A stretch of DNA of 64,000 bases, from contig BROI01000030.1 in NCBI GenBank assembly GCA_027923505.1, positions 186,001-250,000 on the forward strand, in the 5' to 3' direction. The position numbers were made by a program, and so were the translations under genes. Each line of letters begins with the position of its first letter. Position 1 is the stretch's first letter. The notes beneath the pieces were generated by a model. It made no database searches, was not told the origin of the DNA, and saw nothing but the letters and a program-made list of their open reading frames with translations. This document shows, piece by piece, positions 1 to 64,000 of the stretch. The DNA comes from Mayamaea pseudoterrestris (lineage: Eukaryota).

Positions 1-32
1 TTGTTCAACTAATGAAATTATGTACACGTCTT

Positions 33-452
33 TTACGACTCCATAACTGACTTTGCACTCGGATACAGCGATCCAAGTACAGCTTGTCTCCTCAATACAT
101 CCAACTGCAAACGTCCATCGTGCAGCGCTGCGGTTGCTTCATCGCTGCAGAAAAGAAAGAGGATCAATGAATGAGGTTTGCTGCGCGGAATGCTGTTGAA
201 TTGAGGTATCAGCTAGCCATGGGCCGCCAGCACTCGTTCTACACATAACCATGACAAGCGTTTCTTCAGTTCTTATATGCACTGTTTGAATCACTCGCCA
301 TTGCAAGCAGAACGGTCGGCGTACCTTTTGAGGGTGCGATTCTTGACGAATCCAGCTTTCACTCTACGGATGGCGTACATGCGAAAGTTGTAGTCGTTTA
401 CTGTCTTGGCTTGGCGCATTAATGCACGATATAAAGGTAAAGGAGATGACAT
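33..452 (-). CDS. ISD11: LYR-motif protein ISD11/LYRM4 (mitochondrial Fe-S cluster assembly, Nfs1 partner); 2 exons (452-325, 144-33), 79 aa
   Basis: Exon 1 MSSPLPLYRALMRQAKTVNDYNFRMYAIRRVKAGF has the LYR motif and the ISD11-typical YNFR.YA.RR. A GTACGC donor at 324 and a polypyrimidine-CTGCAG acceptor at 145 splice in frame to SDEATAALHDGRLQLDVLRRQAVLGSLYPSAKSVMES*. Confidence 0.9.
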
Positions 453-1204
453 GCTAATGATAAAATTCGACTCTGAATTGCAGCAAGCTGTTGGTCGTGT
501 GGATTGATGAATGGGAAATGGGAGGCCGAACGAACACTCCACACACTGTCCATGTCTGACAGCGACCCATTTAGCTATCGGCCTCAATTGAAATACGTTT
601 ACGTCGTATTCAAGCATAGCCGGTTATTCGATCACACATTTACAATAATCCACCACAAATAGAAATGGAAAGACTTGCAATACCAGCGCTTGTCTATGTT
701 AGAGTCCATCAACGACGGTTACTCAGCCGCAGCGTTAGCCAAGCTTGGGCAGTCCAAGAGTTTGACTCACCTTTCAAATATCGACTTCAAGGATGATTCT
801 CAAATTATGCCTTCTTTAATCAGGCGATTCATTAGAAAGCTATCAGTGCCTGTGAAGTGTGCCGCCATTAGTGCACTGGTTCCTTTTCCGACGTGCATGA
901 TTGACTTTGAAAACGAGCGCCCATATCACGTGGTTTCGTCAGGCCGACATTACTATATAGTCTACCAATGCAGTTACATCTTAGTTCAAATCAATGGGCA
1001 TGATATTAATGGTAGTCTTGCAAGGCTATACTGGTTGCCATACGAGGGACAGGATAGCATGCTTGCTTGCATTTCTAATTTGGCGGCGATCCAAGTGGCT
1101 ACTCGTCAACCATTCCTGGCTTGATGAGTAAGGACAAAACGGCATGCGTCGTACAACTGAGAGCCCCAGAGTCGAGCAAAAACTCGATAAAAATTTGGAT
1201 CAAT

Positions 1205-1225
1205 AGCAGCAGCAGCAGCAGCAGC
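1205..1225. repeat. (AGC)7 microsatellite just downstream of the PAC3 stop codon
   Basis: Read directly from the sequence. Confidence 0.9.
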
Positions 1226-1229
1226 ACTA

Positions 1230-1715
1230 TCATTCCTGCATTGCATCTCGATACAGTTTGACCAATACATCGAGAATTGCACGAAACATGGCCGGCTCCT
1301 TGCCCTTGGTCTTGTGCAGAGTAATTCCGAGCACAATGGTTAACAGTGGTTGGCCAGCGCCTCGAGCAGTAATAATCTTTTCGCACAGCTGTTGCGCGTA
1401 AACGTTCATAGCAACGTCCTCCCTTGCTCCGAGCAGATTCGTCACTTCATAATGAATTTGCTTCATATGGATAGGCGACTGCGTCGGCTCACACATGACA
1501 AAACTTCCCAAGCTTCCTTGATGCTGCGAGACTCCAAAGACAAGGCGCTCGCGAAAGACTTGAATCCAAACGTCGGTTTGAATGTCATCGATGCGAAACG
1601 ACTTGATGAGAGTGCGAGGGATGGATGAAGGATGCGGGAACACTTCTTGTTCAGAAATAGACGTAGACGTGAGCGTCTTTAAAAGTTCTTCCGGCTCGTT
1701 GAAGTCTTCTGTCAT
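1230..1715 (-). CDS. PSMG3: Proteasome assembly chaperone 3 (PAC3/PSMG3)-like, 161 aa
   Basis: Pattern T.V.IQ.F.ER...GVSQ..G.LGS ... V..LLG.RED....VYA.QL...I ... IVLGI.L resembles the PAC3 family; size fits. Confidence 0.75.
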   Translation of the reverse strand: MTEDFNEPEELLKTLTSTSISEQEVFPHPSSIPRTLIKSFRIDDIQTDVWIQVFRERLVFGVSQHQGSLGSFVMCEPTQSPIHMKQIHYEVTNLLGAREDVAMNVYAQQLCEKIITARGAGQPLLTIVLGITLHKTKGKEPAMFRAILDVLVKLYRDAMQE

Positions 1716-2181
1716 GGTTATAGTGAGGTGAATGATAGCGAACGAGTGGACGTCCCAGCGCCATGGTCGAATGTCGAATGAGGTCGAGCAAAGATTCTAC
1801 AAGCGGGACTGAAAACCTTTATGCGACATCCGTTTCCTTCCTTCACTACTTCAACGGACGTTGCCACACAATCAACGCCATTTCAAGTCGCCAACGCGTC
1901 CAGCATGCTCGCACGACCACTGCCGTTCAACCACTTTCCTTCTAATTACTTGTCGGCTGAGTACATGCGCGCTCTTCCAAATCTTTCTGCAACTCAGAGG
2001 CTGGCAGGGCGAAGGATGACAAAGGTCCGTCTAGGTTTAGATGAGGCTGCTCATTGCGTGACGCTCTTCTTGGCTTCTTGGACCTTTGTCGCTTCCTCGA
2101 TCTAGTTTAAAACGCTACTCAAGATTAGTGTAGTCTACTTTAAGGATACAATCTTTACAAAATCGTCCAGTTTTGCAAAGC

Positions 2182-2880
2182 ATGCGACTGTTTCGAGTCC
2201 AAGGAGGAGCCATCGCAGGTGCGACTCGATTCAATCTGCGAGGATCCAAGAGTCACGCGCGAGGACCATCCGATGAAGACTCGCTTGGGTCATCCATATC
2301 GCCTACTGAGCAATTCGACATTATTGTTCCATTGAAAATGCAACCAGCTACTGCTCCGTGGAAGTTCCTGGGAGACCATCGAGACGATGATACCGACGTT
2401 TCCTCCATTACTACTGACGAATATCGCTACCGACGGCGGAACAGTGCTCATAGTTCATACCAAACTTCCTCTTCCACCTTTTGCTGCTGTTCCAATATGC
2501 CAACCGAGACAGGAACGGCGACGGATAATACGCTCATTGCTTCGCGCTCGCCGCCGCTGTCCGATGATGCAGCTATACGCGATATTTACGAAGCTGACAA
2601 TGTGCAACCGATTCAAAATGGACCAAATGCATACGAGTTTATTAATTACTGCAACCCAATGGGCTGTGAATCTCCAACATTATTGGCATGCCCGTACCAG
2701 CCGTCGGCCAAGCAGACTACAGGCGAGGGACGCTCGTTGAACCGATCCAATTCGCTCTTTGACGCCATTTCAGAGGATGACCAAGACACTGACCAAAGTG
2801 GTACGAATATGAAGAAGTTTGGCAAAACATTGCGACGTGCTATTCCATGGAAACGGAAGCAGCAAACTATTGTCGAGTGA
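2182..2880 (+). CDS. Hypothetical Ser/Asp-rich, probably disordered protein (~232 aa from first ATG at 2182)
   Basis: Long uninterrupted ORF in a gene-dense region with protein-like composition (DDDTDVSSITTDE) and a basic C-terminus. No recognisable domain. Confidence 0.55.
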   Translation: MRLFRVQGGAIAGATRFNLRGSKSHARGPSDEDSLGSSISPTEQFDIIVPLKMQPATAPWKFLGDHRDDDTDVSSITTDEYRYRRRNSAHSSYQTSSSTFCCCSNMPTETGTATDNTLIASRSPPLSDDAAIRDIYEADNVQPIQNGPNAYEFINYCNPMGCESPTLLACPYQPSAKQTTGEGRSLNRSNSLFDAISEDDQDTDQSGTNMKKFGKTLRRAIPWKRKQQTIVE

Positions 2881-3373
2881 AGACGACTGGGACGCGAGTT
2901 GGTGGTTGCCATTGTTGTTTGCATCTTTTGCAATCTCTATCGTCGGCAGTCGGGCATTATACTGACCCAGTTCATTCCATTTTGGTTTAACTTTAAATGC
3001 GTAACGCATATAGACCCCTTGTATTTTAGAGTTGCTGTATTCCCTCACTTGCACTCGAAACCGATATCAGCTGCCGGTGCTCACCCACTTGCATGTCGTT
3101 GCGAGTGCGTCTGCTCGCACATGACGGTCCATTTCATATACACGAGTAGAGAGGCACTAAACGCTTTACAGGATAGAGCGCATTGCTACCGCAAGTGCGT
3201 TACTATAAGTACGTGTTAATCAATCGAGACTAAACTAACGAATTACCGACAAATGTGCGAGAGCATTTACATGCTTCGATCGAATTCAAACTCTGACTAA
3301 ACTGCGACAACATCTCCATCTTCATGAATCCCAACTCAACCAAGTTTTGACAGGAACATCCAATCCTTGTCAT

Positions 3374-4573
3374 CTAGTGCGCCGCTTCCTGCCAGCGCCA
3401 AATCTGGCAAGCATGGCCGTCAAGCTTCTTGGTGCGAACAGCTACATTGTCGTCGTTTTCAATGTTGTCGCAAACAGTCTTCCAGGTACCAGCGACAAAG
3501 CGAGCCTGGGCGCCATTGTCGCCAGGATACAACTGCTTCTTGGCGCCATCCCGAATGCCGTCGGCCATGTGCCACTGCTCAGTCTTGACTTGGAGACACT
3601 TGTAAACGTAGGAACGAGTGCGCTCGACGTCGCTCATGGTAGCTTCATCATCTTCATCCAAGTGAGGCTCCTTGGCCTTGCGCGTGTAGACATAGTGGCT
3701 GACGGTACCGCAAAAGATGCAAACCAAGGGCGCACGCGCAAAGGCCGACCAGAGGAATGATCCAACAAGCTTAATGGCAACGTCCCAAACGAGAAACTTG
3801 GCAAATTTGAATGTTGAAACGCACGCAGTCGTCGCAGTGGAGTGGACGTCGCTTCCATTCAGCAAGCCCGTCACCAAGGAGGCAACCAAGGCAAACGCCA
3901 TGGCCATGACCAGTGGCATGACATGTCCGTCCGCCGCCGTGACTCCCTCCAGCGTGGACTTGCGGTGGGCGACGGTTCCTGGCTTCTTCTTCTTGCTGGC
4001 CATGCGCTCGGCGCGCACCTGGACATCCGAATCACCAGTCTCGTAGCCATCGTCGTCCTCGTCATGGTTCCGCTGGACAAGAGCTGAAGCGAACTTGACG
4101 TGACGGCTGATGAGTGGCGTATGAGTCGTGACTGTCGGGGACGCCATGCCAACAATCTTCTGGCCAGCAACGACTGGAGTCGTCGGAGCAAGCGCAGCCT
4201 TGCGAACTGAAGCTCCCTTGGTCGTGACTGGCTTGATCGTATCTGGCGAAAGGACTGTCTTCTTGAGTGCCTTGGAGCGAGTGGTGGGAGTTGCCGCCAA
4301 TGGCGAAACGTACGGCGTGGCAGCCGCGGCGGCCTGACGACGCTTGGCCGGAGAAGACTTTTTGGCAGACGCCGGCTTGTAGGCAAAGGGAGTAGCAGCG
4401 ACAGCAGTAGGAGCATTGACGGGCTTCTTGGTCGTGAAGGCTTGGGCATTGCGTACAGCAATCTTGTGCTGCTCCTCGGTCAGTGGGACGACTGGAGGAA
4501 GGTCGTCAACCGCAACGCGACGAGCCTTGGGCGATTGCTTGGCGCTGGCAGCAGTCTTGCGAGGAGTAACCAT
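3374..4573 (-). CDS. Man1/Src1-like inner nuclear membrane protein (basic S/T-P-rich N-terminus, two TM segments, C-terminal MSC/winged-helix-like domain)
   Basis: Likely start MVTPRK at 4573. Lys/Pro/Thr-rich N-terminus, hydrophobic segments (VMPLVMAMAFALVASLVTGLL; PLVCIFCGTVSHYVY) and C-terminal W..V...I..D..V......DG....IWRW typical of Man1-Src1p-C-term domains. Confidence 0.6.
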   Translation of the reverse strand: MVTPRKTAASAKQSPKARRVAVDDLPPVVPLTEEQHKIAVRNAQAFTTKKPVNAPTAVAATPFAYKPASAKKSSPAKRRQAAAAATPYVSPLAATPTTRSKALKKTVLSPDTIKPVTTKGASVRKAALAPTTPVVAGQKIVGMASPTVTTHTPLISRHVKFASALVQRNHDEDDDGYETGDSDVQVRAERMASKKKKPGTVAHRKSTLEGVTAADGHVMPLVMAMAFALVASLVTGLLNGSDVHSTATTACVSTFKFAKFLVWDVAIKLVGSFLWSAFARAPLVCIFCGTVSHYVYTRKAKEPHLDEDDEATMSDVERTRSYVYKCLQVKTEQWHMADGIRDGAKKQLYPGDNGAQARFVAGTWKTVCDNIENDDNVAVRTKKLDGHACQIWRWQEAAH

Positions 4574-4882
4574 GCTGGTAGATGGACAAGGAATCAATAG
4601 TAGTATAAAGTAACGGGGCCTTTTTCGCTTGATAGCAACAACAACGGGTGAGCGATGGCGTCGAACGAGAAAAGTGAGGAGGCTGGGTGGAAGTCGTTGG
4701 TTCGCTTCGCCAAAAAGGTGAAAGTCGTTCCGGTACACCCAGTTTCGCTGCGACTTCTTATTGTCGCGGATTCATCGGCCATCCGTTTTTTCCTTCCTCC
4801 AATTTCCGTCGACTCTACCAAACAAACCTCCTTCCTATATTGTACCTGCAACAAGCTCCTAACCTGCGTACATACATAAATC
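4574..4882. promoter_or_regulatory. Short (309 bp) divergent intergenic region, probable bidirectional promoter
   Basis: Lies between head-to-head starts of the Man1-like gene (4573, -) and TTC4 (4883, +). Position only; no motif identified. Confidence 0.45.
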
Positions 4883-6608
4883 ATGGTCTCGATTAGTCGT
4901 GCCGATGCTGTTGATCAGTTTAATGACATGATGAACGCCATGGCAGAGACCAAGGCGGAGATTGAAGCTACGAATGCAGCTACAGCATCGTCGTCGTCGG
5001 CCAAGAAGCTCGACAAGCACGACCAATTACTCTCGCAGGCGATTGAAATGGCCATTGAGCAAGGCCGCGGATGGTCACCGGGAGAGAAGGAGGACTACTT
5101 GAAGAAGATTTTGGATGACGACTTTATTCCGCCGTACTTCGCCGGCAATGAAAAGGAAATGGAGGAGACGGGCTTGACGGAAGCCTTTACGTCACTCATT
5201 TACGACGGCGAGTCTCCCACGTCGCTCATGCTGCAATTTCGCAAGAAGGGAAACGATGCTTACAAGAATGGAAGATTGAATCAAGTTGGAAACCTGCAGT
5301 GGTTTCGCGACGCACTCAATCACTACTTGGAATCGCTGGCGTGGGCGGAAAAAATTGTTCCACTCTTTGCGGGTGACTATGCGCAGGCGGATACCGACGA
5401 TCCAACCTATACACCGGATGAACTTGCCGATGAAAGGAGTAAGCTATTGTCCAATATTGCACTCATGCACTGCGAGTTGAAGAATTGGGGCATGATGCGC
5501 GACGATTGCAAGCGGGCTCTGGAATGCAGTGTCAGAAACATCAAGGCGTGGTTTCGACTCGCCAAGGCGCAACAAATGATGCATCATTATGAAGCTGCGG
5601 GCGATGCAATTGATAAGGGACTAGCGTTGGACGCTAATAATGCAGACTTGCTGAAACTAAAAAAGCAATTGGAGCAAAAGATTCAGCGCGCTCGAAAAGT
5701 ACGACAGCAGCGCGAGCGTGCTCGGGCCGAGCGACAAGCTCACATTCAACGCGTCTGGAAGCATTGTCAGCAATCTGCCATAAAACTTGGTCGAGTGCCA
5801 CTGGTGGCAAGCACGACGGACGAGGAGGAGGATGACGTTGACGCCGATCGCATGGAATCTCAATGGCATCAGCATCTTCCCAACGCCGGCAAGGTTCCAC
5901 AAGTGGTTGACATCGGAACCTGCTGGACTTGGCCATGCATGTTCTTGTATCCCTCACATCGTCAGTCCGACTTTATTGAGCGCTTTGACGAGTCGGAAAT
6001 GCTGGCAGTGCGCATGGCGCAAATGTTCCCCGAGTTGGAAGAGACGGACGACACAACTGTGTCATGGGACTTTAATAATGAGTTTGTCTGCAGCCAACTC
6101 GCCGTATACTTTGAGGTGCATGGTGCGGAGCAAGAAAATGATAAAAAGGCAGTCGTGCATCCGGAGAGTGTGCAGGTGCTGCATGATCAATCCTCATGTA
6201 TGCGATTCTACGAGGCATGTCGGGCACTCCGGGGCGACGAAGGTGAGGACATTGGCAACGTTGTAAGAGCAGTGGAGCGAAGAAATCTGCATCGACAGCG
6301 TCAAATTTGGAACGAAACGCATGGCAGTCTTTGGGCCAAACCAAAGCCTAACTCGGTGGTGCGCGTGCATCCAGCCATGACGCTACGAGACGTTTTGGTT
6401 CATTCGAAAATGGTGGTTCCAAACGTAAGTACTACCTTTGACAGCGTTGCCGGTTCCAAAATGTGTGTACCATGATCAGCGCTAACAAGTCACATGATTA
6501 TTTCAGTTCATTGTAACGTTCATTGTCTTCCCCGAGGACCATCCTTCCCATGCCGCGTACTTGAAGGAGCATGAGTGCGTGGAAATTTTGCAACCGGCGG
6601 CTGAATAA
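4883..6608 (+). CDS. TTC4: TPR co-chaperone TTC4/Cns1 with C-terminal wheel domain; 2 exons (4883-6424, 6507-6608), 547 aa
   Basis: TPR motifs (FRKKGNDAY, LLSNIALMHCELKNW, NIKAWFRLAKA) followed by the wheel-domain motif WPCMFLYPSHRQSDFIERFDE. An 82-nt intron (GTAAGT at 6425, CTAAC branch at 6482, TTTCAG ending 6506) restores the frame to FIVTFIVFPEDHP...AE*. Confidence 0.85.
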
Positions 6609-6671
6609 CTTTGAGCTTCAATCATAGTAGCAGCTAAAGAACAGTAATGATTATACTAATATGTCAGCATG

Positions 6672-8393
6672 TTAAAATTCAGGGGTGTAAAGGAATCGAA
6701 GAATAAAGGGCATGGACACTTGCGTCATGAAGAGAAAGAACGGACCCACCAATGGAATGGTCATCATTTTATCAAAATCAACCAAAAGGTCGGAACCTAG
6801 CTGTGCCAGGATTTGGATAATGGTGGTTCGAGGAATGCGCTTCTTAAAGTACGTCTGTAACGCACCTTCCACGTCACTTGTGTGCTTGACTGTCGCAAGT
6901 TCCTCGGCCAATCGATAACCATCCTCTGTCGCTTGGCAGCCGCCTTGTCCAAGATTGGGCATCATTGGATGTGCCGCGTCTCCGCAAATAGCAACTGGAC
7001 CTCGAGCCCATCCTTGCATCAACAATGGACTTCCATCGTACAAGTCTCGTCGCTTGATGTCCTTTTCAGGTGTTGCACGGAAGAGCTCATGCGCAAAATC
7101 GTCCCATACGTCTCCGTTCTGGTCTCCCGGTTCTTGGTTATTGAACTCATTCAACAGTCGGTTTAATTTTGGCGATGGATTGTCAGCTGTTGGTTCCGGA
7201 TCAACTCCACCCGCTGGTTCCCGAATCAAAGCAAACCATTGCTGCCGCTCACCTCCACCATCCGTACTGACAAAGTACTTGTCCTTGCCCAGTAATATTT
7301 GATAGGAAACTTCCTCAATGTTACTCGCCCTGTGTTCCGTTAGTGCCGCGTAGCAAGTGAACCCCGAATACCGTCGATTGGCATTCGTTGCCATCAACAC
7401 ACTATCCTTGGCCATTCGCCTGGCTTCCGCTTCGTTCAAGGCTCCACCAGCCGCTCCACTGGCAGCATATCCATCGGCCCCTGCGTTGAGCTCGTGCATA
7501 ATGCGTCGTGTTGAGCTCCAGATGCCGTCGGCTCCAATCAAAACGTCGGCATGTGCAATGCTTCCATCCTCAAGAGTAATCTTGACACCCATGCCATCGC
7601 CCAGCTCCTCATAATTGGCAATGCGACTCTTGATGCGGACAGTTCCTTCTGGAATGCCGTGGTTCAATAAAATCTGCTGAATAACGGGTCGATCAACAAC
7701 TACTGTTGGCGGGAGACCCGCCTGTAGTGCAGGTTGAAGCGTATCGAATCGAACCAGCCAGTCGCCCTTTTCGTACTGCTTGCCGAGTCCTAGAAAGACT
7801 CCCTTTTTGTAACCAATCTTGAGTCCACTAATGCGATCAGCCGTGACAGTTCCTGCCTTGATAATCTCTTGGTAAATGGTTGGATTGATCCGTTCCAGTG
7901 CGCGGAGTGCATTGGATTGTATCTGAATCGGCCCGCCATAGGGAGCGTACTGACTCGCCTGCTCAAAAATTTGCACCTTCATGCCTTTGCTGTGACATGC
8001 GGCTGCTGCCACTAGTCCAGCGACGCCTCCGCCAGCAACGACGACTCGAAGAGGATCGTCTTTGGAAATTGATCGTCGTGGTTCAGGCACAGGAGTTCGC
8101 CACCATTCGTCGCCCGTGTCAGCCTGAGCGCATCCTTTTGCTTGGGCTGCATCTTGACTCGCTCGCTTGAAACGTTCTCGGACTTGTGATACGCGATCTA
8201 ATGTTTCTGGTGTTCGAACAGGCGGCTCCATTAGTGCAGCACTGAGACGCGTAGTTGATAGTGTCGAGTGACAGCGTATTAAAGGAGACGACGAGCAAGA
8301 CTTCGTCTGCACCGGTAGCTGCTGCTGATGTAGCGGTTGAAAGCCTTCAATGGCGGACAAAGCTGCGAGAAGACAAAGTGCAGACACCTTCAT
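6672..8393 (-). CDS. ZEP1: Plastid-targeted zeaxanthin epoxidase family FAD monooxygenase, diatom ZEP1-like, 573 aa
   Basis: FAD motif [12 protein letters not shown] motif [12 protein letters not shown] motif [11 protein letters not shown] motif [22 protein letters not shown]. Signal peptide ending IEG|FQP (ASAFAP-like) plus transit peptide. The ZEP1 paralogue call rests on recalled similarity to Phaeodactylum ZEP1 and is less certain than the family call. Confidence 0.9.
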
Positions 8394-10064
8394 CCTCGCT
8401 TAAGATAAATCAAGAGTAGATACAACAGAAGCACCTCTTCGTAGAATCGATCGATGATGGTTTTGATTTCACGTCGCGCAAAAGGATCGTTCTTTACTTC
8501 AATCGCAAACTAATGTCGTAGCGTTTCTGACTGATGGCGGCGTTTATGTTTCCGCAATCGCAGCCCGGTTTTGACGTGCGCATAAACCATAGTCCCAAGT
8601 CAACACGTATCTTTGTAACGAAGTACAATTGCGAGCGCCTCTTGTTTCGCTCACGCGTAATCTCGTCCACGATTCTCCACCTGCAGACTGAGACCTTTGC
8701 TCGCCCAACCTGTAGCAAAGACTCTCCTACTATCAACAGTCAGGTAGACTCGCTTACAATCCGACAGATCTACGCGCTGCCTAGAAAAACAAGGTTTTCT
8801 TGCATTTCTTCTTGTCACGAAGTTCACGGCAGCACCTTTGACGACGCCAAGCAGTCATTACGGCTAATAGTCTATCGAATAAAAACTACCATTATAATGA
8901 AGCGGAGCTCTAGCAATACCGATAGCTTGCGCGGCAGTCGCAGCAGTGACTTGTCCGTCATGGCGTTTGTGTGCCATCAAGCACCAGCAACAGCAACAAG
9001 TTCGCATTTGGCACGCGTCAGATACCCTTTTCGCATACAAATCAAATGCAGCTACAAACTTATCAAACCAATTCGCGAAGCAACCCGTTTCCGTGTGATC
9101 ATTACGGAAAGTTTTAACGGGCTTTGCTGCCGGGCTATTAGCGGCTTCCAGTGCATTTTCCTCACCGGTCTTGGCCAGGAGATGAGTTATCCGCAAAGTA
9201 CTTTGTGGGTCTTGATACGTCACCTGGTTGATCAAACCTGCCTTGGTGACAAATGTTCGTAAGCCAAGGCTTGTCACAGCTGACGATCGATTGTCGCGAG
9301 GATTGACGTGCACAGCCAAATTCGCGGTGACAATGCCTGCATAAGCTTGAGGTGTATGGCACGCTACGGCAATTCAATTTGGATCACCTTTTGAAGTGCA
9401 CCATTGAAAATACCATATGAGTGCATCAAAGTTGCTATTCTACCGGGAGGTATAGAGCGCTATGGTGAGGAACCTCGCGCGCCAACTCCGACGGTCAACA
9501 ATTTTGGTCACTCTCATTTGGGTTCTGGTACAAGGTAGTTGGATACAATCCGACTATGACTGCTACGCCGCAGCGAAATACGTTCACTCTTCCACAATCG
9601 CATCCAACCGTCTTTCGCGAAGCAATCGACTCCAAGTGGATGTGGGTTTAGCATGCCGCACTTGTTGCCGGATGGTTCTACCGCCGCCCACCAATGTGCG
9701 CGAACTCATTCAGTTTCGCGATGAACATTTGATAGGGAGTACCTCGATCGGACTGAATGACTATAATCACTCGAGAGACAATGGTCTTTGACAATGTCCA
9801 AAACCCACTGGAGAAACTTATTTCTGGGCAAGGAACGGATCGAGAGGTCAGCTCACTCACGAACGGCGCAGTGAAGGCGAAATGTTCGGGCTGGGTAAGT
9901 GCCATTGAATGAGAATGCATATGCAGGAGTCTTAATCATCATTTCGAGCACTGTCAACTAACTCCATTGTCCTCCTCTCGGCCGAATTCTACCGGAAAAA
10001 TTGGTACATTATCGGCGAGAATGATCCAGGCATGGATAATTTAAAATTTGTCTACTATAATGGT

Positions 10065-13000
10065 AAGACGGGTATGCCTGACTAGTGTGTCTCCAGAGGA
10101 TGGTAATGATATTGGTGACAACTTGTTGTCGCAGTCTCAACTCTGCAGATGCCGTGACATTCAAATACTACCAGGTTCCAAATGGCACCAGAATGGGTAC
10201 CTTTCGTAGGCTGCGCTGCAAGGTTCTTGTTTCGGGGGGACAGCAATGACGTGGTGACAACTTGTCTGCCAGTCTCAGCCTGCGGATGCTGTGACATTCA
10301 CGCCTTCTGCAGGCCATGAATATACCCAAATGACACCAGATTGGTGCCATCATCTATTCAGCTGCGCTACAGATGGTATGCCTGGCTAGTGTCTCAGGGA
10401 CAGCAATGACATTGGTGACAACTTGTCACCAGTCTCAGCCTTCAGATGCCGTGACATTCAAAACTTCTGACAGTCCATGTATACACCCAAATAAACACCA
10501 GAATGGTGCCAATATCATTATTCAAATTGCTACAAATGGTATGCTAGCTATTGTCTCAGGGGACAGCAATGATATTGGTGACAACACATCTCCAGTCTCA
10601 GCCTGCAGATCCCGTGACATTCAAGCGCCCCCTACAGCAGGCCATGTATGCAACCAGATAACACCAGAATGGTGCCAGCATCTTCCTTCAGGCTGCTGCA
10701 AGTGGTATGCCTGGATATTGTCTCAGATGGCAATGATATTGGTGACAACTTGTCACCGATCTCCATCCAGATGCCGATGACATTCCAAACGTACAGTAAG
10801 CCCGCAGGTCCAAAATACACCGATGGTGCCCAACATCATTATTCAGGCTGCGCTACAAGATGGTATACCTGGCTAGTGTCTCGGGGGATGGCAATGATAT
10901 TGGTGACAACTTGTCACCAGTCTCAGCCTGCGAATGCCGTGACATTCAAACGCCCTGGCAGGCCATGTATATACCCAAATGCCGCAGAATATTGCCAATA
11001 TCATTATTCAAGCTGCCCACACAAGATGGTATGCCTGGCTGGTGTCTCAGGGACGGCAATGATATTAGTGACAACTCTCACCGGAGCTGCAGATGCGTGA
11101 CATTCAAACGCCCTTACAGCCAGGCCATGTATACACCCAAATGACACCAGAATGGGTGTAACATCATGGCCAGGCTGAGCAACAAGATGGTATGCCTGGC
11201 CCTGTGTCTCAGGGGCGGCAAGAACCTTGTTCCGACACAAACCACAGCAGGCCCTGTGGTGCCCAAAATACACCAGAATATTGCCAACATCATTATTCAG
11301 GCTCTACAAATGGTATGCCTGGCTAGTGTCTCCAGGGGATGGCAATGATATTGGTGACAACATCCGCAGTCTCAGCCACTACTGAATGCCGTGACATTCA
11401 AATGCCCCTACAGCAGGCCATGTATCCTTAGATGACGCCAGAATGGTGCCATCATTATTCAGGCTGCGCCACGAGTGGGTATGCCTGGCTAGTGTCTCCA
11501 GGGGACGGCAATGGGTGACAACTTGTCACCAGTCTCAGCTCCTCACAGATGCCGCGTGTGTGCTGTGTATATAGCATTCACTACAGCAGGCCATGCTATA
11601 CACCCAAATGACACCAGAATGGTGGCAACATTATTATTCAGGCTGCCCTGGTTGCCTGGCTAGTGTCTCAGGGGCCCGGCAATCATATTGATGACATTGT
11701 TGGTCTGAGCCTGCAGATGCTAGTGACGTTCAAACGCCCCCTACAGCAGGCCCGCAGGTCCCAAAATACACCAGAATGGTGTACATCATTAATCAGGCTG
11801 CGCAACAAGATGGTATGCCTGGCTAGTGACTCAGGGAGTGGCAATGACATTAGTGACAACTTGTCACCAGTCTCAGTCTTCAGATGCCGTGACATTCAAA
11901 CGCGCTACAGCAGGCCATGAATGCAAATGACACCAGAATGGTGCCAGCATCATTTTCAGGCTGCGCTCGGTATCGTGGCTAGTGTCTAGGGGACGGCAAT
12001 GATATTAGTGACAGCTTGTCTGATCTCCAGCCTGCCAGATGCCGTGACATTCAAACGCCCCTACAGCAGGCCATGTAGTACCCAAATAACACCAGAATTG
12101 TGCCAACATCATTATCCAGGCTGCGCAACAAGATGGTATGCCTGGCTAGTGTTCAGGGGATGGCAATGAGATTGGTGACAACTTGTCACCAGTCTCAGCC
12201 TCCCAGATGCCGTGACAATTCAAAGCCCCTACAGCAGGCCATGTATATACCCAAATGACACCAGAAATGGTGCCAACATTATTATTCAGGCTGCGCTACA
12301 AGATGCGTATGTCTGGCTAGTGTCTCAGGAGACGGCAATGATATTGGTGACAACTTGTCACCAGTCTCAGCCCGCAGATGCCGTGACATTCAAACGCCCC
12401 TACACAGCAGGCCATACAGTATAACCCAAATGACACACCAGAATGGTGCCATCATCATTATTCAGGCTGCGCTACAAGATGGTATACCTGGCTAGTGTCT
12501 CAGGGGAATGGATGAATTGGTGACAACTTATCACCAGTCTCAGCCTGCAGATGCCGTGACATTCAAACGCCCCTACAGCCCAGGCCATGTATATACCCAA
12601 ATGTCACCAGAATGTGCCAACATCATTATTCAAGCTCGTTACAAGATGGTATGCCTGGCTAGTGTCTCGGGACCAGCAATGATATTGGTGACAACTTGTC
12701 ACCAGTCTCAGCCCGCAGATGCCGTGACATTCAAACGCCCCTACAGCAGCCCTGTAGTACACCCAAAATACACCAGAATGGTGCCAACATCATTATTCAG
12801 GCTGCGCTACAAGATGGTATGCCTGGCTAGTGTCTCAGGGAAGGTAATGATATTGGTGACAATCTTGTCACCAGTCTCAGCCTGCAGATGCCGTGACATT
12901 CAAATGCCCCTACAGCAGGCCATGTATACACCCAAATGACACCAGAATGGTGCCAACATCATTATTCAAGTGCAACAAGATGGTATGCCTGGCTAGTGTC

Positions 13001-16000
13001 CAGAGGGATGGCAATGATATTGGTGACAACTTGTCACCAGTGTCTCAGCCTGCAGAGCCGTGACATTCAAACGCCCCTACAGGCCATATAACCCAAATGA
13101 CACCAGAATGGTGCCAACATCATCATGCCCGCAAGATGGTATGCTGGAAGGGGACGGCAATGATATTGGTGACAACTTGTCACCAGTCTCAGCCTGCAGA
13201 TGCCGTGACATTCAAACGCCCTTACAGCAGGCTCTGTATACACCCAAATGACACCAGAATGGTGCCAACATCATTATTCAGGCTGCGCAACAAGATGGTA
13301 TGCCTGGCTAGTGTCTCAGGGGACGGCAATGATATTGGTGACAACTTGTCACCAGTCTCAGCCTGCAGATGCCGTGACATTCAAACGCCTCTACAGCAGG
13401 CCCTGTAGTAAATCACCAGAATGTTGCCAACATCATTATTCAGGCTGCGCTACAAGATGGTATGCCTGGCTAGTGTCTCAGGGGAACTATGATATTGGTG
13501 ACAACTTGTCACCAGTCTCAGCCTGCAGATGCCGTGACATTCAAATGCCCCTACAGCAGGCCATGTATACACCCAAATGACACCAGAATGGTGCCAACAT
13601 CATTATTCAGGTTGCGCTACAAGATGGTATGCCTGGCTAGTGTCTCAGGGGACGGTAATGATATTGGTGACAACTTGTCACCAGTCTCAGCCTGCAGATG
13701 CCGTGACATTCAAACGCCCTTTACAGCAGGCCATGTATACACCCAAATGACACCAGAATGGTGCCAACATCATTATTCAGGCTGCGCAACAAGATGGTAT
13801 GCCTGGCTAGTGTCTCAGGGGACGGCAATGATATTGGTGACAACTTGTCACCAGTCTCAGCCTGCAGATGCCGTGACATTCAAACGCCCCTACAGCAGGC
13901 CATGTATACCCCAAATGACACCAGAATGGTGCCAACATCATTATTCAGGCTGCGCTACAGATGGTATGCCTGGCTAGTGTCTCAGGGGACGGCAATGATA
14001 TTGGTGACAACTTGTCACCAGTCTCAGCCTGCAGATGCCGTGACATTCAAACGCCCTCAGCAGGCCCTGTATACCCAAATGACACCAGAATGGTGCCAAC
14101 ATCATTATTCAGGCTGCGCTACAAGATGGTATGCCTGGCTAGTGTCTCAGGGGACGGCAATGATATTGGTGACAACTTGTCACCAGTCTCAGCCTGCAGA
14201 TGCCGTGACATTCAAACGCCCCTACAGCAGGACATGTATACAAAATGACACCAGAATGGTGCCAACATCATTATTCAGGCTGCGCTACAAGATGGTATGC
14301 CTGGCTAGTGTCTCAGGGGACGGCAATGATATTGGTGACAACTTGTCACCAGTCTCAGCCTGCAGATGCCGTGACATTCAAACGCCCTTACAGCAGGCCA
14401 TGTATACACCAAAATGACACCAGAATGGTGCCAACATCATTATTCAGGCTGCGCAACAAGATGGTATGCCTGGCTAGTGTCTCAGGGGACGGCAATGATA
14501 TTGGTGACAACTTGTCACCAGTCTCAGCCTGCAGATGCCGTGACATTCAAACGCCCCTACAGCAGGCCCTGTAGGTGCCCAAAATACACCAGAATATTAC
14601 CAACATCATTATTCAGGCTGCGCTACAAGATGGTATGCCTGGCTAGTGTCTCAGGGGACGGTAATGATATTGGTGACATCTTGTCACCAGTCTCAGCCTG
14701 CAGATGCCGTGACATTCAAACGCCCTTTACAGCAGGCCATGTATACACAAATGACACCAGAATGGTGCCAATATCATTATTCAGGCTGCTACAAGGGTAT
14801 GCCTGGCTAGTGTCTCAGGACGGCAATGATATTGGTGACAACTGTCACCAGTCTCAGCCTGCAGATGCGTGACATTCAAACGCCCCTACAGCAGGCCATG
14901 TATACACCCAAATGACACCAGAATGGTGCCAACATCATTATTCAGGCTGCGCAACAAGATGGTATGCCTGGCTAGTGTCTCAGGGGACGGCAATGATATT
15001 GATGACAACTTGTCACCAGTCTCAGTCTGCAGATGCCGTGACATTCAAACGCCCCTACAGCAGGCCATGTATTCACCCAAATGACACCAGAATGGTGCCA
15101 ACATCATTATTCAGGCTGCGCTACAAGATGGTACGCCTGGCTAGTGTCTCAGGGGACGGCAATGATATTGGTGACAACTTGTCACCAGTCTCAGCCTGCA
15201 GATGCCGTGACATTCAAACGCCCTACAGCAAGGGTGCCACCAAATGACACCAGAATGGTGCCAACATCATTATTCAGGCTGAGCAACAAGATGGTATGCC
15301 TGGCTAGTGTCTCAGGGGGACTGGCAATGATATTGGTGACAACTTGTCACCAGTCTCAGCCTGCAGATGCCGTGACATTCAAACGCCCCTACAGCAGGCC
15401 ATGTATACACCCAAATGACACCAGAATGGTGCCAACATCATTATTCAGGCTGCGCTACAAGATGGTATGCCTGGCTAGTGTCTCAGGGGATGGTAATGAT
15501 ATTGGTGACAACTTGTCACCAGTCTCAGCCTGCAGATGCCGTGACATTCAAATGCCCCTACAGCAGGCTATGTATCATGACACTGGAATGGTGGCAACAT
15601 CATTATTCAGGCAAAAGATGGTAAAGTATGCGGAGTTAGCCTGGTTCATATAGCAGGCCATGTATACCCAAATGACACCAGAATGGTGCCAACATCATTA
15701 TTCAGGCTGCGCTACAAGATGGTATGCCTGGCTAGTGTCTCAGGGGACAGCAATGATATTGGTGACAACTTGTCACCAGTCTCAGCCTGCAGATGCCGTG
15801 ACATTCAAACGCCCCTACAGCAGGCTATGTATACACCCAAATGACACCAGAATGGTGCCAACATCATTATTCAGGTGCGCTACAAGATGTATGCCGCTAG
15901 TGTCTCAGGGGAGCAATGATATTGGTGACAACTTGTCACCAGTCTCAGCCTGCAGATGCCGGGACATTCAAACGCCCTACAGCAGGCATGTATACACCCA

Positions 16001-17373
16001 AATGACACCAGAATTGTGCCAACATCATTATTCAGGCTGCGCTACAAGATGGTATGCGTGGCTAGTGTCTCGGGGATGGTATGATATTGGTGACAACTTG
16101 TCACCACTCAGCCCGCAGATGCCATGACATTCAAACGCCCCTACAGTAAGCCCTGTAGGTGCCCAAAATACACCAGAATGGTGCCAACATCATTATTCAG
16201 GCTGCGCTACAAGATGGTATACCTGGCTAGTGTCTCAGGGGATGGCAATGATATTGGTGACAACTTGTCACCAGTCTCAGCCTGCAGATGCCGTGACATT
16301 CAAACGCCCCTACAGCAGGCCCTGTAAAGCCCAAAATACACCAGAATATTGCCAACATCATTGCCGGCCTGGTCTAGGTCTCAGGGCCCACAAGAATTGG
16401 TCAACCCGTCTAGTGTCCAGATGCGTGATATTCAACTCGCCAGTCCAAACACTACAAGTGGAGGCGTGATCTCCCCAGATGCCGTGACATTCAAACGCAC
16501 CTACAGCAAGCCCTGTAGGTGCCCAAAATACACCAGAATGGTGCCAACATCATTATTCAGGCTGCGCTACAAGATGGTATGCCTGGCTAGTGTCTCAGGG
16601 GATAGCAATGATATTGGTGACAACTTGTCACCAGTCTCAGCCTGCAGATGCCGTGACATTCAAACGCCCTTACAGCAGGCCATGTATATACCCAAATGAC
16701 ACCAGAATGGTGCCAACATCATTTTTTTAGGCTGCGCTACAAGCTGGTATGCGTGGCTAGTGTCTAAGGGGACGGCAATGATATTGGTGACAACTTGTCA
16801 CCAGTCTCAGCCTGCAGATGCCATGACAATCAAACGCCCCTACAGCAGGCCATGTATACACCCAAATGACACCAGAATTGTGCCAACATCATTATCCAGG
16901 CTGCGCAACAAGATGGTATACCTGGCTAGTGTCCCAGGGGATGGCAATGATATTGGTGACAACTTGTCACCAGTCTCAGCCTGCAGATGCCGTGGCATTC
17001 AAACGCCCCTACAGCAGGCCATGTGTATACCCAAATGTCACCAGAAAATTGCCAACATCATTATTCAAGCTGCGCTAGAAGATGGTATGCCTGGCTAGTG
17101 TCTCAGGGGACAGCAATGACATTGGTGACAACTTGTCACCAGTCTCAGCCCGCAGATGACGTGACATTCAAACGCCCCTACAGGAAGCCCTGTAGGTGCC
17201 CAAAATACACCCGAATGGTGCCACCATTATTATTGTGGCTGCGCTACAAGTTGGTTTGCTTGACTGGTGTCTCAGGGCATGGCAATGTATTTGGTGACAA
17301 CTTGTCACCAGTCTCAGCCCGCAGATGTCGTGACATTAAACGCACCTACAGCAAGCCCTGTAGGTGCCCAAAT
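10065..17373 (+). repeat. Satellite A (169-bp monomer), subfamily A1, first block; indel-rich at its left end
   Basis: Tandem copies of ...aagatggtatgcctggctagtgtctcaggggacggcaatgatattggtgacaacttgtcaccagtctcagcctgcagatgccgtgacattcaaacgcccctacagcaggccatgtatacacccaaatgacaccagaatggtgccaacatcattattcaggctgcgctac... Confidence 0.97.
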
Positions 17374-19368
17374 CCAAATTATGGAATCATACCACTACAA
17401 TGCCCCATGCCCTGGCCACCCAACAACCCAATGAGTCAGGCAAAACATGTCCAGGGTGTGCCATGGACATGAGGATGGGCTGACATGGTGCAAAACGGAC
17501 TGCCTGGAGGCCTACACCATCTGCAAAATGGGTGTGGCCAACACCCCAAATTATGGACTCATACCACTACAATGCCCCATGCCCTGGCCACCCAACAACC
17601 CAATGAGTCAGGCAAAACATGTCCAGGGTGTGCCATGGACATGAGGATGGTCTGACATGGTACAAAACGGACTGCCTGGAGACCTACAGCATGGAATGGT
17701 CTACAAGATGGGTGCGGCCAACACCGCAAATTATGGAATCATACCACTACAATGCCCCGTCCCTTGATCACCCAACAACCCAATGAGTCATGCAAAACAT
17801 GTCCAGGGTGTGCCATTGACATGAGGATGGTCTGACATGGTACAAAACGGACTGCCTGGAGGCCTACAGCATGGAATGGTCTACAAGATGGGTGTGGCCA
17901 ACACCCCAAAATATGGAATCATACCACTACAATGCCCCATCCCCTGATCACCCAACAACCCAATGAGTCATGCAAAACATGTCCAGGGTGTGCCATTGAC
18001 ATGAGGATGGTCTGACATGGTACAAAACGGACTGCCTAGAGGCCTACAGCATGGAATGGTCTACAAGATGGGTGTGGCCAACACCCCAAATTATGGAATC
18101 ATACCACTACAATGCCCCATGCCCTGGCCACCCAACAACCCAATGAGTCATGCAAAACATGTCCAGGGTGTGCCATTGACATGAGGATGGGCTGAAATGG
18201 TGCAAAATGGACTGCCTGGATGCCTACACCATCTGCAAAATGGGTGTGGCCAACACCGCAAATTATGGAATCATACCACTACAATGCCCCATGCCCTGGC
18301 CACCCAACAACCCAATGTGTCAGGCAAAACATGTCCAGGGTGTGCCGTTGACATGAGGATGGGCTGAAATGGTGCAAAACGGACTGCCTGGAGGCCTACA
18401 CCATCTGCAAAATGGGTGTGGCCAACACCCCAAATTATGGAATCATACCACTACAATGCCCCATCCCCTGATCACCCAACAACCCAACGAGTCATGCAAA
18501 ACATGTCCAGGGTGTGCCAATGACATGAGGATGGTCTGACATGGTACAAAACGGACTGCCTGGAGGCCTACAGCATGGAATGGTCTACAAGATGGGTGTG
18601 GCCAACACCCCAAATTATGGAATCATACCACTACAATGCCCCATGCCCTGGCCACCCAACAACCCAATGAGTCAGGCAAAACATGTCCAGGGTGTGCCAC
18701 TGACAGGAGGATGGGCTGAAATGGTGCAAAACGGACTGGAAGGCCTACACCATCTGCAAAACGGGTGTGGCCAACACCCCAAATTATGGAATCATACCAC
18801 TACAATGCCCCGTTCCCTGATCACCCAACAACCCAATGAGTCATGCAAAACATGTCCAGGGTGTGCCACTGACACGAGGATGGTCTGACATGGTACAAAA
18901 CGGACTGCCTGGTGGCCTACAGCATGGAATGGTCTACAAGATGGGTGTGGCCAACACCCCAAATTATGGAATCATACCACTACAATGCCCCATGCTCTGG
19001 CCACCCAACAACCCAATGAGTCAGGCAAAACATGTCCAGGGTGTGCCATTGACATGAGGATGGGCTGAAATGGTGCAAAACGGACTGCCTGGAGGCCTAC
19101 AGCATGGAATGGTCTACAAGATGGGTATGGCCAACACCCCAAATTATGGAATCATACCACTACAATGCCCCATGCCCTGGCCACCCAACAACCCAATGAG
19201 TCAGGCAAAACATGTCCAGGGTGTGCCATTGACATGAGGATGGGCTGAAATGGTGCAAAACGGACTGCCTGCAAGGCCTACACCATCTGCAAAACGGGTG
19301 TGGCCAACACCCCAAATTAAGGAATCATACCACTACAATGTCCCGTCCCCTGATCACCCAACAACCCA
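17374..19368 (+). repeat. Satellite B block (~11 monomers of mainly 172 and 180 bp)
   Basis: The atgaggatgg motif or a one-base variant recurs at 17469, 17641, 17821, 18001, 18181, 18353, 18525, 18705, 18874, 19054 and 19234. Confidence 0.95.
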
Positions 19369-19385
19369 CTAACCCTAACCCTAAC
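19369..19385 (-). repeat. Interstitial telomeric repeat CTAACCCTAACCCTAAC (TTAGGG on - strand)
   Basis: Read directly at the SatB/SatA junction. Confidence 0.85.
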
Positions 19386-22300
19386 TAGGCCATGTATATA
19401 CCCAAATGACACCAGAATGGTGCTAACATCATTATTCAGGCTGCGCTACAAGATGGTAGGCTAGGCTGGTGTCTCAGGGCATGGCAATGTATTTGGTGAC
19501 AACTTGTCACCAGTCTCAGCCCGCAGATGACGTGACATTCAAACGCCCCTACAGGAAGCCCTGTAGGTGCCCAAAATACACCCGAATGGTGCCACCATTA
19601 TTATTGTGGCTGCGCTACAAGTTGGTTTGCTTGACTGGTGTCTCAGGGCATGGCAATGTATTTGGTGACAACTTGTCACCAGTCTCAGCCCGCAGATGTC
19701 GTGACATTAAACGCACCTACAGCAAGCCCTGTAGGTGCCCAAATTACACCAGACTGGTGCCAACATTATTATTCAAGCTGCGCTACAAGATGGTAGGCTT
19801 GGCTGGTGTCTCAGGAGACGGCAATGATATTGGTGACAACTTGTCACCAGTCTCAGCCTGCAGATGCCGTGACATTCAAACGCCCCTACAGCAGGCATTT
19901 AATACACCCAAATGACATCAGAATGGTGCCAACATCATTATTCAGGCTGCTCAACAAGATGGTATGCCTGGCTAGTGTCTCAGGGGACGGTAATAATATT
20001 GGTGACAACTTGTCACCAGTGTCAGCCTACAGATGCCGTGACATTCAAACGCCCTTACAGCAGGCCATGTATACACCCAAATGACACCAGAATGGTGCCA
20101 ACATCATTATTCAGGCTGAGCAACACGATGGTATGCCTGGCTAGTGTCTCAGGGGACGGCAATGATATTGGTGACAACTTGTCACCAGTCTCAGCCTGCA
20201 GATGCCGTGACATTCAAACGCCCCTACAGCAGGCCCTGTAGGTGCCCAAAATACACCAGAATATTGCCAACATCATTATTCAGGCTGCGCTACAAGATGG
20301 TATGCCTGGCTAGTGTCTCAGGGGACGGTAATGATATTGGTGACAACTTGTCACCAGTCTCAGCCTGCAGATGCCGTGACATTCAAACGCCCCTACAGCA
20401 GGCCATGTATACAACCAAATGACACCAGAATGGTGCCAACATCATTACTCAGGCTGCACAACAAGATGGTATGCCTGGCTAGTGTCTCAGGGGACGGCAA
20501 TGATATTGGTGACAACTTGTCACCAGTCTCAGTCTGCAGATGCCGTGACATTCAAACGCCCCTACAGCAGGCCATGTATACACCCAAATGACACCAGAAT
20601 GGTGCCAACATCATTATTCAGGCTGCGCAACAAGATGGTATGCCTGGCTAGTGTCTCAGGGGACGGCAATGATATTGGTGACAACTTGTCACCAGTCTCA
20701 GCCTGCAAATGCCGTGACATTCAAACGCCCTTACAGCAGGCCATGTATACACCCAAATGACACCAGAATGGTGCCAACATCATTATTCAGGCTGAGCAAC
20801 AAGATGGTATGCCTGGCTAGTGTCTCAGGGGACGGCAATGATATTGGTGACAACTTGTCACCAGTCTCAGCCTGCAGATGCCGTGACATTCAAACGCCCC
20901 TACAGCAGGCCCTGTAGGTGCCCAAAATACACCAGAATATTGCCAACATCATTATTCAGGCTGCGCTACAAGATGGTATGCCTGGCTAGTGTCTCAGGGG
21001 ACGGTAATGATATTGGTGACAACTTGTCACCAGTCTCAGCCTGCAGATGCCGTGACATTCAAATGCCCCTACAGCAGGCTATGTATACACCCAATTGACA
21101 CTGGAATGGTGGCAACATCATTATTCAGGCTGCGCTACAAGATGGTATGCCTAGCTATTGTCTCAGGGGACAGCAATGATATTGGTGACAACTTGTCACC
21201 AGTCTCAGCCCGGGGATGCTGTGACATTCAAACGCCCCTACAGCAGGCCATGAATATACCCAAATGACACCAGATTGGTGCCATCATCATTATTCAGGCT
21301 GCGCTACAAGATGGTATGCCTGGCTAGTGTCTCAGGGGACAGCAATGACATTGGTGACAACTTGTCACCAGTCTCAGCCTTCAGATGCCGTGACATTCAA
21401 ACGCCTTTACAGCAGGCCATGAATATACCCAAATGACACCAGAATGGTGCCAACATCATTATGCAGGCTGCGCTACAAGATGGTATACCTGGCTAGTGTC
21501 TCAGGGGATGGCAATGATATTGGTGACAACTTGTCACCAGTCTCAGCCTGCAGATGCCATGACATTCAAACGCCCCTACAGCAGGCCATGTATATACCCA
21601 AATGTCACCAGAATATTGCCAATATCATTATTCAAGCTGCCCTACAAGATGGTATGCCTGGCTAGTGTCTCAGGGGACAGCAATGATACTGGTGACAACT
21701 TGTCAACAGTCTCAGCCCGCAGATGCCGTGACATTCAAACGCCCCTACAGCAAGCCCTGTAGGTGCCCAAAATACACCAGAATGGTGCCAACATCATTAT
21801 TCAGGCTGCGCTACAAGATGGTATGCCTGGCTAGTGTCTCAGGGGACGGCAATGATATTGGTGACAACTTGTCACCAGTCTCAGCCTGCAGATGCCGTGA
21901 CATTCAAACGCCCTTACAGCAGGCCATGTATACACCCAAATGACACCAGAATGGTGCCAACATCATTATTCAGGCTGCGCAACAAGATGGTATGCCTGGC
22001 TAGTGTCTCAGGGGACGGCAATGATATTGGTGACAACTTGTCACCAGTCTCAGCCTGCAGATGCCATGACATTCAAACGCCCCTACAGCAGGCCATGTAT
22101 ACACCCAAATGACACCAGAATTGTGCCAACATCATTATCCAGGCTGCGCAACAAGATGGTATACCTGGCTAGTGTCCCAGGGGATGGCAATGATATTGGT
22201 GACAACTTGTCACCAGTCTCAGCCTGCAGATGCCGTGGCATTCAAACGCCCCTACAGCAGGCCATGTGTATACCCAAATGTCACCAGAAAATTGCCAACA

Positions 22301-25300
22301 TCATTATTCAAGCTGCGCTACAAGATGGTATGCCTGGCTAGTGTCTCAGGGGACAGCAATGACATTGGTGACAACTTGTCACCAGTCTCAGCCTTCAGAT
22401 GCCGTGACATTCAAACGCCTTTACAGCAGGCCATGAATATACCCAAATGACACCAGAATGGTGCCAACATCATTATTCAGGCTGCGCTACAAGCTGGTAT
22501 GCCTGGCTCGTGTCTCAGGGGACGGCAATGATATTGATGACAACTTGTCACCAGTCTCAGCCCGCAGATGCCGTGACATTCAAACGCCCCTACATCAGGC
22601 CCTGTAGGTGCCCAAAATACACCAGAATGGTGCCATCATCATTATTCAGGCTGCGCTACAAGATGGTATGCCTGGCTAGTGTCTCAGGGGACAGCAATGA
22701 CATTGGTGACAACTTGTCACCAGTCTCAGCCTTCAGATGCCGTGACATTCAAACGCCTTTACAGCAGGCCATGAATATACCCAAATGACACCAGAATGGT
22801 GCCAACATCATTATTCAGGCTGCGCTACAAGCTGGTATGCGTGGCTAGTGTTTAAGGGGACGGCAATGATATTGGTGACAACTTGTCACCAGTCTCAGCC
22901 TGCAGATGCCATGACAATCAAACGCCCCTACAGCAGGCCATGTATACACCCAAATGACACCAGAATTGTGCCAACATCATTATCCAGGCTGCGCAACAAG
23001 ATGGTATACCTGGCTAGTGTCCCAGGGGATGGCAATGATATTGGTGACAACTTGTCACCAGTCTCAGCCTGCAGATGCCGTGGCATTCAAACGCCCCTAC
23101 AGCAGGCCATGTGTATACCCAAATGTCACCAGAAAATTGCCAACATCATTATTCAAGCTGCGCTACAAGATGGTATGCCTGGCTAGTGTCTCAGGGGACA
23201 GCAATGACATTGGTGACAACTTGTCACCAGTCTCAGCCCGCAGATGACGTGACATTCAAACGCCCCTACAGGAAGCCCTGTAGGTGCCCAAAATACACCC
23301 GAATGGTGCCACCATTATTATTGTGGCTGCGCTACAAGTTGGTTTGCTTGACTGGTGTCTCAGGGGACGGCAATGATATTGGTGACAACTTGTCACCAGT
23401 CTCAGCCTGCAGATGCCGTGACATTAAACGCACCTACAGCAAGCCCTGTAGGTGCCCAAATTACACCAGACTGGTGCCAACGTTATTATTCAAGCTGCGC
23501 TACAAGATGGTAGGCTTGGCTGGTGTCTCAGGAGACGGCAATGATATTGGTGACAACTTGTCACCAGTCTCAGCCTGCAGATGCCGTGACATTCAAACGC
23601 CCCTACAGCAGGCATTTAATACACCCAAATGACATCAGAATGGTGCCAACATCATTATTCAGGCTGCGCTACAAGATGGTATGCCTGGCTAGTGTCTCAG
23701 GGGACGGTAATGATATTGGTGACAACTTGTCACCAGTGTCAGCCTGCAGATGCCGTGACATTCAAACGCCCTTACAGCAGGCCATGTATACACCCAAATG
23801 ACACCAGAATGGTGCCAACATCATTATTCAGGCTGCGCAACAAGATGGTATGCCTGGCTAGTGTCTCAGGGGACGGCAATGATATTGGTGACAACTTGTC
23901 ACCAGTCTCAGCCTGCAGATGCCGTGACATTCAAACGGCCCTTACAGCAGGCCCTGTAGGTGCCCAAAATACACCAGAATATTGCCAACATCATTATTCA
24001 GGCTGCGCTACAAGATGGTATGCCTGGCTAGTGTCTCAGGGGACGGCAATGATATTGGTGACAACTTGTCACCAGTCTCAGCCTGCAGATGCCGTGACAT
24101 ACAAACGCCCCTACAGCAGGCCATGTATACAACCAAATGACACCAGAATGGTGCCAACATCATTACTCAGGCTGCACAACAAGATGGTATGCCTGGCTAG
24201 TGTCTCAGGGGACGGCAATGATATTGGTGACAACTTGTCACCAGTCTCAGCCTGCAGATGCCGTGACATTCAAACGCCCCTACATCAGGCCATGTATACA
24301 CCCAAATGACACCAGAATGGTGCCAACATCATTATTCAGGCTGCGCTACAAGATGGTATGCCTGGCTAGTGTCTCAGGGGACGGCAATGATATTGGTGAC
24401 AACTTGTCACCAGTCTCAGCCTGCAGATGCCGTGACATTCAAACGCCCCTACAGCAGGCCATGTATACACCCAAATGACACCAGAATGGTGCCAACATCA
24501 TTATTCAGGCTGCGCTACAAGATGGTATGCCTGGCTAGTGTCTCAGGGGATGGCAATGATATTGGTGACAACTTGTCACCAGTCTCAGCCTGCAGATGCC
24601 GTGACATTCAAACGCCCCTACAGCAGGCCCTGTAGGTGCCCAAAATACACCAGAATATTGCCAACATCATTATTCAGGCTGCGCTACAAGATGGTATGCC
24701 TGGCTAGTGTCTCAGGGGACGGTAATGATATTGGTGACAACTTGTCACCAGTCTCAGCCTGCAGATGCCGTGACATTCAAACGCCCCTACAGCAGGCCAT
24801 GTATACACCCAATTGACACTGGAATGGTGGCAACATCATTATTCAGGCTGCGCTACAAGATGGTATGCCTGGCTAGTGTCTCAGGGGACAGCAATGATAT
24901 TGGTGACAACTTGTCACCAGTCTCAGCCCGCAGATGCCGTGACATTCAAACGCCCCTACAGCAGGCCATGTAGTGTCCAAAATGACACCAGAATGGTGCC
25001 AACATCATTATTCAGGCTGCGCTACAAGATGGTATGCCTGGCTAGTGTCTCAGGGGACGGTAATGACATTGGTGACAACTTGTCACCAGTCTCAGCCTTC
25101 AGATGCCGTGACATTCAAACGCCTACCAGCAGTCAGCCCTGTATGCCCAAAATGACACCAGAATGGTGCCAACATCATTATTCAGGCTGCGCTACAAGAT
25201 GATATGCCTGGCTAGTGTCTCAGGGGATGGCAATGATATTGGTGACAACTTGTCACCAGTCTCAGCCTGCAGATGCCGTGACATTCAAACGCCTTTACAG

Positions 25301-28300
25301 CAGGCCATGTAGGTGCCCAAAATGACACTAGAATGTTGCCAACATCATTATTCAGGCTGCGCTACAAGATGGTATGCCTGGCTAGTGTCTCAGGGGACAG
25401 CAATGATACTGGTGACAACTTGTCAACAGTCTCAGCCCGCAGATGCCGTGACATTCAAATGCCCCTACAGCAAGCCCTGTAGGTGCCCAAAATACACCAG
25501 AATGGTGCCAACATCATTATTCAGGCTGCGCTACAAGATGGTATGCCTGGCTAGTGTCTCAGGGGACAGCAATGACATTGGTGACAACTTGTCACCAGTC
25601 TCAGCCTGCAGATGCCGTGACATTCAAACGCCTCTACAGCAGGCCATGTATACACCCAAATGACACCAGAATGGTGCCAACATCATTATTCAGGCTGCGC
25701 TACAAGATGGTATGCCTGGCTAGTGTCTCAGGGGACGGCAATGATATTGGTGACAACTTGTCACCAGTCTCAGCCCGCAGATGCCGTGACATTCAAACGC
25801 CCCTACAGCAGGCCATGTATATACCCAAATGACACCAGAATGGTGCCAACATCATTATTCAAGCTGCGCTACAAGATGGTATGCCTGGCTAGTGTCTCAG
25901 GGGACAGCAATGATATTGGTGACAACTTGTCACCAGTCTCAGCCCGCAGATGCCGTGACATTCAAACGCCCCTACAGCAAGCCCTGTAGGTGCCCAAAAT
26001 ACACCAGAATGGTGCCAACATCATTATTCAGGCTGCGCTACAAGATGGTATGCCTGGCTAGTGTCTCAGGGGACGGCAATGATATTGGTGACAACTTGTC
26101 ACCAGTCTCAGCCTGCAGATGCCGTGACATTCAAACGCCCCTACAGCACGCGATGTACTTCCGAAAATGACACCAGAATGGTGCCAACATCATTATTCAG
26201 GCTGCGCTACAAGATGGTATGCCTGGCTAGTGTCTCAGGGGACGGCAATGACATTGGTGACAACTTGTCACCAGTCTCAGCCTGCAGATGCCGTGACATT
26301 CAAACGCCCCTACAGCAGGCCAGGTATATACCCAAATGACACCAGAATGTTGCCAACATCATTATTCAGGCTGCGCTACAAGATGGTATGCCTGGCTAGT
26401 GTCTCAGGGGACGGCAATGATATTGGTGACAACTTGTCACCAGTCTCAGCCTGCAGATGCCGTGACATTCAAACGCCCCTACAGCAGGCCATGTATGCAC
26501 CCAAATGACACCAGAATGGTGCCAACATCATTATTCAGGCTGCGCTACAAGATGGTATGCCTGGCTAGTGTCTCAGGGGACGGCAATGATATTGGTGACA
26601 ACTTGTCACCAGTCTCAGCCTGCAGATGCCGTGACATTCAAACGCCCCTACAGCAGGCCATGTATACACCCAAATGACACCAGAATGGTGCCAACATCAT
26701 TATTCAGGCTGCGCTACAAGATGGTATGCCTGGCTAGTGTCTCAGGGGACGGCAATGATATTGGTGACAACTTGTCACCAGTCTCAGCCTGCAGATGCCG
26801 TGACATTCAAACGCCCCTACAGCAGGCCATGTATACACCCAAATGACACCAGAATGGTGCCAACATCATTATTCAAGCTGCGCAACAAGATGGTATGCCT
26901 GGCTAGTGTCCCAGGGGACGGCAATGATATTGGTGACAACTTGTCACCAGTCTCAGCCTGCAGATGCCGTGACATTCAAACGCCCCTACAGCAGGCCATG
27001 TATACACCCAAATGACACCAGAATGGTGCCAACATCATTATTCAGGCTGCGCTACAAGATGGTATGCCTGGCTAGTGTCTCAGGGGACAGCAATGATATT
27101 GGTGACAACTTGTCACCAGTCTCAGCCTGCAGATGCCGTGACATTCAAACGCCCCTACAGCAGGCCCTGTAGGTGCCCAAAAGACACCAGAATGGTGCCA
27201 ACATCATTATTCAGGCTGCGCTACAAGATGGTATGCCTGGCTAGTGTCTCAGGGGACAGCAATGACATTGGTGACAACTTGTCACCAGTCTCAGCCTTCA
27301 GATGCCATGACATTCAAACGCCTTTACAGCAGGCCATGAATATACCCAAATGACACCAGATTGGTGCCAACATCATTATTCAGGCTGCGCAACAAGATGG
27401 TATGCCTGGCTAGTGTCTCAGGGGACAGCAATGATATTGGTGACAACTTGTCACCAGTCTCAGCCTGCAGATGCTGTGACATTCAAACGCCCCTACAGCA
27501 GGCCATGTATACACCCAAATGACACCAGAATGGTGCCAACATCATTATTCAGGCTGCGCTACAAGATGGTATGCCTGGCTAGTGTCTCAGGGGACGGCAA
27601 TGATATTGGTGACAACTTGTCACCAGTCTCAGCCCGCAGATGCCGTGACATTCAAACGCCCCTACAGCAGGCCATGTATACACCCAAATGACACCAGAAT
27701 GGTGCCAACATCATTATTCAGGCTGCGCAACAAGATGGTATGCCTGGCTAGTGTCTCAGGGGACGGCAATGATATTGGTGACAACTTGTCACCAGTCTCA
27801 GCCCGCAGATGCCGTGACATTCAAACGCCCCTACAGCAGGCCATGTATACACCCAAATGACACCAGAATGGTGCCAACATCATTATTCAGGCTGCGCTAC
27901 AAGATGGTATGCCTGGCTAGTGTCTCAGGGGACGGCAATGATATTGGTGACAACTTGTCACCAGTCTCAGCCCGCAGATGCCGTGACATTCAAACGCCCC
28001 TACAGCAGGCCCTGTAGGTGCCCAAAATACACCAGAATGGTGCCAACATCATTATTCAGGCTGCGCTACAAGATGGTATGCCTGGCTAGTGTCTCAGGGG
28101 ATGGCAATGATATTGGTGACAACTTGTCACCAGTCTCAGCCTGCAGATGCCGTGACATTTAAACGCCCCTACAACAGGCCAGGTATATACCCAAATGTCA
28201 CCAGAATATTGCCAAAATCATTATTCAGGCTGCGCAACAAGATGGTATGCCTGGCTAGTGTCTCAGGGGACGGCAATGATATTGGTGACAACTTGTCACC

Positions 28301-29151
28301 AGTCTCAGCCTGCAGATGCCGTGACATTCAAACGCCCCTACAGCAGGCCATGTATACACCCAAATGACACCAGAATGGTGCCAACATCATTATTCAGGCT
28401 GCGCAACAAGATGGTATGCCTGGCTAGTGTCTCAGGGGACAGCAATGATATTGGTGACAACTTGTCACCAGTCTCAGCCTGCAGATGCCGTGACATTCAA
28501 ACGCCCCTACAGCAGGCCATGTATACAACCAAATAACACCAGAATGGTGCCAACATCATTATTCAGGCTGCGCTACAAAATGGTATGCCTGGCTAGTGTC
28601 TCAGGGGATGGCAATGATATTGGTGACAACCTGTCACCAGTCTCAGCCTGCAGATGCCGTGACATTCAAACGCCCCTACAGCAGGCCATGTATACACCCA
28701 AATGACACCAGAATGGTGCCAACATCATTATTCAAACTGCGCTACAAGATGGTATGCCTGGCTAGTGTCTCAGGGGACGGCAATGATATTGGTGACAACT
28801 TGTCACCAGTCTCAGCCCGCAGATGCCGTGACATTCAAACGCCCCTACAGCAAGCCCTGTAGGTGCCCAAAATACACCAGAATGGTGCCAACATCATTAT
28901 TCAGGCTGCGCTACAAGATGGTATGCCTGGCTAGTGTCTCAGGGGACGGCAATGATATTGGTGACAACTTGTCACCAGTCTCAGCCTGCAGATGCCGTGA
29001 CATTCAAACGCCCCTACAGCAGGCCATGTATACACCCAAATGACACCAGAATGGTGCCAACATCATTATTCAGGCTGCGCTACAAGATGGTATGCCTGGC
29101 TAGTGTCTCAGGGGATGGCAATGATATTGGTGACAACTTGTCACCAGTCTC
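19386..29151 (+). repeat. Satellite A (169 bp), subfamily A1, homogeneous core (~58 monomers) with higher-order structure
   Basis: Equivalent ORF starts at 26336, 26505, 26674, 26843 and 27012 are exactly 169 bp apart. Diagnostic variants recur at ~3718 bp. Confidence 0.98.
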
Positions 29152-29379
29152 GGCTCATTCCGGTGCAGGGGGAAGAAAGCCGCACCGGACAATTGAACAC
29201 CAAGAAGCACATGCACCTACTCGAGACTTTACCTGATACCGCCTTACTACGCTCCGCGCGGCGAAAGCCTCGCGACGTCGATTCTCGTCTCCTCATTCTG
29301 TTGCACGAAGTCAACTGCAGACATCCGAGTCAAGCAGTTCCAGTACTTCATTAGATAGTCTCATAAGCTTCAGGCTACC

Positions 29380-31342
29380 ATGGCTGACGCTCCTCCTGTC
29401 CCTCACGCCATTGGGGGCCCCGCCGGCATCTCGACCAACGCCTCGCTCCTCGACTTCTTCGCCTCGCCGACCAACGACGCCCTTCGCGGCAACAGCCGCG
29501 CGTGGATCGAGCAGCTCGACCCACTTGTCCACGACTACGACGGCGCTGACATTCTCGAACGAATCGTCAGCGTGCCTCCGACGCGCGCCGGCGCTTACAT
29601 CCGTTACCATCGCACGGAACCAGGCGACACGATCGGGACGATCAAGGTTTACACTGGCTTTCAGCAGTACGTCGCAGGCCTCGTCATGACGCCCCTCGAC
29701 GGGCGAGTCTACGCTACGCTGGGCGACCTCGTCGCCGGCCAAGGGCACTGTGTACGCATCGTGGAACGCGACTTCGACGCCCTACCGAACGAGACGATCC
29801 CAACGACCGACGATATCGCGTGCGCCTGGTGGGACGACCACGACTGGACCGGCATGCTAGGCAACTGCGTACTCCAAGACCCGGGATTCGTGACACTTCG
29901 GTCGGCGACCCGTCGGGCGGCGGGCGGGCGCGACGCGGGACGCCTGCCCCTGCAGCACGAGCTGGTGGAGCTTCTGATGGATCACGAGTACGACAGAGGC
30001 CTACCGCACCGTGTTGCACGCGCGCGCGCCGACGCAATTTGACAATTATCCGCGAACTACGACTTTCTCCTTGCGCACGACACCGCCGCGATCCCGCTCG
30101 CTCGCTCCGCCGCCAGTGCCAGTGCTGATGACGCAATCCCTCGCCGAGCAGCGTGTCGCCGTGCATCGCATGTACCTTCCGCTGCCGGCGCCGCCCCAAG
30201 CACCAATCGACAGCATCCGACTGATGACGCTCCTCGCTCAAGAACGCAGCGCATCACGCAAAACGGACCCCCGCGCGCAACTCACCAGCGTTCGGCGACG
30301 TGGCATGACTCCACGAACGCTGGACGACAGCGACGCGTGGCCGCCTATCTGGGCGGTCCTCGCGGGTAGCACCAGCGCCAACGCATTGAACAACTTGGCC
30401 GACGCCTACCGCCAGTCGGGCGGACCAGGCTGCCGCCCCATCGCCACGCCAGCGCACTTGAGCCTCCTCAAGCACGTCGCGCTCGCGCCCGACAACATCA
30501 ACGACCTGACGCAAGGCCTCCAGCCGTTTATCGTCGCCACGCTCGACACCAGCACCAACTCAGCATCGACTCGAACGGCCGAGATCCAAGCCAACGTGGA
30601 AGACCACCAACTGGTCTTTGAAGGGGGCTCCGTGGACTTGCGCGACGCCCGCTCGTTCCGCGAGGCGAATCGCAAGATCTTCGCCCCGAACACCCCGACT
30701 CAGTTCCGCTCGCAGATGGAAGCCTACCTCAAGGTACTCAAGCAGGTACTAGGGGCGACGCACACGCTCACGGTAACAGTCGACACGTTCATGGTAATGT
30801 ACCGAGAGAAGGAGCACGACTACGAAGGCTACCTCGGCCGCATAAGTCAAGCAAAGGACGCATGGACCAGATCCGTGTCGCCACTTCCGACTTCGCGCGG
30901 ATGGAGCGCGGGGACACGACAGCGCCAGCGCTTCTCAGTCCCCTCCGCATGTGGGACTACCAAGTCCGCAGCTACGACCGATGCCGGCCCCGGTCCTGGC
31001 GCACACCTGGGCGCGGGGAGGGCGGGCGCAGCCGACGGCAGATTGGCGACAACAGGCACCGCGCGCCAGCCTGCAGGTGCCGCCACGCCCGCACGCCACG
31101 CAGCAGGGGCGCGGCACGCGGAGGCAGCGGACGCAGGCCACGCACCCACGGGCACCCACTCACCCTGCATTCACGCCATCCGCATCACGCATTCACGCGA
31201 CGACGGCACGCCGATGTGTCTAACCTACCATGTACGAGGCAGTTGCACGACAGCGTGCGCACGCCGCGCCGACCATGGCCCCCATACGCCGACTGAGACG
31301 GCGCGCTTGGTGGCCTGGTGCCAGTCCGTGCCGTCCCCGTAG
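29380..31342 (+). pseudogene. Gag-like ORF1 of the DIRS-like element (frameshifted)
   Basis: Overlapping ORFs 29380-30042 and 30011-31342, C-terminal CLTYHVRGSCTTACARRADH (C-x9-C-x3-C-x5-H), located immediately upstream of RT. Confidence 0.6.
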
Positions 31343-31408
31343 GGGGCCGGCAGGCCGTCGCCTGGCGCGCGACGGTCACAGCCTGCAAGTCTTCGGGAGG
31401 GTCGTCAA

Positions 31409-32700
31409 GTGAGGCGGCGGATCGAAGAAGGCAGGAGTAGTCTAACTGAAAACCTAACTAGTCACATGTTTGTTCCAAACGCTAATCTAGGTAAGCCACC
31501 ATTCGACGGAGCCGTTGGCAAACTGACCCAGCGCTCCACCACCACGTTACGCAGACGCCGTGCTGCACCGACCCCGACATTCCGACCGACATTAGCGTCC
31601 ATCTCCGAGTCCAGCGAGGAGACGCTCGACCCCTCGACACCGACAAGCGAAGTAGCGACTCGCGCCCCACCGACATCCTTCGACGCATCACGCACGCCAC
31701 CGCACACGCGCGGGGGTCCACGCGACGCACCTCCACGGCCACTGACACCCACGGCGCCTCGGCCGGCGCAACTCCTCGACGACCCACTCGGCGACCTAGT
31801 ACGCGAAGCACACCACACGCTGCAGGCCTCCACGTCGTGGGAGGACTTTATCATTCGAGTACGCGACCCACCGGACCTCGCCGACACGGTGGGCGACATT
31901 GACCATCCAGCGCGCCACCTCCTACGCCATCTTCGGGACCGGGGCGCGCCCGTCCAACTGCAGACTGCGCCGTGGACGGCGGAACGACGACAAGCCGCGA
32001 TCGACCGTGGCCCCCATCAGTCCGCCAAGGACCATCAAGCTTTTCTACGCGAAGAGTTCGCCGACATGATACACAAGGGACATTGGATCGTGGTACCAGC
32101 CAGTTCCGTCGCCCACTTGCCCGACCTGCGACTTAGCCCCGTGGGCGCCGTGGAACAACGGGAGCGACGACCGCGCACGATCGTGGACTACAGCTTCTTC
32201 GGCGTAAACGACGAGTCCGTGCCGATCGCACCATTCGAGTCGATGCAATTCGGCCGGGCCTTGCACCGAATCATGTATCGCGCCAATCCACGTTACGGAA
32301 ACGTACGCCTCGCGAAAATCGACATCGCCGACGGTTTCTACCGCATCGGGCTACGACCGGCCGACATACCGAAGTTGGGCGTCCTCTTTCCCACGAGTCC
32401 GGGCGAAGAACAACTGATAGCTTTTCCGCACGTCACCTATGGGGTGTATTCCGCCGCCATTCTTACGCCGGCCACCGAGACGATCGCCGACATCGCCAAC
32501 GCCACGCCACGCCACAACACCACCCGCACAGTGGAAAGGAAGCCGGGCAACGGTGGCCCAGCGCTCCCGCGCTCGCACGCGACTCCGTGCTCCGGTATGT
32601 CAACGCTCACGGCCCCCCAGTCGACGCCGAGCGCGTCGTGACTTTTGTGCCCAACGCAGTCGCGCGCCACCAAGCGGTACGCCGCCTCTTCCGCGACTCG
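31409..32700 (+). pseudogene. Reverse transcriptase ORF of the DIRS-like element (frameshifted, 3' degraded)
   Basis: LREEFADMIHKGHW, LRLSPVGAVEQRERRPRTIVDYSF, MQFGRAL, LAKIDIADGFYRIGL, TETIADIAN. No intact YxDD; the expected position reads YVNAH in another frame. Confidence 0.85.
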
Positions 32701-33050
32701 ACGTGTCCGCCTGCTCCTCCACCCACGCAAGTTACGCCGGCGCGTGTCCCGACGGTTCGGGTGGGCAGCTCCCCGCTTGCTACCGTCCAGTGGGGGGGGC
32801 CCGCCGCCTTGCCTGCGTCTGCGCGGCTCTTCTCGGGCTTTGCCTCCCCTCGAGCACTCGGGACCGCCTGAACCCGCCGTGCCACTTTTCTCCCGCTTTC
32901 GCGTCGTCCTCCCGCCTTCCCGCTTCCCGCACCACGGATGCAGCCGGCCGGGGCCGGCCGTTCTTCCCTCATAAATGGTGCCCGCAGGCACCCGCCGCCA
33001 TCATATACGGCGTCTCCACGCGATTCAGTCAATCCACTCACGCAGCACCG

Positions 33051-33423
33051 TGGTATACCCTGGACATGTTTGGCCTGACTCATTGGGTATTTGGGTGGCC
33101 AGGGCATGGGCGTTTGACAGGTAGAATCGACAACTTGTGGTGTTGGCCATACCCACCGTGAGCCGTGCCCATGGTGTCAGCCTCCAGGCAGTCCTTTTGC
33201 ACCATTTGAGACTCTGCCTGTCAATACCATACCCTGGACATGTTGGCTTGACTCATTGGGTATTTGGGTAGCCAGGGCATGGGGCGTTTGACAGGTCAGA
33301 ATCGACAACTTGTGGTGTTGGCCATACCCACCGTGGAGGCCGTGTGTGTCAGCCTCCAGGCAGTCCTTTTACCATTTGAGACTCTGCACCTGTGAATGGC
33401 ATACCTAGACTTGTCGTGGCCTG
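33051..33423 (-). repeat. About two monomers of satellite C inside the DIRS-like element
   Basis: ccctggacatgtttggcctgactcattgggtatttgggtggccagggcatggg... matches the 33833-42478 array. Confidence 0.85.
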
Positions 33424-33593
33424 ATTTCTCAGACTTCCTCCGAAATGGGAGGCTGTTGGAGCGACACTGGGCCTGGGGGGGGGCTGGCAAGTAAACTGCC
33501 TGTTAACACCAACTCGTCTCTCCAACTAGCTAGCTGCCTAGATGGGCTGGATGACAGCAAGCCGGTATGTCGGCTAGGACAAAGGACTGGCCG

Positions 33594-33803
33594 CTGCAGA
33601 TGCCGTGACATTCAAACGCCCCTACAGCAGGCCCTGTAGGTGCCCAAAATACACCAGAATGGTGCCAACATCATTATTCAGGCTGCGCTACAAGATGATA
33701 TGCCTGGCTAGTGTCTCAGGGGATGGCAATGATATTGGTGACAACTTGTCACCAGTCTCAGCCCGCAGATGCCGTGACATTCAAACGCCCCTACAGCAAG
33801 CCA
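33594..33803 (+). repeat. Satellite A1 remnant (~1.2 monomers)
   Basis: ctgcagatgccgtgacattcaaacg...ctacagcaagcca; includes the intact dyad. Confidence 0.95.
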
Positions 33804-33804
33804 A

Positions 33805-33832
33805 GTTAGGGTTAGGGTTAGGGTTAGGGTTA
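33805..33832 (+). repeat. Interstitial telomeric repeat G(TTAGGG)4TTA
   Basis: Read directly at the SatA/SatC junction. Confidence 0.95.
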
Positions 33833-36800
33833 TGCACCATTTGAGACTATGAACCTGTCAATGGCCTACCCTGGACATGTTTTGCCTGACTAATTGGGTA
33901 TTTGGGTGGCCAGGGCATGGGGCGTTTGACAGGGAAGAATCTGCAACTTGTGGTGTTGGCAATTGGGTATTTGGGTGGCCAGGGCATGGGGCGTTTGACA
34001 GGGAAGAATCTGCAACTTGTGGTGTTGGCATACCCACAGTGGAGGCCATACCCATGTTTTCAGCCTCCAGGCAGTCCTTTTTGCACCATTTGAGACTATG
34101 CACCTGTCAATGGCCTACCCTGGACATGTTTTGCCTGACTCATTGGGTATTTGGGTGGCCAGGGCATGGGGCGTTTGACAGGGAAGAATCTGCAACTTGT
34201 TAACGGACCGTGCTGTTTTCAGCCTCCAGGCAGTCCTTTTGCACCATTTGAGACTATGCACCTGTCAATGGCATACCCTGGACATGTTTTGCCTGACTCA
34301 TTGGGTATTTGGGTGGCCAGGGCATGGGGGCAAGGGAAAACTTGGGTTTTTGCCATACCCACAGTGGAGGCCGTACCCATGGTGTCAGCCTCCAGGCAGT
34401 CCTTTTTGCACCATTTGAGACTATGCACCTGTCAATGGCATACCCTGGACATGTTTTGCCTGACTCATTGGGTATTTGGGTGGCCAGGGCATGACAAGGG
34501 CGACAAATGACCGGGAGTACCCACGCCATGGTGTCAGCCTCCAGGCAGTCCTTTTGCACCATTTGAGACTATGCACCTGTCAATGGCATACCCTGGACAT
34601 GTTTTGCCTGACTCATTGGGTATTTGGGTGGCCATGGCATAAACGTTTGACAGGGAAGAATCTGCAACTTGTGGTGTTGGCCATACCCACCGTGGAGGCC
34701 GTACCCATGGTGTCAGCCTCCAGGCAGTCCTTTTTGCACCATTTGAGACTCTGCACCTGTCAATAGCATACCCTGGACATGTTTTGCCTGACTCATTGGG
34801 TATTTGGGTGGCCAGGGCATGGGGCGTTTGACAGGGAAGAATCTGCAACTTGTGGTGTTGGCCATACCACAGTGGAGGCCGTACCCTTGGTGTCAGCCTC
34901 CAGGCAGTCCTTTTTGCACCATTTGAGACTCTGCACCTGTCAATGGCATACCCTGGACATGTTTTGCCTGACTCATTGGGTATTTGGGTGGCCAGGGCAT
35001 GGGGCGTTTGACAGGGATGAATCTGCAACTTGTGGTGTTGGCCATACCCACAGTGGAGGGCGTAGCCATGCGGTGAGCCGGCAGGCAGTCCGGTGTGCAC
35101 CATTTGAGACTGTGCACCTGTCAATGGCATACCCTGGACATGTTTTGCCTGACTCATTGGGTATTTGGGTGGCCAGGGCATGGGGCGTTTGACAGGGAAG
35201 AATCTGCAACTTGTGGTGTTGGCCATACCCACAGTGGAGGCCGTACCCATGTTGTCAGCCTTCAGGCAGTCCTTTTTTGCACCATTTGAGACTCTGCACC
35301 TGTCAATGGCCTACCCTGGACATGTTTTGCCTGCTCATTGGGTATTTGGTGGCCAGGGCATGGGCGTTTGAAAGGAAGAATCTGCAACTTGTGGTGTTGG
35401 CCATACCCACAGTGGAGGCCGTACCCATGTTGTCAGCCTTCAGGCAGTCCTTTTTGCACCATTTGAGACTCTGCACCTGTCAATGGCATACCCTGGACAT
35501 GTTTTGCCTGACTCATTGGGTATTTGGGTGGCCAGGGCATGGGGCGTTTGACAGGGAAGAATCTGCAACTTGTGGTGTTGGCCATACCCACAGTGGAGGC
35601 CGTACCCATGTTGTCAGCCTCCAGGCAGTCCTTTTTGCACCATTTGAGACTCTGCACCTGTCAATGGCATACCCTGGACATGTTTTGCCTGACTCATTGG
35701 GTATTTGGGTGGCCAGGGCATGGGGCGTTTGAATGGGAAGAATCTGCAACTTGTGGTGTTGGCCATACCCACAGTGGAGGCCGTACCCATGTTTTCAGCC
35801 TCCAGGCAGTCCTTTTGCACCATTTGAGACTCTGCACCTGTCAATGGCATCCCCTGGACATGTTTTGCCTGACTCATTGGGTATTTGGGTGGCCAGGGCA
35901 TGGGGCGTTTGACAGTTCAGAATCGACAACTTGTGGTGTTGGCCATACCCACAGTGGAGGCAGTACCCATGGTGTCAGCCTCCAGGCAGTCCTTTTTGCA
36001 CCATTTGAGACTCTGCACCTGTCAATGGCATACCCTGGACATGTTTTGCCCTGACTCATTGGGTATTTGGGTGGCCAGGGCATGGGGCGTTTGACAGGTC
36101 AGAATCGACAACTTGTGGTGTTGGCCATACCCACCGTGGAGGCCGTACCCATGGTGTCAGCCTCCAGGCAGTCCTTTTTTTGCACCATTTGAGACTCTGC
36201 ACCTGTCAATGGCATACCCTGGACATGTTTTGCCTGACTCATTGGGTATTTGGGTGGCCAGGGCATGGGGCGTTTGACAGGTAAGAATCGACAACTTGTG
36301 GTGTTGGCCATACCCACAGTGGAGGCCGTACCCATGGTGTCAGCCTCCAGGCAGTCTTTTTTGCACCATTTGAGACTCTGCACCTGTCAATGGCATACCC
36401 TGGACATGTTTTGCCTGACTCATTGGGTATTTGGGTGGCCAGGGCATGGGGCGTTTGACAGGGAAGAATCTGCAACTTGTGGTGTTGGCCATACCCACAG
36501 TGGAGGCCGTACCCATGTTTTCAGCCTCTAGGCAGTCCTTTTCCCACCATTTGAGACTCTGCACCTGTCAATGGCATACCCTGGACATGTTTTGCCTGAC
36601 TCATTGGGTATTTGGGTGGCCAGGGCATGGGGCGTTTGACAAGGAAGAATCTGCAACTTGTGGTGTTGGCCATACCCACAGTGGAGGCCGTACCCATGTT
36701 GTCAGCCTCCAGGCAGTCCTTTTTGCACCATTTGAGACTCTGCACCTGTCAATGCCATACCCTGGACATGTTTTGCCTGACTCATTGGGTATTTTGGTGG

Positions 36801-39800
36801 CCAGGGCATGGGGCGTTTGACGGGGAAGAATCTGCAACTTGTGGTGTTGGCCATACCCACAGTGGAATTGCCCTACGCCTGTTGTCAGCCTCAGGCAGTC
36901 CTTTTGCACCATTTGAGACTATGCACCTGTCAATGGCATACCCTGGACATGTTTTTGCCTGACTCATTGGGTATTTAGGGTGTGCCAGGACATGGGGCGT
37001 TTGACAGGGGAAGAATCTGCAACTTGTGGTGTTGGCATACCCACAGTGGAGGCCGGTACCCCATTTTTTCCAGGCCTCCAGGCAGTCCTTTTTGCAGCAC
37101 CATTTGAGACTATGCACCTGTCAATGGCATACCCTGGACATGTTTTGCCTGACTCATTGGGTATTTGGGTGGCCAGGGCATGGGGCGTTTGACAGGGAAG
37201 AATCTGCAACTTGTGGTGTTGGCCATACCCACAGTGGAGGACGTACCCATGTTGTCAGCCTCCAGGCAGGACTTTTTTGCACCATTTGAGACTCTGCACC
37301 TGTCAATGGCATCCCCTGGACATGTTTTGCCTGACTCATTGGGTATTTGGGTGGCCAGGGCATGGGGACGTTTGACAGGATGAATCTGCAACTTGTGGTG
37401 TTGGCCATACCCCACAGTGGAGGCCGTACCCATGTTGTCAGCCTCCAGGCAGTCCTTTTTTTGCACCATTTGAGGCTATGACCGTGTCATTGGCATACCC
37501 TGGACATGTTTTGCCTGACTCATTGGGTATTTGGGTGGCCAGGGCATGGGGCGTTTGATAGGGAAGAATCTGCAACTTGTGGTGTTGGCCATACCCACAG
37601 TGGAGTACCCATGGTGTCAGCCTCCAGGCAGTCCTTTTTGCACCATTTGAGACTATGCACCTGTCAATGGCATACCCTGGACATGTTTTGCCTGACTCAT
37701 TGGGTATTTGGGTGGCCAGGGCATGGGGCATTTGACAGGGAAGAATCTGCAACTTGTGGTGTTGGCCATACCCACAGTGGAGGCCGTACCCATGTTGTCA
37801 GCCTCCAGGCAGTCCTTTTTGCACCATTTGAGACTATGCACCTGTCAATGGCATCCCCTGGACATGTTTTGCCTGACTCATTGGGTATTTGGGTGGCCAG
37901 GGCATGCTAGGGCATGGGGCGTTTGACAGGGAAGAATCTGCAACTTGTGGTGTTGGCCATACCCACAGTGGAGGCCGTACCCATGGTGTCAGCCTCCAGG
38001 CAGTCCTTTTTGCACCATTTGAGACTCTGCACCTGTCAGTGGCATACCCTGGACATGTTTTGCCTGACTCATTGGGTATTTGGGTGGCCAGGGCATGGGT
38101 CGGTTTGGCAGGAGAATCTACAACTTGTGGTGTTGGCCATACCCACAGTGGAGGCCGTACCCACGTTTTCAGCCTCCAGGCAGTCCTTTTGCACCATTTG
38201 ATACTATGCACCTGTCAATGCCACACCCTGGACATGTTTTGCCTGACTCTTTGGCGGTATTTGTAGGGCATGGGGCGTTTGACAGGAAAGAATCTACAAC
38301 TTGTGGTGTTGTACCCCACCGTGGAGGCCGTACCCATGTTGTGTCAGCCTCAGGCAGTCCTTTTTGCACCATTTGAGACTCTGCACCTGTCAATGGCATA
38401 CCCTGGACATGTTTTGCCTGACTCATTGGGTATTTGGGTGGCCAGGGCATGGGGCGTTTGACAGGGAAGAATCTGCAACTTGTGGTGTTAGCCATACCCA
38501 CAGTGGAGGCCGTACCCATGGTGTCAGCCTCCAGGCAGGCCTTTTTTGCACCATTTGAGACTCTGCACCTGTCAATGGCATACCCTGGACATGTTTTGCC
38601 TGACTCATTGGGTATTTGGTGGCCAGGGCATGGGGCGTTTGACAGGAGAATCTGCAACTTGTGGTGTTGGCCATACCCACAGTGGAGCCGTACCATAGTT
38701 GTCAGCCTCAGGCAGTCCTTTTGCACCATTTGAGACTCTGCACCTGTCAATGGCAAACCAGAGGCAATGACAGTAGGCCGCACCCATTTGTCAGCCTCCA
38801 GGCAGTCCTCTTATACCCTGGACATTTTTGCCTGACTCATTGGGTTTTGGGTGTGGGCATGGGGCGTTTGACGAGGGAAGAATCGCAACTGGGGGCCTTC
38901 CAGTGGAGCCGTACCCATGTTGTCAGCCTCCAGGCAGTCTTTTTGCACCATTTGGACTCTCACCTGTCAATGGCCTCCCTGGACATGTTTTGCCTACATT
39001 TCATTGAATTGTTGGTGGCTTGGGGCATGCTTGAGCAGGGAAGATCTGTTGTGGTGTTGTCCCACAGTGGAGCCGTACCCATAGTGTCAGCCTCAAACAG
39101 TCCTTTTCCATTGGGACTATGCACCTGTCAATGGCCTACCCTGGACATGTTTTACTTTCTGCTTTTACCACCTTACCTGCACCTGTCATAGGTGTTGGGC
39201 AGCCAGGGCATGGGGCGTCACAGCAAGGAAGAATCTGCAACTTGTGGTGTTAGCCATACCCACAGTGGAGGCAGGGCATGGGGCGTTGAAGGTCAAAATT
39301 GACAATGTGGTGTTGGACCATACCCACCCTCGGAGGCGATCCATGGTGTCACCTCCAGGCAGTCCTTTTGCACCATTTGAGACTCTGCACCTGTCAATGG
39401 CATACCCTTGACATGTTTGGCCTGACTCATTGGGTATTTGGGTGGCCAGGGCATGGGGCGTTTAACAGGGAAGAATCTGCAACTTGTGGTGTTGGCCATA
39501 CCCACCGTGGAGGCCGTACCCATGGTGTCAGCCTCCAGGCAGTCCTTTTTGCACCGACTGTCAATGGCATACCCTGGACATGTTTGGCCTGACTCATTGG
39601 GTATTTGGATGGCCAGGGCATGGGGCGTTTGACAGGTCAGAATCTGCAACTTGTGTTGGCCATACCCACCTGGACGCTCCTGCACTCCATGGTGTCGCCT
39701 CCAGGCAGTCATTTTGCACCATTTGGAGTATTCTACACCTGTCAATGGCATACCCTGGACATGTTTGGCCTGACTCATCGGGTATTTGTGGCCAGGGCAT

Positions 39801-42478
39801 GGGGCGTTTGACAGGTCAGAATCGAAAACTTGTGGTGTTGGCCATACCCACCTCGTGGAAGCGTACTCCATGTGTCAGCTCCAGGCTGTCCTTTTTGCAC
39901 CATTTGAGACTATGCACCTGTCAATGGCATACCCTGGACATGTTTGGCCTGGACTCATTGGGTATTTGGGGTGGCCAGGGCATGGGGCGTTTGGACAGGT
40001 CAGAATCGACAACTTGTGGTGTTGGCCATATCCACCGTGGAGGCCGTACCCATGGTGTCAGCCTCCAGGCAGTCATTTTTGCACCATTTGAGACTCTGCA
40101 CCTGTCAATGGCATACCCTGGACATGTTTTGCCTGACTCATTGGGTATATGGGTGGCCAGGGCATGGGGCGTTTGACAGGTCAGAATCGATAACTTGTGG
40201 TGTTGGCCATACCCACCGTGGAGGCCATACCCACCGTGGAGGCCATACCCATGTTGGCCATACCCACCGGGAGGCCAAACACTCCATGGTGCTCCCAGGC
40301 AGTCCTTGACTCTGCACCTGTCAATGGCATAGACATGTTTGGCCTGGGACTCATTGGGTATTTGGATGGCCAGGGCATGGGCGCTTGACAGTCAGAATCG
40401 ACAACTTGTGGTGTTGGCTCATACCCACCGTGGAGGCCGCACTGGTGTCAGCCTCCAGGCAGTCCTTTGCACCAATTGGAGACTCTGCACCTGTCAATGC
40501 CATACCCTTGACATGTTTGGCCTGATTGGGTATTTGGTGGCCAGGGTTGGGGGCGTTTGACAGGTCAGAATCAACACCCCAGGTGTTGGCCATACTTCCA
40601 CCGTGGAGGCTGTACAGTGGTGTCAGCCTAGGCAGTCCTGACCATTTGAGACTGCACTGTCAATGGCATACCTTGGACATGTTTGGCCTGGACTTTGGGT
40701 ATTTGGGTGGCCAGGTCATGGGGCGTTTGACAGGTCAGAATTGACAACTTGTGGTGTTGGCTATACCTATCGTGGAGGAACATGGTGTCAGCTCCAGGCA
40801 GTCCTTTTGCACCATTTGAGACTCTGCACCTGTCAATGGCATACCCTGGACATGTTTGGCCTGCCTCATAGGGTATTTGGGTGGCCAGGCATGGGCTTGA
40901 CAGGTCAGTAGAATGACAACTTCTGGTATACCACGTGGAGGCCATACCCATGTGTCAGCCTCCAGGCAGTCCTTTTGCACCATTTGAGACTCTGCACCTG
41001 TCAATGGCAAATTCTGGACATGTTTTTCCTGGGATTTATCGGGTATTTGGGTGGCCAGGGTATGGGGCGTTGACAGGTCAGAATGAAATGTGTTGGGCTA
41101 TACCCACCAGGAGGCCGTACCTATGGAGTCAGCAGGCAGTCCTTTTTGCACCATTTGAGACTCTGCACCTGTCAATGGCATACCCTGGACATGTTTTGCC
41201 TCACACATTGGATATTTGGCTGGCCAGGGCATGGGGCATTTGACAGGTCAGAATTGACAACTTGTGGTGTTGGCCATACCCACTGTGGAGGCCGTACCCA
41301 TGGTGTCAGCCTCCAGGCAGTCCTTTTTGCACCATTTGAGACACTGCACCTGTCAATGGCAAACCCTGTACATGTTTAGCCTGACTCATTGGGTATATGG
41401 GTGGCCAGGGCATGGGGCGTTTGACAGGGAAGAATCTGCAACTTGTGGTGTTGGCCATACCCACCGTGGAGGCCGTAAGCTCCAGGCAGTCCTTGCACCA
41501 TTTGAGATTCTGCACCTGTCACGGAATATCCTGACATGCCATTGACATTGGGTATTTGGGTGGCGAGGGCATGTATGCGGTCAGAATCGACAATTGTGGT
41601 GTTGGCCAGATCCACCGCGGAGGCCGCACTCCTGGTGTCAGCCTCCAGGCAGTCCTTGATTACTGCACTGTCAATCGAATTTTGGCCTGACTCATTGGGT
41701 ATTTGGGTGGCCAGGGCATGGGGCGTTTGACATGTCAGAATCGACAACTTGTGGTGTTGGCTATACCCACCGTGGAGGTGTCAGCTCCAGGCAGTCCTTT
41801 TGCACCATTTGAGACTCTGCACCTGTCAATGGCATACTCTGGACATGTTTGGCCTGACTCATTGGGTATTTTTGTGGCCAGGGCATGGGGCGTTTGACAA
41901 GAATCGACAATGTGGTGTTGGCCATATTTCAATCGTGGAGGCTGTACACGGTGTCAGCTCCCAGGCAGTCCTTGCACCATTTGGAGACTATGCAGTCCAT
42001 GTTTGGCCTGACTGGGTGTTTGGGCCAGGCATGGGGCGTTTGACAGGGAAGACCTGCAACTTGTGGTGTTGATACCCACGGGAGGTGTCGTACTCCATGG
42101 TGTCAGCCTCCAGGCAGTCCTTCGTCAATGCTCTGGACATGTTTGGCCTGGACTCATTGGGTATTTTGGCCAGGGCATGGGGCGCAAGGTCAGAATCGAC
42201 AACTTGTGGTGTTGGCCATAACACCGTGGAGGCCGTACTCCATGGTGTCAGCTTCCAGGCAGTCCTTTTTGCACCAGTTGAGACTCTGCACACCTGTCAA
42301 TGGCATACTCCTGACATGTTTTGGCCTGACTCATAATATTTGGCTGGCCAGGGCATGGTGCGTTTGAGAGGTCAGAATCGACAACCTGTGGTGTTGGCCA
42401 TACCCACCGTGGAGGGTCCTGGTGTCAGCTCCCAGGCAGTCCTTTTTGTACCATTTGAGACTCTGCACCTGTCAATGA
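33833..42478 (-). repeat. Satellite C (181 bp), a diverged relative of SatB in inverted orientation
   Basis: Equivalent ORF starts at 36250, 36431 and 36612 (181 bp). The reverse complement shares gccccatgccctggccacccaa.acccaatgagtcaggcaaaacatgtccagggt.tgccattgaca and ggactgcctggaggc with SatB. Confidence 0.95.
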
Positions 42479-42489
42479 GGGGCTTGTTT

Positions 42490-45400
42490 TGTTGGTCAGC
42501 AGCTCCAGTTAGCAGGCATTATGTGACTGCCTACAGCAGGTGACAAACATCAGATCCCCACAATCTCTTTGTAAACTGCTTGGGGATGATCCAAGGTCAC
42601 AATGGATATTGTATAGTGCATTCACTTGTTTGCTCCTGCATGTTGCTGCTTCCAGATCCGCAGAAGTTGCTGGTTACTTCACCAACTGTGAACACCAACC
42701 TAGCAGTGGCAAGAAAGTGCCCACACACACTCTATGCGCATAGCCACTGTGCATGATCCTCGAGGCACAAGACATATTGGTGATTGTTTTTTATGTTTGC
42801 GAGTCATGGTGACCACGTGGCGCGAACAGAGTCCCTGAGGTGCAAATAGTGTGAACAGGGCTGCCGCAGCCTGTCAATGGTACACCCAGTAAAGAATGGT
42901 ACAGATGTGCATGATCCGAGGGCACAAGACATACCCCTTGGTGAATTTGTTTTGCTGCATCAGCCTCCTGCTTGCCTTTGCCTTCAGGTCAGCAGCTTCA
43001 GTTAGCAGGTACTATGTGACTGCCTACCCTAGCAGTGGCAAACATCAGATCCCCACAACTTTGTAAAGGTGGGATGATCCAAGGTCACATGGATATTGTA
43101 TGTGCATTCACTTTGTGCATTTGCCTCCTGCATGTTGCCTGCTTCCAGATCCGCAGAAGTTGCTGGTTTACTACCAATGCAACAAACAGGTGGCAAACAT
43201 GAAGTGCCCAAAATGAAGATGTGATATCAGGGCACAAGACATACCTTGTGAATTTTTTGCGCATCAGTCCTGCTTGCTTTTGCCTTCAGGTCAGCAGCTT
43301 CAGTTAGCAGGTACTATGTGACTGCCTACCCTAGCAGTGGCAAACATCAGATCCCCACAATCTCTTTGTATACTGGCTTGGGACATGATCCAAGGTCACA
43401 AATGGATATTGCATTCACTTTGTGCATTTGCCTCCTGCATGTTGCTGCTTCCAGATCCCAGAAGTTGCTGGTAGTACTACCAACTGCCGAACACCAACTA
43501 GCAGTGGCAAAAAGTGCCCACACACTCTATGCTACAGCACGTGATGATCCGAGGGCACACATACCCTTGGTGAATTTGTTTTTGCGCATCAGCTCCTGCT
43601 TGTTTTGCCCAGGTCAGCAGCTTCAGTTAGCAGGTACTATGTGACTGCCCACCTAGCAGTGGCAAACATCAGATCCCCACAATCTCTTTGTAAACTGGCT
43701 TGGGGCGATCCAAGGTCACAAAGATATTTAGTGCAATCATTTGTGCATTTGCCTCCTGTATGCCGCTTCCAGATCCAGAAGTTGTGGTGTACACCCAACC
43801 GCCGAACACCAACCTACAGTGGCAAACATGACACAGTGCCCACACCTATGCGTACAGCCACTTGCATGATCCGAGGGCACAAGACATACCTCCTTGGTGA
43901 ATTTGTTTTGCGCATCAGCCCCTGCTTGCCTTTTGCCTTCAGGTCAGCAGTTCAGTTAGCAGGTACTATGTGACTGCCACAGAGTGGCAAACATCAGATC
44001 CCCAACAATCTCTTTGTAAACTGGCTTGGGCATGATCCAAGGTCACAAATGGATATTGTATAGTGCATTCACTTAGGCGCATTTCCTCCTGATGTTGCCT
44101 GTCTTCCAGACGCAGAAGTTGCTGGTATGTACTACCCAACTGCCGAAACCAACTAGGCAAATAAGTGCCCACACACTCTGTGTACACCAGTGCATGATCC
44201 GAGGGCACAAGAAACCCTTGGTGAATTTGTTTCGGCCTTTTGCCTTCAGGTCAGCAGCTTCAGTTAGCAGGTACTATGTGACTGCCTACCGTAGCAGTGG
44301 CAAACATCAGATCCCCACAATCTCTTTGTAAACTGGCTTGGTGCATGATCCAAGTTCACAAATGGATATTGTATAGTGCATCATTGTGCATTTGCCTCCT
44401 GCATGTTGCCTGCTTCCAGATCCGCAGAAGTTGGGTTACACCCAACTGCGAAACCAACAGAGTGGCAAACATGAAGTGCCCACACACTCTTGCGTACAGC
44501 CACTGTGCATGATCCGAGGGCACAAGACATACCTCCTTGGTGATTGTTTTGTGCATCAGCCCCTGCTTGCCTTTTGCCTTCAGGTCAGCAGCTTCAGTTA
44601 GCAGGTATGACTGCCTACCCTAGCAGTGGCAAACATCAGATCCCCACCTTTGTAAACTGGCTTGGGGCATGATCCAAGGTCACAAATGGATATTGTATAG
44701 TGCATTCATTTGTGCATTTGCCTCCTGCATGTTGCCTGCTTCCAGATCCGCAGAAGTTGTGGTATGTACTACCCAACTGCCAACACCAACCTAGAGTGGC
44801 AAACATGAAGTGCCCACACACTATGCGTACAGCCATGTGCATGATCCGAGGGCACAAGACATACCTCCTTGGTGAATTTGTTTTTCATCAGCTCCTGCTT
44901 GCCTTTTGCTTCAGGTCAGCAGCTTCAGTTAGCAGGTACATGTGACTGTACCCAGAGTGGCAAACATCAGATCCCCACAATCTCTTTGTAAACTGGCTTG
45001 GGGCATGATCCAAGGTCACAAATGGATATTGGATAGTGCATTCACTTTGTGCATTTGCCTCCTGCATGTTGCCTGCTTCCAGATCCGCAGAAGTTGTGGT
45101 ATGTACTACCCAACCGCCGAACACCAACCTAGCATGGAAAAGAAGGGCCCACACATCATGCGACAGCACTGTGCATGATCCGAGGGCACACGACATACTT
45201 GGTGAATTTGTTTTGCGCATCAGTCCTGTTTGCCTTTTGCCTCAGGTCAGCAGCTTCAGTTAGCAGGTACTATGTGACTGCCTAGATCCCCACAATCTCT
45301 TTGTAAACTGGCTTGGGGCATGATCCAAGGTCACAAATGGATATTGTTAGTGCATTCAGTTGTGATTTGCCTCCTGCATGTTGCTGCTTCCAGATCCGCA

Positions 45401-48400
45401 TTGCTGGTATGTACCCAACTGTAACACCAACAGCAGTGGCAAACATGAAGTGCCCACACATCTATGCGTAACCACGTGCATGATCCAGGGCACAAGACAT
45501 ACCCTTGGTGAATTTGTTTTGCGCATCAGCCTCCTGTTTGCCTTTGCCTTCAGGTCAGCAGGGTTTCAGTTGCAGGTTGTGAGCCTACCCAGCAGTGGCA
45601 AACATCAGATCCCCACAATCTCTTTGTAAACTGGCTTGGGGACAGACCAAGTCACAAGTCAGCAGCTTCAGTTAGCAGGTACTATGTGACTGCCTAGATC
45701 CCCACAATCTCTTTGTAAACTGGCTTGGGGCATGATCCAAGGTCACAAATGGATATTGTTAGTGCATTCAGTTGTGATTTGCCTCCTGCATGTTGCTGCT
45801 TCCAGATCCGCATTGCTGGTATGTACCCAACTGTAACACCAACAGCAGTGGCAAACATGAAGTGCCCACACATCTATGCGTAACCACGTGCATGATCCAG
45901 GGCACAAGACATACCCTTGGTGAATTTGTTTTGCGCATCAGCCTCCTGTTTGCCTTTGCCTTCAGGTCAGCAGGGTTTCAGTTGCAGGTTGTGAGCCTAC
46001 CCAGCAGTGGCAAACATCAGATCCCCACAATCTCTTTGTAAACTGGCTTGGGGACAGACCAAGTCACAAATGAAATTGTATAGTGCATTCATTTGTGCAT
46101 TTTCCTCCTGCATGTTGCTGCTTCCAGATCCGCAAAAGTTGCTGGGATGTACTCCAATGCCGAACACCAACCTAGAGTGGCAAACAGAAGTGCCCACACA
46201 CTCTCGACAGCATCAGATCCGAGGGCACAAACAACTCTTTTTCATCAGCTCCTGTTTGCCTTTTGCTCGCAGAGTTCAGTTAGCAGGTACTATGTGACTG
46301 CCTACCCTAGCAGCGGCAAACATCAGATCCCCACAATCTGTAAACTGGCTTGGGGCATGATCCAAGGTCACAAATGGATATTGTATTATTTTGCATTTGT
46401 CTCCTGCATGTTGCTGCTTCCAGATCCGCAGAAGTTGCTGGTATGTACTACCCAAGCGAAAAACAGAGGCACGAAGTGCCCACAATATGGCGCACAGCAT
46501 GCATGATCCCAGGAGACAATGTTTCATGTGCTTTTTGTTTTCAGCATCGTTGCAGGAAAGTGATGTTGCCCCAGCAGTGGCAAAACATCAGATCCCCACA
46601 ATTTTGTACAGGTTGGGGCATGATCCAAGGTCACAAATGGATATTGTTGCATTCACTTTGCATTTGCCTCCTGCATGTTGCCTGCTTCGCTACCAACCAG
46701 TCGAACATCAACCTAGCAGTGGCACAATTACAGACGTGCATGATCCGACACGACATACTTGTGAATTTGTTTTTGTGCGCATCAGCTCCCTGCTTGCCTT
46801 TTTGCCTTCATGTCAGCAGCTTCCAGTAAGGGCAGTACTATGTGATCAGCCTACCCTAACAGTGGCAAACATCAGATCCCCACAATCTCTTTGTAAACTG
46901 GCTTGGGGCATGATCCAAGGTCACAAATGGATATTGTATAGTGCATTCAATAAGTAGCATTTGCCTCCTGCATGTTGCCTGCTTCCAGATCCGCAGAAGT
47001 TGCTGGTATGTACCTACCCAACCGCCGAACACCAACCTAGCAGTGGCAAAACATGAAGTGCCACATACAGCAGTGATGATCCGGGAGGGCACAAGACATA
47101 CCTCCTTGGTGAATTTGTTTCGGCATCAGCTCCTGCTTGCCTTTTGCCTTCAGGTCAGCAGAAGCAGCTAGCAGGTACTGTGTGACTGCTCTACTCCTAG
47201 CAGTGGCAAACATCAGATCCCCCACATCGGTAAACTGGCTTGGGGCATGAGCAAGTGGATATTGTATTGTGGCATTCACTTTGTGCATTTGCTCCTGCAT
47301 GTTGCTGCTTCCAGATCCGTTATAGTTGCTGGTATGTACTACCCAACTGCCGAACACCAACCTAGCAGTGCAAACATGAAGTGCCCACACATCTCTATGC
47401 GCACCGGACTGTGCATGATCCGAGGGCACAAGACATACCTCCTTGGTGAATTTGTTTTTGTGCATCGCCTCCTGCTTGCTTTTTGCCTTCAGGTCAGCAG
47501 CTTCAGTTAGCAGGTACTAGTGTGACTCGCCTACCCTAGCAGTGGCAAACATCAGATCCCCACAACTCTTTGTAAACTGGCTTGGGGCATGATCCAAGGT
47601 CACAAATGGATATTGTATAGTGCATTCACTTTGTGCATTTGCCTCCTGCATGTTGCCTGCTTCCAGATCCGCAGAAATTGTTGGTATGTACTACCCAACT
47701 GCCGAACACCAACCCAGCAGTGGTGAAACATGAAGTGCCCACACACTCTATGCGCACCCACTGTGCATGATCCGAGGGGCACACGACATACCTCCTTGGT
47801 GAATTGTTTTGTTGCATCAGCTCCTGCTTGCCTTTTGCCTTCAGGTCAGCAGTTTAGCAGGTCCTTATGCCTACCCTAGCAGTGGCAAAACATCAGATCC
47901 CCACAATTTGTAAATGGTTTGGCATGATCCAAGGTCACAAATGATATTGTATAGTGCATTCACTTTGTGCATTTGCCTCCTGCATGTTGCCTGCTTCCAG
48001 ATCTGCAGAAGTTGCTGGTATGTACTACCCAACTGCCGAACACCAACCTAGCAGGCAAAACATGAAGTGCCCACACACCCTATGCGTACAGCCACTGTGC
48101 ATGATCCGAGGGCACAAGACATGAAATTCTTGGTGAATTGTTTGCGCATCAGCCTCCTGTTTGCCTTTCAGGTCAGCAGCTTCAGTTAGCAGAGTATATG
48201 TGAGGCCTACCCTAGCGTGGCAAACATCAGATCCCCACAATTGTAAACTGGCTGTGGGCAAGATCCGACGGTAAAGATTGTAAGTGTATTCACTTTGTGC
48301 ATCTCTGATGTTGCCTGTTTCCAGATCCGCAAAGTTGTTGGTATGTACTACCCAATGCCGTAACACCAACCTAGCAGTGGCAAACAGAAGTCCAAACTAT

Positions 48401-51400
48401 CGCGAAGCAGTGTATATCCGAGGGCACAAGACATACTCCTGGTGAATTTTTGCGATCAGCTCTGTTTGCTTTTGCCTTCAGGTCAGCAGCTTCAGTTAGA
48501 GGAGGTACATTGACCTACCCAGCAGTGGCAAACATCAGATCCCCACAATTGTAAATGGCTTGGGATGATGAACAAATGGATATTGTAAAGTGCATTCACG
48601 TTGTGCATTTGCCTCCCGGATGTTGCCTGCTTCCAGATCCGCAGAGAAGTTGCTGGTATGTACTACCCAACCGCTGAACACCAACCTAGCAGTGGCAAAA
48701 CAGAAGTGCCCACACACTCTATGCGTACAGCCACCGTGCATGACGAGGGCACAAGACATACCTCCTGGTGAATTTGTTTTCGATCAGCCTCCTGTTCAGG
48801 TCAGCAGCGAACGTAGCAGGTACTATTGACTGACTAGCAGTGGCAAACATCAGATCCCCACAATCTCTTTGTAAACTGGCTTAAGGCATGATCCAAGGTC
48901 ACAAATGGATATTGTATAGTGCATTCACTTTGTGCATTTGCCTCCTGCATGTTGCCTGCTTCCAGATCCGCAGAAGTTGCTGGTATGTACTACCCAATGC
49001 CCACACCAACCTAGAGTGGCAAACATGAAATGCCCACACACTCTATGCGCACAGCCACTGTGCATGATCCGAGGGCACAAGACATACCTCCTGGTGAATT
49101 TGTTTTCATCAGCCTCCTGCTTGCCTTTTGCCTTCAGGTCAGCAGCTTCCGTTAGCAGGTACTATGTGACTGCCTCCCTAGCAGTGGCAAACATCAGATC
49201 CCCACAATCTCTTTGTAAACGGTTGGGGATGATCCAAGGTCACAAATGGATATTGTATAGTGCATTCACTTTGTGCATTTGCCTCCTGCATGTTGCCTGC
49301 TTCCAGATCCGAGAAGTTGCTGGTATGTACTACCCAATGCCGAACACCAACCAGCAGTGGCAAACATGAAGTGCCCACACACTCTTGCGTACAGCCACTG
49401 TGCATGATCCGAGGGCACAAGACAACCTCCTGGTGAATTTGTTTTGCGCATCAGCCTCCTGCTTGCCTTTTGCCTTCAGGTCAGCAGCTTCATAGCAGCA
49501 CCAACCTAGCAGTGGCAAAACAGAAGTGCCCACACACTCTATGCGTACAGCCACCGTGCATGACGAGGGCACAAGACATACCTCCTGGTGAATTTGTTTT
49601 CGATCAGCCTCCTGTTCAGGTCAGCAGCGAACGTAGCAGGTACTATTGACTGACTAGCAGTGGCAAACATCAGATCCCCACAATCTCTTTTTAAACTGGC
49701 TTAAGGCATGATCCAAGGTCACAAATGGATATTGTATAGTGCATTCACTTTGTGCATTTGCCTCCTGCATGTTGCCTGCTTCCAGATCCGCAGAAGTTGC
49801 TGGTATGTACTACCCAATGCCCACACCAACCTAGAGTGGCAAACATGAAATGCCCACACACTCTATGCGCACAGCCACTGTGCATGATCCGAGGGCACAA
49901 GACATACCTCCTGGTGAATTTGTTTTCATCAGCCTCCTGCTTGCCTTTTGCCTTCAGGTCAGCAGCTTCCGTTAGCAGGTACTATGTGACTGCCTCCCTA
50001 GCAGTGGCAAACATCAGATCCCCACAATCTCTTTGTAAACGGTTGGGGATGATCCAAGGTCACAAATGGATATTGTATAGTGCATTCACTTTGTGCATTT
50101 GCCTCCTGCATGTTGCCTGCTTCCAGATCCGAGAAGTTGCTGGTATGTACTACCCAATGCCGAACACCAACCAGCAGTGGCAAACATGAAGTGCCCACAC
50201 ACTCTTGCGTACAGCCACTGTGCATGATCCGAGGGCACAAGACAACCTCCTGGTGAATTTGTTTTGCGCATCAGCCTCCTGCTTGCCTTTTGCCTTCAGG
50301 TCAGCAGCTTCATAGCAGTAAGCCAACCCAGCAGTGGCAAACATCAGATCCCCACATTTAAAGGGGGCTGATCCAGGTACAAATGGATATTGTTAGTGAT
50401 CATTTGTGCATTTGCCTCCTGCATGTTGCTGTGCCAGATCCGCAGGAGTTGCTGGTATGTACCACCCAACTGCTGAACACCAACCTAGCAGTGGCAAACA
50501 TGAAGTGCCCACACACTCTATGCGTACAGCCACTGTGTATGATCCGGGGGCACAAGACATACCTCCTTGGTAAATTTGTTTTGCGCATCAGCCTCCTGCT
50601 TGCCTTTTGCCTTCAGGTCAGCAGCTCAGTTAGCAGGTACTATGTGACTGCCTACCCTAGCAGTGGCAAAACATCAGATCCCCACAATCTCTTTGTAAAC
50701 TGGCTTGGGGCATGATCCAAGGTCACAAATGGATATTGTATAGTGCATTCACTTTGTGCATTTGCCTCCTGCATGTTGCCTGCTTCCAGATCCGCAGAAG
50801 TTGCTGGTATGTACTACCCAAGCCGAACACCAACAGAGTGGCAAAACAGAAGTGCCCACACACATGCGTACAGCCACTGTGCATGATCCGAGGGCACAAG
50901 AAACCTCCTGTAATTTGTTTTGCATCAGCCTGCTTGCCTTTGCCTTCAGGTCAGCAGTTCAGTTAGCAGGTCTATGTGACTGTCCACCCTAGCAGTGGCA
51001 AACATCAGATCCCCACAATCTCTTTGTAAACTGGCTTGGGGCATGATCCAAGGTCACAAATGGATATTGTATAGTGCATTCACTTTGTGCATTTGCCTCC
51101 TGCATGTTGCCTGCTTCCAGATCCGCAGAAGTTGCTGGTATGTACTACCCAACTGCTGAACACCAACTAGCAGTGGCAAACATGAAGTGCACCCTGCGAC
51201 AGCATGTGATCCGAGGGCACAAGACATACTTGGTGAATTTGTTTCTGCGCACAGTCTCCTGTTTGCCTTTTGCCTTCAGGTCAGCAGCTTCAGTTAGCAG
51301 GTACTATGTGACTGCCTACCTAGCAGTGGCAAACATCAGATCCCCACAATCTCTTGTAAACTGTGGGGCATGATCCAAGGTCACAAATGGATATTGTATA

Positions 51401-51645
51401 GTGTATTTACTTTGTGCATTTGCCTCCTGCATGTTGCCTGCTTCTAATCCGCAGACGTTGCTGGTTGAACTACCCAATGCGAACACAACAGAGTGGAAAC
51501 ATAAGTGCCCACAACTCTATGCGTACAGAGAGATGATGAGGGCACAAGAAATTGGTGAATTTGTTTTGCGCATCAGCCTCCTGCTTGCCTTTTGCCTGCA
51601 GGTCAGCAGCGCTTCAGTTAGCAGGTGGGCTATGTGACTGCCTAC
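42490..51645 (+). repeat. Satellite D (~330-350 bp unit, a dimer of two diverged ~170-180 bp halves)
   Basis: gcagtggcaaacatcagatcccc recurs at e.g. 47539/47879 and 48838/49181; the related gcagtggcaaacatgaagtgccc lies about half-way between. Confidence 0.93.
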
Positions 51646-54600
51646 TGATATTGGTGGACAACTTGTCACCAGTCTCAGCCCGCATATGCCTTTGACATTC
51701 AACAACGCCCCTACAGCAAGCCGAATGTATACACCCAACATCACACCAGAATGATGCCAACATCATTATTCAGGCAGCGCAACAAGATGGGGTATGCTGG
51801 CTGGTGTTTCAGAAGACTGCAATGATATTGGTGACAACTTGTCACCAGTCTCCAGCCTTACTTGACATTCAAACACCCCTCAAGCAAGCCATGTATACAC
51901 AATCACACCAGATTATGCCAAATCATTATTCAGGCTCTGTATACACGGTTTGCTGTGTCTCAGAAGACTACCATATTGGTGACAACTTGTCACCAGTCTC
52001 AGCCTGCAGATGCCTCTGAGATTCAAAACGCCCCACAGCAAGCCATCATCAAAACACCCAATAACGAAGAATGATGCCAACATCATTATTCAGGCTGCGC
52101 AAATACGTGGTATGCTTGGCTGGTGTCTCAGAAGACTGCAATCATATTGGTGACAACTTGTCGCCAGTCTCACCGCCTGACTTTGACATTCAAACGCCAC
52201 TACAGCAGGCCATGTATACACCCAAATCACACCAGAATGATGCCAACATCATTATTCAGGCTGCGCAACAAGATGGTATGCTTGGATAATGTCTCAGTAG
52301 ATTGTAATCATATTGGTGACAACTTGTCGCCAGTCTCAGCCCGCAGTGCCTTGACATTCAAACGCCCCTACAGCAAGCCATGTATACACCCAAATCACAC
52401 CAGAATGATGCCAACATCATTATTCGGGCTACGCAACAAGATGGTATGCTTGGATGGTGTCTCAGTAGACTGCAATGATATTGGTGACAACTTGTCACCA
52501 GTCTCAGCCCGCAGATGCCTTGACATTCAAACGCCCCTACAGCAAGCCATGTATACACCCAAATCACACCAGAATGATGCCAACATCATTATTCAGGCTG
52601 CGCAATAAGATGGTATGCTTGGCTGGGGTCTCAGAAGACTGCAATCATATTGGTGACAACTTGTCACCAGTCTCAGCCTGCAGATGCCTTGACATTCAAA
52701 CGCCCCTACAGCAAGCCATGTATACACCCAAATCACACCAGAATGATGCCAACATCATTATTCAGGCTGCTACAAACGGCAATGGTTGCTTGGTGATAAT
52801 CACTGCAATGATATTGGTGACAACTTGTCACCAGTCTCAGCTCGTGCCTTGACATTATTCTCACTACAACAAGCCATGTATACACCAATCACACCAGAAT
52901 GATGCCAACATCATTATTCAGGCTGCGCAACAAGATGGTATGCTTGGATAATGTCTCAGTAGACTGCAATGATATTGGTGACAACTTGTCACCAGTCTCA
53001 GCCCGCAGATGCCTTGACATTCAAACGCCCCTACAGCAAGCCATGTATACACCCAAATCACACCAGAATGATGCCAACATCATTATTCAGGCTGCGCAAC
53101 AAGATGGTATGCTTGGCTGGTGTCTCAGAAGACTGCAATGATATTGGTGACAACTTGTCACCAGTCTCAGCCCGCAGATGCCTTGACATTCAAACGCCCC
53201 TACAGCAAGCCATGTATACACCCAAATCACACCAGAATGATGCCAACATCATTATTCAGGCTGCGCTACAAGCTGGTATGCTTGGCTGGTGTCTCAGAAG
53301 ACTGCAATGATATTGGTGACAACTTGTCACCAGTCTCAGCCTGCAGATGCCTTGACATTCAAACGCCCCTACAGCAAGCCATGTATACACCCAAATCACA
53401 CCAGAATGATGCCAACATCATTATTCAGGCAGCGCAACAAGATGGTATGCTTGGATGGTGTCTCAGAAGACTGCAATGATATTGGTGACAACTTGTCACC
53501 AGTCTCAGCCCGCAGATGCCTTGACATTCAAACGCCCCTACAGCAAGCCATGTATACACCCAAATCACACCAGAATGATGCCAACATCATTATTCAGGCT
53601 GCGCAACAAGATGGTATGCTTGGCTGGTGTCTCAGAAGACTGCAATGATATTGGTGACAACTTGTCACCAGTCTCAGCCCGCAGATGCCTTGACATTCAA
53701 ACGCCCCTACAGCAAGCCATGTATAGACCCAAATCACACCAGAATGATGCCAACATCATTATTCAGGCTGCGCAACAAGATGGTATGCTTGGCTGGTGTC
53801 TCAGAAGACTGCAATGATATTGGTGACAACTTGTCACCAGTCTCAGCCTGCAGATGCCTAGACATTCAAACGCCCCTACATCAAGCCATGCATACACCCA
53901 AATCACACCAGAATGATGCCAACATCATTATTCAGGCTGCGCTACAAGCTGGTATGCTTGGATGGTGTCTCAGAAGACTGCAATCATATTGGTGACAACT
54001 TGTCACCAGTCTCAGCCTGCAGATGCCTTGACATTCAAACGCCCCTACAGCAAGCCATGTATACACCCAAATCACACCAGAATGATGCCAACATCATTAT
54101 TCAGGCTGCGCAACAAGATGGTATGCTTGGATAATGTCTCAGTAGACTGCAATGATATTGGTGACAACTTGTCACCAGTCTCAGCCCGCAGATGCCTTGA
54201 CATTCAAACGCCCCTACAGCAAGCCATGTATACACCCAAATCACACCAGAATGATGCCAACATCATTATTCAGGCTGCGCAACAAGATGGTATGCTTGGC
54301 TGGGGTCTCAGAAGACTGCAATCATATTGGTGACAACTACACCAGTTCCCAAATCACAGAATGGTGCCAACATCATTATTCAGGCTGCGCAACAAGATGG
54401 TATGCTTGGCTGGGGTCTCAGAAGACTGCAATCATATTGGTGACAACTTGTCACCAGTCTCAGCCCGCAGATGCCTTGACATTCAAACGCCCCTACAGCA
54501 AGCCATGTATACACCCAAATCACACCAGAATGATGACAACATCATTATTCAGGCTGCGCAACAAGATGGTATGCTTTGGCTGGTCTTCAGTAGACGGCAA

Positions 54601-56255
54601 TGATATTGGTGACAACTTGTCACCAGTCTCAGCCCTGCAGATGCCTTGACATTCAAATGCCCTACAGCAAGCGCAAACAACCCAAATCACACCAGAATGA
54701 TGCCAACATCATTATTCAGGCTGCGCAACAAGGTATGCTTGGGCTGGGATCTCAGTAGACTGCAATGATATCGGTGACAACTTGTCAGCCCGCAGTGCCT
54801 TGACTTCATAAAGCCCCACAGCATGCCATGCATACCACCAAATCACACCAAAATTAAGCCAACATCATTATTCAGGCTGCACAAGCTGGTATGCTTTGGT
54901 GTTCAAAGATGCAATCATATTGGTGACAACTTGTCCAGTCTCAGCCCGCAGATGCCTTGACATTCAAACAGCCCACTCGCCATGTATACACCAAATCACA
55001 CCAGAATGATGCCAAACATCATTCAGGCTGCGATGTATCTTGGTGACTGGGGTCTCAGTAGATAACTTTGTCACCAGTCTCAGCCCGCAGTGCCGTGACA
55101 TTCAAACGCCCCTACAGCAAGCCATGTATACACCCAAATCACACCAGAATGATGCCAACATCATTATTCAGGCTGCGCAACAAGATGGTATGCTTGGATA
55201 ATGTCTCAGTAGACTGCAATGATATTGGTGACAACTTGTCACCAGTCTCAGCCCGCAGATGCCTTGACATTCAAACACCCCTACAGCAAGCCATGTATAC
55301 ACCCAAATCACACCAGAATGATGCCAACATCAATTTTAAGGTTGCGCAACAAGATGGTATGTTTGGCCGGGGTCTCAGAAGACGGCAATGATATTGGTGA
55401 CAACTTGTCACCAGTCTCAGCCCGCAGATGCCTTGACATTCAAACACCCCTACAGCAAGCCATGTATACACCCAAATCACACCAGAATGATGCCAACATC
55501 ATTATTCAGGCTGCGCAATAAGATGGTATGCTTGGCTGGGGTCTCAGAAGACTGCAATCATATTGGTGACAACTTGTCACCAGTCTCAGCCTGCAGATGC
55601 CTTGACATTCAAACGCCCCTACAGCAAGCCATGCATACACCCAAATCACACCAGAATGATGCCAACATCATTATTCAGGCAGCGCAACAAGATGGTATGC
55701 TTGGATAATGTCTCAGTAGACTGCAATGATATTGGTGACAAGTTGTCACCAGTCTCAGCCCGCAGATGCCTTGACATTCAAACACCCCTACAGCAAGCCA
55801 TGTATACACCCAAATCACACCAGAATGATGCCAACATCATTATTCAGGCTGCGCAACAAGGTATGCATGGCTGGTGCAGATTCATGACTGGACTGAAACT
55901 GTGCACCTTCTCGCTCGCAGTTGCTTGATATCAGGCTCCTACACAGCAAGCCATGTATACACCTAAATCACACCAGAATGATGCCAACGTCATTATTCAG
56001 GCTGCGCAACAAGATGGTAGCCTGTCTGGTGTCTCAGAGACTGGAATGATATTGGCGACAACTTGTCACCCAGTCTCAGCCTGCAGATGCCTGAATTCAA
56101 ACGCCTTCTTGCCATGCATACACCCAAATCACACCAGAATGATGCCTACATCATTATTCAGGCTGCCTAAGCCTGGTATGCTTGGCTGGTGTCTGAGAAG
56201 ACTGCAATGATATTGGTGACAACTTGTCACAGGTCTCCAGCTTGCAGGTGTGCCG
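51646..56255 (+). repeat. Satellite A, subfamily A2 (169 bp)
   Basis: Same monomer and dyad with fixed differences: gcttggctggtgtctcagaagactgc, gccttgac, aatcacaccagaatgatgcc. ORF starts at 53120 and 53289 are 169 bp apart. Confidence 0.95.
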
Positions 56256-59120
56256 ATGCACGGGAGAAAAGCTATGTCGTAATGGTGCGCTTGACTCGTT
56301 CAAGTGGCGTGTAGCGAGTGAATCAGGCGCTTGGTAGTCAGGTTCTTGTGGCATTATGCGTCGTCATTGGCTTGGCGCGATCGTATCAGCCTGATTGCGA
56401 TCGACATACTGCACACACGTTCCACTGAGTTCATGTTGTTCCGGTAGGTGGCGTCGCCCGAGGAGTCATCATGCGGCGTCCCGGCCGCGGGGCTTCTTCA
56501 GCGTCAGAAAGCGACGATTAAACTCAAGTTGCTTCTTCGTTATTCATTTGTCAACTCCGCGGATCCCAGGGTGTCCGCAGAGAAAATGACCATCGGATAC
56601 ATTTCCAACTCTGCGTCGACCGGGACGCATATCCACGCTCTGAGGCAAGCCGTCACGATCGCCAAGGGATGGTCTTGCCACAACTGGTGACAATGGCTTG
56701 TGCTCCGATTCTGGGAGGCGGCGGCGTCGTCGATCAGATGGCGAACGAGAAGCGAAGCTGCGATGGGGGCATGAATGGATTCAGCACCGTGTCGTACAAA
56801 GCATACTGGTTGAACTGACCGATAATGGGTCAGTCGGTCTGTCTCTCAAGCGGCGCGCCAGTTCCGACTTGGAGAAGTCGCGAACGTGTGGTCGCTCAAA
56901 CCTGTCACGTTGCGTTGGTTGGTGTACTCAAGATTCTCCTGCTCGCTTCCAGCGAGTCCACCCGTTAACTTTCGCCGTCAATCGCGATCCTTGGCGGGTC
57001 TCGTTGCTTTCTGGCTTCGATTCTGATGTAGCGCACGATACATTGCCTTGGTACCGGCGGCGTAAACTTCCATAACTCTTGCTGTTTTTTCGCGGCTTGA
57101 GTGCGAGCTGACATGACGCTTTCGCAAGAGGAAAGATCTAATCATGTCTGCCTGAGTGGCTGTATGCGTCGGGGCGATGCGAACAGCTATTCTGATACGG
57201 ATTGTACCAGCAGGCAGCCACTTGTGGCTCTGGTTATTCGCCTTGAGTTGCCGTTGTTCGCGCGTCTTGTCGTGGCTGGTCTTGGGGCCCGGCTTCGCGC
57301 GTTCGAGCCATGAGCTGAGCGTCCTCGTTAGTCGGCCGGGTGGTTGCGTCGTGCGACCAGGGGTTCTGCAACAACTGTTCAAAGTTCAGATAATCACCAG
57401 GGAGTCGCTCCTGTAACGTGCCGGCTGCTGGTGTGGCGCGGAGAAGCCTCGTCTCCGGACCCGGCTCGCGGCCCGTCGCCCGTCCGTCTCCTGTGTTGTC
57501 CGGGTTTTGCGGTTGCTTGTTCGCTTAGCCCGGTCGGCGTTCTTCTTGCCCTTATTCAACTTGGCGTTCTTGTTGTCGGCGCCCAGAGCCTGTGCGACAA
57601 CATGTCGAAGAGTATAATCTTCCGTTCGGTCTGGGTCGCCCGCACTGATGTGCGTCGTTTTCCCGAATAGGAGTGCTTTGGTCGCGTCATGTGGGGCCGG
57701 CGTGCCTTCCGGCGCCAGTAGTACTTTTTCGTCACTCCAGGGGCGGAACTCTTCTTCTTCATGAGCTGTTCGGTGTAGTTTAGGAACTTGTAGTGTCCTT
57801 TCGTGTCGTGATCTGCGAATGTCGCAAGCTTGCCGTTCGTTCTTACGGTGGTAGCTACGGAACCAATGGTTCGTCGAAACCGCTCTGAGGCGTCGCTGTC
57901 CCTTCTTCTACTGGTGGTGTGTGTCTTCGGTGCGAGACAATGCGAGCGGTGTAGCCTTCAGCTTTTATTTCTCTTCTTCCGTGACTGGTCGTGCTTGCTG
58001 TCGGGCCTACCTGCGTTGCCTTGTGGCCGCTCAACCCCCGTGGGGATGGGGAGCGTTTTGTAGTCCTTGTAGTCTCTCCACCCGTCTTGGGTTCGTCGCC
58101 CTTGCATCTTCTTCCTTTTCGGCCTTCTCAGCCTTGATGGTCTCATTTTCGTTTGCTTGGCAAGTGCTCGGCTTTCTTCTTCTTGGACTCGGGTCCCGTG
58201 GCGTCCTTCTTCACACTTCCGCGTTTCTTGTTCCCCGGTTCTCTTGGTATCGCTCGGGCTTGCCCAAATCAAGCACGCCCCTTCCTGGGTTGGGGTCCCG
58301 TTCGTGCGTGTTAAACCTCGCGTGCCTCGAGGACAAGTTCACGTAGTTGCTGTGTTTCCCGTCGTTCGTTCTGGGCCGCTGCTTGTTCCTCGGCCGGTTC
58401 TCCGGCTCGTCGCGCGGCATGTCGGTTGCGCGCCTTCTTCTTGCTCGGCGCCAGCTGGGATGGCGGCTCTGTCGACAGTGGGGGCTTCAAAGTTGCTCCT
58501 TGGTCAATCTCAACATCTGGGTAGTGGTGGTTACATTTCCAAAACGAGCTTCTTGGATGTCTCGTCCGTTCGTGCGGAGAAGCTGCAAAGCTTCCGCGGA
58601 ATCGCAACCATGTGGTGAATACCTCTCGCTTTACCGCAAGTCCTTTCTCACACAACAACCGCTCTCAGTGCTGTCGGCCTTATTCTTCTTCGTGTCAGGG
58701 CCCGCAAGGATCTGCTCTTTCTCTCTCTCAATTTCTCGTTCTTTCACTCTCTCTCTTTCCCGCTCTCTGGTCCAACAAGTGCAAGACTGTTAATCTGACA
58801 CGATAATATCAGCGAACCTTTATTCCTTCGACTCAATGGACTCGGAGCGATCAACCTCTTCGTCAGCGTAAAGCAAACAAACAAACTCAATTGCTAGAAT
58901 AGTGCATGTTGCTCGCTACTCTACTCGTGCGCTTCTTTCTCGTTCTCTCCTGGGTTCACGGTCGAGGTTCACGCCTCGTCGTCAGTTCTCATGTGTGGGA
59001 GGATTCGGTCCAAGTGTGACTCAGCCCTGCACAGGATTAAATACAAAACACAGGTAGCTAACCGTCTTGTCGCGAGACGCAGGTCCAACTCAACTCAAGT
59101 ATTGTCATAATTTGTGTTGG
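56256..59120 (-). mobile_element. Truncated, frameshifted Ty1/copia (diatom CoDi-type) LTR retrotransposon: 5' region, gag-like region and protease region; integrase/RT absent
   Basis: Hand translation of the - strand across frameshifts gives IAIDG..NGGLAGSE.RIL (~56930-56990), GQFNQYALY..SIH..SQLR...IDD (~56720-56820) and AIVTSCGKTIPL...DGLP...MRP.VDAELEMYPMVIFSADT.WDP (~56560-56700). The order and pattern match what I recall for CoDi pol (D.GANGG.AG; HQYA; IPL..R.GLP; LTSD..WDP). Boundaries approximate. Confidence 0.65.
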
Positions 59121-59124
59121 CCGG

Positions 59125-62100
59125 TTTTTGGGCACCTACAGTACTTGCTGTAGGGGCGTTTGAATATCACGGCATCTGCGGGCTGAGACTGGTGACAAGT
59201 TGTCTAAATACGGACACCAGCCAAGCCTCCCAGAATTGTTGGCAATTCTGGTGTATTTTAGGCTAGGCTTGCTGTAGGAAATTTGTATGTCATGGCATCT
59301 GCTGGCTGAGCTTGTCACCAACATTGCCATCCCCTGTACAAGCAAGCCAGCCATCTTGTTGCCTGATTAAGTGTTGGCACCATTCTGGTGTATTTTGGGA
59401 GCCCTACGGGGCTTCTGTGGGGGTGATGTCACGCCTCTCCGGGGCGGGCCGTCACCACCGTTCCTTTCCCCCCCCCCTGTGCGCACCCTAAGATGTTGGC
59501 ACCGTTCTGGTGACCCACCTACACTTTCGGGTGGGTGCTAGTGGGCTGATGGTGACAAGTTGTCACCAAATACATTGCCATCCCGCGAGACACCAGCCAA
59601 GCCTACCATCTTGTAGCGCAGCCTGATTAATGTTTGGCTCCGTTTGGTGGAGTATGTTGGGCCTCCGGGCCGGAGCTTTGTGTGTGAGATGTTCGTCTCC
59701 GCGGCTGGGAACTGAGTGACAAGTTGTCACCACACATTCCCTGTGACCCAAGCCTGCCATCTATGTTGGCACCATTCTGGTGTAGCCTTACCGGGCTTGC
59801 TGTGAGGGGTTGTTGTCACGGCATCTGCGCGGCTGAGACTGGTGACAAGATTGTCACAACCGTCATCCCTAGTCCAGCGTGAATAATGATGTTGGCACCA
59901 TTGTGGTGTATTTTGGGGCACCTACGCGCTGTAGGGGCGTTTGAGTGTCACGGCTACTGTGCAGGCTGGCCTTTGGTGACAAGAGATTGTCACCAAATAC
60001 AGCCCTCCCCTGAGACACCAGCCAAGCCTACCATCTTGTAGCGCAGCGTGAATAATGATATTGGACACTATTCTGGGTGTATTTTGGGCACCCTAGAGGG
60101 CTTGCTGTGGGGGGATTTGAATGTCACGGCATCTGCGGGCTGAGACTGAGTATTGCAAGTGGTCACCAAATACATTCGTCATCTCCTGAGACACCACCAA
60201 GACCACCATCTTGTGGCGCAGCCTGATAATGTGTTGGCACCATTCCCTGGTGTATTTGTTTTTTGGGGCCCTGGGCTGGCTGTGGGAGCGTTTGAATGTC
60301 TCATCTGCTGGTGGCAAGTTGTCACCAAATACATTGCCATCCCCTGAGACACCAGCACCCGAGCTTCTTGTTTGTCGCAGCCTCAATCAATGTGTTGGCA
60401 CCGTTTGGTGTTGGTGTAATTTTGGGCACCTACAGGGCTTGCTTGGGGGGTTTGAATGTCAGGCATTGCGGGCTGAGACTGGTGACAAGTTGTCACCTCT
60501 TTCGAACCCACGCCAAGCTACCATCTTGTAGCGCAGCCTGATTGGCGATGTTGGCACCATTTGGTGCTAATTTGGGGCACCCACCCGGGCTTGCTGTAGG
60601 TGTGTTTGAATGTCACGGCATCTGCGGGCTGGAGACTGGTGACAAGTTGTCACCAAATACATTGCCATCCCCTTTGACACCAGCCAGAAGCCAGCCATCT
60701 TGTAGCGCAGCACCCTGAAAAATGATGTTGGCACCGTTCTGGTGTATTTTGGGCACCTAAGGGCTTGCGGTCTTTTTGAAATGTCACGGCATCTGCGGGC
60801 TGAGACTGGTGACAAGTTTGTCTCCAAATACATTCCCCTGTCGCCCTGCTGGTAGCGCAGGCTGATTAATGATGTTAGCACCGTTCTGGTGTATTTTGGG
60901 CACCTACAGGGCTTGCTGTGGAGGGACGTTTGAATGTCACCGGCATCTGCGGGCTGAGACTGGTGACAAGTTGTCACCAATGTACTCCACTGAGACACCA
61001 GCCAAGCCTACCATCTTGTAGCGCAGCCTAACAAATGATGTTGGCTCCATTTTGGTGTAAAGTTCAGGCATCTACCGGGCCTGCTGTAGCGAGTGTGTTT
61101 GAATGTCATAGCATCTGCGGGCGCTGAGACTGGTGACAAGTTGTCACCAAATACATTGCCATCCCCTCTGTCACCCAGCCAACTTTTTTGTACGCAGCTT
61201 CAAAAAGGATGTTGGCACCATTCTGGTTGTATTTTGGGCACCTACAGGGGCTTGCGGGGGGTTGAATGATCCCGGCATCTGCGGGCGAGACTGGTGACAG
61301 AGTTGTCACCAAAATACGATCTGCCATTTCCCCGAGACACAGCCAAGCCCAACCTTGTCGCGCACCTCCAGGTGGGCGTTCTTGGGGACCCTACAGTCTG
61401 TGGGCGTTTGAGAATGTGTTGGCATCGGCACGGCCCGGCTGAGACTGGTAAGTTGTTGCTGCCATCCCCCCTGGACAAGCCCAAGCCAACCATCTTGTAG
61501 CGCATAGCCTGAATGTGGCGGGGTGTATTTTGGGCCTCGGGGCGTTGGGGTTTGGAGATGTCACAGCACCTGCGCGGCTGGAGACTGGTGACAAGTTGTC
61601 ACCAAATACATTGCCATCCCCTGAGACACCAGCCAAGCCTACCATCTTGTAGCGCAGCCTAATGATGTTGGCACCATTCTGGTGTTTTGGGCACCTACAG
61701 GGCTTGCTGTAGGGGCTTTTGAGTGTCATGGCATCTGCGGGCTGAGACTGGTGACAAGTTGTCACCAAATACATTGCCATCTCCCCTGAGACACACCAGC
61801 CAAGCTTACCAGCTTGTAAAGCGCACCCAAAATACAGATGTTGGCACCATTCTGGTGTATTTTTGGGCACCTACCAGGGCCTGCTGTAGGGGGGTGTGTC
61901 TGAGTTCACAGCATCTGCGGGTGACTGGTGACAAGTTGTCACCTTATACATTGCCATCCCCGAGACACCACCAAGCCTACCATCTTGTAGCTGCAGCCTG
62001 AATAAGATGTTGGCACCATTCTGGTGTAATTTTGGGCACCTACAGGGCTTGCTGTAGTGTGTCTGAATGTCATGGCATCTGCGGGCTGGAGACTGGTGAC

Positions 62101-64000
62101 AAGTTGTCCCAAATACACGTTCATCCTGTTAGACACCAGCCAAGGCCTCACCATCTTGTAGCGCATCCTGAAAAATGATGTTGGCACCACTCTGGTGCAA
62201 TTTTGGGCATCTACGGGCTTGGGCGTTTATGTCCTACGTCTACGCGGATCTGGCTGAGACCTGGTGACAAGTTGTCACCAAATACATTCTGCCATCCCCT
62301 GAGACACCAGCCAAGCTTACCATCTTGTCACGCAGCCTGACTAATGTGGCACCATTCTGGTGTAATTTGGGCTCCTACCGGGCCTGCTGTAGTGTGTCTG
62401 AATCGGCAGCTCTCGGGCTGAGACTGGTGACACAAACAACACATTCACATCCCTGAGCCAAGCCAGCTACCATCTTGTAGCGCAGCCTGAATAATAGATG
62501 GTTGGCACCATTCTGGTGTCATTTGGGCACCCCACAGGGCTTTGCTGTAGGGTGTCTGAATGCAGCATCTGCCGGGTTAGACTGGTGACAAGATGTCACC
62601 AAATAAATTTCCATCCCCTGTGACACCAGCCAAGCCTACCATCTTGTAGCGCAGTCTGAATAATGATGTTGGCACCATTCTGGTGTAATATGGGCACCTA
62701 CAGGGTTTGCTGTAGGGCGTCTGAATGTTCGGCATCTGCGAGGATGAGACTGGTGACAAGTTGTCACCAAGATACATTGCCATCCCCTGGAGACACCAGC
62801 CAAGCCTACCATCTTGTAGCGCAGTCTGAATAATGATGTGTGGCACCATTCGTGGGGTATTTTGGGCACCTACAGGGCTTGCTGTAGGGGGTTTGAATGT
62901 CACGGCATCTGCCGGCTTGAGACTGGTGACAAGTTGTCACCAAACCATACATTGCCACTCCTGAGACACCAGCCAAGCTCTACCATCTTGTAGCGCAGCC
63001 GGATAATGATGTTGGCACCATTCTGGTGTATTTTTGGGCACCTAAGGGCTTGCTGTAGGGGCGTTTGAATGTCACGGCATCTGGTGGACGAGACTGGTGA
63101 CAGAAGTTGTCACCAAATACATTGCCATCCCCTGAGACACAGCCAACGCCCACCCTGTAGCGCAGCCTGAATAAGATGTTGGCACCATTCTGGTGTATTG
63201 ACTCTACAGGGGCCTGTAGGTTCTGAATGGGCATGGGACTGGTGACAAGTTGTCACCAATATCCGGGACCGCCAAGTCACCATCTTGTAGCGCAGCCTGA
63301 TGTTGGCACCATCTTGATCCTACCGGCCTGCTGTAGGGTCGAGCATCTGCGGGCTAGGAGACTGGTGACAAGTTGTCACCGCAAATACATTGCCATCCAC
63401 CTGAGACACCTACCACTTGTAGCGCAGCCTGAATAAATGGTTGGCCCCCCATATTGGGCACCCTACAGGCTTGCTGTAGGGTGTCTGGTGTGAAAGCAAT
63501 TCGGCTGAGACTGGTGACAATGTCACCAAACCATTGCCATCCCCTGAGACACCAGCCAAGCTTAACATTGTCTTGTAGCGAAGCAGCCTGAAAAATGATG
63601 TTGGCACCATTCTGTGTGATTTGGCACCTACAGGGCCTGCTGTAGGGGCGTTTGAATGTCATGGCATCTGCGGGCTGAGACTGGTGACAAGTTGTCACCA
63701 AATACATTGCCATCCCCTGAGACACCAGCCAAGCTTACCATCTTGTAGCGCATCCTCAAAAATGATGTTGGCACCGTTCTGGTTTAATTTGGGCACCTAC
63801 AGGGCTTGCTGTAGGGGCGTTTGAATGTCATGGCATCTGCGGGCTGAGACTGGTGACAAGTTGTCACCAAATACATTGCCATCCCCTGAGACAGCAGCCA
63901 AGCCTACCATTTTGTATCGCAGCCTGAAAAATGATTTTGGCACCATTCTGGTGTATGCTGGGCACCTACAGGGCTGCTGAAGGGGCGTTTGAATGTCATG
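59125..64000 (-). repeat. Satellite A, subfamily A3, inverted orientation, runs off the window end; indel-rich
   Basis: Reverse-complement monomers gactggtgacaagttgtcaccaaatacattgccatcccctgagacaccagccaagcctaccatcttgtagcgcagcctgaataatgatgttggcacc. Confidence 0.95.

Follow-up and report, generated by a model that had tools for sequence, protein, structure and literature searches.

Two short telomere-like tracts bracketing a satellite block in a diatom: possible scars of healed and rejoined ends

How did a block of satellite DNA come to be bracketed by telomere repeats in the interior of a contig, with both repeats adjoining the satellite at one and the same position of its monomer? The tracts (CCCTAA)2.8 at 19369-19385 and (TTAGGG)4.7 at 33805-33832 are the sole telomere-like tracts in the 64-kb window (the whole stretch of DNA analysed). 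A search of this window with TTAGGGTTAGGG, allowing at most one mismatch, gave 5 matches, all within the two tracts, where 0.16 were expected and none of 100 shuffles gave five or more; the two tracts are not due to chance. Considering the structure of the junctions, we regard the tracts as plausible scars of telomerase-healed ends of the satellite SatA that were rejoined to other satellite DNA, and not as working chromosome ends.

At the left junction, the satellite SatB ends with ...CAACAACCCA at 19368, the tract (19369..19386, minus strand) consists of CTAACCCTAACCCTAAC (19369-19385) followed by a T (19386), and SatA runs from 19387 onward with AGGCCATGTATATACCC. Read on the minus strand, the tract is AG TTAGGG TTAGGG TTAG, directed outward from SatA. 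At the right junction, SatA ends with ...CCCCTACAGCAAGCCA (last base 33803), and the tract (33804..33832, plus strand), again directed outward from SatA, consists of an A (33804) and G(TTAGGG)4TTA (33805-33832), after which SatB follows in inverted orientation with TGCACCATTTGAG. The G-rich strand thus points outward from SatA at both junctions and reads in the same order on both sides: a SatA hexamer, AG, and then TTAGGG repeats. The extra bases amount to one or two (A, or AG), and the priming register, ...GCCA/AG TTAGGG and ...GGCCT/AG TTAGGG, leaves no more than a single base, a G, that keeps step with the repeat. Over 18 bp the two tracts are perfect inverted copies of each other (CTAACCCTAACCCTAACT and AGTTAGGGTTAGGGTTAG). 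They are composed of exact repeats, are 17-28 bp long (2.8 and 4.7 units) and have one orientation each; given that they are interstitial and so short, they are relics and not active ends.

The block between the tracts lies in a satellite mosaic. A first SatA array (10071..17373, plus strand, 169-bp unit) ends at phase ~20 and meets SatB via a common CCAAAT. The SatB array that follows (17374..19368, plus strand, 180-bp unit, ~11 copies) stops at consensus position 57, within the G-rich, telomere-like motif of SatB itself (minus strand TGGGTTGTTGGG), and the left tract abuts this motif. The main SatA array (19387..29154, plus strand; 58 BLAST-mapped monomers with a mean identity of 96% to the consensus) is interrupted at phase ~130-133 by a GC-rich insert of 4.4 kb within a monomer (29155..33593, plus strand), which contains a truncated retroelement, a SatB fragment (33051-33424, minus strand) and low-copy ends. 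The insert ORF at 31343-32641 has diatom relatives, some with PF00078; the ORFs of the tract-bracketed block themselves gave no Pfam matches, one of them being retroelement-related, and no transposase or candidate nuclease gene was found in the block, which holds only SatA and the truncated retroelement. SatA restarts at phase ~133-134 for a last 1.2 monomers (33594..33803, plus strand), ending at position 5, so that SatA between the tracts totals 9978 bp or 59.04 monomers, with the insert in the penultimate one. Beyond the right tract the SatB arrays (33833..42477, minus strand) begin at consensus position ~123 and share only 74.5-75.4% identity with the SatB array on the left. Since it is a different satellite that makes up the outer flanks, which are inverted with respect to each other and only ~75% alike, each tract joins SatA to unrelated DNA. 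Perfect tandem duplications lie close by (33892-34030, 45246-46069), and the window also contains a ZEP-like ORF (6672-8399) with 100% identity to a protein of Mayamaea pseudoterrestris.

The left junction shows a further feature. A stretch of 252 bp (17122..17373, plus strand) is 100% identical to 19493-19744, and this direct duplication flanks SatB, the left telomere tract and 106 bp of SatA. The alignment as a whole has 340 of 358 positions identical, with all 18 differences in the first 106 columns. As paralogous SatA is 93.6-98.1% identical, versus 100% over these 252 bp, the duplication marks a recent rearrangement at the left junction.

The monomer phase of the junctions was determined on a 169-bp SatA consensus built from 57 monomers, with position 1 being the G of GGCCATG. 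The left junction lies at position 169, where SatA starts, and the right one at position 5, where SatA ends; hence the hexamer 169-5 was kept on both sides, as AGGCCA (19387..19392, plus strand, the first SatA bases) and AAGCCA (33798..33803, plus strand, the last SatA bases), which differ by one mismatch (G/A). The preliminary description had reported that both tracts meet SatA at the same monomer position, some 43 bp 3' of a 19-bp dyad, with a chance of around 7% for such a match, and our measurements agree on all three counts: the dyad TGGTGACAACTTGTCACCA stops 43 bp ahead of the hexamer (33755 to 33798), and the probability that two random phases fall within 6 bp is 13/169 = 0.077. It had also placed the hexamer on opposite strands, which was mistaken, as both copies lie on the plus strand; it is the strand with the G-rich repeats at its 3' end that switches from one junction to the other. 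The 6-bp overlap is symmetric about GGCC, a geometry that staggered ends with 3' overhangs would be expected to produce. A second dyad (CCTACAG-CAGGCC-CTGTAGG) does, as had been noted, occur in variant monomers, e.g. at 33621-33640, but it is missing from both broken monomers; these have the A at position 5 by which the ATGTAT subtype, devoid of the CCTACAG/CTGTAGG dyad, is recognised. The half-palindrome CCTACAG adjoins the junction site. DNA folds around this site were no better than those of shuffles (z 0.41, 0.16, -0.40 and -0.15). Over 130 SatA monomers, the mismatch was 18.9% at positions 6-15, the most variable decamer, versus 1.8-2.5% at positions 105-134, within which the 19-bp dyad falls; the junction adjoins the variable decamer, on the margin of the monomer's least conserved part. 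The identity between the last SatA monomer and the one preceding the paralogue of the first is only 91.1%, and given this value and the difference between the hexamers, two different monomers were broken. SatA was not found in metagenome and protein collections.

How might these features have come about? The healing and rejoining that we favour would start from a piece of a SatA array with two broken ends, today represented by 59 monomers and the retroelement-bearing insert. Telomerase would have added a few TTAGGG repeats to the strand with the free 3' end at each end, and the same start (AG, then TTAGGG) would be expected on both sides if a single enzyme follows a single rule in placing non-telomeric ends. 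Such 'default placement' of telomere repeats has been described in ciliate work. The short tracts would subsequently have been end-joined to the 180-bp SatB on both sides, before or instead of full telomere growth, with the left join landing in SatB's own telomere-like motif. The tracts, their orientation and monomer phase, their common start, the unrelated, inverted outer flanks and the 252-bp duplication were seen directly in the sequence; telomerase as the agent, this order of events and the origin of the block as a single fragment are what we infer. The staggered cut followed by de novo telomere addition that had been proposed earlier is in line with the outward G-rich strands, the AG+TTAGGG starts and the 6-bp overlap; the preferred site that formed part of the same proposal is not borne out. 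The common monomer phase may be due to chance (1 in 13) or to a mild bias at the site; since a unit of 169 bp has nearly the length of one nucleosome repeat, breaks could be more frequent in a particular linker.

Some observations argue against a healing scar. The phase match (p = 0.077) has no explanation in such a scenario, and if ...CCA or ...CCT simply base-paired with a template for TTAGGG, a start other than AG+TTAGGG would be expected. It speaks for a healing scar that the telomere repeat of diatoms is of the TTAGGG type (PMC9266582, PMC3622300), but in vegetative Phaeodactylum tricornutum telomerase activity was reported as not detected (PMC3622300), which counts against healing by telomerase. 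A close documented parallel is found in vertebrates, in which the repair of double-strand breaks has left short telomere tracts whose flanks show deletions, duplications or additional bases (PMC7215372, Table 5). Like these repair-type tracts, those described here consist of a few exact TTAGGG units, are internal and have one orientation per tract (compare PMC7215372, PMC8537989), and the flank changes, of the kind listed in PMC7215372, comprise the extra A/AG at both junctions and the 252-bp duplication at the left one. The vertebrate tract, as described there, lies inside one break with flanks that are contiguous in the empty allele (PMC7215372), whereas each tract in our window joins SatA to an unrelated 180-bp satellite, and the two bracket one block in the orientation of chromosome ends. 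As the flanks are unrelated satellites, unlike the contiguous flanks of documented repair tracts, a more complex history is needed, such as fragment capture or translocation. We found no earlier description of repair-type short interstitial telomere tracts in diatoms in our literature searches. If the scars are real, they would be diatom examples of short tracts that mark a satellite break, contact with telomerase and rejoining, and would show how satellite mosaics get rebuilt. The AG+TTAGGG start on a non-telomeric end would then be a signature of de novo telomere addition in diatoms, in which telomerase activity has been described as hard to detect (PMC3622300).

It is possible, though unlikely in our view, that a single concerted event produced both ends, with the same nuclease or structure-specific activity cutting at the GGCC-centred site, either in two SatA monomers or once in a SatA circle, thereby leaving 6-nt 3' overhangs that were both healed, as a one-off accident and not as a programme. 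The symmetry of the overlap about GGCC, the identical start and register of both tracts and the length of the block, a whole number of monomers plus 6-7 bp, would fit such an event, and circles made up of an integral number of satellite units are common among eukaryotes. One base sets the two hexamers apart, however, and the end monomers are not neighbours in paralogous arrays (91.1% identity), which makes a single cut in a linear array unlikely; moreover, the block lacks a candidate nuclease gene, and at n = 2 nothing sets this reading apart from chance.

There is likewise only a small probability that the tracts, or their common placement 14.4 kb apart, are an artefact or wrong linkage, arising from 8-10 kb satellite arrays that were assembled from short Nanopore reads, with two assemblies merged; the junctions could then be at different loci, on different haplotypes or part of a chimeric join. 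This has to be considered because the window, if it derives from the one published Mayamaea pseudoterrestris assembly that our searches recovered, rests on Nanopore reads with an N50 of 8.6 kb at 52x, assembled with Raven and NextDenovo, merged with MAC 2.0 and purged of haplotigs, for a genome with a reported heterozygosity of 2.97% (all according to PMC9724779). The SatA array (9.8 kb at ~96% inter-monomer identity) and the SatB arrays (8.6 kb) both exceed typical reads, and a serial merge of two haplotypes could yield a perfect 252-bp duplication at the left junction; the tandem duplications at 33892-34030 and 45246-46069 point the same way. On the other hand, 17-28 bp is far short of what a real telomere would measure, consensus support at 52x would be required for a chimeric join, and assemblers do not make TTAGGG tracts between two satellites that lack a common overlap. 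After polishing with short reads, the repeats of both tracts are exact, and a linkage error would leave the junction phases themselves unaltered.

Much less probable is that SatA carries a recurrent, site-specific breakage signal with de novo telomere addition, possibly programmed in the life cycle like that of the Tetrahymena Cbs or the nematode SFE. It would be very surprising to us if SatA were recurrently cut at the GGCC-centred site, with 6-nt 3' overhangs healed by telomerase following the AG-then-TTAGGG rule. Such a signal would account for the one monomer position on both sides, for telomere repeats on both kinds of end and for the half-palindrome beside the site, and, as was speculated in PMC3622300, telomerase activity in diatoms may be confined to particular stages. 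In Oscheius tipulae, the SFE, a degenerate palindrome of 29-30 bp, is described as directing breaks and telomere healing, with telomere repeats added on both sides at a fixed position, the palindrome centre (PMC13060919, PMC10980081). Its conserved GGC/GCC ends are in register with TTAGGC (PMC13060919), whereas no in-register priming triplet is found at the SatA site; in addition, the dyad is absent from the broken monomers, only two relic junctions are present and there is no soma/germline split. The Tetrahymena Cbs similarly combines a sequence-defined break with de novo telomere addition, but is a highly conserved 15-bp motif with at least 200 copies, and its ends are trimmed by 4-30 bp before telomeres are added (PMC13060919); nothing comparable is seen at SatA. 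The priming bases are given as CCAACC for Cbs and GGC/GCC for SFE (PMC13060919), compared to at most one G in register here. Furthermore, the ~160 other SatA monomers in the window have the same hexamer region and no tract, and other SatA borders lie at phases ~20, ~130-133, ~101 and ~142. Our literature searches recovered no breakage/healing system of this kind in diatoms. With n = 2, p = 0.077, differing hexamers, no dyad or fold signal in the broken monomers and tiny, internal relic tracts, the preferred or programmed breakage put forward in the preliminary description is not upheld. If recurrent cutting were true, telomere-capped satellite fragments would be released that could persist or re-integrate, and this would be a unicellular-alga counterpart of the motif-directed breakage in nematodes and ciliates, possibly at a life-cycle stage in which telomerase is active. 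A fixed breakage signal would matter greatly, but the case for one comes down to a pair of junctions and a coincidence expected 1 time in 13.

It is extremely improbable that the tracts are the terminal inverted repeats of a mobile element, telomere-like in sequence (5'-AG(TTAGGG)n ... (CCCTAA)nCT-3') and accompanied by a target duplication of 6 bp. Polintons are known to combine AG/CT tips with 6-bp duplications, telomere-tipped elements are known from the ciliate TBE1/Tec families, and the tracts do form an inverted pair with a 6-bp repeat adjoining them. But this repeat sits between and not outside the tracts, the outer flanks (ACCCA, TGCAC) are not duplicated, the block has no transposase, and in the opposite sense it is the remaining chromosome that would have to be taken as the 'element'. 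A subtelomeric satellite with one homogenised telomere junction does not fit either, because SatA, on the same plus strand at both junctions, faces the two tracts in opposite orientations. Finally, a relic of a head-to-head telomere fusion would be expected to read (TTAGGG)n(CCCTAA)n, whereas each tract has a single orientation and abuts non-telomeric satellite on both sides; what the tracts do have in common with such relics is that internal telomere repeats mark an old rearrangement.

The window is a satellite mosaic adjoining ordinary genes. The latter lie within 1-10000 and are intron-poor; among these genes at the edge of the satellites are a TPR-rich ORF (4880-6475, plus strand) and a zeaxanthin-epoxidase-like (ZEP-like) ORF (6672-8399, minus strand) that is 100% identical to a protein named by NCBI as belonging to the pennate diatom Mayamaea pseudoterrestris. 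The mosaic begins with the 169-bp satellite SatA (10071-17373, plus strand) and the 180-bp satellite SatB (17374-19368, plus strand), followed by a (CCCTAA)2.8 tract (19369-19385), and by SatA (19387-29154, plus strand), a GC-rich insert of 4.4 kb (29155-33593) and again SatA (33594-33803, plus strand). A (TTAGGG)4.7 tract (33805-33832) separates this SatA block from SatB in inverted orientation (33833-42477). The inverted SatB is followed by a third satellite (42494-51645), whose unit of ~342 bp consists of two related half-units, and then by further SatA at 51646-56250 (plus strand); a last SatA array occupies 59146-63954 (minus strand). The third satellite contains a perfect tandem duplication (412 bp x2, 45246-46069), and another (69 bp x2, 33892-34030) is found 60 bp from the right tract; either may represent a recent event or an assembly error.

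The telomere repeat of diatoms has been described as of the TTAGGG type (PMC9266582, PMC3622300). A search of the whole window with TTAGGGTTAGGG (at most one mismatch) yielded 5 matches, all within the two tracts, where 0.16 were expected and none of 100 shuffles reached 5. To define the junctions between SatA and the tracts, a 169-bp consensus was made from 57 monomers, with position 1 set at the G of GGCCATG. On the left, SatA starts at position 169 (nucleotide 19387) with AGGCCA followed by TGTATATACCC; on the right it runs up to position 5, with CCCCTACAGC followed by AAGCCA, and ends at 33803. The preliminary description had placed both junctions at a common monomer position, and indeed the hexamer at 169-5 is kept on each side with a single G/A difference; the reported distance of 43 bp between this hexamer and a 19-bp dyad upstream of it was reproduced as well. 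At both junctions the G-rich strand points outward from SatA and has an identical start, reading ...CATGGCCT AG TTAGGGTTAGGGTTAG on the minus strand at the left and ...AGCAAGCCA AG TTAGGG... at the right. In the assembled sequence, the SatA between the tracts amounts to 9978 bp, or 59.04 monomers.

On the basis of the sequence, the orientation and the common AG+TTAGGG start point to the action of telomerase on two non-telomeric SatA 3' ends. Telomerase would have extended these ends, after which the short tracts would have been end-joined to SatB DNA. The idea that non-telomeric ends take a default placement on the telomerase template comes from ciliate biochemistry, and by analogy such a placement could account for the identical start. 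The proposal that SatA ends were healed by telomere addition is plausible from the orientation and the shared start; the accompanying proposal of a preferred cut site found no support in the tests that were run.

The match in phase, i.e. in position on the monomer, may be due to chance or to a mild bias towards a stretch of the monomer that is exposed or prone to repair. The original estimate of the chance of such a coincidence holds, as two random phases fall at most 6 bp apart with a probability of 13/169 = 0.077. The junction site adjoins the monomer's least conserved segment, considering that positions 6-15 show 18.9% mismatch versus 1.8-2.5% at positions 105-134, which contain the 19-bp dyad (130 monomers); consensus 22-mers were counted 3-8 times at the junction region versus 109 times at the dyad. 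The 169-bp unit corresponds to about one nucleosome repeat, from which we only infer a link between nucleosomes and phase. Nothing else in the monomer is nearly as conserved as the dyad, TGGTGACAACTTGTCACCA, with the next 10 bases (consensus 105-134, e.g. 33735-33764; ~2% mismatch in 130 monomers), as would befit a protein-binding box; a literature search for the dyad string found no mention of it.

A preferred or programmed cut was not supported by the tests that we ran. A second dyad, CCTACAG-N6-CTGTAGG, had been connected to the site. It is present in variant monomers, which form a minority subtype, but absent from both broken monomers, the units at the two junctions. At position 5, 28 anchors carry the C of this subtype versus 60 with an A; both broken monomers have the A, the mark of the 'ATGTAT' subtype, which the left one displays directly (AGGCCATGTATATA), and the second dyad was thus missing where the breaks fell. 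A hairpin at the site was also rejected, as none of four single-strand DNA folds around it performed better than shuffled sequences (z 0.41, 0.16, -0.40 and -0.15). Next to either tract, no more than one base fits the TTAGGG register, and around 160 SatA monomers in the window bear the hexamer region without a tract. Elsewhere in the window, SatA borders have phases of ~20 (the CCAAAT join to SatB), ~101, ~130-133 and ~142, too few events for clustering statistics. If a site-specific process were at work, most SatA-telomere breakpoints should fall at 169-5 and start with AGTTAGGG. Altogether, we consider it very improbable that SatA is recurrently cut at a GGCC-centred site and healed by telomerase.

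The hexamers at the two junctions differ at one base, and the last monomer of the block is only 91.1% identical to the one that comes before the first monomer's paralogue, which implies that two different monomers were broken; the end monomers not being neighbours, a single cut in a linear array is unlikely. A single homogenised subtelomere-telomere junction is ruled out because SatA is on the plus strand at both junctions, so that the tracts lie on opposite strands of the satellite.

Pending confirmation at the level of reads, the finding belongs with the short interstitial telomere tracts that mark repaired breaks. In vertebrates, such tracts at repaired breaks are described as often accompanied by added bases, deletions and duplications (PMC7215372). 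The diatom tracts resemble these in being short, interstitial and located at presumed repaired breaks, but differ in that each joins unrelated satellites and in that the two enclose a block, oriented as they would be at chromosome ends. The nearest programmed systems are the SFE of the nematode O. tipulae and the Cbs of Tetrahymena, and two of their defining features, a palindromic or conserved motif at the broken copies and motif bases in register for priming, were not found in SatA. In the SFE, conserved GGC/GCC ends are described as being exposed and priming the addition of TTAGGC (PMC13060919), whereas the SatA junctions have at most one in-register base; the likeness to the O. tipulae SFE is one of geometry, in that both sides would have been healed at a single position next to a palindrome. 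For diatoms, searches of open-access full text found neither interstitial telomere tracts nor programmed breakage described; they turned up an oomycete paper and, among the papers listed, no diatom study dealing with de novo telomere addition. A lead on telomere-capped transgene arrays in a P. tricornutum engineering paper was dropped because 'telomer' is absent from that paper. The SatA 22-mer of highest conservation, scanned against metagenome sequences, returned 2 loci, each sharing only 22-23 bases with it; these are chance matches, with no homology to SatA/B/C and no telomere repeats. The ORF crossing the right junction, used as query against a protein collection, gave 38 candidates, none of which scored, and no satellite-derived ORFs.

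The outer flanks consist of SatB, a satellite different from SatA. The two arrays (17374-19368 and 33833-42477) are inverted relative to each other and share only 74.5-75.4% identity, and thus represent two subfamilies; their cut phases differ as well (position 57 at the left flank versus ~123 at the right). The left tract adjoins SatB's own G-rich motif, TGGGTTGTTGGG on the minus strand; the SatB unit holds this telomere-like motif as TTGGGTTGTTGGG or TTGGGTATTTGGG. A direct duplication of 252 bp with 100% identity (17122-17373 and 19493-19744) contrasts with the 93.6-98.1% identity of paralogous SatA stretches, which places SatB, the left tract and 106 bp of SatA inside a recent direct duplication. 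A third paralogue, 98% identical, lies within an uninterrupted SatA array (23104-23461), and the SatA/SatB join at 17373/17374 shows a common CCAAAT microhomology (17368-17379) at SatA phase ~20.

The assembly found in print for the matching species was built from Nanopore reads (N50 8.6 kb, 52x) by merging two assemblies with MAC 2.0 and purging haplotigs, at a heterozygosity of 2.97% (PMC9724779). The SatA array (9.8 kb) and the SatB arrays (8.6 kb) are longer than typical reads, so that neither the copy numbers nor the linkage of the two junctions within a single block is certain; tracts this short and exact would be hard to produce as an artefact. In 7 sequencing runs from 2 studies, a fraction of 0.23-0.50 of the words sampled from 29000-34100 was present. 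Contigs from 4 of the 7 runs were placed on this region on either side of the repeat at the right tract (33798-33839); 32591-32932 lacked contig cover in all four, a hole that by itself proves nothing. Depth in the satellite bins exceeded that in the insert by orders of magnitude, but depth of this kind does not equal copy number.

The insert splits one SatA monomer at phase ~130-133. A Pfam search of its ORFs retrieved 0 families, even at E = 10. The ORF at 31343-32641 (plus strand, 432 aa) has 252 relatives, mostly unnamed metagenome proteins (at best 58% identical across 55% of the query), some of them from diatoms (Fragilaria, Cyclostephanos, Cylindrotheca) and some with a reverse transcriptase domain (PF00078); the copy in the window, lacking a Pfam match, looks truncated. 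In contigs of all four runs the ends of the insert are joined together (33593 to 29155), and a short form, likewise seen in all four, joins 29372 to 33461 with 18 other bases in between. The insert ends thus belong to a unit of ~369 bp, which is tandem or circular elsewhere and carries a nested piece of 4.1 kb at this locus.

Follow-up and report, generated by a model that had tools for sequence, protein, structure and literature searches.

How do two short tracts of telomeric repeat, facing away from each other as the two ends of a chromosome would, come to lie inside satellite DNA? The question is raised by 64,000 nucleotides of Mayamaea pseudoterrestris (GenBank assembly GCA_027923505.1, contig BROI01000030.1, positions 186,001 to 250,000), here called the window, in which genes occupy 1-10 kb and satellites follow onward to the window end, near-identical tandem repeats covering about 54 kb of the region. 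The flanking genes are diatom-like, and the telomere repeat reported for diatoms is TTAGGG/CCCTAA (PMC13538412). Short internal telomere tracts record past chromosome breaks and the mode of end repair, and the junctions described here are exact sequence tags with which three questions can be put: whether diatom satellites have a preferred break site, whether internal repair involves telomerase, and whether one satellite is favoured at healed ends. A sequence-only reading had likened the interval between the tracts to an embedded mini-chromosome or a captured, telomere-capped fragment; on analysis, the two telomeric seeds look like scars of patched broken ends instead. The features are collected in Table 1.

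Table 1. Features of the satellite region, in window coordinates, from left to right.
Feature	Positions	Strand	Description
Outer SatA array (169-bp unit)	10071-17373	+	Orientation as inner SatA; last 252 bases at 17122-17373
SatB_L, ~11 units of 180 bp	17374-19368	-	G+T-rich strand is the minus strand
Left telomeric seed	19369-19386	-	G strand AG TTAGGG TTAGGG TTAG, ~2.7 repeats
Inner SatA array, ~58 units	19387-29154	+	Starts at monomer position 9 (AGGCC...)
GC-rich retroelement	29155-33593	+	Reverse-transcriptase ORF and two SatB units
Last 1.25 SatA units	33594-33803	+	Ends at monomer position 14 (...CAAGCCA)
Right telomeric seed	33804-33832	+	AG + (TTAGGG)4 + TTA
SatB_R, ~47 units of 181 bp	33833-42477	+	Orientation reverse to SatB_L
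SatC, 334-341-bp unit	42494-51646	+	Right side only
More diverged SatA array	51646-56250	+	Tandem repeat, right after SatC

Both telomeric seeds proved to be real and non-random. The about three CCCTAA repeats claimed for the left edge of the interval were found there as ~2.7 C-strand repeats (forward-strand letters CTAACCCTAACCCTAACT), as was the (TTAGGG)4 claimed for the right edge, and the outward polarity holds, with the C strand on the left and the G strand on the right. Both tracts are perfect and short (2.7 and 4.5 repeats, 16-27 bases), with kilobases of sequence on either side. A search of the window for TTAGGGTTAGGG with at most one mismatch gave five matches, every one at the two seeds, against a shuffle expectation of 0.16; five matches were reached in none of 100 shuffles. 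At both seeds the first TTAGGG is preceded by AG, which is out of register with the repeats and is itself preceded by GCCA or GCCT. The head-to-head (TTAGGG)n(CCCTAA)n arrangement of fusion-type interstitial telomeric sequences is not seen; the tracts face outward and lie 14.4 kb apart, unlike the relic of an end-to-end chromosome fusion.

What lies between the seeds is not the single 14.5-kb satellite block that had been described: 9.8 kb of SatA is followed by a 4.4-kb retroelement with two SatB units in it and by a further 0.2 kb of SatA. Outside the seeds, the mirrored arrangement that had been claimed for SatB and SatC together is true of SatB, whose two blocks stand in opposite orientations and are ~78-79% identical, and fails for SatC, a ~340-bp repeat present only on the right. 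Since SatA in the same orientation continues to the left of SatB_L, this block forms a 2-kb island inside SatA. Rearrangement affects the first ~700 bp of SatB_R, where one 69-bp stretch is duplicated (33892-34030). Unique coding sequence is absent from SatB, a plain tandem repeat, and an Rfam search of the window returned no matches.

The retroelement splits a SatA unit exactly at AGC|CTG, without target duplication. It carries a truncated reverse-transcriptase ORF (31343-32641), the copy ending after reverse-transcriptase motif A. Among 2690 candidate proteins, 451 are homologous to this ORF at E <= 0.001, with identities up to 61% among the matches listed and PF00078 in 19 of the 120 listed; the ORF of the window itself has no Pfam match, and the long relatives give weak RVT_1 matches in four of eight cases, all under the Pfam cut-off. 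Five sequencing runs from two studies, found via the genic 10 kb, contain that sequence, and contigs of four of them (X1-X4) were compared with 29100-33960, the repeat at 33798-33839 being excluded. One contig join runs tail-to-head from 33593 to 29155 (X1, X2) and another links 29372, plus 18 nt, to 33461 (X1, X2, X4), by which the head and tail of the element are confirmed in independent contigs of both studies; 32686-33011 is without cover in any of the four runs and carries no evidential weight. The element resembles DIRS/Ngaro-like (tyrosine-recombinase) elements in its reverse transcriptase, in its split direct repeats with a tail-to-head junction and in its insertion without target duplication, with no recombinase domain in the three ORFs scanned of a copy that is truncated after motif A, and no terminal repeats found inside the window copy. 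The two SatB units that it holds (33051-33424) have no telomeric seed, so that lesions other than the two junctions capture SatB DNA as well.

Read along the G strand, the claimed order of SatA, TTAGGG and SatB is seen at both junctions (2/2), with SatA leading into the G-strand tract and the tract into SatB in its G+T-rich orientation (56% G+T); at the left seed it is the minus strand of SatB_L that runs on from the G strand. Both seeds adjoin SatA at one and the same site of 4-6 bases (AGGCCA), read on opposite strands, where SatA stops before the right seed and resumes after the left one, and the core shared by the two breakpoints is the palindrome GGCC. Recurrence and orientation bias are to be read as two of two junctions in this window. 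The start of SatB differs between them by 62 of 181 bases, and because SatB phase differs and the two SatB blocks share only the identity given above, the junctions are not recent copies of each other; recent inverted copies are excluded on the same grounds and by the different SatA strand. SatA itself has a telomere-like motif, TGTAGG(G), at a distance of 3-4 bases from both breakpoints, at a hairpin-prone inverted repeat on account of which the motif occurs on both SatA strands. For the CAAGCC type of SatA unit, folding predicts a 10-bp hairpin whose loop is CAAGCC (-11.4 kcal/mol, z -4.9; none of 200 shuffles as good), and the right break coincides with the 3' edge of its loop. The SatA variant at the left break (CAGGCCATG) has no such predicted hairpin (z +1.09), which counts against the explanation preferred below. 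SatB has a telomere-like G-cluster motif of its own (TGGGTTGTTGGGTG), into which the tract passes at the left junction. When unselected telomere-tract starts of other organisms were compared, AG preceded 3 of 60 and the in-register GG 35 of 60, which excludes AG as a general telomerase start. A metagenome scan with one degenerate 21-mer for both junction types gave at least 104 loci, none sharing SatA, SatB or the retroelement, so that no replicate of this genome is among them.

On the left, the SatA on the two sides of SatB_L and its seed overlaps in higher-order register: 17122-17373 of the outer array equals 19493-19744 of the inner array (252/252 bases), and about 358 bp are duplicated in all, with register matches of 16473-17373 to 22561-23461 and of 19387-20400 to 23104-24118. 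On this sequence comparison, the left seed appears to lie within an insertion into one SatA array, flanked by a direct duplication, and does not appear to mark where a captured fragment ends. By itself the identity of the flanks is no unique evidence, because exact repeats of at least 250 nt are not rare in the arrays; the 252-nt pair ties for ninth among the 345 pairs of at least 100 nt. The 106 bases next to the seed (19387-19492) match their left counterpart at only 88/106 positions and belong to a SatA variant unique within the window (best match to any unit, 92.6%), so that the left end is itself recombinant. The two 20-mers at the insertion belong to different SatA variants, for which reason a simple target duplication of 20 bp was rejected. 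The hexamer CCAAAT occurs on each side of the join of SatA and SatB_L (17373/17374), where a classic microhomology join would have it once.

Several other accounts of this arrangement have to be weighed. Some 54 kb of near-identical tandem repeats are hard to assemble, and reads ending in telomere could have been wrongly joined to satellite reads; true terminal reads, however, would carry long telomere arrays and not 16-27 bases between kilobases of satellite. The flanks of the left insertion, moreover, are duplicated in order and in higher-order register, and SatA phase is exactly kept across the 4.4-kb retroelement, which together with the contig support for the head and tail of that element makes the local assembly coherent; an artefact is improbable. 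Still more so is the account nearest to the mini-chromosome, by which a once-free SatA fragment, or a linearised SatA circle, was capped by telomerase at both ends and re-integrated. The seeds do face outward, and the SatA between them, with the retroelement removed, amounts to whole units plus 4-6 bases (by arithmetic, ~59 x 169 + 7), as expected of a circle cut once or of an array cut twice at one site. Yet outer and inner SatA share one orientation and overlap in register over 252/252 bases, the left end bears 106 bases of a foreign variant, SatB on the two flanks consists of diverged subfamilies and not of one interrupted array, and the seeds fall far below functional telomere length. Instead of terminal arrays of functional length on a molecule unrelated to its flanks, the locus has internal seeds with a retroelement and SatB between them, and the claim of a mini-chromosome or captured capped fragment is not borne out. 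An origin of the seeds in situ, through slippage or mutation of the telomere-like motif of SatA (CTGTAGGG / CCCTACAG) 3-4 bases from both junctions, is the least credible account of all: MAFFT does place the left seed on SatA's CAAACGCCCCTACAGC, and the inverted repeat offers TGTAGG(G) on both strands, but beyond each seed there is SatB and not the remainder of SatA, so that a junction exists regardless, each junction would need 3-4 further changes from SatA bases to AGT + TAGGG, and the expanded tract occurs in none of the other SatA units listed.

A less remote alternative, although still an unlikely one, is that a discrete unit ends in AG(TTAGGG)n-SatB and is placed site-specifically, in either orientation, at the GGCC core of SatA; candidates are an unrecognised mobile element and SatB in circles or arrays, primed from a telomeric 3' end. 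The palindromic core within the same 4-6 SatA bases on opposite strands would suit such placement, as would the equal SatB polarity of the two junctions and the merging of the left tract into the G-cluster motif of SatB, and the identical AG ahead of the first TTAGGG, found at so few tract starts elsewhere, is no general start. Against this stand the number of cases, only two, the 62/181-base distance between the SatB starts, the lack of unique coding sequence in SatB, and the fact that the sole nearby reverse transcriptase belongs to an element elsewhere in SatA, 210 bp of SatA from the seed; the chance of both coincidences is ~0.065 x 1/16, a post hoc arithmetic estimate.

The account that we prefer, and to which we give about an even chance, is that breaks in SatA were patched by telomerase and joined to SatB, and that the resulting short interstitial telomeric repeats, the seeds, were afterwards moved by recombination among satellites. 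The two would have arisen independently of each other, in a part of a diatom chromosome that is rich in satellites. In each case a 3' end would have been created within a unit of SatA, where a spacer centred on GGCC separates the arms CCTACAG and CTGTAGG of the inverted repeat; telomerase would have added a few repeats to it, and the patched end would then have been joined to SatB, or have primed synthesis on it, such that the telomeric G strand led into the G+T-rich strand of SatB. On this reading the right junction would be a 'left-fragment' product of breakage and the left junction a 'right-fragment' product. The latter, with ~2 kb of SatB and ~106 bp of the foreign SatA variant, was probably copied later into the present SatA array by recombination or template switching, one side being closed by end joining and the other through homology in SatA, a step that would have left the 252-358-bp direct duplication. 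The mini-chromosome look would then be a by-product, because two junctions of opposite type happen to lie 14 kb apart. The proposal of the sequence-only reading that SatA was broken, healed by telomerase and joined to SatB is consistent with the G-strand polarity, the short perfect seeds and the differing SatB phase, and stays at the level of inference. A few near-perfect hexamers at a non-terminal site are what is seen of short interstitial telomeric sequences at repaired breaks, and the flanks are SatA in register on the left, with the 252-358-bp overlap and 2 kb of SatB, and SatA and SatB on the right. The SatA 3' ends share no in-register microhomology with the added repeats, and the out-of-register AG is atypical for simple telomerase priming. 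A more specific version, with one defined SatA cut site at the GGCC spacer, telomerase healing with a fixed AG lead-in and then SatB copying via the G-cluster motif, is doubtful; if true, it would amount to a diatom's recurrent, polarity-specific, satellite-based form of end repair or capping, comparable with programmed breakage or with telomere maintenance by recombination. Should the pattern recur genome-wide, a new repair or capping habit would be indicated; otherwise these are two ordinary repair scars.

A full-text literature search found no paper on such tracts at diatom satellite boundaries, and a search on telomere-repeat introns found nothing relevant; there are, though, known systems with which the locus can be compared. 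Yeast subtelomeres have the order core X, short TG1-3 tract, Y' element, which is spread by recombination between chromosome ends. The present G strand likewise reads from a proximal repeat through a short tract into a distal repeated element with fixed polarity, but SatB is a 181-bp satellite and no helicase-encoding element, and the two tracts face apart. Telomere-attaching retroelements (the Penelope-like Athena/Coprina, MoTeR and TRAS/SART) produce the order chromosome, telomere repeats, foreign DNA, again with the fixed polarity seen here; in contrast to these, SatB has neither reverse transcriptase nor other ORF, and the reverse-transcriptase element nearby, separated from the right seed by SatA, is unrelated to the seeds. 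In chromosome healing, hotspots of de novo telomere addition lie at internal telomere-like seeds, which recalls the closeness of both breakpoints to TGTAGG(G) and to a hairpin-prone inverted repeat, although the addition here does not start at the telomere-like motif and the healed ends are internal today. Such hotspots are referred to in PMC2246262, where telomeric repeats inserted at mammalian double-strand breaks are described together with deletions, added sequence or target duplications. Insertion of short interstitial telomeric sequences by telomerase during double-strand-break repair is reported for mammals in PMC2246262 (see also PMC7215372 and PMC8537989); in the first of these, in-register microhomology is given for 67-80% of informative loci, target-site duplication for 6/130 rodent and 4/25 primate loci, and added sequence for 22/130 and 4/25, respectively. 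The seeds resemble the mammalian loci so described in their few exact internal hexamers, in possible added sequence or target-site duplication and in the non-telomeric bases that sometimes precede the repeats, and they differ in having kilobases of another satellite as added sequence, in a duplication of 252-358 bp where a few bases are described there, and in break ends that are out of register with the repeats. In the centromeric-telomeric mosaic satellites reported for Arabidopsis (bioRxiv 10.64898/2026.05.10.723265), telomere repeats stand within the repeating unit and have expanded to megabases; there, as in the present window, telomere repeats are embedded in satellite arrays and spread with them and are not relics of fusion, whereas here each array boundary has one short tract.

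Two short telomeric tracts, the left seed (CTAACCCTAACCCTAACT) and the right seed (AG(TTAGGG)4TTA), close a 14.5-kb interval, and both are real. The telomere dodecamer, with at most one mismatch, has five matches in the window, all at these two tracts, against 0.16 expected from shuffles (none of 100 shuffles reached five), and the diatom telomere repeat is reported in one account as TTAGGG/CCCTAA (PMC13538412). The sequence and polarity of the seeds bear out the sequence-only reading that they face outward, and the orientations of the SatB blocks agree with its statement that this satellite is mirrored beyond them. The order SatA, TTAGGG, SatB/C along the G strand stands at both junctions for SatB, but not for SatC, which was thought to be mirrored as well and lies on the right side only. 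The interval, described as a satellite block, is interrupted by a retroelement of 4.4 kb and also contains two units of SatB.

Table. Features of the window, with satellites named by repeat unit
Feature	Coordinates	Strand	Basis
TTC4/Cns1-like ORF	4880-6475	+	Pfam
FAD monooxygenase ORF of the zeaxanthin-epoxidase kind, intron-free	6672-8399	-	Pfam
SatA, 169 bp	10071-17373	+	
SatB, 180 bp	17374-19368		
Left seed	19369-19386		
SatA	19387-29154	+	
GC-rich insert	29155-33593		
Reverse-transcriptase ORF of insert	31343-32641		Relatives in public metagenomes
SatA	33594-33803	+	
Right seed	33804-33832		
SatB, orientation opposite to 17374-19368 block	33833-42477		
SatC, ~340 bp (334-341-bp unit)	42494-51646		
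Diverged SatA	51646-56250	+	
Non-satellite piece, 2.9 kb	56250-59146		
SatA	59146-64000	-	

The first 10 kb of the window carry ordinary genes, and from 10 kb to the end almost all of the sequence consists of tandem repeats. Rfam gave no match across the whole window, and Pfam families were recognised in only two of the ten ORFs scanned. The nearest protein clusters of the FAD monooxygenase are diatom clusters, and its N terminus resembles a signal peptide, as is typical of secondary-plastid algae; the last gene sequence ends about 70 bases ahead of the first degenerate SatA unit (10071). Within the SatC array, exact repeats of 627 and of 412 bases mark very recent duplications, and the joins of the array to SatB (42477/42494) and to SatA (51646) are devoid of telomere repeats. 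The non-satellite piece, with a GC content of about 55% and ORFs lacking Pfam matches, divides SatA from an inverted SatA array, and the dodecamer scan found no telomeric seed at the boundaries of either this piece or the inverted array.

A third departure from the sequence-only reading is that SatA is not confined between the seeds but resumes in the same orientation beyond the left SatB block. To the left of this block, 16473-17373 is 97.7% identical to 22561-23461; to the right of the left seed, 19387-20400 is 96.7% identical to 23104-24118; and, measured on this uninterrupted copy (22561-24118), the flanks of block and seed overlap by about 358 bp. Within the flanks, 17122-17373 and 19493-19744 are identical at 252 of 252 positions, and the differences from the third copy are common to both. 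Exact repeats of at least 250 nt are not rare here, this pair being tied for ninth among 345 pairs of at least 100 nt, so that the weight for an insertion comes from register and shared variants and not from length alone. By this comparison the left seed is placed in an insertion within SatA and not at the end of a fragment, and the proposal of an embedded mini-chromosome or captured capped fragment is not supported, given that the flanking SatA overlaps in register. The 106 bases beside the left seed (19387-19492) match the left copy at only 88 positions and reach at best 92.6% identity to any unit in the window, and CCAAAT stands on both sides of the SatA/SatB join at 17373/17374. The simplest reading would be that a SatB-seed-SatA junction pre-existed elsewhere and was copied or recombined into the present SatA array. 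One side of the incoming junction would have been end-joined, and the other would have re-entered the array by homology with SatA inside the first unit, an entry that would leave a direct duplication of SatA.

That the junctions are instead an artefact of assembly is improbable: the seeds are short, kilobases of satellite lie on either side of each, and the phase of SatA is coherent across the retroelement. There SatA reads ...CAGTCTCGGC, then the insert, then CTGCAGATG..., so that the insert parts AGC from CTG in a single unit and no base there is duplicated or lost. Among contigs assembled from four public sequencing runs (X1 to X4), those of X1 and X2 connect the tail of the insert (33593) with its head (29155), and those of X1, X2 and X4 connect 29372 with 33461 by way of 18 other bases. 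A DIRS/Ngaro-like element with split direct repeats would account for the tail-to-head and head-to-tail joints and for the lack of target duplication; the truncated window copy showed no tyrosine recombinase. Ahead of the tail, other copies have GC-rich sequence in place of SatB (loose ends at 33403, X2 and X4); the pair of SatB units at 33051-33424 is thus peculiar to the window copy, and its presence indicates that SatB fragments are captured at lesions without a telomere seed. The evidence from the insert thus argues that the assembly is locally coherent.

The insert reaches a GC content of 66%, and its own ORFs have no Pfam match. Of 2690 metagenome candidates, 451 proteins are related to its reverse-transcriptase ORF at E <= 0.001, and the relatives listed are up to 61% identical; a precomputed reverse-transcriptase domain is present in 19 of 120 listed relatives, and RVT_1 was matched weakly, always below the Pfam cut-off, in four of eight long ones. 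Between the remnant of this ORF and the SatB units lies a GC-rich stretch (32523-33040) that resembles nothing else in the window; bins 32686-33011 are without cover in all four public runs, and the preceding bin has almost none.

With monomers numbered on a reference SatA unit starting CCTACAG at 26647, SatA stops ahead of the right seed at position 14 (...CAAGCCA, base 33803) and begins after the left seed at position 9 (AGGCC..., base 19387). The breakpoints therefore have AGGCCA (core GGCC) in common on opposite strands, as if a single type of break, leaving a 3' overhang of 4-6 bases, had given the left-hand product at one seed and the right-hand product at the other. At both junctions the G strand goes on with AG and then TTAGGG, the AG being out of register with the repeat. 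By chance, breakpoints this close would be expected at about 11/169 and the same dinucleotide at 1/16, by arithmetic made after seeing the data. The break site falls between the inverted-repeat arms CCTACAG ... CTGTAGG, and TGTAGG(G), the telomere-like motif of SatA itself, lies 3-4 bases beyond each breakpoint. Every SatA unit, in 19387-29154 and in the other arrays, carries a palindrome with an 8-bp stem (GGTGACAA-C-TTGTCACC), and a second hairpin, of 10 bp, marks the subset of CAAGCC type, for which the predicted energy is -11.4 kcal/mol (z -4.9); a less stable form is predicted at -6.9 kcal/mol (z -1.8), and no hairpin fold is predicted for the common CAGGCCATG type. The broken unit is of CAAGCC type at the right seed and not at the left. 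SatA also has a higher-order organisation, in which 19.4-22 kb and 23.1-25.7 kb correspond at an offset of about 3717 bp (22 units).

On the other side of the junctions, the start of SatB differs by 62 of the 181 bases of the unit. The left tract passes into the G-cluster motif of SatB (TGGGTTGTTGGGTG), and the right tract into TGCACCATTTGAG, beyond which SatB is rearranged over about 700 bp. The two blocks are 78-79% alike, against 87-93% for units inside each block, and the strand of SatB that carries on from the telomeric G strand has 56% G+T.

The seeds are best classed as short interstitial telomeric repeats that lie at satellite boundaries; no account of repeats so placed in diatoms came up in full-text literature searches. 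A metagenome search with one degenerate 21-mer covering both junction types matched at least 104 stretches, none of which shares SatA or SatB; their sources are other eukaryotes, most of them GC-rich. In contigs of GC-rich marine eukaryotes, internal telomere-like tracts often lie between exact direct repeats of 10-25 bases, found at 30 of 78 non-redundant internal matches among the metagenome contigs (L001-L104, at least 104 loci; examples are L062, L058, L066, L069 and L102). By their sequence these tracts resemble telomere repeats that were inserted with duplication of the target site. At L062 the duplicated target would give GT...AG on the C strand, with CTAAC branch-like motifs, which suggests that such insertions could create introns; a literature search found no description of introns created in this way. 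For the diatom, three oddities common to the two junctions are worth a genome-wide count: the SatA site, shared by both strands, the AG lead-in and the polarity of SatB.

For the junctions as a whole we infer a chain in which SatA would break at the inverted-repeat spacer, telomerase would put a few repeats on the broken end, the patched end would be joined to, or would prime on, SatB in G-strand polarity, and satellite recombination would later shuffle the junctions. In mammals, telomeric repeats are described as inserted at repaired breaks, with deletions, additions and target duplications, and 67-80% of informative loci there show microhomology in register (PMC2246262). Such microhomology is, in contrast, absent at both diatom seeds, which counts against simple telomerase priming. 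The same mammalian account describes, at 8 of 14 special loci, a few additional bases that were templated next to the template of the telomerase RNA (PMC2246262), and the AG lead-in of the diatom seeds is possibly, by analogy, a parallel to these bases.
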